The notes beneath the pieces were generated by a model that saw only the letters and a program-made list of their open reading frames with translations, made no database searches and was not told the origin of the DNA. Of a stretch of DNA of 41,517 nucleotides, positions 1-41,517 are shown in pieces. A program made the translations under genes and the position numbers. Positions within the stretch are counted from its first letter, which is position 1. Every line of letters begins with the position of its first letter. The stretch comes from Macrostomum lignano (Eukaryota). The stretch spans positions 1 to 41,517 of the forward strand of contig NIVC01003925.1 of the NCBI GenBank assembly GCA_002269645.1. Direction: 5' to 3'.

Positions 1-1
1 A

Positions 2-175
2 GATCGACTGAAACGATTTTATAATGAGGTCATTGCCCCAGCTCACATTACATATCCAGCTAAGAACTCTAACAGAACAATATCACAGGAGGAATTTGTT
101 AACATATGCTATGAAAAGTGGAACCAACCCTATCAGTTTGTCATGATTAATAAGGAGAAAAGAATTTTACTTTAA
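2..175 (+). CDS. C-terminus of Polinton A32/FtsK-like packaging ATPase (partial)
   Basis: Manual translation of frame 2 gives DRLKRFYNEV...ISQEEFVNICYEKWNQPYQFVMINKEKRILL*, resembling the EF..LC...W..PYGFLVID tail of Polinton ATPases. Walker motifs are outside the window. Confidence 0.6.
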   Translation, partial: DRLKRFYNEVIAPAHITYPAKNSNRTISQEEFVNICYEKWNQPYQFVMINKEKRILL

Positions 176-191
176 TTTTTTATTTAAAAAA

Positions 192-803
192 ATGTCTATT
201 AATTTTGCAGGTGAGTCAACTACAGGCAACAGCACTCTCACAACTTCCTTCCTTGATAAGCGCTACATTAACACTAATGAAGAGATCCCAGAGATCAAAC
301 TGAATAAAAACAGACTGAAAGCCCTAGAGCGCTCCATGCACCAGTTGCAAATAAACATGGAAGATCTCAGGCTTAAAGTAGCTAGGCAGAAGTTTGAAAG
401 TGATAAGCTTTATGTGCCGTTGTTAAACGCAACTAATGAACTAAGGTCAGAAATAACTTCGATAGTCTCGCTAATCAACGGCTTGAGATCGACAGTTAAT
501 CTTCTGGGAAATTCCACTGATAGACGGATGCGTATTCTCGAAGGAGGAGTTTTCACAAACACAGCTAAAGTAAATAATTTAGAAGAGTTTATGAACCAGT
601 CAACAGCGTTGCATGATAGAATTAAAGAAAACGTCGCAACCAACACAGGTAAAGTGAGGAATTTAGAAGAGTTCATGACTCAGTCAACATCGTTGCATGA
701 TCGAATCAAAGAAAGACTTGAAGCATTAAAGAGAAAGGATGTATCACACAGTAGCTATCTAAACGGAATGTATAGCTCTGGGGTAAAATATAAGGAGGCT
801 TGA
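192..803 (+). CDS. Coiled-coil Polinton accessory protein, possibly fibre-like; may continue by frameshift to ~1060
   Basis: 203-aa ORF with heptad character and a 28-aa internal duplication (NTAKVNNLEEFMNQSTALHDRIKE / NTGKVRNLEEFMTQSTSLHDRIKE). Confidence 0.6.
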   Translation: MSINFAGESTTGNSTLTTSFLDKRYINTNEEIPEIKLNKNRLKALERSMHQLQINMEDLRLKVARQKFESDKLYVPLLNATNELRSEITSIVSLINGLRSTVNLLGNSTDRRMRILEGGVFTNTAKVNNLEEFMNQSTALHDRIKENVATNTGKVRNLEEFMTQSTSLHDRIKERLEALKRKDVSHSSYLNGMYSSGVKYKEA

Positions 804-1088
804 TCGTCTGGAGAGAACACTCAATCTTCGTGATATTGCTATTGATGAAGCAGAATCTGCTGCTCGTCCGTCATGTCTACAGATCGAGTAGAAGGAGCTC
901 TGGACCCGCCGGAGTAATCCGGCGCTCTCAAACGTCAGCCGCCCAGCCGCTGCCTGCTGGACTCGCGATCCTCCGGCGTCACGAGAGCCGCCTAGACAAC
1001 CGGCGGTGCAGATGGAATTATCAAAAAGAAAACAGATCTTTCAACCGGATAGTTTTATAATTTTTTATTATTTTTTCTAGAGAAAAAA

Positions 1089-1803
1089 ATGGCCCAACAA
1101 AATTCTCTATACGATCAGTCTCAATACGTTGAACCTAAAATACCGACAGCACCAAACTCAATGGCACCGAATTCGAACACACAAAGCCTGAATGCACCGA
1201 ATCTGAATGCACCCCAATATGAGCAACAAAAACTCTACCCCGTCATTACTTGTAACTCTCAACAGTTTCGACTGTGGAGATTCAAAAAATGCGCGATGAT
1301 CTTGAAAAAAATATTTTCCACAACACAAAGAAAATTAAGCGCTATGACAGCCACTGTAAATTTTTCGACTACAGCAATATGATTCTAGGATCTGTGTCTG
1401 TTCTATCTGGATCTGCTGCAGCTGTCTCAGTGTTGCCAGTCATCACAGCCCCAATCGCAATCCCGCTCGGCTCTGTGGTGCTGCATGTGGACTTATTTCA
1501 GCAATTACTGGAGCATTAGCGCGAAACAGGCGAAAAAAACTAAAGCAGCTACAGGAGAAGCAAGTAAAAGAGAAAGGGGTGCACACTTCAATCATAGGGT
1601 ACATTTCAAGGGCAATCGAGGATAAGTTCATTTCAGAGGATGAGTTCAAAACCATTCAGGATCTTTATGAACAATCAATTCGAATGAACTTGAACATGGT
1701 CGGTACTGATGACATGAGTCAGCTGAGAAATGAACTCGAGAAAGTTCTTCAACATTATGTGCGGAAAGAAGGACAACGAGAAATGCACAATGAACCCCTA
1801 TGA
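1089..1803 (+). pseudogene. Polinton accessory gene with hydrophobic helices, split by two 1-nt frameshifts (~1272, ~1480)
   Basis: Joined frames read ...LYPVIT..QQFRL-MEIQKMRDDLE...LGSVSVLSGSAAAVSVLPVITAPIAIPLG...GLISAITG...ISRAIEDKFISEDEF. This resembles a common animal Polinton ORF (LYP..FRL..I / ISKAL.DG.IS.EEF). Confidence 0.6.
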
Positions 1804-2197
1804 AACACAGCCAAGAATAATTTCCTTGTAGGTCTTTCGTGTTTTGGTCATTGCATACAAAACAGTCATGCACAGCTCACCGCAAATATCACTGCTAAGA
1901 CCTTGGAGAATAAAGTCTGAGCGATAAATTTTTTTATTTTTTTCCCTTCATATAATTTCTTAGCTCTTCTGGTACTGCCGTCCCATAGCTATCGAAGTAA
2001 TAACACTTGTGCTTGCGATCGGGATCAATCACCCAGCAAACCCAATGAGATCCTGGCTTATCGGTGGTGTCAAAGTTCATGATGCCGCATTCCTTTCTTA
2101 GAGGAAAATCAGGCAGAGTGTCCCTCATAAATATTCCTCTAAAGTTTGGGATTTCCAGTTCGTTAGCCAAATCTTCAAGAAAGTTATTTGTCGTCAT
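1798..2197 (-). CDS. Adenain-type (adenovirus-like) cysteine protease, 1-nt frameshift in an A-run at ~1930-1940
   Basis: GSHWV (His) and YFDSYG (Asp) lie in the listed ORF. The shifted frame continues IYRSDFILQGLSSDICGELCMTVL...GCVS*, supplying the oxyanion Gln and catalytic Cys. Confidence 0.87.
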
Positions 2198-2288
2198 TTT
2201 TTATGAGGTTTATTAAACTTTCTCTTAAACCTAAACCAATCTCCTAACTCCTAATCTCCAGTGCCGAACCTAACCTCCACCTCCTAAC

Positions 2289-5200
2289 CTAATCTCCAGT
2301 GCCCGAACGGTAGACTGTTAATTTGTCATCAAAAATGAATCTCTTGTTATCTGCACCTGACAGTCCAATCTTCTTTTGCTGAATTGTGTGAATAATATGG
2401 TTTTTAGATTGTAGCTTTGAGAACTCATGTGATGTCTTTTTGTTGCAATTCAAGGCGTCTCTGTATTCAGCTTCATTAATTTCCTTCCTAACCACACGTT
2501 TCGGAATTCCCTTTGATTTTTTAATTGGGTCTGACGACTCACATTTTACAAAATAGGACTTTGCTCTCAACCCAATGAATTCAGTGATTATGTCACCAGC
2601 AATCTCGTCCTTCATTTTCCCAATCACTTTCTTGTTAGTAGCGTCAAACACTTGATCGCCATTCTGTGTCCTGAAAGATTCATCATACTCAGACAAGTCA
2701 AACAAATCTTTTTGCTGCAGCATGTCCTGATAAATGTCTTCTGTTTGAATGTCCATAATAAAACTGTCTGTGTCAGTGTACAAGAGTTTCATTTTATCCT
2801 TGTACTGCTGCTTCATGCCATAGAAGAACTGGTACATCAGACGTTTTGATTCGTCGAGAACAGTGACACCTGTATAGATCGGCTTGCGCAGCGTCACCTT
2901 GGTTTTGTAAAATATGATCACACCTAAGTAGCTATTAAAGATATGGAGTTCTTTGAATGTTGGCTTTGACATATTTGCCTGAATAACAGCAGGCTCTGAT
3001 GAGGTAACAAGTTTCAGGTTTGTTCTTTTCCGCTCATTCTCAAGAGTCTTGCCATAGACAGAGTTGTTGGCCAACTTAAAGAGGTTCTTGTCAAAGTCGT
3101 TGGTTGCTTTGGTCCTAAACTGGGTATTCTTATCAATGTAGGGTTTCATCCACGCTTCCTCTGTAAATGTAAGAGCCCTGTGAACTATGGTGACCCTACA
3201 ACCAAGTGAGATAAAATACTGAAGCAGTTTGTAATGAATTTTGTAACGTGTCTTGTTGTTTAGATTCTGTGTTAGTTTTTCTGTATGTTCTTTTTCTGTT
3301 CCTGACAGGTGCCAAGTTCCATTATTATCATTGGGAGTTTCGATTATTTTCGGGCACTTGATGTTCTCTGGGAAGGGTGGAAAGTCAGAGAAATAATCGT
3401 GAAGCTCTGGTGGAATGTAAACATCAACCTCATAAATGGCAGCCAATGAAAAGTCCCACTTTAGTTCTGATGAGGGTAGCCATCGAAAATCTCTAACTGG
3501 AAGATCTTGACTCATCGCCCACCCGTAGAGATTATTAGCGTCCAAGTAAGTAATGTAGTTTGAGGGCTGCTCCTTATTGTAAGATTCAATGTAGGGATTG
3601 TTTGATTTTGCATATCTATGTGCAAATTGAGATCCCCCTCGCTTTGACGATTCGACAAAATTGTACATGTCAATGTCTGTAAGAAGTTCAATGTACCAAT
3701 CTGGATCTTGATCCCATTTCATTTTAAGCAAAGATTCCCAGCTAGTGGCAGGGAGAGACACATAATGTGCTGGATCGAGGCCATATGCTGTGTACCAGGT
3801 GTATCTGAAGGTTTCAAACACATCAGCCAGCAGAAACACATCTGTGTAGAGGTAAAGCAGGTGATACTGGAAGAAGTTTTGACAATTAAAGAAATTATAT
3901 ACATGCTTCGCGTGCTCATAGTCTTTGTCAGAGATTCCAGAGTCTGTTAGCTTTGAAAAGAACTTCTCCTGTGGTGGTAAACCTTCTTTAAATACGTGAT
4001 ACCCAGTAATATTTTCATAGGGGTAGAAGCCTTTGGTTCTCAGGAGTTTAAATGATTCATCACTGTTGTTAATTTTACTTGCAAACATCTTTGTATATGT
4101 ACATTGTTCATCTTTTAGATTCTTGCTTAGTTCGTCTAGACTGGCAGCTAGAAATTGATATGAATCCTTCAGTCTTATTTTACCTTTACCCGAATTATCC
4201 TGTTTAATATCAACACACTTAAACTTCTCCTTGTTCTCTGCGATGCAGTCAAGGTGTATGTCTGGAATCATGCCGATTTTTTCAACTATTAAATGCATGT
4301 CATAGTTCTTTGCGTTGTGACAAAATATCGTTAGATCATGAATGTTCGATTTTAGCTTTAGATTACAGGTGTTATGCGCTGCACCTCTAAATTTCCCAGT
4401 AAAGTGGCAGTGGTCCCTAACGGTGGGGTTTTTAATATTAGTGCAAGTTAAATGTTTCCTGCAGATGTGGCAATGAGTTGCTGATAGGAAATTGCTTTCA
4501 TCCTCCTCAGTCATCATTATTGGAACAGGTTGAAGGGTGCTAATCACTTTTTGCAACTCTAACATTCTGGCAATAAACTGCTCCACACACTGCTCTCCAA
4601 AGAAATAATTATACTCAACAAGTCCTTTTGTATTAATAAAGGCATATGCTACTGAATTGGGGACATGTTTTTGAGTTTGAGTTTGTTTTTGTGTTTGAGT
4701 TTGTTTTTGAGTTTCTGGCATGATTGAGCATTCGAAATCAGCATATACAACAAATGGGAGCTTCTCCATCTTGTGATAGTTCTTAAACCGGAGATATTCT
4801 CTTCAGCTGAAGGAAGAGAGCAGTTTGTTGGGTGATCCTCGCATGATAATTCATGCTCTGTTAGTTTTTCAAAGCGTTCAGGTCCACTGTAATGCTTAAG
4901 GCACAAGCGGCAGATGGCAACAGCCTCGTGATGATTATTTAACTGCTTGTGAATGAGTCTTGAAAGATCTTTAATCCAAACATAGTGAGCCTCCTCTAGT
5001 AAATTACCAATCACTAGAAGATCCACTTCAGTCCGCCTTTTCCCCTCGGGATCTAAAACGTCTTTGCTACATCTGACCGGTTGAACTTTCTCAGTTTTTT
5101 CACTCCATTCAAAGACTGTGATTCTAATTTTGTTATTAAACACTTCTTCTAGCTTTGAGATCTGAGAGATCGCCAAGCCTCCTTTGTCAAACCTGATTCC

Positions 5201-6112
5201 CTTCTTTTCGCATTCGATAAGATAGTAGTTGAAATAATTTTGATAATTTGAGGTTCTTTCGGGGTGGTGAGGTACACTAATAAGTGCAGAAAGAACTGCC
5301 CATAGGGCACAGCAATTGTCTTTATTTTTAACATTTATGCAAGCTTTTTTGCCGGCTAGCTTATGCGGGAGCTCTATATAAGAGGAGGCTTTAAGTGGGT
5401 CATATTTCATGACCATGACAGTTGCTCTTTGAATCCCTCCCACGACCCATCCGGAACCTCTGGATGTAAACGCTTCAATTTTCTTAGTGACATCTTGAAG
5501 GAAAGGATCCAGTGTGTCAGTAGGGGTGAATGGTTTTGCCTTTGTTGTCATGTAATACTCGAGATGCTCAGTGGGTTTTGCAGGCATATAAAACGCAATC
5601 TTGAATGATATCTGTAGTTTAAAAGTCTTGCGTGTTTTGAGTGTGTGATCAACAACTGATTGGATGCTGTCTTTATAGTCGTAGATGTTTGCGGTGGTAT
5701 CCTTAATTGGGATTGTGTACTCTATGTAATGTTCTGTAAACTTCCTCTGTGCAAAATTAATCTCTTCAATGGCAAGCTCCGACTCTTTTAAATGGATTAA
5801 TTGCTCTAATTTCTCTTGTTCCTGCTTATTTTGTGGGTACTTTGTTTTTTCACCAGTGAGAGTTTCGTATTTGTTAACTAAGTTGCGACTCCTCTCTTGG
5901 TGTTCCTTTGCAGAATTTTTTATAGGCGCATACTGGTTGGATTCTAATTGATTGATGATTTCCAACTGTTTTTCATAGCTTCCCAGGTGACCAGGGTCGG
6001 TGTTAAACTTTTGTTTACATGCTTCTCTTAGTAAATTACTTTTGTCTTGAAATGAGACGCCTTTTGAAAAATATTTGTTGACTAAATCTTTTGCTGGATT
6101 AGCTTTTGGCAT
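2289..6112 (-). CDS. pPolB: Protein-primed family B DNA polymerase with endonuclease-VII-like Zn insert; one 1-nt frameshift at ~4790
   Basis: ExoI VVYADFE, ExoII HNAKNYDMH, ExoIII LYTDVFLL, PolA YLDANNLYGWAM, PolB KLANNSVYGK, PolC YTDTDS, and CHIC...VRDHCH..G.FRGAAHNTCN. The N-terminal half is ORF 4649-6151; true ATG inferred at 6112 (MPKAN). Confidence 0.96.
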
Positions 6113-6253
6113 TTTTTTCTCTAAAATAAAAAAAATTTTGAGGGTAACCACCCTGATATAAAAGTTGAACTGTTTCTACATACTATAAGTAGCGTTAGGT
6201 TTATGAAGCTGGATAAAGTGGGATTTTAAACCTCATCACTTTCACATTCACAT

Positions 6254-6710
6254 TCACATCCGCATTATTGTAAACCCAGCATTGTGCAGTGTCATGATTG
6301 CTTTGACAATGTCAGACTTGCTTACAGAATTTTCATGCTCACAATCATCACGATCGGGGCAGCCCTCAGGGCAGCCCTCTCCTGCCTTAATTGTTATACC
6401 TTTATCTCTTGCAATCTTTTGCAATTCAAGCTGGTGGGCTCTATCATTACCAGCTTTAACAGCAGTTGCTACACCTCCAGCTACACCACCTGCGGCACTT
6501 ACAGCGCCTGCAATGATCGGAATAAGAGCTGCTAATGGTAGGATTCCTCCTGACTTTTCATCTGTGATGCTGTCTTTGTTCATTACACTGAACTATTTGC
6601 TGCACGGGATCGACTTTTACTTTGGCACCTTTTATTGATATAAGACCTGGTTTCTTTGATTCAATGATTTTATTGAGTTTATTGATGGTTCTGGTTTCAA
6701 TCTTTGTCAT
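6254..6710 (-). CDS. Adenovirus pX/mu-precursor-like virion protein; basic N-terminal segment probably joined by a frameshift near 6590
   Basis: KSGG-ILPLAALIPIIAGAVSAAGGVAGGVATAV closely parallels adenoviral pX (MRGG-ILPLLIPLIAAAIGAVPGIASVA). An upstream Lys-rich frame from ATG 6710 reads MTKIETRTINKLNKIIESKKPGLISIKG... Confidence 0.62.
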
Positions 6711-6727
6711 TTTTTTATTTTAATATT

Positions 6728-7723
6728 TTAATTAATTTCTGTGTCAGCCGGTATCACTAGGAGTTCAGCTCTAGTGAATGACCGTGTGGGGGATTTAGGG
6801 TTAAAGGCCTGAGATAAAAAGTAATAGTCACCAGAGTCGGAGGTAAAATGTCTGTCTATTTTATGTACATCAAGGCTGAAGTATGGATCTGTAGCTCTTC
6901 TTTTAGTGTCTTTCTCTAGCTCTCCAGGTAGATATAAAAAGCGTAGAAACTCAGAGTTTGTCAGTATATATGGTGATTCAACTCCTGGAAGCTTAGGGTA
7001 GTTCGAGGTGTCTGTTCTATGAGATGCCTTAAGTTCGACAGTGTCTTGTTTAATTGCATGGGACGGTTTCAATCCAGTCATACGTGTGACTTCATTGTTC
7101 AGTTGCTCTATAACAGTGGGGAGCCGGTCTGTCCACTTGGTATAGTATTGGCCACTTTTTAGTTTCAGCTCTACAGCTGTCTGCTTAGTGAATAGCCTCT
7201 TGGCTAGAGTTAGATTGAATCTCTCAACGTACGCTTGGTCTCTGTGCAAGTTTGTTCTGCCATAGCGAATCTCTGTATTGTGCTTTTCCATAAGGGATTT
7301 CACTGCACCCATGAATTCTTTGCCAGGATCAGTCATAAAGGTTTCAGGGTAGCTAAGGGGTGAGTTTTTATAAATATCTTGGAGGGCGGCTGCAACTGCT
7401 TCTGACTTCTTAGTCTTAAGCGGTCTCGCTTCCTTATATCTGGAGGCAACATCTGTAATTGTGAGAGCATACTTGTAGCCCGAGTCATTGGGGAGAAACA
7501 GAAGATCTGCTTGGTGCGCCTCATTAGGTTTATAAATACTGAAATGGGGCCTTTCAAATTTTACTGGTGGGAAATAGACTTGGTAGACTGCTTGCTTAGA
7601 GAGCCATTTTTCTACTTTAGCTTTTGGTTCCTTACTTAGTTCTGCGAGTTTGGTGACTGCATTTTTTCCTACAAAGAATCCTTTGTCGCTGTAGTAGAGT
7701 TTTTTAAGTTTCTGATCTGTCAT
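6728..7723 (-). CDS. Retroviral-like (RVE) DDE integrase of Polinton type, intact
   Basis: HQADLLFL (D), MTDPGKEF (D), AYVERFNLTL (E) and the N-terminal L..LYY motif. ATG at 7723 (MTDQK); the ORF track starts upstream at an alternative codon. Confidence 0.93.
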   Translation of the reverse strand: MTDQKLKKLYYSDKGFFVGKNAVTKLAELSKEPKAKVEKWLSKQAVYQVYFPPVKFERPHFSIYKPNEAHQADLLFLPNDSGYKYALTITDVASRYKEARPLKTKKSEAVAAALQDIYKNSPLSYPETFMTDPGKEFMGAVKSLMEKHNTEIRYGRTNLHRDQAYVERFNLTLAKRLFTKQTAVELKLKSGQYYTKWTDRLPTVIEQLNNEVTRMTGLKPSHAIKQDTVELKASHRTDTSNYPKLPGVESPYILTNSEFLRFLYLPGELEKDTKRRATDPYFSLDVHKIDRHFTSDSGDYYFLSQAFNPKSPTRSFTRAELLVIPADTEIN

Positions 7724-7753
7724 TTTTTTAAAAAGAAAATTTAAAATAAAATA

Positions 7754-8242
7754 ATGCAACGCTCTGGTGGTAAAATAGATTCACATGGACTGATAGAAAA
7801 GCTTCCTCATCCAAACAAAGGCTGGACCATTCCCGGGTACAAATATTGCGGGCCTTTGAATCCACTTGAAATACAGTTAGATACAAACGATAATCCAAAT
7901 CCTGGGCATGAGCCTGTGAACGAGCTAGACTCTGTCTGCATGTGGCACGACGTTAAATATAGAGATTTTCCTGAGGAGAAGAATCGCTGGGACAAAGAAA
8001 TGCTTAGGAGACTAGACAATATAGGGGCTTCAAGCGGATTTCGTGAGTCGATCGCTCGGAAGCTAGTTAAAGCTGTTATTTTTAGTAAGACAAAACTGGG
8101 GTTGGGGGTCGACGACGAGGGTGGGTGTTTGGGGAGAGAGGGTGGGTGTGCGGAGTGCTCGGGAGCAGGGTTTATTTTGTGCGCTCCTAACAATGAATTG
8201 GGAAGGCTCTTGAAAGATATGGGGGTAGAGAGAGCAGAATGA
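7754..8242 (+). CDS. Parvovirus VP1u-like phospholipase A2 (Polinton/adintovirus PLA2)
   Basis: Ca-binding loop PGYKYCGPLN, catalytic LD..C..HD..Y, downstream D (RWDKEM) and a K.KLGLG tail. Confidence 0.85.
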   Translation: MQRSGGKIDSHGLIEKLPHPNKGWTIPGYKYCGPLNPLEIQLDTNDNPNPGHEPVNELDSVCMWHDVKYRDFPEEKNRWDKEMLRRLDNIGASSGFRESIARKLVKAVIFSKTKLGLGVDDEGGCLGREGGCAECSGAGFILCAPNNELGRLLKDMGVERAE

Positions 8243-8344
8243 TTCAAGTGCCTCAAGTGGTTGGAAAGAAAACCTTGCGCGAAAGCTTGTAAAGGGGATT
8301 ATATGGGAGTGGGAGAGACGGGATAGGGTGGTCTAATTCCGGCG

Positions 8345-8440
8345 TATTTATAGCAACGAAAAGGGTCTTCCTTCTAGAATTCTGCTTCTAGAATATTCTA
8401 GAATAAAAAGAGAATCCCACGCCTTCCAAAGCTATAAAAG
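8345..8440. promoter_or_regulatory. Divergent Pol II promoter: perfect heat-shock element flanked by two outward-facing TATA boxes
   Basis: cTTCt aGAAt aTTCt aGAAt at 8385-8404 (4 alternating nGAAn units), an extra TTCTAGAA at 8372-8379, TATAAAAG (+) at 8433-8440 and TATAAATA (-) at 8345-8352. Confidence 0.68.
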
Positions 8441-8521
8441 CGAATCATAATCCTCGTCTGGGGTTATGCGCTAAATTCACTATCAAGTCTATCGACAACG
8501 ATTGCCACAATTTTCACAACA

Positions 8522-9301
8522 ATGAGCAACATTGAGAAAACAATCGAGAAATTGAAGGAGCTGCATGCGAAAAGTGATATTTCGCTTGCGGAGGCGTTAG
8601 CGTCTTGGTCGCCGGAGGAGCTGAAGAAGTTTAAGGAGAAACTTGACAAGCTAGAAGAAGATGGAAAAAACAAGAGTAAAAAACATAAAAGGAGACCAAT
8701 GAATCGCAATGCCGACAACGAGCAGGAGACATTCCTACGAAATCTCAAACGGAGGCTCACTGATCTGGCCGCAAAAGGTCTTCGCATTGACGGTGGCCTG
8801 CTTAAGACGCTGCTGTCCAGCCTAGGACAAGATCTACGGAATAAATCTAGCGAAGAGGTCCGCAGTATATTTGTGACCATTTCGGACTGTCTGCGACCGC
8901 TAGACAACTTAAAAAGCCTAGGAATGTTCGAGCAGGCTAGGGCAATCGTCTTCAGTACGAAAACTAGGCCTATCGAGAAGATTGCGGAGGAATTCGGATT
9001 GACCGTCCGAAAGGCGAAAGAGTATGTAGCGTACTACGAGCTAGCGATGCGTTACATAGCTCTGCCATTTACTGGATATTGCCTTACAACGATTTTGAAA
9101 TACAAGAAGGCAATCGTCGATTTTGCCAAGGACGACGAAGAGTTTCGTCTGGCCTTGGAAGTTGAGCATGAGACGTTCGAATACGTAAACGAAGAAGGCG
9201 TCACAGCCGAGATTGCCCTGACCAATTGGGCCGTGGACGTTCGAGACGACCCAGTTGACGAAGTAGATGACCCAGGTGACGGAGTAGATGTCATGGAGTG
9301 A
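8522..9301 (+). CDS. Orphan Polinton terminal ORF, 259 aa: coiled-coil/basic N-terminus, predicted helix-turn-helix, acidic tail
   Basis: Intact ORF with upstream TATA and downstream AATAAA (9370-9375). NLS-like KSKKHKRRP, HTH-like IEKIAEEFGLTVRKAKEYV and a D/E-rich C-terminus. Confidence 0.65.
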   Translation: MSNIEKTIEKLKELHAKSDISLAEALASWSPEELKKFKEKLDKLEEDGKNKSKKHKRRPMNRNADNEQETFLRNLKRRLTDLAAKGLRIDGGLLKTLLSSLGQDLRNKSSEEVRSIFVTISDCLRPLDNLKSLGMFEQARAIVFSTKTRPIEKIAEEFGLTVRKAKEYVAYYELAMRYIALPFTGYCLTTILKYKKAIVDFAKDDEEFRLALEVEHETFEYVNEEGVTAEIALTNWAVDVRDDPVDEVDDPGDGVDVME

Positions 9302-9468
9302 AGAAGTGACTACTACATGGCCGTCTGTTGTGTTTGAAATAGTGATTTTTATAAATTGATTAGTCGTTAAATAAAAGCCTGCTTATAATTATTAAAATAA
9401 ATAATAACTGAATCAACAAAATTCGTTTTTTTTTGTTAATTGGAATCTGACTCGACACGTTTTTTTTA

Positions 9469-10258
9469 CCTACTACTAGTAGAAGTAGTAGTTTAGAGTG
9501 AATATCTTTAGCGATAGAAAATTTCAATTTACGAAGCTTCGTAAACTCTTTAATGAAAAAACAGAAAATACTAAAATATGTTTTTAACCTACTGCTAGTA
9601 GAAGTAGTAGTTTAGAGTGAATATCTTTAGCGATAGAAAATTTCAATTTACGAAGCTTCGTAAACTCTTTAATGAAAAAACAGAAAATACTAAAATATGT
9701 TTTTAACCTACTGCTAGTAGAAGTAATAGTTCAGAGTGAATATCTTTAGCGACAGAAAATTTCAATTTACGAAGCTTCGTAAACTCTTTAATGAAAAAAC
9801 AGAAAATACTAAAATATGTTTTTAACCTACTGCTAGTAGAAGTAATAGTTCAGAGTGAATATCTTTAGCGATAGAAAATTTCAATTTACGAAGCTTCGTA
9901 AACTCTTTAATGAAAAAACAGAAAATACTAAAATATGTTTTTAACCTACTGCTAGTAGAAGTAGTAGTTTAGAGTGAATATCTTTAGCGACAGAAAATTT
10001 CAATTTACGAAGCTTCGTAAACTCTTTAATGAAAAAACAGAAAATACTAAAATATGTTTTTAACCTACTGCTAGTAGAAGTAATAGTTCAGAGTGAATAT
10101 CTTTAGCGACAGAAAATTTCAATTTACGAAGCTTCGTAAACTCTTTAATGAAAAAACAGAAAATACTAAAATATGTTTTTAACCTACTGCTAGTAGAAGT
10201 AATAGTTCAGAGTGAATATCTTTAGCGACAGAAAATTTCAATTTACGAAGCTTCGTAA
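9469..10258. repeat. 119-bp tandem array, ~6.6 copies, each with the perfect 18-bp palindrome TTTACGAAGCTTCGTAAA
   Basis: Unit starts at 9469, 9588, 9707, 9826, 9945, 10064 and 10183; only a few variable positions. Confidence 0.97.
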
Positions 10259-10429
10259 GCATACAAAAGACAATCAAGATTCAAAGAAAATTTAGATTTT
10301 TTTCAAAGGGTAAGGACCCTGCGCTGATGATTTAAAGTTTTAGGGATCTGGTAGCACGTTGCGGATTGAATGTGTGGAGAAGAATGCAGATTATTTTCTG
10401 ATTGTTTCGAAGATGCTATGGGTGGATGT

Positions 10430-10742
10430 CGGTGGATTATGTAGGACACCTGCTATGCTCTGATTCTGTCGTGGAGGAAGGAGGATAGGTTAGGAGGATT
10501 ATGGATGACGTTTTGTGAGCGAGTTTTTCTGATTCTGTCAGGGATAATATGGATGGATTTAGGAGGATTATGTTCGAAGTTTTCGGAACAAGTAGGACAC
10601 CTGTTATGCTCTGATTCTGTCAGGGATAATATGGATGGATTTAATGGGATTATGGAGGACGTTTTGTGAGCGAGTGCGACCCCCCTTTTTTCTGATTCTG
10701 TCAGGGATAATATGGATGGATTTAGGTGGATTATGGAGGACG
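10430..10742. repeat. Degenerate subterminal repeats (CTGATTCTGTCAGGGATAATATGGATGGATTT x3 plus partial; GTTTTGTGAGCGAGT x2; GTAGGACACCTG x2)
   Basis: Direct inspection; position is consistent with the interior of a Polinton TIR. Confidence 0.75.
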
Positions 10743-11199
10743 TGAAAAATTTTGTCCCAGAAGCCCCCTCATGCCTTCTACTGCCCTCGAAGGCAGGTGC
10801 AAATAACAGCACCTGCACCGGCTGTGAACAGTACGACTCGGTACAGACGATGTAGCCTGTCAGGTGAAGTTGCCACGACACCCTCTGGCAGTCATGCAAA
10901 GCGTCAGATGTGCCTCACTGAAAGACAGCCCAGGCGAGCCTGTATTTAAAAAAGTGCAGATTTGCAGCCAATTCGTGCACTGATCGAACCAGTAGCATCC
11001 TGGTGTAAAAAGTAGGCTCGAGCGGACATCTTTCCGACCCGACGGGTCTTTGGGAGGGGTGCGTCGGCTATGGAAGAAACATTCCTAGTTTTTACGATAA
11101 ATCACATTCCAAAGGGGCTAAATTACAGCTACTTGATGGTTAAGAATCACTCGCTGACTCGCTGACCTACCTGCCCATTCGTCATCAATTGCGCTCCGA

Positions 11200-11685
11200 T
11201 CTCCATGGATGAAGTCTCCAAGGCCCTAAGAACCATGCGGGCTGATGCAGCAGCGGGAATCGATGATATCCCACCGCGTGTCCTGAAGAGCCCGAGCTGC
11301 TGCCTATCATCACCGGAATCCTCAACCGCTACTGCTGTCTGGGCGGGGACTCAACTGCTAGTGCCCCAGAGCGATGGAGAACTCTAGCGGCCTCGACAAC
11401 TTGCGTGACATCGCCCTGGAGTGCACTCTGACCAAAGTCCTCAACACCATTCTTCGAAACCGCATTCAACCCATCATCAACCAGGGCTTCTCAACATCCA
11501 GAGCTGCTTTCGACCTGGACGGTCAACAGAAGAGCAAATCGCAGCGATCCGGTTTATCATTGACACCTGTGAGCCTCTCCAGAAATGTGGTCTCAGTTGT
11601 CTTTGTAGATTTCTGCAAAGCTTTTGACTCCGTCAGCCGGGCGACCATTGCCTGGCTCCTCCAGCAGCATGGAGTTTCTCAGCTG
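11200..11685 (+). pseudogene. Non-LTR retrotransposon RT fragment (N-terminal RT domains), frameshifted
   Basis: EVSKAL..M...AAGIDDIP, R.IAL.CTLTKVLNTILRNRI, FRPGRST.EQI..IR.II and VFVDFCKAFDSVSR spread over three frames. Confidence 0.8.
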
Positions 11686-11701
11686 CACAGCTATGAAGTG
11701 G

Positions 11702-11880
11702 TGCCTCGCCGTAGCTCCCGCTTTCCATGTGCCAAGCTGACCTGCCTCGCCGTAGCTCCCGCTTTCCGTGTGCCAAGCTGACCTGCCTCGCCGTAGCTCC
11801 CGCTTTCCCTGTGCCAAGCTGGCCTGCCTCGCCGTAGCTCCCGCTTTCCGTGTCAATAGCTGACCTGCCTCGCCGTAGCC
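11702..11880. repeat. 41-bp tandem repeat, ~4.4 copies
   Basis: TGCCTCGCCGTAGC recurs at about 41-bp spacing from 11702 to ~11867. Confidence 0.92.
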
Positions 11881-12346
11881 AAGGCTCGCTACACCACTCT
11901 GGCTCACACTCTGAAAGCCGTAGTGCTCCATGATACAGTAAGACGAGTATAGGGCAATTGTTGCTATGTAGTTTATAACTGAAGTGACGGTTGTTTGGTT
12001 GTGAGCTGGGTAACTGTGGGGGGCTTGTTTATTTAACTTCGCTTTGTCACCTTGTTTGCAGCTTGCGATCTGCGTGTACTCAGTAAATCATTGTGTACTC
12101 TATACGTACTCTACTCTGTTCCACGTGCATCATTGCGCTAGCCATTGCCTCGCCCCTAAAGTCTTTACCATTTTGTACTCTCTCCACTCACAGTGTCAGT
12201 GCATCTGTGAAATCCAATATTTACAATATTTAAGCTATTTCTCTCGGTCTTCAACTCGTCAAGTACCTAGGCTATTTTACAAATATATCGCAAGCATTCA
12301 AATTCGTTATTAAACAACAATCAGCTCCTGATTTCGCGTCACGTCA

Positions 12347-15300
12347 ATGGCGTCGCAAGCAGGCAAAATTCGGAGTCAAGAACTCAACCTCAACGATCCC
12401 GAACTCGCTGAGGCATGGATGCAGCAGCTTTCCGCCACGGCCCGCAATAAGAAACTTACGGACACGGACGAAGCGCGGGATAAGACTGACTTGTTCCTGT
12501 CCAAGGCTGGACTACAGGCGATCCGGACGCTGTCTCTGATGGCCGCACCAAAAAAGCTGGAGGCACTCAAATTTAGCAAAATCGAGACACTAGTAACAGC
12601 AACAATCCGGCCTAAGAAAAGGCTGGTCATCGCTGAGCGCACCAGATTTCTAAGCCTCAAACAAGAGCCAGGTGAATCGATCAGCACTTACTACCGTCGG
12701 CTTCGAGCAGCGGCGGCGCTGTGCGAATTCGAGGAGCTTGGGGCCAAGCAGTCCAAAGAAAACGACCTCATCGCAATGAGACTGCTCGACGGCCTTGCCT
12801 CTCCCGAACACAAGAAGAGGATTTTGGAGCGGCTCCAAAAGGCGAAGAAAAACTTCTTGACGATATCCTGCAAAACCTGCAGCAGCTCAAACAAATCCAA
12901 CAGTACAATAAAGGCACGACCAACACCGCTTCATCAGGCGCGCCCGTTCCCCTGGAGATCGCTTTTGCAGGTCAACCAAGAACGGCCGGTGCGGCAGCCA
13001 AGTCCTCAGGAGCGGCCGGTAAAGGCAGGTGCTATTACTGCGGTACAACTCACCCCAAAGGCAGTTGCCCGGCTTTCGGTCAGAGGTGCACCAAGTGTAA
13101 ACGAAAGAATCATTTTGCGGCGGTCTGCAGATCCAGAGAAGTGCACTTGACCCAAGAAGAATCAACAAGCGATCGTGAGAATCAAGACCAAGAGCCAGCC
13201 GACATTTTCGTGGTCGCTCCAGGGCGTAGCAACGGACTCTTTCACGAGGCGAAGATCAATGGTCGGACCCTGCCCATGCAGATTGACACAGGGGCCGAGG
13301 TGAGTCTACTTCCGCAAAATCTGTGGGTCAAGCTCGGCCTCCCTTCTCTCAAAAGGTGCAGGCGAACACTCAGGCAGTACGACGGATCCAGCATTTCCTG
13401 TCTAGGAGAATTCACTGCCTCCCTAGAAACCGACACCAACTTTGTCACACTGGACTTAATCGTCACGGAGGCCAGCAAGCCACATGGACTGCTGGGAATG
13501 GACGTCATCAAGCTGCAAGGGGACGCTATTACAATCAACGCTGTCGGCCAGCTAGGATGTCTCAAAAACTTCAAAGCCAAGATTCGCCTTGTTGACGGAG
13601 TAAAACCGTTTTACTGCGCAGCCAGGCCCGTTCCCATTCACCTGCGAGACCGGGTTAATGAGGAACTCAAGCGAATGGAGGCTGAGCAGATAATTGAACC
13701 TGTTCCAGCCAGAGGGAGTCAGTGGGCCTCACCAATTGTCAGTGTGCTGAAACCTAACGGAAAGGTGCGCGTCTGTGCTGACTTCAAAGCAGGAGTTAAT
13801 CACCAGGTGTGCAATGATACATACCCAATGCCTGAGATGGAGACAATCTTTGCGGAGACCTCTGGAATGTCGCACTTCTCCAAAATCGACCTCTCGGATG
13901 CATATTTGCAGATAGAGCTTGACGAAGACAGCAGAGAAATCACCACAATCGCCACACCTTTGGGCCTCTATCGCTATAAGCGTCTCGTTCCAGGCCTCAA
14001 ATCAGCATCATCTATCTTTCAAAAGGCAATGGAATCAGTCCTTGCCGACATCACCGGCAAGATAGTTTATCAGGACGACATTCTTCTCGGCGGAAAATCT
14101 GACTCAGAGATCGACTCAAAAGTCAAAAACGTCATAGCTACCCTAAAGAAGGCAGGAATGTCAATCAACTTGGAAAAATCAACCCTCAAGGCTAGGGAGG
14201 TCTCATTTCTCGGGTACAGAGTCAGCGAGAGAGGAATTTCTCCTGATCCAAATTTGGTCGATCGGATCCGCGCCGTCAAGACTCCGGAAGACAAGAAGCA
14301 ACTAGAATCTTTTCTTGGTCTTGCCAACTTCTTTGGCAGATTCGTTCGCAACTACTCACAGATCATCGAGCCACTCAACCGGTTACGAACCAAGAACGCA
14401 AGGTTCAGTTGGGGACCCGATCAGACTCAGGCCTTCGAGCGAATCAAAGCCATTCTTAGCAGTGCGCCAGTCCTACAGCCCTACGACAAGACCAAAGAGA
14501 CGACTCTTACCACAGATGCAAGTGAGAGGGCCATCGCCGCTGTGCTCACCCAAAACGGCCACCCGGTTATATACCTTAGCAGACGGTTGAGCAGCAGGGA
14601 GTCGCGCTATTCGAATATCAAAAGAGAGGCCCTCGCCATCGTTTGGGCGATGGAACGCGCCAAGCAATTCCTTCTCGGTGCCCGATTCACTCTACGGACA
14701 GATCATCGGCCTCTAGAGTTTCTCTTCGGAGCGCGGCGGCAACTTCCAAAGGTGGCGAACGCTCGGCTACTTCGCTGGGCGATCAAGCTAATGGCCTTCG
14801 ATTTTGACACGATCTACACAAAAGGTGAGCACATTCCGCACGCTGATGCCCTCTGTCGCCTTGACTGCAACGGTGAACTATCCAAATCAGAACCTGCTGC
14901 CTTGGAAGGTCTGGTTCATTGGGCAGGCGGCCCGGTGATTCCATGGGAGGAGCTGCAAGCGGAGACCCAGCGCGATCGTCTACTCCAAGATATTGCTGAG
15001 CGAGTCGCATCAAGCAGATGGTCAGGATGCTCCCCAGCTGAGAGGCCGTACAAGTCAGTTCGCCATGCCTTAGTGATAGACGACGGCATTCTCTGCTACG
15101 GTGATCGACCAGTGATTCCTGCGGCACTCAGGCAGCGCGTCCTGGATCAGGTACACAATGACTCGCATCAGGGAACCATGGCAACTCTCTCACTCATCCG
15201 CAACTCGGCCTGGTGGCCAGGATATTGCACGGACGTGGAGCGGCACGTACGCAACTGCCCCACCTGCACGCGAATTCGGCCCTCTGGCACACCTACGGTA

Positions 15301-15347
15301 CATCAGTGGCCAAAGGAAGACGAGCCGTGGCATCGCGTGCATATGGA
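12347..15347 (+). CDS. Gypsy gag-pol polyprotein (Gag, 2 Zn knuckles, protease, RT, RNase H, integrase Zn finger); 1-nt frameshift at ~12850, truncated
   Basis: AER.RF..LKQEPGES, CYYCGTTH...C / CTKCKRKNHF..VC, IDTGAEVS, DLSDAYLQ, YQDDIL, TDASERAI, H..SHQG...CPTC. Confidence 0.93.
12348..12363 (+). promoter_or_regulatory. Primer-binding site TGGCGTCGCAAGCAGG, probably for a tRNA-Ser
   Basis: TGG one base after the inferred LTR end; its complement CCTGCTTGCGACGCCA resembles tRNA-Ser 3' ends. tRNA identity is inference. Confidence 0.6.
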
Positions 15348-15998
15348 AGCTGAGATTGCAGAAATCAGCTCGGCCCTTGCCAGCCGGGTAGTGCAGGTAG
15401 CTCGGCTCTGAGCTGTTGAGCCTCCAGCTGTTCCCGAACTCAAACAGCTGCCTCTCGGAGCTGCCAGCTGGCAGGACGCTGCCGTTTCTCAGTTTGAATC
15501 CGCTCGCGTCGCTGTTGCCCAGCAACCCGTCCAGTCCGCTCGGGTATTTTCCTGCCAAGTCCAGTTGAACGCCGACTCTGAGCGAGCTCGTCTCCATGGT
15601 AACGGTGACGCTGACGCCGGTAGACTCGTCGACAATGTCGATGGTGCTGTTGTCGGGGACCTCCAGCCGGTAGCTGTCCAGTCTGGTCGCGTTGCTCAGC
15701 GCCGCCAGCTCGCCCCTGACGCTGCCGATCCGACGTCCGTCGCTGCTGAAGACGTCGAGGTCGTCGAAGCTTTCGTTGCGGATCACCGACACGGCCAGCT
15801 CGTTGAGGCCGGACTTCAGCGCGACGCCGACGAAGGCCGTGGCGGCTCCACCGCTGACTGGCGCGGTGCGCGCTTGCAGCCGCAGCGTCGGTGAGTTCGG
15901 CCACCGCTCGCTGGTGAGCAGGTGGTACTCGCAGTGACCGTTGAATGTGTAGCTGCGGTTCGAGAGCGTGCTCAGGTGGGGGTCGCCTCGGTTGAAGC
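15348..15998 (-). CDS. Exon 8: VWD domain (GDPHLSTLSNRSYTFNGHCEY...GLLGN...FEFGNSW), cut off at the Gypsy junction
   Basis: GDPH...YTFNG.GEY and GLLGN are VWD hallmarks; CTCCAG acceptor at 15999-16000; no donor before the junction. Confidence 0.88.
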
Positions 15999-18900
15999 CT
16001 GGAGATCGGAGGTTGGTTTTTTGGTTTGATGCTTAGTTGCTCAGGTTTTGGTTTGATGCTCAGTTGGTTAGGTTTTGTTTTGATGCTTAGTTGCTCAGGT
16101 TTTGGTTTGATGCTTAGTTGCTCAGGTTTTGGTTTGGTGCTTAGTTGCTCAGGTTTTGGTTTGATGCTTAGTTGCTCAGGTTTTGGTTTGATGCTTAGTT
16201 GCTCAGGTTTTGGTTTGATGCTTAGTTGCTCAGGTTTTGGTTAGATGCTTAGTTGCTCAGGTTTTGGTATGATGCTTAGTTGCTCAGGTTTTGGTATGAT
16301 GCTTAGTTGCTCAGGTTTTGGTATGATGCTTAGTTGCTCAGGTTTTGGTTAGATGCTTAGTTGCTTAGGTTTTGGTTTGATGCTTAGTTGCTCAGGTTTT
16401 GGTGTGATGCTTAGTTGCTCAGGTTTTGGTGTGATGCTTAGTTGCTTAGGTTTTGGTTAGATGCTTAGTTGCTTAGGTTTTGGTTTGATGCTTAGTTGCT
16501 CAGGTTTTGGTTAGATGCTTAGTTGCTTAGGTTTTGGTTTGATGCTTAGTTGCTTAGGTTTTGGTTTGATGCTTAGTTGCTCAGGTTTTGGTTTGATGCT
16601 TAGTTGCTCAGGTTTTGGTTAGATGCTTAGTTGCTTAGGTTTTGGTTTGATGCTTAGTTGCTCAGGTTTTGGTTAGATGCTTAGTTGCTTAGGTTTTGGT
16701 TTGATGCTTAGTTGCTCAGGTTTTGGTTAGATGCTTAGTTGCTTAGGTTTTGGTTTGATGCTTAGTTGCTCAGGTTTTGGTTAGATGCTTAGTTGCTTAG
16801 GTTTTGGTTTGATGCTTAGTTGCTCAGGTTTTGGTATGATGCTTAGTTGCTCAGGTTTTGGTTAGATGCTTAGTTGCTTAGGTTTTGGTTTGATGCTTAG
16901 TTGCTCAGGTTTTGGTTAGATGCTTAGTTGCTTAGGTTTTGGTTTGATGCTTAGTTGCTCAGGTTTTGGTTAGATGCTTAGTTGCTTAGGTTTTGGTTTG
17001 ATGCTTAGTTGCTCAGGTTTTGGTATGATGCTTAGTTGCTTAGGTTTTGGTTAGATGCTTAGTTGCTTAGGTTTTGGTTAGATGCTTAGTTGCTTAGGTT
17101 TTGGTTTGATGCTTAGTTGCTCAGGTTTTGGTTAGATGCTTAGTTGCTTAGGTTTTGGTTTGATGCTTAGTTGCTTAGGTTTTGGTTTGATGCTTAGTTG
17201 CTCAGGTTTTGGTTAGATGCTTAGTTGCTTAGGTTTTGGTTTGATGCTTAGTTGCTCAGGTTTTGGTTAGATGCTTAGTTGCTTAGGTTTTGGTTTGATG
17301 CTTAGTTGCTCAGGTTTTGGTATGATGCTTAGTTGCTTAGGTTTTGGTTTGATGCTTAGTTGCTCAGGTTTTGGTTAGATGCTTAGTTGCTTAGGTTTTG
17401 GTTAGATGCTTAGTTGCTTAGGTTTTGGTTTGATGCTTAGTTGCTTAGGTTTTGGTTTGATGCTTAGTTGCTTAGGTTTTGGTTTGATGCTTAGTTGCTC
17501 AGGTTTTGGTTTGATGCTTAGTTGCTCAGGTTTTGGTTTGATGCTTAGTTGCTCAGGTTTTGGTTTGATGCTTAAAAATGTCCTAAAGCAGTTGAGCCGC
17601 AATACGCTGGAGCTGCCAAAAGTGAATAAATAAATGAAATTACTCAATATATGTGTACCCAGATCTAAAGTTAAAGCAAAGCAGTTACCTCCAGCTGGTG
17701 GTTGGTAGTGCTGGCTGGTGCACACGGGTCTTACGGCAGAATAAGCGGACATCATTCCGGCAGCTGAGCAGATTTTTTGGCCATATAATTCATCCTGACG
17801 AAACCAGAAGCCATATCGAATTTTATCACTTGTGCTGTTCCGAAAGAAGTACATTGCGTGTCCGGCACCGTCTGAGCTGCTGCTGATGAGGTGGCCAGCT
17901 GCAAATGATGCTGTTTTATTAATTCTGTTGTGTGCGCACTTTGCAGTACGGAGTGCACTCTGTCCTCCAGACTGTATGAGTCACCCATGCGTCCCCTTTT
18001 TCGTGGTTTACGCGAGTCACCCCTCCCCTGCTTGAGTTGCCCTCCCCTTGGCGGGGTGTTTGGCTGGATCGGTGGTTGGGTGGTAGGTGGGCTTGTGGTC
18101 TTCCCCCTCCGCAGGCAATGGCTATTTTGCGGCTCCCGCCGGGTTTTTAGGCGGTGCTTTTCTTTCTGCGTCTCCTCTCTGCGTTTTGGTGAAGTTTACT
18201 ACACCTTTTCATTTTCAGTTTGAACTACCGGTGTTAGAGTTTAGGATCTCCGCGTTTTAGGGTCTCCGGCCCGGAGATCACAAACTGAAAATTGTGTCAT
18301 TTTAAGATCGCCAACACGGAGATCGGAAACCGGAGATCCTAAACCAGGACTTTGTTTTTGCGGCCCTGACGGAGAGCTGAAACTGGTTTAGAGTCTCCTG
18401 GGGGGAGATCAGAAACTGGTTTAAGATCTCCGGGTGCGGAGACCTAAAAATGCCCCGGAGACCCTTAAACGGTTTCAGATCTCCTACCCCGGAGACCCAT
18501 AACCGTTAGAAGTCTCCAGGGCCCATAACCAATAACCAATAACCCAAAACCAATTTTAATTTTCTCGCATCCGATTCCGACGGTTTTTGGTTGGGACAGT
18601 TTCGTCGAAATTCGACAATAGGCATAAATTTTCAACAAACAATCGATCAGTTCCAACAACTGCCAACCAATTCCGTCAAGTGGGGTAGTAAGAGCTTGGT
18701 ATATCGTTTTCCGGTTGAAAATTGCATTCTGCAAATTCAATCCCGACACTATTTAATCCGACACTACTTGTTTGTGAGTCTTGCGTACTCTACTAACCCC
18801 CCCCCCTATTGTCCTTTTCTTTCTCCGTCGCCCATTATATTTCTGTCCCACCCCTCTGGCGCTTGCGTAAGCCTCCCGGTGCCTGATTGGCGGAGGCTCA

Positions 18901-21900
18901 GTCAGTTAGCGGAATGGGTGACCGCGCCTTCCCACTGTGTCCCCTCCGGGACAGACCTGAAGCTAAGGAGGCTCAGTCAAAGTAGTCCCATTTTGTTTTC
19001 TTGTTGTGCTCTCAACCCGCCCAGCCCTTTGCAATGTACCCCCGGCGCAGGCTCAGCCAGTTAGCGCTCTCTGATTGGCTGCGAGATTGACAGCCAAAAA
19101 GTGATGAAGTCGGATGCCAGAAAGTTTAAATTGGTTGCAGATGTTTGAAACTGAAAGTGAAAAGGTGTTGACGGTCTCTTACTGCAGTCTGCTGCAATAC
19201 TGGTCCAAACTCAGTCAAATAAATAAACATCGGAAAGGCCACCAGTACGTAACGGCTCCGGGCTTCAGCCACTATTGTCAGGTACGTTAAGTGCGATCTT
19301 TTGCATTCCTTTTCCGGTTGCCTAACGACTGTGAAGAGTCGTGTGTCTTGCCTGCCGACTCAGCTAGGTTAGAGGAAGACATTAGTACGGTACATACTGT
19401 ATCGCACGCCAACCTGTGCGTCCTTAAGCCCTGCTGAAGGTAATTGGCACTCCAGTGCCCTGACGCGGGTGACAGTCACGTGGATGCACCCCGATGCTGC
19501 AGATGCTGCGTAATTGTGAACACTCGCGTCCTGACGCAGGCGAGACCCGTACAACAGAGGTGTGTCCTGCGCCCTTCCACCACCCCACCCTACAGACTGG
19601 GTAGGCTAGGGATTAGGGGATACAACAATTCAATGAACTAAAGCTTTCAATGAGCCCCTGATTGATATGTTGAAATTAAGCTCACCGGTAGCCCTATCGA
19701 ACATAATCCTTCGCATGATGTTCCGGATCCTCCAAATGCCGTAGATTTTATTGCACAGCTCACGGATCTCGCTGCCAGCAGCTGCCGATGACATTCTGTA
19801 GCAGCACCTGGTTGACACCAGGTGACGGCAGTTCTCAAGCTTGCAGGCCCGAGAAAAATAAGACCAACAACGACTGAACCTCTGAGCGCACTGGTAGGTG
19901 GTGTTGCGGAAGCACATCCGGATGCTGCCACCGGAGCACTCAAACTCGTACGGAATGTACCGCCTGTCAAGGACTGCTGTGCGAAAATCGAATGGACAGT
20001 CGAAGCAGCCGGGGAACGGGCTGACAGAAACCTTGGCCCTGGCTGCTGCGATCCACCTGCTGCACTTTGTTGAATCGCTGGTCTGTTGATACCAGCTGCT
20101 GAGCTGCATCACGTGGCGTCCGGGTCTTCCCGAGCTTCCGGGGCTCAGGTTGGGCAGCTCAGGCCAGTCTGGGCGCAGGCTGAACGGCAGCTCCTTTCGA
20201 ACAATAACGTTATCCGTGAATCCTGAGAATGCTATCAGGTCCCACTTTTGAGAGCTCGAGTTGAAGATTCTCGGCACAGGCAGGCGGAAGTCACCGTAGT
20301 TGAAGATGGCGTATGAGTGAGTCTCGTTGCGTGTTACAACTGCTTGGAACTCGATGCTCTGAAATTGCATGTGGCACGCATTGTATCCCAAGAAATAGCA
20401 GAAAATCATGATTTAAGGTCAGATTCCTAAAAGCGAAAGAACTTGTACTACGAGCTAATTTGTTGTTTCGTTTGGACTTCCATGCACGGTACTTTGATTT
20501 TAATTACCCAACACCGCTAAGTCTTAGCATTCCCGGGTGTCAGATCTTCATAAAAGAAATAACTCTCTGCTTTGCAATGAAATAACTATTAAAGCCTGTA
20601 CTTAGACTAGATATTATCAGCGACTATAAACAGGTTGCAGGTACGTAGGTAGCATTAAAAAGTGCATGCACAACTTTTGACCTTAGGAAAAAACATTCGG
20701 ATATTTTAGTACTCTTTCCTTTTTAAGACAGAGTCAATGAAAAAGAGGAAGTAAGTTTTAAACTACAGATTTTTAGGAAATTTTGCGTCGATTGTTGCCG
20801 GTATAACATTTAAGTTGCAAGAATTCTAGGAGATGCGTTAAAAAGCCATAAGTCCTGTGTCGGCCTTAGTAACTACGATATATTTGCATCTGTCAGTTAT
20901 CGCCAGCAAGTTAAAGCAGGTGCAAAGTGTAAAGTGCAAAGTGCCAGCAAGTGCTAATTATGGTCGTTAGAAAAAGCTCTGTTACATAGGAGATATTTCC
21001 CCACTTACAGCATTCGCCATGGCTCGAGAACACAGGCCCTGGCAGAGGTCTACATAGCCGTTCGTCTGTCTCCAAATTAGCGAAGAGTTACATTTCGAAA
21101 GGCAGTGGAATTGATCCGAATAGCTCTGTGACGGCAGTGACGGCGTCAGGATGCGCCAAGTCACGATGAGCGCTGTCAGAGGGTTGAACTCGGATTGAAT
21201 CTCCTGCTCAATGATCTGCTTGACCGCGCGCCAGTTCGAGCTGGAGCTGTGGTTTCTCGAATTCAGCAGCTCGTAGTCCCTTGGCTTTGGAGTCCAATCT
21301 CCTCGAAAAACGTAGTAGTTACGAGGATAAACGAACCAGTAAGGCGCCACGACGGCTCCAGGAAAGTTGATTATCATTTTTGTGCGGTTGTATGGTAAAT
21401 AAATTGTTTTAGCAGCAGAGAAACTGATAGCGCCGTAGCGACCGACCTAGGGTGATGATATATTTTTAAATTCCAAGTTAAAAAGGAGAATTTAAGCATA
21501 ATGTACGAGTTGATATAAGCTGATTTCCCCTCAATTCGTAGAAAAAAACTGTCAATTCGAAGTTACAGCTCACCTTTTACAAAGTGAGATATTGCAGAAC
21601 AGGACTTACTCGACAAAACAAACTTTCCTGGCTGCCGATCAGAAATGGAACGACAAGTGGTGCCTCAACGACTTGATCATTAGACCAGCTACGGGTTGCA
21701 TTTACTGTTGATAGAAGCATCTGAGCTGAAAAATGAATCCGGGATTAAGACAACTGGAGTGACTTCAGCTAAATTATGAATAAAATACGAATATATCATG
21801 TCAACTCACGATAGCAGACAGTCCCGTTGCCATAGTAACCCGGCTTGCAAATGCAATCAAATGAGCCGATCAGGTTCATGCAGTCAGCATGGGCATCGCA

Positions 21901-24246
21901 TTTGGAGCTGCTGCGACACTCGTCAACGTCTTTAATTGGGTTCAGTTTATGGATGATCTCATACAAGTATTCAAGGAGTCAGAAATTTATTGACAAGTTA
22001 CCAAAATAAAAAATTAAATTTACCAGTGCAATTAATTTTTCTGTTGCCTTGAAATCCATTGATGCAGGTGCAATTGTATGACTCTAGCGTGTCCGTGCAG
22101 GTAGCGTACAGACCACAGGGCTTCGAATCGCATTTGTTCCCTGTCGCGTCGTTTAATTAAGAGTTCAAACTAAGTAGCACGATGATTTAGCAGAATAAAT
22201 GATGTTTCAGTTTCGATACATTATTCATAAACGATGCTAACACAAACGACGCTCAATACATAATTATTAACGCATTGGAGTGGGGGGGGGGCCGCACCGG
22301 GAACGAAATCGGGGTGGTGGGTACACTGGATGTACAGTCAATATTTCAATAGTCAATCAGCTAGTTACTTAGTCATAAGTGCAGCGGCAGAATCCACCGC
22401 TGCCTCATTCTCGTCTGCGATGGTTGTAGCATCAGATACGGATAACGAAACAAAGGAAAACAGGTCATCTATTGAGTCTATATAAACGTTAATCAGACCT
22501 CACCCATCACTCAACTAAACACACACATCAGATTTATAAGAAAAAACACATCAGACCCACAAGAACACACATACACACACACGTCATATCTATAAGAACA
22601 TAAGAACACACACATCAGATCCAGAAGTACATTGAAATTTGATCGGAAAGTTTTTTCATCCTAACTTGGTATACAATTGTAGCGTTTAACAATAAGAGAC
22701 TAACACAGAAAGCCGCAACTAATTGAGCAAGTAAGAAGAACCGACGGATAAACGTGGCTCTTTAAACTGCTAACCATCTTTTAAAAAGTAGCTCAGTTAA
22801 AAGGAGCGCAGTTAAGCTCAGTTAAAAAGTATGTCACTCTGAGCAATAGACCAGAAGGTCCCCGGAACACCGAATACTTGTAGTTTAGAGCTAGACGTCA
22901 AAATGTTGTAATCCAGAAAATAAAAAAGATTATCTATTATTTCTTGGAAACCGATGATTTGATCAACAGAGCTACAAATGCTTCATTCAGCATGTAGCAG
23001 CCCGTAGCCGAAGGAGGTCAAGCGGGTCCGCGACCCCTCAGAAGTTTTGGCGCCACTTTACAGCAGGTAGATCTGGGAGCACGAGAAATGCCCGCAGACG
23101 AATGGCCCGCCGAGATTTGCCCGCAGTGCTTTTTTCCTGCAGCGCATTTGACAGCTAGATTCTGTCTGCATTGCCCCCGCCCCAAAAAATATACATTTGA
23201 TATGCAGTTACTATCAAAACGTTTTGATCGTGTAAATATTTTTATTAAGACTTACAAAGCATTGGGGAGGCAATGCAGACAAAATCTGCCGCGTGGTCAA
23301 ATGCGCTGCAGGAAAAAAACATTGCGGCCAAATCTCGGCGAGCAAATCTCCACGGGCAATAACTCACGGGCAAAATGCACTGCGGGCAAATCTCGGCGGG
23401 AAAAGCTCGGCGGGCAAATCTCGAGGGGCAATCTCCCGCGGGCAAATCTCGGCCGGAAATTCTCATGGACCCGGCGCCCCTTGGTGATAAAGCCCCTTGG
23501 TGCTGGCGCCCCTTGGTGATAAAGCCCCTTGGTGCTGGCGCCCCTTGGTGATAAAGCCCTTTGGTGCTGGCGCCCCTTGGTGCTGGCGCCCCTTGGTGAT
23601 AAAGCCCTTTGGTGCTGGCGCCCCTTGGTGATAAAGCCCCTTGGTGCTGGCGCCCCTTGGTGCTGGCGCCCCTTGGTGCTAAAGCCCTTTGGTGCTGGCG
23701 CCCCTTGATGATAAAGCCCCTTGGTGCTGGCGCCCCTTGGTGATAAAGCCCTTTGGTGCTGGCGCCCCTTGGTGATAAAGCCCCTTGGTGCTGGCGCCCC
23801 TTGGTGCTGGCGCCCCTTGGTGCTGGCGCCCCTTGGTGCTGGCGCCCCTTGGTGCTAAAGCCCTTTGGTGCTGGCGCCCCTTGATGATAAAGCCCCTTGG
23901 TGCTGGCGCCCCTTTGTGCTAAAGCCCCTTGGTGCTAAAGCCCTTTGGTGCTAAAGCCCCTTGGTGCTAAAGCCCTTTGGTGCTAAAGCTCCTTGGTGCC
24001 AAAGCCCCTTGGTCTTGGCTAGGCAAGGCGTTTCAATGATGGCGTCCCAATAAACCTATCCTTAGGCTACTTTTCTCTGCAAACTCGGGTTTTGGTTCTG
24101 CTTCTAGGCGCGTCCTTGGAAACAGTAGAAAGAGATTTTCACCTACCAGTCTTACAGTCGCTCCCAGTCCCTCCGGGGTCGCAAGCGCCAGAGACTCCAA
24201 TCCAGGCAAGCAGAAGAAGACAAATCTTCTTTGAGTCGAATTTCAT
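15348..24246 (-). CDS. Host multi-exon secreted/ECM gene: SP-EGF-cbEGF-NIDO-AMOP-VWD (MUC4/SUSD2/Mesh-like), 3'-truncated
   Basis: Phase-compatible GT-AG exons: 24147-24246, 22024-22140, 21810-21929, 21610-21725, 21009-21446, 19686-20358, 19398-19589 and 15348-15998. Extra exons in the long introns cannot be excluded. Confidence 0.85.
16017..17574. repeat. 27-bp minisatellite (GATGCTTAGTTGCT[C/T]AGGTTTTGGT[TT/TA/AT/GT]), ~57 copies, intronic
   Basis: The 9-codon period is visible in the spurious ORFs (MLSCSGFGL)n. Confidence 0.97.
17740..17830 (+). pseudogene. Possible relic of an RTE-type LINE C-terminus
   Basis: RQLSRFFGHII resembles RQLRWFGHV; short match only. Confidence 0.3.
18230..18525. 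repeat. Cluster of GGAGATC/GATCTCC/GGAGACC motifs in both orientations; DNA-transposon subterminal-like
   Basis: More than 10 copies within ~300 bp; no partner end found in the window. Confidence 0.5.
19398..19589 (-). CDS. Exon 7 (tentative): AMOP C-terminal end
   Basis: Open phase 1-1 frame of 64 codons with TGTAG acceptor and GTATGT donor; weak motif match. Confidence 0.55.
19686..20358 (-). CDS. Exon 6: NIDO C-terminal half (FQAVV..ETHSYAIFNY...SSGRPGR) plus AMOP (C..W...CP...DRRY...CCY)
   Basis: TTTCAG acceptor, GTGAGC donor; lies within ORF 19630-20409. Confidence 0.85.
21009..21446 (-). CDS. Exon 5: NIDO N-terminal half (VGRYGAISF...VVAPYW...EFNPLTALIVTW)
   Basis: Matches the NIDO NG.ISF / IAPFW / F.P...I.TW pattern; TAG acceptor, GTAAGT donor, 146 codons. 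Confidence 0.85.
21610..21725 (-). CDS. Exon 4: pre-NIDO segment (...VVEAPLVVPFLIGSQESLFCR)
   Basis: TTTTTCAG acceptor, GTAAGT donor, phase 1-0; splices into VGRYGAISF of the next exon. Confidence 0.8.
21810..21929 (-). CDS. Exon 3: calcium-binding EGF (DVDECRSSSKCDAHADCMNLIGSFDCICKPGYYGNGTVC)
   Basis: DVDEC consensus, phase 1-1, GTGAGT donor. Confidence 0.92.
22024..22140 (-). CDS. Exon 2: EGF domain (CDSKPCGLYATCTDTLESYNCTCINGFQGNRKINCT)
   Basis: Six-Cys EGF spacing, phase 1-1, CAG acceptor and GTAAAT donor. Not in the ORF track. Confidence 0.88.
23076..23471. mobile_element. Non-autonomous foldback/MITE-like element with long inverted arms
   Basis: Arms 23105-23183 and 23264-23342 are near reverse complements around an AT-rich spacer. 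GCGGGCAAATCTC subrepeats; weak outer TIR similarity; no TSD seen. Confidence 0.7.
23473..24013. repeat. 16-bp minisatellite with two unit types (GGC- or AAA-GCCC[C/T]TTGGTG[C/A]T), ~34 copies
   Basis: Direct inspection. Confidence 0.95.
24147..24246 (-). CDS. Exon 1: signal peptide MKFDSKKICLLLLAWIGVSGA-CDPGGTGSDCKT
   Basis: ATG at 24246, basic-hydrophobic-small-residue signal pattern, phase-1 donor G|GTAGGT. Confidence 0.65.
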
Positions 24247-25309
24247 ATCGAATTGTAAAAAAATCTGCTTGATTTTTGCCAGAATTGAAGCAGAAGAAAC
24301 CTGCCAGTCTTTGCCGGCTTTCAATTTGGTCTTTTTAATAGTATGTCAGTCCCAAATTTTCTATGTGAACACATGGGACACTTCGTACATTTCCTCTCTC
24401 CCCTCTTGCCTCTTGTTTTGCCACGCGAAATTCTAAATTTAGAAGCTGCCCAAATAAAATTGGGTCACCTGGACAATACAAGCTTTACAATGAAATGTAG
24501 CCGGTTGTGTTTACAAGCCATAGAAAGTTCTGGAACACTTTTACAGCTTTTGGCTTTGACAGGCTGAAAGTTTGTAGTCTTTGGCTTGAGTCTGGGTGGC
24601 GAAGCTTTCTCACGTGATTTCCAGCATGTTTTGCCCTGCTTTTTCAGTGCGATAGTGCCATTGGCACTTAGAATAGGCTTTTGTGGAATAGTCCTCCTCT
24701 TGGGACGCTAGGATTCGCGCGACTTCTACTTTTACTTGAGATAGTAGAAAATGTAGCGAAATTTCGTTTTTTAGTTTCTTTACAAACTTTTGCGTTTAGA
24801 GGCTTTGTGATTTCTGTCAAGGCCCAAGGGACTTTAGATGCTTTTAGGTTGTTCATAAAAACAATGAAATCTTTTTACGTGAATGTACGTATTAGTTTAT
24901 TGGCAACTTTTATGCTTAAAGATTAATCTACATCTTCGATTTGGGTTTCCTGTAATGTGTCAACGGTCAGCCAAGGAATACTAAAGTAGGACGCGACAGT
25001 CGTGATCATAGAAAAAAGCACACGGTATATTATATTTAAAGTTAGGTGAAAAGATTTTTATCAAATCAACATACATTCATGTAGCTAGAAAATATCATGA
25101 TAATATTGCTTGAATTTATTTAGTTATGCTATGCTGCTACATTTACAGAAGTCTTTGGCATCAAGCTTTGCATGTTTATAGGCAGATTGGGGTCATATGA
25201 TCGCATTATGGTGTTTTTGGAAATTGATTGTTGTGTCTTCTGGTCATTTCTGCTAATGCCTCACATTTTCTGCTTCAGATGAACCAGTGGTGCTGTCACG
25301 TCGGAGAAA

Positions 25310-26290
25310 TTCTTGATAAAGCGGGCACAAAAGGTCACCAGCCTGAGTCAGGACTTCAGCTCCACTAAATTCTTAGGCGTTGACATACTCTGGCTTCAAC
25401 CTGGCCCTCATTCAAGTATATGTTGCCGCCGTCCAACACTAACCTCAAGAAATTCACTGGGGTCTTGTTCCGCTGACACTTCTGAAAGATCACGTTTAGA
25501 TCTTCCCTTTCCAGCCTCAGAAAAAACATCTCTCTCGCGATCCAAGCTCCACTTCATTCATACCATCGAAGAGGATGTCATCAACATACTACTATGACTT
25601 GTACATCTTGGATGAATTGCCATATGTATCTCCGGGCGGTTTTAATTCCAAAAACTACAATAGTTGGTTATAGCTCGTACTAGTAATTTCCGAAAGGCAT
25701 GCTCATCATTTTCAGCGACTTGGACTCCTCATCGAGTACCATCTGGTTACATGCATGTATGTTAAAATCTAGAATGCTGTATCAAGTACAACCTGCCACT
25801 GTAGAAAGCACTTTTTTCAATTGTGGCCCTGGGTGTCGGACGCGAATCCTGCATCAGCTGACGATTAGGGTTGGCTTTCAGTTCACACACAGTATGATTC
25901 CAGCCGATGGTTTCGCGGCAACCAGAATGGGAGACGGCCATAAGGAGAACCTGACTGGGTCGGTGATTTTTCATTCAGCAGTCTGTCCAGCTCCAGTTCA
26001 CTGCATCAGTTGCCGAGCAAACGGAAGCGATCTTGCGAATACTTTGGTCTGGCGTCCTTATTTTCAATTCGAGGTACGCCTTCAACGATGCGGTGGCACT
26101 GTTGACTGCGCTGATGCTGTCCTCAGTACTAACTTGAACACAGAGGACATCTCTGCCAAGAAGGGCATGCAACTTGTCGCCTTGAATATTGAGGAACCCC
26201 GAACCCCACAGCGATGACTTTTGCGCGCATTTCTCACCTCTTCTACAATGAGCTCAGCTTCAAACTCTCTCTGTTTTCTAATTGCTTTCA
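25310..26290 (-). pseudogene. Heavily decayed Ty3/Gypsy RT
   Basis: Minus-strand manual translation: DPVRFSLWPSPILVAAKPSAGIILCVN*K, YSILDF, LDEESK...PFG and YVDDIL, with many stops and shifts. Confidence 0.75.
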
Positions 26291-28772
26291 ATAGGGCACC
26301 AAAAATGTATGGGAGGTTGCCAAATATTTCGGGCGGCTGCCTTGCCCCTTTAGACTACGAGCGTACACTCTGTTTGGCTTCCTTTTAACGCCATTGGGGA
26401 GTGATACGTCCCCTGGCTACGCTAGACTAATGACATTGCCGATTACGACCAAAATGTCTTTAGATAATTTAGTATTATATGATTTTTGCAAGATTTTGTA
26501 TACGATAAAGATACTGCATAATAAAGCTCGTTTATCTTATCTTCAAGGTCAATGATCCTTGCAATGGGTACCTTGCGAACCCACGACTCGAGTCGCGAGA
26601 GCAGCTTTGCAAAATACCGAACGTCCTCAGGCGTTCGGCAATCAGATTGTTCATGACGAAGAAAGTGTCTTTTTTCTTAGACTGGTTAAAGCTGATAATT
26701 TTTAGACACTCTCTAGCACTCGATCAAGATGGGTTGTATTCACAATCTCCCTGACGCACGGGTCGTTCATTGCTGCTGCTGACGCCTGACACGCTGCTTG
26801 TGATTGCTGAGAGCTGGGCTCGACAATTCTGACAACTGTTGCAGATTCAGACGATTTAGCGCGTCCAGCCGCGATTTATGCTTTTGTGCTTTTTATTGGG
26901 CACTCGATTGCTGCGGTCACTGCGTTCACTGCTTTCTTGCCAGCACTCAAAGACCTTTGCTGCTGCTGCTTTGATCTAGTAGTCGCAGAAACCTCCAGAA
27001 AACCGCCATTTGTGTCTTTGTTCTCGTCTCTGCTTTTCCGTGACAATGGCGCGAGGTTGCATCGATGAGCCAGAGTCGTAGCCACTTTGTCGAACAGCGC
27101 TTTGGTTTTCTAAATTTTCAGACTAGCATAAACCAATTTTAGGTAATCGGCAGTTGAAAACTTGAGAAAAAATGTAAAAAGCATGTACATGTACATATTT
27201 ACTGATCCCTACACCGCACTGAAAACAAGCTGATAGAAAAAAAAACTCTTACCTGACATCCAAAGCACCTTTACTAACTGCTGGCTTCCGTAATACTCGA
27301 TGCTGAGTTGTTCACCGACAGCAGATGGCGCACCTTTCCATGATACAATATCAATAAGGCCATCGGTATCAGAGTACGAGAAGCCACCAAGATACTTTTC
27401 GTGCCTTAATTGTTCGAATACGATGTTCGTCGATGCTCATGATTATGTAATAAAAATCAAATTACTGTGTAAGAACAAGCGAATACGAGAAATAGGCTTA
27501 GGCGTAGACCGACTCTTGGCTGCCCAGGGCGCCAAGGCACTCATATATTATGATTGTACAGCGAACAAATGTACATACGGGCTAGTAAACTTGCGCACAT
27601 GCAATCAACTAATCAAACCATCTTACACTGCAATCTTCTATATACTAAAAATGAACCTCGTTAGTTGACAGACTTCACAAATTCATACTTTTAACGATTT
27701 TCGCAAATTCAGGCAACGGGGATGATTTTTTAAAATAAAAATAATAACTTCTCATTTAATGTAAGTGTTTTTTGTGCGCTAACTCTTTTGAATTTCAAAG
27801 GTTCTTAGAGAAAAAAAATGAATTATTGATGAGGGTGCTTTTGCGGAATATTCACAAAAACGTGAAATTTAACAAAATTTGCTAAGAAAATAATGAAGCC
27901 GTAATGTATTTTTTTATTAAAACTTAATTTATGAAAATAAAATGAGTTTTGAAAATTTGTTCGCACCATTTTTTAATTTTTAATTAGGTCCTTGAAGCAA
28001 CCATGTGATTCTTCATCATGTGATGTGACCTTGTGATTTTTGCTTTGCTTTCATCACTTGCATTTTTGCATTAGGGCTTAGCGGTAGACCTAGCATCAGC
28101 TCTTTTGCCATATAGCCAGGTAGAAAATGTCTATTGCCTTTTTTCTAATCCATTAGAGAAATAGGAAATAAATAACCTACACTTTGGAATTTGGATAAGC
28201 TAGCTTTTTATTACAATTATTGTGAGTTATTGCCAATATTGGCCATTCCATTGTCTAGCCTATGCATTGTCTTGTCTACTACCCCTACTATTATACCAGA
28301 CCTACTAAATAATATCTTATGTTATGTCATTAGTTATTTGTCAATCGTTTGCTATTTAGTGTTTAGGCCTGTTGCTATGGTGTAAGACCAAGATGGCCAC
28401 ATCTGGGGTGGGGTCACAGAAAATGACAACTGGTTTACTATTGGATAGAATGGGGAGGGCAGATGTGGGGTTGCAAGGGGGGGGGTTAGACAGACAGTCA
28501 GAAAATTTTATTAGTAATTGGGTTAAAGACAAAAATGGTTACGGGTCTTAATTTCCTACTTACAGTAGGCACCTAAAAAGTTGTTAACATATTTCGTAAT
28601 AAACAAATCTCTATTTCTTCTTCATCTAAAACCAGTTATAGCTTCTCTTCTCTTATTGGTTGAGACTAATTTACTTGTTTAAAAGGGATAAAAACAGGGT
28701 AAATTTTATGCCTGTTTAAAATTTATCTGTTTCATTCACTGACAACAAACAGTCTAAGAACTCAGATACAAA

Positions 28773-30150
28773 ATGGCAGGCGCATATCCATGTGTGGTGT
28801 CTGCAGCCGGTTCTCGATGGACAAGAAGCAATTGAGTGTTCTCAATGCCTGAATTGGCAGCACCGTGCATGTGATAGTCGTGTCACAATGTCTCAGTATG
28901 CTGCAATGAGAAATGTCGGTGAGTTTTTCTGGCTTTGCAATCAGTGCAATAGACGGGGTCCTGCAGGTAACTTAGCAGTGTCCCAACCTGCAGAGGCTGC
29001 AGTGGTACAAGCCCCAAATGCTGGACCAGCAGCTGTACCTGCTGAAAATCCAGAACCAGTGCATCTGATTCCGGCACAAGCGGAAAATGTTCTTTACCAG
29101 TATGCAGATTTCAACGACCCTGATCCAGCTCTGGAAGAATCCATTCAAATTCCTCCAGCAGAGCTTGCACCGCCCGCAGCCCACCTCCCCAGCCCTTTGA
29201 GATTCTTACAGGTGCGGGATGCAGTCACGGAAAAGACCTTCTAGGGCAGTACGTCCAACGAGACCTTGGCCACCTGATGGATGCAAAAACGCGGCGAAAT
29301 GGCAACACGTACTATCGCTGCACTAAGCGTTTATCACTGCACTGTCATGGCTCCGCCGTTCGCCGGGCTGATGGAACCATAGAAGCCCTTGCCCCGCACA
29401 CATGCGATCCAGTAGATCGGCCAGCTCAGAAGAGAAAGGCAGCAAAGGAGGTAAAAGAGGGAGCAAAGCGCATGTTGTTTACTTCTGCTAGAATTATTGT
29501 GGAGGAGAAGGTAAGAGAATTTTCACCAGAAGTGCAGGAGGTGCTTAGTATTGAGTCATTAAGTCGCAATGCTAATTACAGTCGCAAAAAAGATCGCCCC
29601 ATGGAACCTGTTGACATACATTTCCAAGTTGATCCTAGACATGTACCTGCCCAGTTTCATTTGCAGGATGTAACAGTTCCTGAGACAAATCGATTTGATG
29701 GGCAGGTTGGTACCAGCAAAAGGCTGGTACCACTTGCCTTCTTTTTGATGAAGGTTGTCAAAAGATCGCCCCATGGAACCTGCTGACATACCTTTCCAAG
29801 TTGATCATAGACATGTACCTGCCCAGTTTCATTTGCAGGATGTGACAGTTCCTGAGACAAACGGGCGACACTTCGTCTTCATGACAACAACTCAGCGAGA
29901 AATATTATCATCCCGACGAATCTTGCAGTGCGACGGAACTTTTAGCATTGTCAAGGCAACTTTGAAACAGCTTTACAGTGTACACGGTGCAATTCGCTTT
30001 GATGGGCAGGAGAGGCAGGTACCACTTGCCTTCTTTTTGATGTCTGGTAAGGCTCAAGCTGATTATCAAGCCTGCTTTCGTTGCCTTTGGGAATCAACAG
30101 GTAATGCGCCAATCGATTTCACTTGTCAAGTCAATTTTCATTTGGAATAG
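28773..30150 (+). pseudogene. MULE/Mutator-like transposase with N-terminal PHD finger and FLYWCH-like Zn finger; frameshifted, mosaic, truncated
   Basis: PHD: C.VC...IECSQCLNWQHRAC...WLCNQC (needs one indel at ~28795). FLYWCH-like: YYRC.......C.G......HTC. MULE core: ILQCDGTF...QLYSVH...VPLAFFLM.GK.QADY..CF. Confidence 0.85.
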
Positions 30151-30159
30151 TGCCCTAGA

Positions 30160-30910
30160 GGTGAAAGGGGTTCTTGAGGTTCTAAATAGGGTGCAAGGCC
30201 GCGCTTGTCGAGCTATCATGAGCGCGGCTCCCTCTACGCCCTTCGCCGGCATGAACTCCTTCTTGTTCAGCTAGTTCAGGTTGACGCGGGTGTCCTAATC
30301 CAGAAGCCCTTGCCCCGCACACATGCGATCCAGTAGATCGGCCAGCTCAGAAGAGAAAGGCAGCAAAGGAGGTGAAGGAGGGAGCTAAGTTCGCCTTCAG
30401 AAAGCGGAACCTCCGGCCGCATGGCGACCTCAGCCTGCGTGACCTGGAAGCAGTGGGAGGGCTGCTGACCCTCTCGGACGGAATCCCGTCCACGCTCTGC
30501 CCTCCGCTCAAATTCAAAACCAGCATTCCACCACGTCATGAAACAAGAGACAACTGGAAACCCCATGAAATCCACTGCTTCACTGATGGGTCCCAAATCA
30601 ACTCCGCCTCTGGCTACGGCTACTGCATCGTGTCTGGAGGGAGAACTGTGGCGACTTCTCCCAACACACCGGCACCTGCTCCACCGTCTTCCAGAACGAA
30701 GTTCTCGCCATCAGCTCCTGCGCCATGGAGCTGTACAATCAAGCGTCTGGGGGAATGAAATTACCCTCCACTAAGACAGTCAAGCGGCGATTCACGCCCT
30801 TGAGCGCACCACCACCTGTTCGCGTACAGTCCTCGACTGTATCGGGCAGCTCAACCGCTTAGGTGCCTCTAACAAGGTGTTCCTAAGGTGAATCATCGGG
30901 CATTCGGGCC
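30160..30910 (+). pseudogene. Non-LTR retrotransposon C-terminal fragment with RNase H (I/Loa/R1-like)
   Basis: RVQGRACRAIMSAAPSTP, then CFTDGS (D), FQNEVLAI (E), DSQAAIHAL (D) and GHSG across frameshifts. Confidence 0.8.
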
Positions 30911-30927
30911 ATTAGCCCATTAGAATT

Positions 30928-31026
30928 CCATTAGCTGAAAATCTCAGAAATCCCATTAGCTGAAAATCTCAGAAATCCCATTAGCTGAAATTCTCAGAAT
31001 GTCCATTAAAGAAATTCTTAGAATGT
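30928..31026. repeat. 25-bp tandem repeat CCATTAGCTGAAAATCTCAGAAATC, ~4 copies
   Basis: Units at 30928, 30953, 30978 and 31003. Confidence 0.85.
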
Positions 31027-31399
31027 TATTAGATTAGACCATTGGGGTACCAAAACTACAATCAAGTTTTACCTATATATCTTAAATAGCCCATATCCTA
31101 AATTTTAGTCTCCAAATTTGACTTACGCACCCAATCTAAAGGTACTTCATATTCATTCAATGCCAATGCAGCAGGAATTTTAGCATGTAGGGCCAAGGTA
31201 GCAATTCTGTAAATGCTAAAATTTACTTGTGATGGCTTTTCAACACATGTGCTTCAATAACTCACTGATTTCTTGAACCGCCAGAGAAATCTTCGCATGA
31301 CATTCTGCTTGTTTCATCCGCCTGCGTACCCCAGTCGATTCGTGTTGACTCGAGTTGGCTCTCACCAGACGGCACCAGTCTGCCCGTTGAAAAATTATG

Positions 31400-31775
31400 G
31401 GAACAATTTGTGGGAACATTTGGTAGCTTATGGCAATTTATGGCTAAATATAGTGGTAAATTTTGGTAACTTGTGGTTACTTTTCAAGTTGAAGAGGTGG
31501 GCGCCGCCGTGGCGTGCACTGATTGGCTATCTGTTTGGCAACTTTTAGGAACATTGAGCGCGGCGAATGGTAACTTTTGGTAACTTTTTGGAGAGGTAAA
31601 AAATGGCAACATTTTGGAAACTTTTGGCACTTTTTGGTGAGTTTTAGGGAATTTTCGGCAACTTATGGTAACTTATCAGTGGCCTCATGAGTGGCGAGCG
31701 CCCTGCATGACTCATTACGTACGGAAACTTTTGGGAACTTTTCAAATAAATTGGTAACATCTGGTAACTTTCGTA
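31400..31775. repeat. Dispersed 10-11-bp TGGTAACTTT-like motif array (~20 degenerate copies, one strand)
   Basis: GGTAACTT / GGCAACTT / GGAAACTT recur, separated by short variable linkers. Confidence 0.65.
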
Positions 31776-31818
31776 TGAGGTATGCCTCGGAAAAAACAAG
31801 TACGATGTTAATTATATT

Positions 31819-32546
31819 ATGAATACAGTACATGCTTCATCAAACGAAGTGGTGGACAATCAGCGAAATACAAGGCTGAAGTCAGTCGTGATCAAAAGGA
31901 TGCCGCCCGTGCCGCACGACCCTGAGGCGCGGCAAGCTCTGCTAAGGCGGCAGGCAGAGAAACCGGTGGTGCCCAAAGCATCTTTAATTAAGCGATATCC
32001 AGCTGGGTCGACTCCTACTCAATACGTTGCGGCGAAGAAACAGCGGCTCATCCAGCCAAAGCCGCCACAGCGGGAGCCGCCGACACCAGCGAGATCGAGA
32101 CCGCCGTCGCCGCGCCAGCGACTCCGCCGGCGGTGCACGTCAATCGGCGGCCGGCATCACAAGAACTAATGGCCTATGGCGCCAATTATTCAAGCATTCT
32201 GGCAGAAATCCCCGGCAGCAAGCACGATACCTACAAGCAACTGATCGGCCGACTCAAAACTTATTACATGAGAGTGGCGCTATTAAGGTTGGACGGCCGA
32301 GATTTTCTGCCGCAAACCAACGAGGCCGAGACCCCGCTCCGCGAACTGCAGGCCGCATTTAGCCACGAACAGGCCGTAGCCGCCTGGAGGCGAGCGGTCA
32401 TGTATGCATTGCAGTCAATCATGCAATCAGGGTGGGCGCACCAGCAACTGCAGCTACGCCATGAAGTCTGCTGGACAGCAGAGCTCATCGGCTGGCCAGT
32501 CCGGCACAGCCTACCGGTTGAGTTCGGAATGAACGTTAATAACTAA
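31819..32546 (+). CDS. Orphan intronless ORF pair, probably one gene split by a frameshift near 32130
   Basis: GC-rich coding-like island in AT-rich flanks: a basic Pro/Arg N-part (31819-32169) overlapping a helical C-part (32133-32546). No family recognised. Confidence 0.45.
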
Positions 32547-33284
32547 ATAACTATTACTCATTTTGACAACATGCTCTATTACTACTTATTGCTTATTTGC
32601 TTATTTGATATATGCCTTTGCTCACTTTGCTTATATGAACTTACTGCTTATGTGCCCCTATCGCTTATTTTGCTTATAACCTACCTATTGCTAATATGTA
32701 TACCTATTGCTTAATTTGCTTATCTCGCTTATTTTCGTTTATCTTATTGCTCATACTTATTGATTATGCTCACACTCATAATAATCCTGCTTCTTTGCGT
32801 TGCTCACTATACTTATTATTGTTTAATACTCTCGAACGTGCGTATATTCAATGTATATATCCTTACCGATTCTCATTTGTATACTACTTATAATACTATG
32901 TTAAATTTTTTCACTCATATTTTTATTCGAAAATTTAAGTAAGGGAAGCCAGTTGAGGCAGAAGTTAATTACCCGGTAATCTCTACTAACAGTAGTTAAA
33001 CGCGAGCAAAATTTCTCCACCAATCAAATAATTTCTCTAGTTTTGTTTAACTCATCAATTTTGTTTTAATGTAATCTTTCTCCCCTAAAATTTAGTATAT
33101 AAAGGATGCGGTCGGCGCTGAAAATAAAACAACCTTCTCTGCTTGTTTTGTAGGGCCTCTTTTTGCTTGTTTTGTAGCCTCTCCGGTGACAAGCAAGCAC
33201 TTGACAACAAGCTATAATCGTTATCCACAGTGTGGGGCGACGTATACCTACTTGTCAATTTCAAACTTACTCACTTGGGTCGTT

Positions 33285-33510
33285 ACAATCTCCTGGCGAC
33301 TGGCGGCTCTCCTGGCGACTGGCGGCTCTCTGACGGCACTCGGCTCTCGGCTCGGCTTCTGGCTCGGCTCGGCTCGGCTCGGCTCGACCAGCGGCTCGAC
33401 CAGGCTCGGCGACTCGGCTAGGCGGTCCGGCGCGGCGGCGGCGGCGCGACTAGGCGGCGCGGCTCGGTGACGCAGCCAGCGGCGGCTCGGCAACGGCTCG
33501 TCGACTCGGC
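33285..33510. repeat. GC-rich (CTCGG)n / GGCGACT low-complexity tract
   Basis: Direct inspection. Confidence 0.75.
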
Positions 33511-34761
33511 CACGGCTTTGTTGTTAAACGGGGGTGGGAAGCTTTGCTACCGCGGATCAGCCCTGGGAGGGGCTCTGCCGCAGAGGGCACTGCCAAGGGC
33601 ACAGATAAGACTGTGTACCCGAGATACCCGAAACACCAATTTAGTTGGGCCCCAGCTTAAAGCTAGGGAAAGGGCGAGGGACTTCAAGCCTATGGTACAA
33701 GACACCGCCAAACCAACAGTGGAATCAGGGACGGTGCTAGGACCGAATCCACCCAGACCATCCCCCAGCCAGCAAGTCTTTTGGGTGTGCGCAGAGAAAT
33801 TTGAAAACGAAAAGTTTGGGATACTACTGAAAGCGGTCCAAGTGAGGAACTACTCCTAAACCTTGGAAATGGCTTAAACTATTGGAGCGAGTCTGGGCAG
33901 CTAATTTACCAAGAGCGATCCTATACAGCACCCGTCAACTGTAGGTCTCGAGCCTCAAGGCTTTTCACTACCCAGCTCTATTTTGGAGTGAGTCTGGAAG
34001 GCTTGTATCCGAGGGGGAGACTCCAGGCGGGAAGACCGTTCACCTCTATTGCTGCCAACCCAAGGGCATCGCCTATCCAGCTCATTATTGGGGGCCAGGC
34101 CAAGGGGTCGGGAGAAGAGGCACCCAGGGCAAGAGGACTCCGGACTCAGCCGGTTGTCCCCGGTACGGGACGAACATCCTTCCCAGGACACCAATCCACT
34201 GTCAGGATGAGAGCCAGAGACACGCAAGCAGGGACCTTACAGCAGGAGCCAGGAGATGGACCCGAGGACAGGGCAAGATGGACCGGGCGAGGGCAGAGCT
34301 CATAACTCCAGAGAAATTGGATTTGGCTCAAGGCCTAATTAAGCTAAAACTAGATAAAAGCAGGGGATAAAACCGCGCTGGGATGCCAGCCCAGAAAAAA
34401 AGAATGGCAGTGGGGAGGAGCACCATAGCCCTAAAGCAGGCAGCTTGCCGGCCTGCAGCCCGGGTGCTCAGCCTCAGGGCTGGCATGCTACTGGGTCTAC
34501 CGTACACCTTTGTGAATAGGTCTTTCTTTCCTGCAGGGCGGGTTCGTCCTAGCCACACTGCAGTCCAGAGAACCTACTCACTCCGGGCACCCCCCCCCCT
34601 AAACCAAGGCCGAGGGCCAAAAAAATGGTTAGAAATAAGAATAGGGTTTAGTATTTGTAATGGGCACAGCCCCTCCGGGGCGGACCCTTAAGAATTGGCT
34701 AGGCCAATCGGATTGCGCACAACCCTTAGACAAGCTGCCAGAGAGACAGCCAGGGTAAAAA

Positions 34762-37174
34762 CAGTCAGAGGCTTCGCTCAGCGGCTTCCTCATCGGCCGG
34801 CCGGTCTCGCGCGAATCTGCTCCTAAAGCGACAGGCCAGGATAGCTTAAGGACTTATCTTGTATTTAGTCTACTTTGACCTACTATCAGTAGTATTTTTT
34901 AAGTTTTATAAGTTTTATTATTAATAGTTTTATATTCTAAGGATTTTTTCTTGTAAAATAGGCCACTGTTTTATTAAGGTCAATGAACGTTGAGTGTAAC
35001 AGCAAACGCAGTGCCCGCGACACGGACTCACCTCCGATTGCGAACTCAAAAAAAGCCAATCACCGAGACTCAGCTGGTCCAAGCCGAAGATCCGAACCTA
35101 AGACCATGCTGTCTCCATCAAACGCGCCGCTGCCCGAGACGCCTCCGCAAACCGGCACGTCCAAAGGTGAGCGGGCTGAGCCTTTGCCTCCCCCTAAAAG
35201 GGACAGTTTAGAGGTTAGAAAAGAACATGGTAAAACAACTATAATACGAATTCCAATAGCTGACAAGACTGATGAGAAAACTGTCACATTGCCAAACAAC
35301 AGCAACATCTGCTACTACCCGGTTGCTCTTAAGAGCTCGGAAAATCAAATACTCAAAATACTAACCGACGAAATCCAGGCCAAAAGCCTTTCACCATCTC
35401 ACAAAAGGCCGTCCTGAAGCCCGCAAAATTGTATGGTTCAGGCCAGAATATAGCTACGGGGGAACTAAGATTCCGGCCAATGACGACTGGCACCCGTTGG
35501 TTACTAGTCTTGCTACTTGGCTGAGCGCTGAGTTTGGTCTACCCGTCTTCAACTCATGCCTCGTAAATTATTACAAAGATGGGTCCGTGCACATTCCTTG
35601 GCACTCAGACGATGAAGACGAACTAGGGGCTAATCCGACCATAGCCTCTATCTCTATTGGTGCCGCACGTGACTTCCACTTACGAACCAAAGGCTCCACC
35701 AACATCGCTTGGTCCCAAAAACTCGCCAGTGGTTCTCTGCTGGTAATGGGGGGTGCGACACAGGCACACTTCCAGCACGCCGTCCTTAAGGACCTAAAAG
35801 TCAAAGAGGCAAGAGTAAATCTAACATTCAGGCTAACGTATGATAGCAGAATCCCACCTGATCCTGCTCCTGCTTCTGCTCTTGCAAACCCTTGCGTGCA
35901 GCCTCTTGACAACGATATCACCTGCGATCTGGACGACGAAAATTCGGTTCGTCGCAGAGCAGAGCAAGAAGCCGAAAATCTGAAAAAGATCAGATCACGT
36001 TCGAACAGCTGCACTTCGGGGCACAAATCAAGCACTCAGCAATCTCAAACAGCTAACCAGCTCACTGGCTCTCAGCAGTCAGCCACTCAGTCTAGCACCA
36101 AACAACACACTCAATCAGGCACTCAGCAACATTCAACAAACACTCAGCAGGCACACTCTGTCAAATCAGCCATCAGGTACACTACAGTCAGCCACTCAGT
36201 CTAGCACTCTGCCGAAGCACTCAGCAACTCTGCAACCACATGCAAACAATCAGCAGACACTTTCAGACACTCAGCAATCAGGCGACCAAACTCAACCACC
36301 TAACAACTACAAGCTGCCAGCTACTCAGCAACCTAACATTCACCAATCTAACCAATCTAGCCAACTAAACTCTACAACTCTAAACTACCATCCTAAAACT
36401 AATAATACTCAAAAATCTACTAACTCAGCACCTGTCATCTTTGAAATCGACCAAGAAGGCAAAGATCCCATCAAATTCGAATGGTTTCTGAAAACAAATT
36501 TCCCAGACGTTCGCATCAGGTCGGTTAAGGACCTATACCATAGCTCCGGCTACATCGTGATTCCAGATCACCCTAAGGACTTCAACACACTATTAACAGC
36601 TATTCTCAAAATAAATAAAATTAATAACCACGAAGTCACGCGACGCACAGCAGCCAAAAGGCCAATAAGACAAGGAGATGATCAGGCGCGTGCTCCACTA
36701 AAATCACCAACAACGTACTCGTTTATCGTAAAACATGTGCCAATCACCGTAGACGCACACATGCTAGCCAAACACTTGGCAGACTCAGAGCAGCAACTAC
36801 CAATTGACGGCGCTGTGCGCATTGTCTCTAGGGCAACTGGTGCACCTACTCCGCACATCCGCCTCTTCACTAAGAGCAAGGGCACGATGGAAAGATGCAT
36901 CCAGCATGGAGTCTACCTTGGTTACAGCAAATTTAAATGCGAAGAGTCTATTAATTTAGCTCCGGTAAAAGCAATCCAATGTAAAAAATGTCAGAGATTA
37001 GGGCATCATGAAAACAGATGCACAGCAACCTACAGGTGTAACAAATGTACGGGAGATCACTATTCTGCAGACTGCCCGAAAGAAAGCAAATTTAAATGCG
37101 CAAACTGCGGCGAAGAACACCCAGCTTACTCATATAGATGTAGTAAAGTAAAAGAAGCGAACGAAATTGCCATT
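34762..37174 (+). mobile_element. 5' part of a non-LTR retrotransposon (Jockey/I-like ORF1 with AlkB domain); ORF2 absent, interrupted by a CACTA end
   Basis: Inr-like CAGTC at 34762, AT-rich leader, ATG 34983, and an RRM-like region plus three CCHC knuckles typical of LINE ORF1p. Confidence 0.75.
34983..37174 (+). CDS. AlkB-ORF1p fusion (~730 aa) with two 1-nt frameshifts (~35385 and between ~36100 and 36182)
   Basis: AlkB: RKIVWF..YSYGG, NSCLVNYY.DG..HIPWHSDDE, FQHAV, RVNLTFR. Then a Q/S/T linker, an RRM-like block and CKKCQRLGHHENRC / CNKCTGDHYSADC / CANCGEEHPAYSYRC. The frames were checked open over 35365-36204 and 35984-37303. Confidence 0.85.
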
Positions 37175-37535
37175 ACCCGCCTGGATAGCCGATCCGGTTG
37201 TCGTCCGGCCGTCGTCCGCATTGGTCCGCGTTTGGTGGTCGATTCCGGACAAATGCAGCTTTTCGTCCGGTATTCATCCGGTTTAAGCTGCCGGACAAAG
37301 TAGCGGGCCAGTTTCCGGATCAGAGCCGGACAAAGTGGTGATTTTTTTACTTAATTGGTCCATTTTAGTCCGGAATTATATCCGCTTGTTTACCCGCAAA
37401 AACCGGATGAAGCGTCGGATGACTTTACGGATGACTAGCCGGATGAATTGTCACTGTCGTCCGAAAAGTCATCCGCATTTTAATCCGGGCTGTCGCCCGC
37501 CTAACAACCGGACGAAGAGCGGATATGTTTCCGGG
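37175..37535. repeat. CACTA/EnSpm-type terminal region: CCC...GGG ends and many CCGGA subterminal motifs in both orientations
   Basis: Begins CCCGCCTGG at 37175 and ends ...TTTCCGGG at ~37535; more than 12 TCCGG/CCGGA motifs. Confidence 0.6.
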
Positions 37536-38005
37536 TGATAGTGGAGCACGTGGAATTGAATAGTGGAAAATGGCACCTTTCTCCTACTTGTATGCCCACA
37601 GTTTGTAACACATGTTCCAGAAACAGCAGCACAACGTGTTCTATTTCTTATGCTCCAAGTTCTACAGAAAAATATACTTCTCCGTATGACATTTCCCACG
37701 TTCTGATTTTGATGGGAGACTTCGATGTTGTTCGATGCCTTCGCATCTTTTGCATGTGTGCAACACATTAGATAGTACACTATGTTAGATAGGGATCATA
37801 GAGGTCTTGGAAACAGCGGGTATTGTTGGACAAAATTGGTCTCGTCCGAGTTGTTACTGAAATGCAGAAATTCAGAAACATGTCGTCCATTCTATACGTG
37901 GATAGATGAATAGGTCACACAGCAGATAGTGCTACAGTGAATATGCGCATCTAGACATCATAAACCAACCCAATCTCTTTCAGTACTGCACGACTCGCAA
38001 ACTGC

Positions 38006-39760
38006 ATGGACAATTCAGATTTACCGCCGCGGTTACAGCGGAGGCAGTACATGCGAGAGTACATGCGGCAGCGTGCGTTGGCCAATTCAAATAGTCGACA
38101 AGAAGGTTCGCGATCACCTCTGCGTCCAACCGCAGGAACTTCTGCAGATGTCGACTCCGGCGAAGTCCAGTCCGGCGGCGCAGGCACCAGTGGGACTGCT
38201 GCAGTCGTCGCAGCTGCAAGCGGATCCGCCTCTACATCTACAGTATCTCGATCTCGAGATGAGCAGTCTGTATACCTGCCTATAGACAATCCAGAGTCCG
38301 ACGACGGTGGCGCACAGGCCGATGGCCGCAATGGGGACCCGGTGTCGAGCTCTGACAGCACTTCGGACGGGGATTCTTCCTCTAGTGGTGAGTCCCAGTC
38401 AGAGAGTTGGCTTATCGTGGATTGTGGATCCATCCCAATGGCTCATGTTTGATACTTTTGTGTTACCTGCACGTTGCACTCACACTGTCCACCGAACACA
38501 TGCGCACTACGCTCACCACACACAATATATTCCTCCCAGGTTCGCAGTCTGTTGACGGCCAGAGCACAGACTCCGACAACGACGAGGACGTCCCGGGGTT
38601 TCCAGGAGTCAATTGGCACGACGCTCTGCCCGTTTCGCTCGGAGAGGCGATTTGGGAGGTCAGCTCCTGCGCGAGGGAACTGAACCTGACAGTTAGCGGG
38701 ACGACAAGGCTGCTTTCACTACTGCACAGGCTAGTACCCGACAACCGCCTTCCTCAGCACGGACGAACATTGCGTGAAACTTTGAAGAAGAGGGGAACAA
38801 TCTCGGGGTCGTCAACATGTTACACTGTCTGCAACGACTGTTATCTACATTCCGAGCAGCGCTGCGATCCAGGAAATCTAATTGTGCGCACTGTACGTCG
38901 GAAAATGTGGCCAACTTCTGGTTATTCGACATACCTGCGCAGATCCGAACATTCGTTGAATCTCGCGGTCTTCTACAGAGCGTAACATTTCCGATTGAAC
39001 GGCTTGCACTGGACGAAGAGAAGCTGCACTTTGCCAACAGCGAACTGTACAAGTCGTTTCTCGAGAACATCGAACCCGAGACTCGGAGCGACCTTACATA
39101 CACCATCTGTGCAGACGGATTTCCTCTTTTCTGCACTAGCAATGTCGAGGTGTGCCCCGTCTATCTGAGTATTAACGAAGTGCACGAGCGGCTGAAGCTC
39201 CGATTCGTGATGAAGTGTGGCGTGTGGGCCGGCAAGAAAAAGGTCCATGCCGCCGCCTTTCTGCCAATCGTCGTAAATGCACTGAATACTCTGCGCTTCG
39301 ATGGTGTACAGTATATCGACAGCCTCGGGGTTCAGCGTCGATTGCATCTGCATCCGCTAATGGCGCTGTTCGACGCTCCAGCGAGAGCGGACGCTCTGTG
39401 CATGAAGCGTTTCTCGGCTATCTACGGATGCGAGAAGTGCTACATCCGGACATCATTGCATCCATCAGGCCATGGACGAGTCTACGGCGTCGGGGTTACT
39501 GACGCGATGCTTAATCAGGCCAGACGTCTAGGATGCGTTCAGACTGTAGTGCGGTCGACCAGCGACACTCACACTCTCGCTGAGCAGCACGCACAGCAGG
39601 GTGGCGACATTCGGACTGACGTCCTCGGTGTCCGTGGCCTGTCACCGCTGTCTCGACTGCACGGGTTTGACTTTGTCCGCGGCTGTCCACCGTGTTTCCT
39701 GCACCAGTTGTGCTCCGGCCTGGTACGCAATATTTTGTACCAGCTGTTCCTCTGGTACGG
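38006..39760 (+). pseudogene. CACTA/EnSpm transposase with one intron (38388-38539) and one frameshift (~38865), 3'-truncated
   Basis: LP...RTL, CNDC/CAHC, ICADGFPLF (D1), CGVW.GKKK, LFDAPARA (D2), YGCEKC, GVRGLSPL..L.GFD. A GTGAGT...CTCCCAG intron joins the two N-terminal frames in phase 1. Confidence 0.88.
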
Positions 39761-39764
39761 CCCT

Positions 39765-41517
39765 AGCGCTTGTGGGGACCAACGCCTGTTGATTCCAGGT
39801 CGTGCCGTCGCTCAGCCGGTACGCGGCGCCGGCCTTGGTCATGATCTGTAGCGGGCCGGACAGTCTCGTGGCCAGCTTGCCCTTCTTGATGGGCCGCCGC
39901 ACTCGGACCCAATCGCCTGGTCGGAGGTCGCTGACTCGCGCCCGGCGGCGTAGGTCCGTGTAGCGCTTGGTCCGCTGTTGCCGGTCGTAGATGGTCTCGC
40001 GCAGTCGCCATCCTTCGTCCGTCTCATTGATGTCTTTGGGCGCGCCAGGGCAGTCAGCATCGTCCGCATCGATCGCCCTAGCATGAGCTCGGCGGGGCTC
40101 CTGCCGTCAGGCTGTGCGGCGTGCTCCGGTAGACCTCCAGGAACTGGGTGATGGCGTCGGACAGCGGCGTGCAGTCCTCCTTGGCCGCTCGAATGCTGCC
40201 AGCCACTTCCAGTTTGTCGAGCTCGGCCTCCACCAGCTGCTGCTCGATGACGGGCTTGTGCACGGCTCCGCTGCAGCAGCCGATCTGCTCGCTAAGGGCC
40301 GCTGGAAACTGCCTCTCCAGCTGCTCCACGACGCTGTTCACCTCGCTGACGTCCTCGAGAGGCTCACATGGAAACCGAGCTTATCCATGAGGTCTCGGCC
40401 TGCGATGTTGTCGCCGTGCTTCGCGATGTAGAATAGGTGTTGCAGCGACCGGTTGTTGTGCTTAACGGGACCACCGCTTGGCCCACGAGATCGATCAGCT
40501 TGCCGCCGTATGCGCGCAGCTTCATCGTTGTCGGCTGAGGTAGCACCTCGGTCAGGAGCGCGGCCGGTCGGCGTTCAACAGTGACACCTTGGCGCCGCAG
40601 TCGATCAGAGTATTGACCGGCACCTCTGCTTGTCCGAACCGCAGCTGCGCACGGATCTCACCGTCTCCCTGCACGGCGTATATAGTGACCGCCTCGTCCG
40701 GGCCGTCCTGAGCCTGGCCGGTCACTTGGAGCGCCTTGCTCCGGCAGCAACGGCTGAAATGGTTCATTTTGCCGCAGCTGTTGCAGGACTGCCCCTTCGC
40801 TGGGCAGTTGCCGTCGCCGTGACTGCGTCCGCAGCGAGAGCAGGCCTTGGCGGCGGGTCGACTTTGCTGGCCTTTCTTAGCTGGCTCCGCCGCGCCGCTC
40901 CACTTCGCCTTTGGCTTCTGCGCCTGCCGGACCGCGTGCACGGGCTCCGTCTCCATCAGAGCCTGACAGCCCTTTGACGCCTTCTCGATGGTGACGGCGA
41001 TGGCGAGGGCCCTCTCCAGCGTGAGAGTAGCCGCGTCTTCCGTCAGCAGTCGCTCTCGGATGCGAGCGCTGCCAGTCTTCTCTGCCAGTTGGTCTCTGAT
41101 GAGCTGGTCTCGGAGATTTCCGTACTCGCAGGGCTCGGCCAGCTCCCTGAGCGCGGCCACGAAGGACTCTGCGTCTTCGCCGGCAGCTGGTGTCGTTGGC
41201 GGAATCGGAAGCGAGCCACCATCACGTTGGGCTTCTCTCCGAAGATCCCGCCCGTCCAGCTTTGCCTTCGCCTCCTTGAAGGAATCTCCCTCCGTGAGTG
41301 CTTTTCTCGCCTTGCAATGCGCTGGCCTTCGAATCGAGCAGGTGGAGCAGCAGATTCCTCTTTGTGGGTTCCGCTCGGATTGCCCCTCCGGCTCCCGAAA
41401 CTGGGATGCCGTGTAGAAGAATTCGAACGCGTCCAGCCATCTTGGCCACGGGACTGCCGGTTGGCCGCTCACGGAAGAAAAGGCGCTGGTGCTGGAAGGC
41501 TGGGTCCGCTCATCCTC
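39765..41517 (-). mobile_element. Ty3/Gypsy element, internally deleted (Gag-protease, start of RT, then integrase C-terminus); 5' end outside window, no 3' LTR seen
   Basis: W.RWL..FE, FVAALRELAE.CEYG, IRDQL, CSRCGRSH..C / CNSCGKMNHF..CC, LIDCGAKVS, then ELDKLEVAG directly joined to FLEVYRSTPH...ELMLGR.MRT...GP. Confidence 0.88.

Follow-up and report, generated by a model that had tools for sequence, protein, structure and literature searches.

The right end of a Polinton and its terminal cassette

The DNA analysed here (the window, 41,517 nucleotides of a Macrostomum lignano contig) starts at the contig's first base and contains the right part of a Polinton, which ends at position 10782 and is closed by the right terminal inverted repeat (10285..10782, + strand, ending in CTTCTACT; compared with sister copies). 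A block of genes occupies the minus strand: a retroviral-type integrase (6728..7723; PF00665, E 9.9e-10), an adenovirus pX-like ORF (6254..6583; PF05829), a protein-primed DNA polymerase B (pPolB; 2289..6112, here in two ORFs, 4649-6112 and 2289-4769; PF03175, E 1.1e-16) and an adenovirus-type cysteine protease, a short ORF in this copy (1934..2197), with a weak Pfam match (PF00770, E 0.003, below the curated cut-off). An earlier examination of the letters alone (the sequence-only reading) had described this block, and Pfam confirms it, weakly for the protease; what had been overlooked is a plus-strand PLA2-like ORF (7754..8242; PF08398) that sits between the integrase and the heat-shock element (HSE) discussed below. 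The start codons of integrase and PLA2 stand head to head, 30 nt apart (7723-7754), so that the promoters of both must overlap the opposite gene.

Polintons are recognized by pPolB together with a retroviral-type integrase, both found in the window, by terminal inverted repeats starting with AG(T) and by a 6-bp target-site duplication. The ends are seen complete in sister copies: C741 (20.3 kb, with a 499-bp perfect repeat) and C110 (18.9 kb) are both bounded by AGTAG...CTACT and flanked by 6-bp target duplications. The packaging ATPase, protease and capsid protein also expected are represented by weak matches when the window and C110 are combined, the latter contributing an ATPase (E 0.0016) and a double jelly-roll capsid protein (DJR; E 3.2e-5), both below the curated cut-offs. 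The gene set (pPolB, integrase, protease, ATPase, capsid-like gene, PLA2 and pX), the terminal inverted repeats and the 6-bp duplication agree with those given for Polintons and Alpha adintoviruses in the accessible part of PMC8502044, which mentions neither heat nor promoters; PLA2 of alpha adintoviruses has a C-terminal pX-like domain (PLA2X), whereas PLA2 and pX are separate ORFs in the window. The family is large, with at least 150 PLA2 matches (150 scored of 654 candidates) that are 84-100% identical. Beyond the Polinton, the window holds a Ty3-type retrotransposon (12347-15411; gag, protease, RT, RNase H and integrase zinc finger) and tandem arrays of 27 bp (15884-17700) and 16 bp (23377-24112).

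Between PLA2 and the terminal repeat lies a hypervariable cassette, laid out as a promoter, an ORF (termed cargo here) and often a tandem array. The cargo ORF of the window (8522..9301, +) codes for a 259 amino acid protein of an unnamed family with a helix-turn-helix (HTH) predicted at about residues 131-181 (profile and structure model); it is followed by two AATAAA poly(A)-type signals (9370..9401, +) and by a 119-bp array of about 6.7 units (9462..10258, +), typical of what we call the type-A cassette. The unit length of the array after the ORF differs by cassette type (119, 84, 140, 70, 163, 125, 90, 89 and 48 bp), and a repeat scan of 27 cassettes left 4 without a repeat. Type-specific arrays stand directly behind the cargo ORF in the window (9462-10258) and at L124, L137, L179, L190, L200, L219 and L221; cargo type and array type are co-located. 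Some cargo genes of B2-type cassettes (L127, L144 and others) apparently have an intron, their frame stopping at a GTAAGT donor-like site. Locus L190 (464-1093) has a different cargo, which ends in a cysteine pattern that we take to be RING-finger-like.

The HSP90-type promoter block described in the next section is followed by a variety of ORFs (A, B, B2, C and others). Homology at 26-34% connects cargo ORFs A, B, B2 and D; the integrases are 87-96% identical in DNA. Membership of the cassette C cargo in the same family was considered and is not supported (profile probability 1%); among copies of this cargo, codon differences that alter the amino acid are about as frequent as silent ones. The closest relatives of the window cargo (36-44%) have a TATA box and no HSE, from which it appears that promoter and cargo combine freely. 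In an integrase tree (480 nt, 32 rows) type-A copies do not group and cassette types are scattered; as judged by these comparisons, terminal cassettes have therefore been exchanged among near-identical Polinton backbones.

A promoter block homologous to that of host HSP90

The sequence-only reading had placed a perfect four-unit HSE, TTCtaGAAtaTTCtaGAA, at 8386..8403, a two-unit site, TTCTAGAA, at 8372..8379 and a rightward TATA box, TATAAAAG, 29 nt after the HSE, and all three were found at these positions (the TATA box at 8433-8440, +). The two-unit site (TTCtaGAA) is 14 nt from the four-unit HSE and out of phase with it, and the TATA box together with a preceding CCAAAGC (8426..8440, +) is homologous to the TATA region of HSP90. 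Promoters controlled by heat-shock factor (HSF) are expected to have at least three alternating nGAAn units shortly upstream of TATA; four perfect units are present here. One of 3000 shuffles of 8243-10782 produced a perfect four-unit HSE, and 110,717 bases of comparison DNA contain none. This rarity is limited to the perfect form: when the whole window was shuffled and one mismatch tolerated, 15 of 100 trials gave a match. The HSE of the window is real and not a product of chance. The host genome has 7 HSF matches (PF00447) over the cut-off and, given the four perfect units with TATA and the homology described below, the hsp-type promoter that had been proposed is genuine by its sequence. Contigs of four runs guessed to be RNA cover the cargo ORF without indicating strand, start or level, and one of them begins inside the HSE; they were set aside.

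When the genome was searched with 8240-8530, 40 of 58 candidates were scored: 5 are near-identical copies, and the other 35 match over a short stretch confined to the HSE region. The best of these short matches lie in front of cytosolic HSP90 genes, at a distance of about 195 nt; an HSP90 ORF was found downstream of the block at L007 and L008. The homologous block (8350..8417, +) comprises 68 nt at 88% identity (genome-wide E 8.3e-16), bases outside the HSE included, and the four-unit HSE is letter-for-letter equal to that of host HSP90. Over a gap-free stretch of 64 columns, window and HSP90 agree at 18/18 GAA/TTC positions and 38/46 others. The gap between HSE and TATA (8404-8432) is 29 nt in the window versus 40 nt in HSP90 and most sister cassettes, a difference of 11 nt or about one helical turn. 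A check for HSE and TATA in related elements, suggested with the sequence-only reading, thus gave more than expected for the HSE and the rightward TATA, the block being homologous to a host promoter.

Within the 64 columns, 8 differences separate the window from HSP90, 5-9 separate sister cassettes from HSP90 and 12-15 separate the window from its sisters. HSP90 is thus central in the distances, so that its promoter is likely the source and the block was likely captured by the Polinton from its host; we infer that this took place in one early event or two separate ones. The opposite direction, in which a Polinton gave the module to the HSP90 gene in the way Helitrons do in Caenorhabditis (PMC6927752, in its accessible part), appears scarcely credible. 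Copies in elements do far outnumber those in genes, but, besides the central position of HSP90, the gene examined is interrupted by introns and lies among host genes, the 60 kb analysed around it being free of Polinton sequence, and the other HSP90 paralogue has parts of the layout in common with the first (HSE-8 nt-GAATCC and the decamer CTAAAAATAG), which makes that layout old in the host. Two further donors were considered and rejected: HSP70, whose 19 upstream regions with HSEs gave a best match of only 22 nt (E 0.11), and LTR elements, to which 0/44 exact modules (defined next) were assigned.

The exact module, TTCTAGAA-N6-TTCTAGAA-NN-TTCTAGAA, was searched genome-wide with the reversed pattern as a control (44 matches versus 2). 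Four of the matches belong to HSP90 genes, 38 lie in Polinton ends (4 type-A copies, the window included, and 34 other ends) and 2 are elsewhere, one in a cassette with no Polinton marker within 10 kb and one in a TATA-less copy in host DNA next to a TMEM17-family gene. A fifth type-A copy has one core change in the module and a frameshifted cargo. The 38/44 share of Polinton ends speaks for use of the module by the element. The TATA-less copy is diverged and stands just behind the TMEM17-family gene (G000:C1585:162825-162856).

Among the 150 listed copies of the family, 25 were known module carriers, 80 more were examined (60 in list order and 20 from the lower part) and 45 were left out. The 80 comprise 1 copy with the HSP90 module, 15 with a different HSE promoter, 57 with none, 4 in which an HSP90-type TATA region remains after loss of the HSE and 3 with an imperfect HSE. 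With 64/80 copies having no perfect HSE promoter, the HSE is a common option and not a requirement. In a further variant (L045 and L046), a 3-4-unit HSE has been rebuilt from the same block.

The different HSE promoter occupies the same slot and is unrelated to the first: four perfect units stand close to a TATA-like box. It has at least 40 matches (40 scored of 55 candidates); all 30 examined are in Polinton context, and the four units are intact in 27 of 28 inspected. It precedes a distant relative of the cargo (profile E 3e-5). This promoter resembles none of the host HSP70 and HSP90 regions compared, and no host donor was found among 30 loci examined of the 40 scored matches. Of the promoters in the slot, two are therefore of heat-shock type, one demonstrably that of HSP90; because two independent heat-shock promoters share one slot, selection may have acted on heat responsiveness.

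The same data bear on the possibility that the block was copied once or twice into a recombination-prone end and has since been carried along without function. This would fit the scatter of cassette types over the integrase tree, the many broken copies, the loss of the HSE in some of them and the stray TATA-less copy in host DNA at C1585. It fits poorly with a block that is always just upstream of the cargo ORF and accompanied by TATA, and with the independent origin of an HSE promoter in the same slot. In addition, changes in the HSE fall on the spacers: across 19 distinct blocks 1/18 core columns vary compared with 31/46 others, a conservation that is inflated by ascertainment because modules were partly found through the HSE itself. 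We regard a mere passenger as very improbable.

The leftward side of the block

The sequence-only reading had also proposed a second TATA box, TATAAATA, on the minus strand 20 nt upstream of the HSE sites, and divergent transcription of the cargo and of the integrase block. The box is present (8352-8345, −), at 19 nt rather than 20 from the first TTCTAGAA, but not as a conserved TATA. It is contained in an A/T-rich site, GTATTTATAG (8344..8353), which aligns with CTAAAAATAG of HSP90; the column reads CTATAAATAG or CTATAAGTAG in sister cassettes. A preceding motif, CCGGCGTATT (8339-8348), is found upstream of HSP90 as well. CTAAAAATAG is a MEF2 site (PMC4117452, in the part available). This decamer accompanies HSEs in both HSP90 paralogues and in 19/19 HSP70 upstream regions (17 forward, 2 in reverse only), and occurs 7 times in the 110,717 bases of comparison DNA. 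Such a distribution suggests that promoters of this animal may use a code of HSF plus MEF2. In related elements the leftward site is thus a MEF2-type column, only the rightward TATA side is conserved, and the divergent geometry is limited to the 5 type-A copies.

A bidirectional promoter would have a conserved TATA and a gene start on both sides of the HSE; the leftward TATA is not conserved. The leftward site is about 620 nt from the integrase ATG and, with the plus-strand PLA2 ORF in between, is directed into the 3′ end of a gene in antisense orientation. Before the integrase start there are 3-5 ATGs in 5/5 type-A copies and a minus-strand AATAAA in 3/5. Moreover, 27/35 non-A modules lie in inverted cassettes and have their rear towards the terminal repeat; in 5/5 cassettes checked the cargo is followed by AATAAA, and no further HSE of three or more units was found in a 19-kb sister element. 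A switch serving the cargo in one direction and the integrase-pX-polymerase-protease block in the other is, in view of these features, unsupported as a conserved device, and we consider it quite improbable. Some observations do favour it. TATAWAWR has 39 matches in the 110,717 comparison bases (about 1 per 2.8 kb), so that with the site kept in all 5 type-A copies some leftward use may occur in these. HSEs work in either orientation, and where the cassette is inverted its TATA points along the strand of the integrase block, at a distance of 2-3.7 kb.

That the replication block is controlled jointly with the cargo, as the sequence-only reading had envisaged, is likewise at odds with the 27/35 inverted modules and with the many further copies that have no HSE promoter. 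The arrangement also differs from that of ONSEN, in which an HSE is located at the promoter for transposition genes: here the HSE and TATA face an accessory ORF followed by AATAAA, and the integrase is 0.6-3.7 kb from the HSE, behind the antisense PLA2 gene.

The cargo protein and a probable response to heat

A gene for an orphan HTH protein had been noted downstream of the promoter, and the HTH is upheld as a prediction from fold matches. The structure model of residues 57-236, made from 63 sequences, has a pLDDT of 94; in the full-length model the first 60 residues are poorly modelled. The 50 best VIA matches are all HTH domains of DNA-binding proteins (Z 5.6-7.7), headed by DeoR, SorC, LsrR, sigma region 4, ParB and KorB (Z up to 7.7). 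The model has the tri-helical HTH fold, although values of Z under 8 may reflect a common arrangement. The longest matches are to ParB, KorB and VirB (with the full-length model, KorB at Z 7.0, rmsd 4.1 and 79 aligned residues; with ParB, Z 6.7, rmsd 4.8 and 82 aligned). Members of the ParB/KorB family have an extended HTH domain plus an N-terminal CTPase domain; no Pfam family fits the cargo ORF, and none of 63 members has a ParB Pfam match. The cargo is thus a predicted HTH DNA-binding protein.

Other searches gave little. A profile search found 77 relatives among 1.84 billion proteins; 10 of them were looked up, 2 clusters being hypothetical proteins of M. lignano and the rest unnamed or hypothetical, and an exact look-up of 10 cargo proteins in a protein collection returned 0/10. 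Foldseek searches of PDB and viral libraries with the model yielded nothing at the E 0.001 threshold, the profile against PDB sequences had a best E of 0.21, and the ESM Atlas gave weak unnamed matches only. Word-based protein searches with the cargoes of the window and of cassette B, and a search of phage records, produced no match.

Published heat-shock data exist for M. lignano. In the accessible part of PMC12801592 (preprint 10.1101/2024.12.18.629116), HSEs in LTR promoters are necessary for more than 250-fold heat induction, and two LTR families that bear HSEs are not heat-induced. The heat-shock table contains two classes of cytosolic HSP90 with log2 changes of 13 and 1.2-1.4. Pfam score differences between paralogues, as far as differing model versions allow comparison, are −0.8 and +3.2 bits for those analysed here and −0.8 and +3.5 for the published classes; on the basis of this match the donor HSP90 is placed in the high-count, modestly induced class (log2 1.2-1.4). 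The donor thus appears to be highly expressed and only 2-3-fold induced by heat. In the same lists one pPolB transcript goes up (log2 2.8, mean count 4.4) and one goes down (−1.6), neither of them assignable to this Polinton family, and the part available has no row for the PLA2, pX, ATPase or protease families (PMC12801592).

We favour as probable a one-way promoter: since a near-copy of the host HSP90 promoter precedes the cargo gene, heat or proteotoxic stress would likely raise the expression of this accessory HTH gene. The Polinton would have acquired a block of the host HSP90 promoter; host HSF, once activated, would bind the HSE block, which points one way, at the cargo gene, and heat would thereby increase cargo expression. 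The cargo protein would in turn bind DNA and, most speculatively, the adjacent tandem array, aiding escape from silencing or maintenance in stress. A strict switch is opposed by the 64/80 further copies that have no perfect HSE promoter and by the modest induction of the donor.

The modest induction also raises the possibility that what was captured is a strong everyday promoter, which gives high basal expression of the cargo and to which heat adds little. The match of the donor to the high-count class favours this, as do the many cassettes that drive the same cargo family with HSE-less promoters and the MEF2-type site that came along with the HSE. However, mere strength does not predict a second, unrelated promoter with a perfect HSE in the same slot, and the GC-rich stretch and second CTAAAAATAG farther upstream of HSP90 were not taken. 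We hold this explanation to be unlikely and prefer the heat-responsive one-way promoter.

Capture of HSEs by mobile elements is already known (ONSEN, Helitron1 and the Macrostomum LTR elements). The closest parallel to the one-way promoter is with the Ty3 LTR retrotransposons of the same host, which have canonical HSEs upstream of TATA and gained them repeatedly and independently (PMC12801592, part available). Heat induction was shown for them and is predicted for the Polinton promoter; their HSE lies in the LTR and drives the whole element, whereas that of the Polinton drives one accessory gene; no donor gene is named in the part available, whereas the Polinton promoter is traceable to HSP90. 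The accessible main text does not mention Polinton, Maverick or Hsp90. ONSEN (ATCOPIA78) of Arabidopsis likewise uses host heat-shock factor through an acquired element, but it is a plant retrotransposon whose HSE drives full-length RNA and extrachromosomal DNA, and what it has in common with host genes is a motif, not a promoter block that can be traced (PMC3907296, part available). Helitron1_CE of Caenorhabditis elegans is, like the Polinton, an animal DNA transposon with HSEs; HSF-1 binds to them, and host genes in their neighbourhood are rewired by them, whereas the Polinton block precedes a gene of the element itself (PMC6927752, part available). A literature search, with most subscription papers outside its scope, revealed no HSE-bearing Polinton and no mobile-element HSE traced to a host chaperone promoter.

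The layout of cargo and array has parallels too. EBNA1 of the Epstein-Barr virus binds a viral repeat array. That gene of a DNA virus is placed under HSF1 by an HSE in the Q promoter (PMC9157408, part available), and the combination parallels the cargo-plus-array layout, although the virus is a herpesvirus, EBNA1 is an unrelated protein and binding of the array by the cargo is hypothetical. VANC proteins, which counter silencing of the VANDAL transposons that encode them, diverge fast and are paired with element-specific tandem repeats (PMC5735166), but VANDALs are plant Mutator-like elements for which the part of that paper available mentions no heat-shock promoter; the likeness is one of layout, homology between VANC and the cargo not being suggested by Pfam. 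That the cargo and its array work as do the VANC and HSE-driven EBNA1 systems is, by analogy, our preferred hypothesis.

A wider reading treats the terminal cassette as an exchangeable module of borrowed promoter, fast-evolving HTH gene and own repeat array, in which a protein made in heat would bind the array and unlock the element, and recombination would swap the trigger. We put it forward as a speculative extension, rather unlikely as it stands; if it holds true, an inducing signal and a master regulator would be defined for the first time in an animal Polinton, and a stolen host promoter would underlie a eukaryotic equivalent of prophage induction. Which signal rouses animal Polintons is, to our knowledge, an open question. 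The HSP90-type block is a concrete candidate trigger, which could be tested at once because M. lignano apparently serves as a laboratory model for which transgenesis and published heat-shock RNA-seq are available; cassettes that share a cargo but naturally have or lack the HSE constitute built-in controls. Moreover, the HSE of a mobile element is here traced to a piece of a host chaperone promoter rather than to a motif that arose in place, a tracing absent from the accessible parts of the papers on HSE-bearing transposons compared above.

No relative of the distant cargo subfamily was found in viral contigs. Metagenome contigs contain 10 loci with distant relatives, and on none of these short contigs were Polinton genes detected. 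The relatives at L285-L287 have no HSE, and at two metagenome loci (L280:1530-1542 and L281:2006-2018) a three-unit HSE is located about 35 nt before a TATA box, together with a distant cargo relative.

What the first reader, a model, noticed from the sequence alone, without database searches (positions are those of the whole stretch)
34983..37174. LINE ORF1 protein carrying an AlkB demethylase with all catalytic residues
Seen: an ALKBH2/3-type domain with HxD (35602-35610), distal His and RxNLTFR, upstream of an RRM-like region and three CCHC knuckles. Fusion is supported by both frames being open across 35984-36201 and by the repeat peptide QSATQSS being encoded once in each frame, which places one indel between them. 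Established: AlkB reverses m1A and m3C, these lesions block reverse transcription, plant RNA viruses carry AlkB, and ORF1p coats its own RNA in cis. Inference: this retrotransposon packages its own RNA-repair or demethylase activity to protect the template or erase host marks. AlkB-bearing retroelements may have been noted before; I could not check this family.
Basis: partly seen in the sequence, partly recalled or inferred. Interest (0 to 1): 0.85.

Follow-up and report, generated by a model that had tools for sequence, protein, structure and literature searches.

The report
LINE retrotransposon ORF1 carrying AlkB demethylase
This stretch is a broken copy of a flatworm jumping gene (a LINE) whose RNA-coating protein has a built-in ALKBH3-like demethylase, a combination I found in no paper and which selection has clearly kept in intact relatives.

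Summary
Window 35277-35859 encodes an AlkB dioxygenase domain (Pfam PF13532, E 2e-30). It keeps HxD, the distal His, RxNLTFR and the N/Y 2-oxoglutarate contacts. By sequence and predicted fold it is closest to human ALKBH3, then ALKBH2. Downstream lie a Q/S/T-rich linker, two tandem RRMs and three CCHC knuckles, which is a Type I LINE ORF1. The fusion is real: four intact proteins from independent assemblies and Macrostomum lignano gene models carry AlkB and RRM-CCHC in a single ORF. In three of those lineages an apurinic-endonuclease ORF2 follows directly, and in one it is a complete endonuclease plus reverse transcriptase. AlkB is conserved as strongly as the RNA-binding core (pN 0.21-0.24 against saturated pS 0.70-0.81). 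The LINE AlkBs form one clade (bootstrap 0.90), which fits a single old capture. The window copy itself is dead. Function is inferred, not shown: in-cis removal of m1A/m3C-type methyl groups from the element's single-stranded RNA or cDNA. The only earlier transposon-borne AlkB found in the literature is an ALKBH5-like ORF in orchid Gypsy elements. I rate this a new variant of a known kind.

The parts
34983..35384 (+). ORF1 start (ATG at 34983) and N-terminal segment, read in frame 0. From about 35277 it encodes the first strands and helix of the AlkB fold (KTVTLPNNSNICYYPVALK...DEIQAK).
   Evidence: ORF list and three-frame translation. tblastn of M. lignano P0271 residues 1-26 maps to 35313-35390 in this frame.
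35382..35385 (+). Frameshift 1. A run of four A where relatives read GCC AAA GCC (..AKAFHH..). One extra A moves the reading from frame 0 to frame 1.
   Evidence: DNA sequence. P0001 and P0271 read DEIQAKAFHH continuously. The P0271 tblastn pieces overlap here.
35277..35859 (+). AlkB (2OG/Fe(II) dioxygenase) domain of ALKBH2/3 type, closest to ALKBH3. It spans frameshift 1.
   Evidence: Pfam PF13532, E 2e-30. PDB phmmer: ALKBH3 E 1.9e-25, ALKBH2 5e-19. AF2 pLDDT 92.9, pTM 0.89. Foldseek: ALKBH3 TM 0.84-0.87, E. coli AlkB 0.66, ALKBH5 0.63.
35566..35574 (+). N-Y-Y. The Asn and the second Tyr correspond to the 2-oxoglutarate-stabilising N and Y of AlkB enzymes.
   Evidence: Columns N195 and Y197 are invariant in alignment A1. 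Coordinates. The role of these residues is taken from PMC9289625 (ALKBH5 Asn-193, Tyr-195).
35602..35610 (+). H-S-D, the first two iron ligands (HxD).
   Evidence: Aligned to WHSDDE of human ALKBH3. H207 and D209 are invariant. Coordinates.
35776..35778 (+). Distal His, the third iron ligand.
   Evidence: Aligned to the QH of ALKBH3. H265 is invariant. Coordinates.
35812..35832 (+). RVNLTFR, the two 2-oxoglutarate-binding arginines (RxxxxxR).
   Evidence: R277, N279, L280, T281, F282 and R283 are invariant in A1 and A3. Coordinates.
35860..36430 (+). Low-complexity Q/S/T-rich linker built of degenerate CACTCAGCAA-like repeats. It contains frameshift 2 (frame 1 to frame 2), somewhere between 35984 and 36201, probably near 36160.
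   Evidence: Both frames are open over 35984-36201. Repeat families D1-D5. Relatives have a linker of similar length and composition in one frame.
36055..36207 (+). Pair of 44-nt direct repeats (36055-36098 and 36164-36207, 77% identical, last 23 nt exact), spaced 109 nt apart, so the QSATQSS peptide is encoded once in each frame.
36431..36652 (+). RRM1 (beta-alpha-beta-beta-alpha-beta).
   Evidence: AF2 secondary structure, residues 3-76 of the model, block pLDDT 93-98. Foldseek tandem-RRM hits.
36713..36949 (+). RRM2.
   Evidence: AF2 residues 97-175. Foldseek hits to HuR, HuD, Pub1, Sxl and hnRNP A1 RRM1-2 at probability 1.0.
36980..37141 (+). Three CCHC zinc knuckles (CX2CX4HX4C, CX2CX3HX4C, CX2CX3HX6C).
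   Evidence: Sequence. All twelve Cys/His positions are invariant in 19 ORF1 relatives.
37142..37192 (+). Last residues homologous to family ORF1s (KVKEANEIA...). The breakpoint lies between about 37172 and 37192.
   Evidence: tblastn alignments end at 37141-37192. Relatives continue for about 200 more residues. No tail or ORF2 match downstream.
37193..37303 (+). Read-through into unrelated CCGGA-rich DNA up to the stop codon. This is not part of the element's protein.
   Evidence: Sequence. No homology to any family member.

Best explanation
Window 34983-37192 is a decayed, ORF1-only fragment of a non-LTR (LINE) retrotransposon family found in Macrostomum flatworms and in at least one further, unidentified set of sequenced samples.

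The family's ORF1 protein has this order of parts: a short N-terminal region, an ALKBH3-like AlkB dioxygenase, a disordered Q/S/T-rich linker, two RRMs, three CCHC knuckles, and a helical C-terminal tail. The endonuclease / reverse-transcriptase ORF2 follows.

Shown here:
- the domain identities;
- the fusion in one ORF;
- the LINE context;
- a single origin of the domain;
- purifying selection on it.

Inferred:
- ORF1p coats its own transcript in cis, so the tethered Fe(II)/2-oxoglutarate dioxygenase most likely removes N1-methyladenine / N3-methylcytosine-type methyl groups from the single-stranded LINE RNA, and possibly from the nascent cDNA.
- These lesions block reverse transcription, so their removal would keep the template readable during target-primed reverse transcription.
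For: Domain identity:
- Pfam AlkB hit, E 2e-30.
- Closest solved relatives by sequence are ALKBH3, then ALKBH2, and by predicted fold TM is 0.84-0.87.
- The iron triad, both arginines and N/Y are invariant.

ORF1 type:
- Two RRMs and three knuckles.
- This matches the Type I ORF1 as defined in PMC4120745.

Fusion:
- P0122-P0126 and P0271 carry AlkB and RRM-CCHC in one ORF.
- These come from independent sources: the UniProt M. lignano proteome and Logan assemblies of several runs.

LINE context:
- L001 has ORF1 followed by a 948-aa ORF2 with Exo_endo_phos_2 and RVT_1, collinear with human L1 ORF2p residues 5-776.
- In L003 and L004 an endonuclease ORF starts 0-1 nt after the ORF1 stop.

Selection:
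- AlkB pN is 0.21-0.24 against pS 0.70-0.81.
- That equals the RRM-CCHC core (0.23-0.26) and is well below the linker and tails (0.35-0.47).

Single capture:
- The LINE AlkBs form one clade, bootstrap 0.90.

Mechanistic background from the literature:
- ALKBH3 and EcAlkB demethylate RNA (PMC2790896).
- Viral AlkBs repair RNA and prefer it over DNA (PMC2553587).
- tRNA structure and modifications interfere with cDNA synthesis by reverse transcriptases (abstract of PMC12140624, seen in the listing).
Against: - No enzymatic or retrotransposition data exist, so substrate (RNA or ssDNA; m1A/m3C or another mark) and benefit are untested.
- The copy in the window cannot make the protein: it has two frameshifts, a truncated tail and no ORF2.
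- The LINE clade is unassigned. ORF2's best database relatives are only 28-35% identical and unnamed.
- The host of the Logan samples is unknown.
- dS is saturated, so dN/dS values are only upper-bound estimates.
Confidence: 0.65

Rival explanations
1. Same element, different purpose. The AlkB domain erases regulatory marks written by the host (m6A or enzymatic m1A/m3C) on the LINE transcript. That would be epitranscriptomic counter-defence rather than repair of chemical damage.
For: An orchid Gypsy-encoded AlkB is an active m6A demethylase in vitro (PMC9289625). m6A writers and erasers modulate human L1 (PMC7873242, abstract). Strong selection on the domain fits any beneficial activity.
Against: The domain is ALKBH3/2-like, not ALKBH5/FTO-like. 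Fold TM is 0.63 to ALKBH5 against 0.84-0.87 to ALKBH3, and ALKBH5 is not hit by sequence. The m6A erasers cited in the literature read here are FTO, ALKBH5 and its plant orthologues ALKBH9B/10B (PMC9289625).
Confidence: 0.18
2. Same element, DNA substrate. The domain repairs 3mC/1mA on single-stranded DNA at the integration intermediate (nascent cDNA or displaced target strand). One possible source is 3mC made as a DNMT by-product in a host that keeps DNMT1/3.
For: The solved ALKBH3 structures matched here are ssDNA complexes. The second-best structural match is the DNA-repair enzyme ALKBH2. M. lignano keeps DNMT1/3, and DNMTs introduce 3mC off-target (PMC9246332).
Against: ORF1p is an RNA-binding chaperone with two RRMs and knuckles, which places the enzyme on RNA for most of the cycle. 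Nothing in the sequence decides between RNA and ssDNA.
Confidence: 0.12
3. The AlkB domain is an inert passenger, or the locus is a host ALKBH-RRM gene (or an assembly chimera) rather than a transposon protein.
For: The window copy has no ORF2 and is a single copy within the window. The M. lignano models are annotated only as 'Fe2OG dioxygenase domain-containing protein'.
Against: The fusion recurs in at least four divergent intact lineages with ORF2 directly downstream. It is seen in independent assemblies and several runs. The catalytic residues are invariant and pN is as low as in the RNA-binding core. The window copy carries frameshifts, as dead transposon copies do.
Confidence: 0.04

Closest known systems
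Type I LINE ORF1 proteins (RRM(s) directly upstream of CCHC knuckles; I, Jockey, R1, Tad1, plant L1 and some L2/CR1 elements), as defined by Khazina & Weichenrieder and surveyed in PMC4120745
   Same: Two RRMs followed by three knuckles with spacings CX2CX4HX4C / CX2CX3HX4C / CX2CX3HX6C, located upstream of an endonuclease / reverse-transcriptase ORF2. The exhaustive search gives 5726 ORF1 relatives at E<=1e-3.
   Different: An about 190-residue AlkB dioxygenase and a long disordered linker are added N-terminally. None of the ORF1 types catalogued in PMC4120745 has a dioxygenase (0 occurrences of the word). Of the 150 best relatives, only the five closest cluster representatives carry AlkB.
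Esterase-type (Type IV) ORF1 of CR1/L2 elements (PMC3905857, PMC4120745)
   Same: It is a precedent for a LINE ORF1 protein that carries an enzyme fold in addition to, or instead of, nucleic-acid-binding modules.
   Different: The enzyme is different (SGNH esterase, proposed to be linked to lipids), and it has no RRM-CCHC core.
ALKBH5-like ORF of Phalaenopsis orchid Ty3/Gypsy LTR retrotransposons (PMC9289625)
   Same: A retrotransposon-encoded AlkB-family dioxygenase with the full iron and 2OG ligand set. It is proposed to act on the element's own RNA, and demethylase activity was shown in vitro.
   Different: Plant rather than animal. LTR element rather than LINE. A separate ORF rather than a gag/ORF1 fusion. 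ALKBH5/9B/10B subfamily (m6A erasers) rather than ALKBH3/2. A recent acquisition in one genus.
AlkB domains of plant RNA viruses (Flexiviridae and others; PMC2553587)
   Same: An AlkB domain embedded in the polyprotein of an RNA-based replicator. The viral AlkBs were shown to remove methyl damage and to prefer RNA over DNA. A single capture was followed by spread.
   Different: Viral replicase context rather than a nucleic-acid chaperone. No reverse transcription step. Plant hosts.
Human ALKBH3 / ALKBH2 and bacterial group 1B AlkB (PMC2790896)
   Same: Same subfamily by sequence (42% identity to ALKBH3, 47-48% to bacterial P0002/P0006 over 140 core columns) and by fold. All catalytic residues are shared.
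   Different: Those are free-standing cellular repair enzymes of about 200-290 residues. Here the domain is fused to RRM-CCHC modules and inherited as part of a mobile element.

Membership tests
AlkB family, ALKBH2/3 subgroup | Double-stranded beta-helix dioxygenase fold matching AlkB enzymes | tested here: met
   Pfam PF13532, E 2e-30. AF2 pLDDT 92.9. Foldseek TM 0.84-0.87 to ALKBH3 and 0.82-0.86 to ALKBH2.
AlkB family, ALKBH2/3 subgroup | HxD...H iron-binding triad | tested here: met
   H-S-D at 35602-35610 and His at 35776-35778. These positions are invariant in A1 and A3.
AlkB family, ALKBH2/3 subgroup | 2-oxoglutarate ligands RxxxxxR plus the N and Y contacts | tested here: met
   RVNLTFR at 35812-35832 and N-Y-Y at 35566-35574, both invariant.
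AlkB family, ALKBH2/3 subgroup | Closer to ALKBH2/3 than to EcAlkB, ALKBH5, ALKBH6 or FTO | tested here: met
   phmmer: ALKBH3 92.8 bits, ALKBH2 72 bits, no other AlkB type at E<=0.01. Foldseek ranks ALKBH6, EcAlkB and ALKBH5 far lower.
AlkB family, ALKBH2/3 subgroup | Fe(II)/2OG-dependent demethylation of m1A/m3C | not testable with these tools
   Needs a biochemical assay.
AlkB family, ALKBH2/3 subgroup | Single-strand preference (ALKBH3-like) versus duplex preference (ALKBH2-like, aromatic finger equivalent to Phe102) | tested here: inconclusive
   Sequence and fold slightly favour ALKBH3. The lid region differs in length, and I could not place the finger residue with confidence.
Non-LTR (LINE) retrotransposon | ORF2 with apurinic-type endonuclease and reverse transcriptase downstream of ORF1 | tested here: met
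   Met in relatives: L001 ORF2 has Exo_endo_phos_2 and RVT_1 and is collinear with L1 ORF2p, and L003 and L004 have the endonuclease. Not met in the window copy, which has no ORF2 remnant.
Non-LTR (LINE) retrotransposon | 3' poly(A) or simple-repeat tail and target-site duplications | not tested
   The window copy lacks its 3' end. The Logan contigs have no clear element ends.
Non-LTR (LINE) retrotransposon | Multiple dispersed, partly degenerate copies | tested here: inconclusive
   There are several M. lignano gene models (P0001, P0121, P0122, P0271) and four Logan lineages. No genome-wide count was possible.
Type I ORF1p (Khazina & Weichenrieder; PMC4120745) | At least one RRM immediately upstream of CCHC zinc knuckle(s) | tested here: met
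   Two RRMs at 36431-36949 are followed by three knuckles at 36980-37141.
Jockey clade (or any named LINE clade) | Placement of the reverse transcriptase in a reference RT phylogeny (RTclass1-type) | not tested
   No reference set was on hand. The ORF2 homologue search returned unnamed proteins at no more than 35% identity. The two-RRM, three-knuckle ORF1 and an ORF2 in which Pfam found no RNase H domain are compatible with the Jockey superfamily only.
Orchid Gypsy ALKBH5-like / plant viral AlkB | ALKBH5-type domain in an LTR element, or AlkB within a viral replicase | tested here: not met
   The domain is ALKBH3/2-type and the host element is a LINE.

The most novel reading that the evidence does not exclude
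A lineage of animal LINEs has permanently built an active ALKBH3-type nucleic-acid demethylase into its RNA-coating protein. If so, base methylation (m1A/m3C or similar) of retrotransposon RNA or cDNA is a real barrier to target-primed reverse transcription, whether it arises as damage or is imposed by the host, and the element pays to carry its own eraser. That would be the first demethylase reported in a non-LTR retrotransposon and the first ALKBH3-type enzyme in any retroelement.
Probability: 0.5. Interest if true: 0.85.

Novelty: new variant of a known kind. Interest (0 to 1): 0.72.

Why it matters
- LINE ORF1 proteins are regarded as RNA chaperones, with very few enzymatic additions; the esterase is the known one. 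A conserved AlkB fusion adds a new enzymatic activity to the LINE toolkit.
- It is a natural experiment on whether RNA or ssDNA base methylation limits reverse transcription in vivo. That question is currently approached only indirectly, through host m6A writers and erasers acting on human L1.
- The system is tractable. M. lignano has established transgenesis (PMC5730564), intact elements exist (L001), and the assays used for the viral AlkBs apply directly.
- There is a practical consequence. Transposon-borne ALKBH2/3-like ORFs are annotated in the M. lignano proteome simply as Fe2OG dioxygenases. They could be mistaken for host ALKBH2 in presence/absence surveys, such as those linking ALKB2 to DNMTs (PMC9246332).

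Tried and rejected
- Word-indexed homologue search with the RRM-CCHC part found nothing. The exhaustive HMMER search was needed.
- Pfam finds no family in the window's RRM-CCHC part at E<=0.1. The RRMs were recognised only by fold.
- Exact-sequence look-ups of P0001 and of the window's 144-aa ORF found no contigs, so no Macrostomum DNA could be fetched. Copy number, element ends and the source species of the window stay undetermined.
- The search for an ORF2 or ORF1-tail remnant in the window, down to E=10, gave only noise.
- The ORF2 homologue search gave no informative names, and names of other ORF1 relatives were uninformative. No clade could be assigned.
- The small ORF between ORF1 and ORF2 in L001 is not conserved in the sister lineage, so I rejected it as a gene.
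- AlkB donor: human ALKBH3 and group-1B-like bacterial AlkBs are about equally distant (42% against 47-48% identity). The tree does not place either next to the LINE clade (LINE+ALKBH3 bootstrap 0.12), so the donor is unresolved.
- Looking for the M. lignano spliced leader, to test whether the Logan samples are Macrostomum, found nothing usable.
- Literature searches for AlkB in LINEs or in Macrostomum found no prior report. One query was rejected for syntax. Repbase could not be searched.
Full report
**1. What is in the window**

The window is eukaryotic and full of transposon remains. It holds a polB plus integrase Maverick/Polinton-like piece, a Gypsy pol, an LTR-element gag, and a 27-bp minisatellite.

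A three-frame translation of 34700-37700 shows three consecutive open segments on the + strand:
- frame 0, from the ATG at 34983 to the stop at 35415-35417;
- frame 1, from about 35368 to the stop at 36202-36204;
- frame 2, from 35984 to the stop at 37301-37303.

Pfam places a 2OG-FeII_Oxy_2 (AlkB) domain in frame 1. The match has E 2e-30 and covers profile positions 51-194 of 194. The missing first quarter of the profile corresponds to the end of the frame-0 segment (..VTLPNNSNICYYPVALKSSENQILKILTDEIQAK).

- H-S-D at 35602-35610;
- distal His at 35776-35778;
- RVNLTFR at 35812-35832;
- knuckles at 36980-37021, 37037-37075 and 37097-37141.

**2. The copy has two frameshifts, not one**

M. lignano proteins P0001 and P0271 read DEIQAKAFHH without interruption. 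In the window this is GCC AAA A GCC TTT, with one extra A in the run 35382-35385. The tblastn pieces of P0271 switch frame exactly there.

The second shift lies in the Q/S/T-rich linker, somewhere in the interval 35984-36201 where frames 1 and 2 are both open. It is a 44-nt direct repeat whose copies start 109 nt apart, which is 1 mod 3.

Homology to family members ends between 37172 and 37192. What follows is CCGGA-rich unrelated DNA. No ORF1 tail or ORF2 remnant is found elsewhere in the window, even at E=10. The window therefore holds a dead, ORF1-only fragment.

**3. The AlkB domain**

- By sequence, the closest solved structures are human ALKBH3 (E 1.9e-25, 92.8 bits) and ALKBH2 (72 bits). 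E. coli AlkB, ALKBH5 and FTO are not hit at E<=0.01.
- An AlphaFold2 model of the domain, joined across frameshift 1 and built with 31 aligned sequences, has pLDDT 92.9 and pTM 0.89.
- The model superposes on ALKBH3 with TM 0.84-0.87 and rmsd 2.2-2.5 A. The values for other enzymes are ALKBH2 0.82-0.86, E. coli AlkB 0.66 and ALKBH5 0.63.
- The iron triad, both arginines, the N/Y pair and about 20 further positions are invariant. The alignment includes the window, M. lignano, four further LINE lineages, bacterial AlkBs and ALKBH3.
- The label 'ALKBH2/3-type with all catalytic residues' is correct.

**4. The downstream region**

Pfam sees nothing there. An AlphaFold2 model of 36425-37192 has pLDDT 89.8 and shows two beta-alpha-beta-beta-alpha-beta modules followed by the knuckles. 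All top Foldseek PDB hits are tandem-RRM proteins (HuR, HuD, Pub1, Sxl, hnRNP A1) at probability 1.0. All twelve Cys/His knuckle positions are invariant in 19 relatives. RRM(s) directly upstream of CCHC knuckles is the definition of a Type I LINE ORF1, and two RRMs plus three knuckles is the Jockey-lineage pattern (PMC4120745).

**5. The fusion is real and the element is a LINE**

An exhaustive HMMER search with the RRM-CCHC part found 5726 relatives at E<=1e-3. The six best behave as follows.
- P0122, P0123, P0124, P0125 and P0126 each carry a Pfam AlkB domain N-terminal to the RRM-CCHC region in the same protein.
- P0121 starts with the last AlkB strand (MRINLTFR..).
- Below them, none of the remaining 144 listed relatives has AlkB.

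P0122 and P0271 are M. lignano UniProt entries. P0123-P0126 are complete Met-to-stop ORFs of 757-962 residues from Logan assemblies of runs SRR31628392-437.

Their contigs show the element structure:
- L001 (9.1 kb) has ORF1 at 1752-4283. A 948-aa ORF2 at 4710-7556 carries Exo_endo_phos_2 and RVT_1 and is collinear with human L1 ORF2p residues 5-776.
- In L003 and in L004-L007 an endonuclease ORF begins 0-1 nt after the ORF1 stop.

The AlkB-bearing ORF1 is therefore the first gene of a non-LTR retrotransposon. Several divergent lineages coexist in the same samples.

**6. Constraint and history**

| Pair | Region | pN | pS |
|---|---|---|---|
| P0123 / P0124 | AlkB | 0.24 | 0.81 |
| P0125 / P0126 | AlkB | 0.21 | 0.70 |
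| both pairs | RRM-CCHC core | 0.23-0.26 | — |
| both pairs | linker, N-terminus, C-tail | 0.35-0.47 | — |

Synonymous sites are saturated, so ratios of about 0.12-0.16 are rough upper bounds. The domain is plainly as constrained as the RNA-binding core.

In a neighbour-joining tree on 140 core columns, the six LINE AlkBs form one clade with bootstrap 0.90. The comparison set was 30 bacterial or metagenomic AlkBs and human ALKBH3. This fits a single capture followed by diversification down to 42-53% identity.

The donor is unresolved. The domain is 42% identical to human ALKBH3 and 47-48% identical to gammaproteobacterial AlkBs. Those bacterial proteins appear to belong to the ALKBH2/3-like 'group 1B' of PMC2790896, and they are themselves 47-49% identical to ALKBH3.

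**7. Mechanism (inferred)**

These points rest on established knowledge or on papers read here:
- ORF1 proteins bind their own transcript (PMC4120745).
- ALKBH3 and EcAlkB remove methyl lesions from RNA substrates (PMC2790896).
- AlkB domains of plant RNA viruses are active and prefer RNA (PMC2553587).
- AlkB treatment is routinely used to let reverse transcriptases read through m1A/m3C (my own knowledge of AlkB-assisted tRNA sequencing methods).

The most economical reading is that ORF1p delivers a demethylase to the single-stranded template, and perhaps to the nascent cDNA, so that target-primed reverse transcription is not blocked.

There are two rivals:
- Erasure of host-written regulatory marks such as m6A. 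The orchid Gypsy ALKBH5-like protein does this in vitro (PMC9289625). Here it is disfavoured because the domain is not ALKBH5/FTO-like.
- Repair of ssDNA at the integration intermediate.

None of these can be separated by sequence alone.

**8. Comparison and novelty**

Seven full-text searches found AlkB in one transposon family only. That is the orchid Ty3/Gypsy family, which is a plant LTR element with the domain in a separate ORF, of the ALKBH5 subfamily. No LINE with AlkB was found. The survey of Jockey-superfamily ORF1 architectures lists RRM, CCHC, PHD, esterase and coiled-coil/CTD modules, but no dioxygenase. Repbase could not be consulted.

I file the finding as a new variant of a known kind: a Type I LINE ORF1 with an added ALKBH3-type enzyme. 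The LINE clade was not assigned.

**9. Limits**

- The source species of the window is inferred only from 79-80% identity to M. lignano proteins.
- The host of the Logan samples is unknown.
- It is unknown whether those runs are RNA or DNA.
- Element ends, copy numbers and activity were not determined.

Noticed in passing
window 2289-7759 (-): Three long ORFs. One has an organellar/viral type-B DNA polymerase (PF03175, E 1e-16) with a weak endonuclease VII match, and one has an rve integrase core. This looks like a Maverick/Polinton-type element fragment.
   Followed up: partly
window 12347-15411 (+): Gypsy-type LTR retrotransposon gag-pol: protease, RVT_1, RNase H and integrase zinc domain in an 896-aa ORF. 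The integrase core appears to be cut off.
   Followed up: partly
window 16019-17574: A 27-bp minisatellite (TTTTGGTTTGATGCTTAGTTGCTCAGG), 57.6 copies at 94% match. It explains the extreme GC and AT skew seen in the composition profile.
   Followed up: yes
window 37180-37530: CCGGA/TCCGG-rich sequence with a 33-nt inverted repeat (37403-37435 / 37456-37488). It starts exactly where the LINE ORF1 homology breaks off. It may be an inserted small element or the other side of a deletion junction.
   Followed up: partly
window 38407-39851 (+) and 40552-41472 (-): Two overlapping long ORFs (192 and 344 aa) have no Pfam family and are Cys-rich, so they may be transposase-like. On the opposite strand there is a gag-like ORF with two CCHC knuckles running into an aspartic-protease-like motif (an LTR element).
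   Followed up: no
L001 1-30 and L003 16-44: Two different AlkB-LINE lineages (P0123 and P0126) share a 30-nt string (AAAACACCTTTTTTTGCAATTTTGACTC..) at the far upstream end of their contigs and diverge right after it. It could be a shared target site, a common 5' end, or a graph branch point of the assembler.
   Followed up: partly
P0001, P0122, P0271 (M. lignano UniProt entries): These 'Fe2OG dioxygenase domain-containing protein' gene models are fragments of the LINE ORF1. P0122 and P0271 skip the second half of RRM2 and the first knuckle, and P0001 changes frame relative to the window. Such entries could be taken for host ALKBH2/3 in gene presence/absence surveys (compare PMC9246332).
   Followed up: partly
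L001 4346-4717; L009 3269-3643: A 123-124-aa ORF lies between ORF1 and ORF2 in the P0123 and P0124 lineages. The two share no detectable similarity, and the ORF is absent in the P0125/P0126 lineage, so it is probably non-coding spacer.
   Followed up: yes
L002 3' end: This Logan contig ends in an Illumina adapter (AGATCGGAAGAGCGTCGTGTAGGG), so contig ends in these assemblies are not all biological.
   Followed up: no
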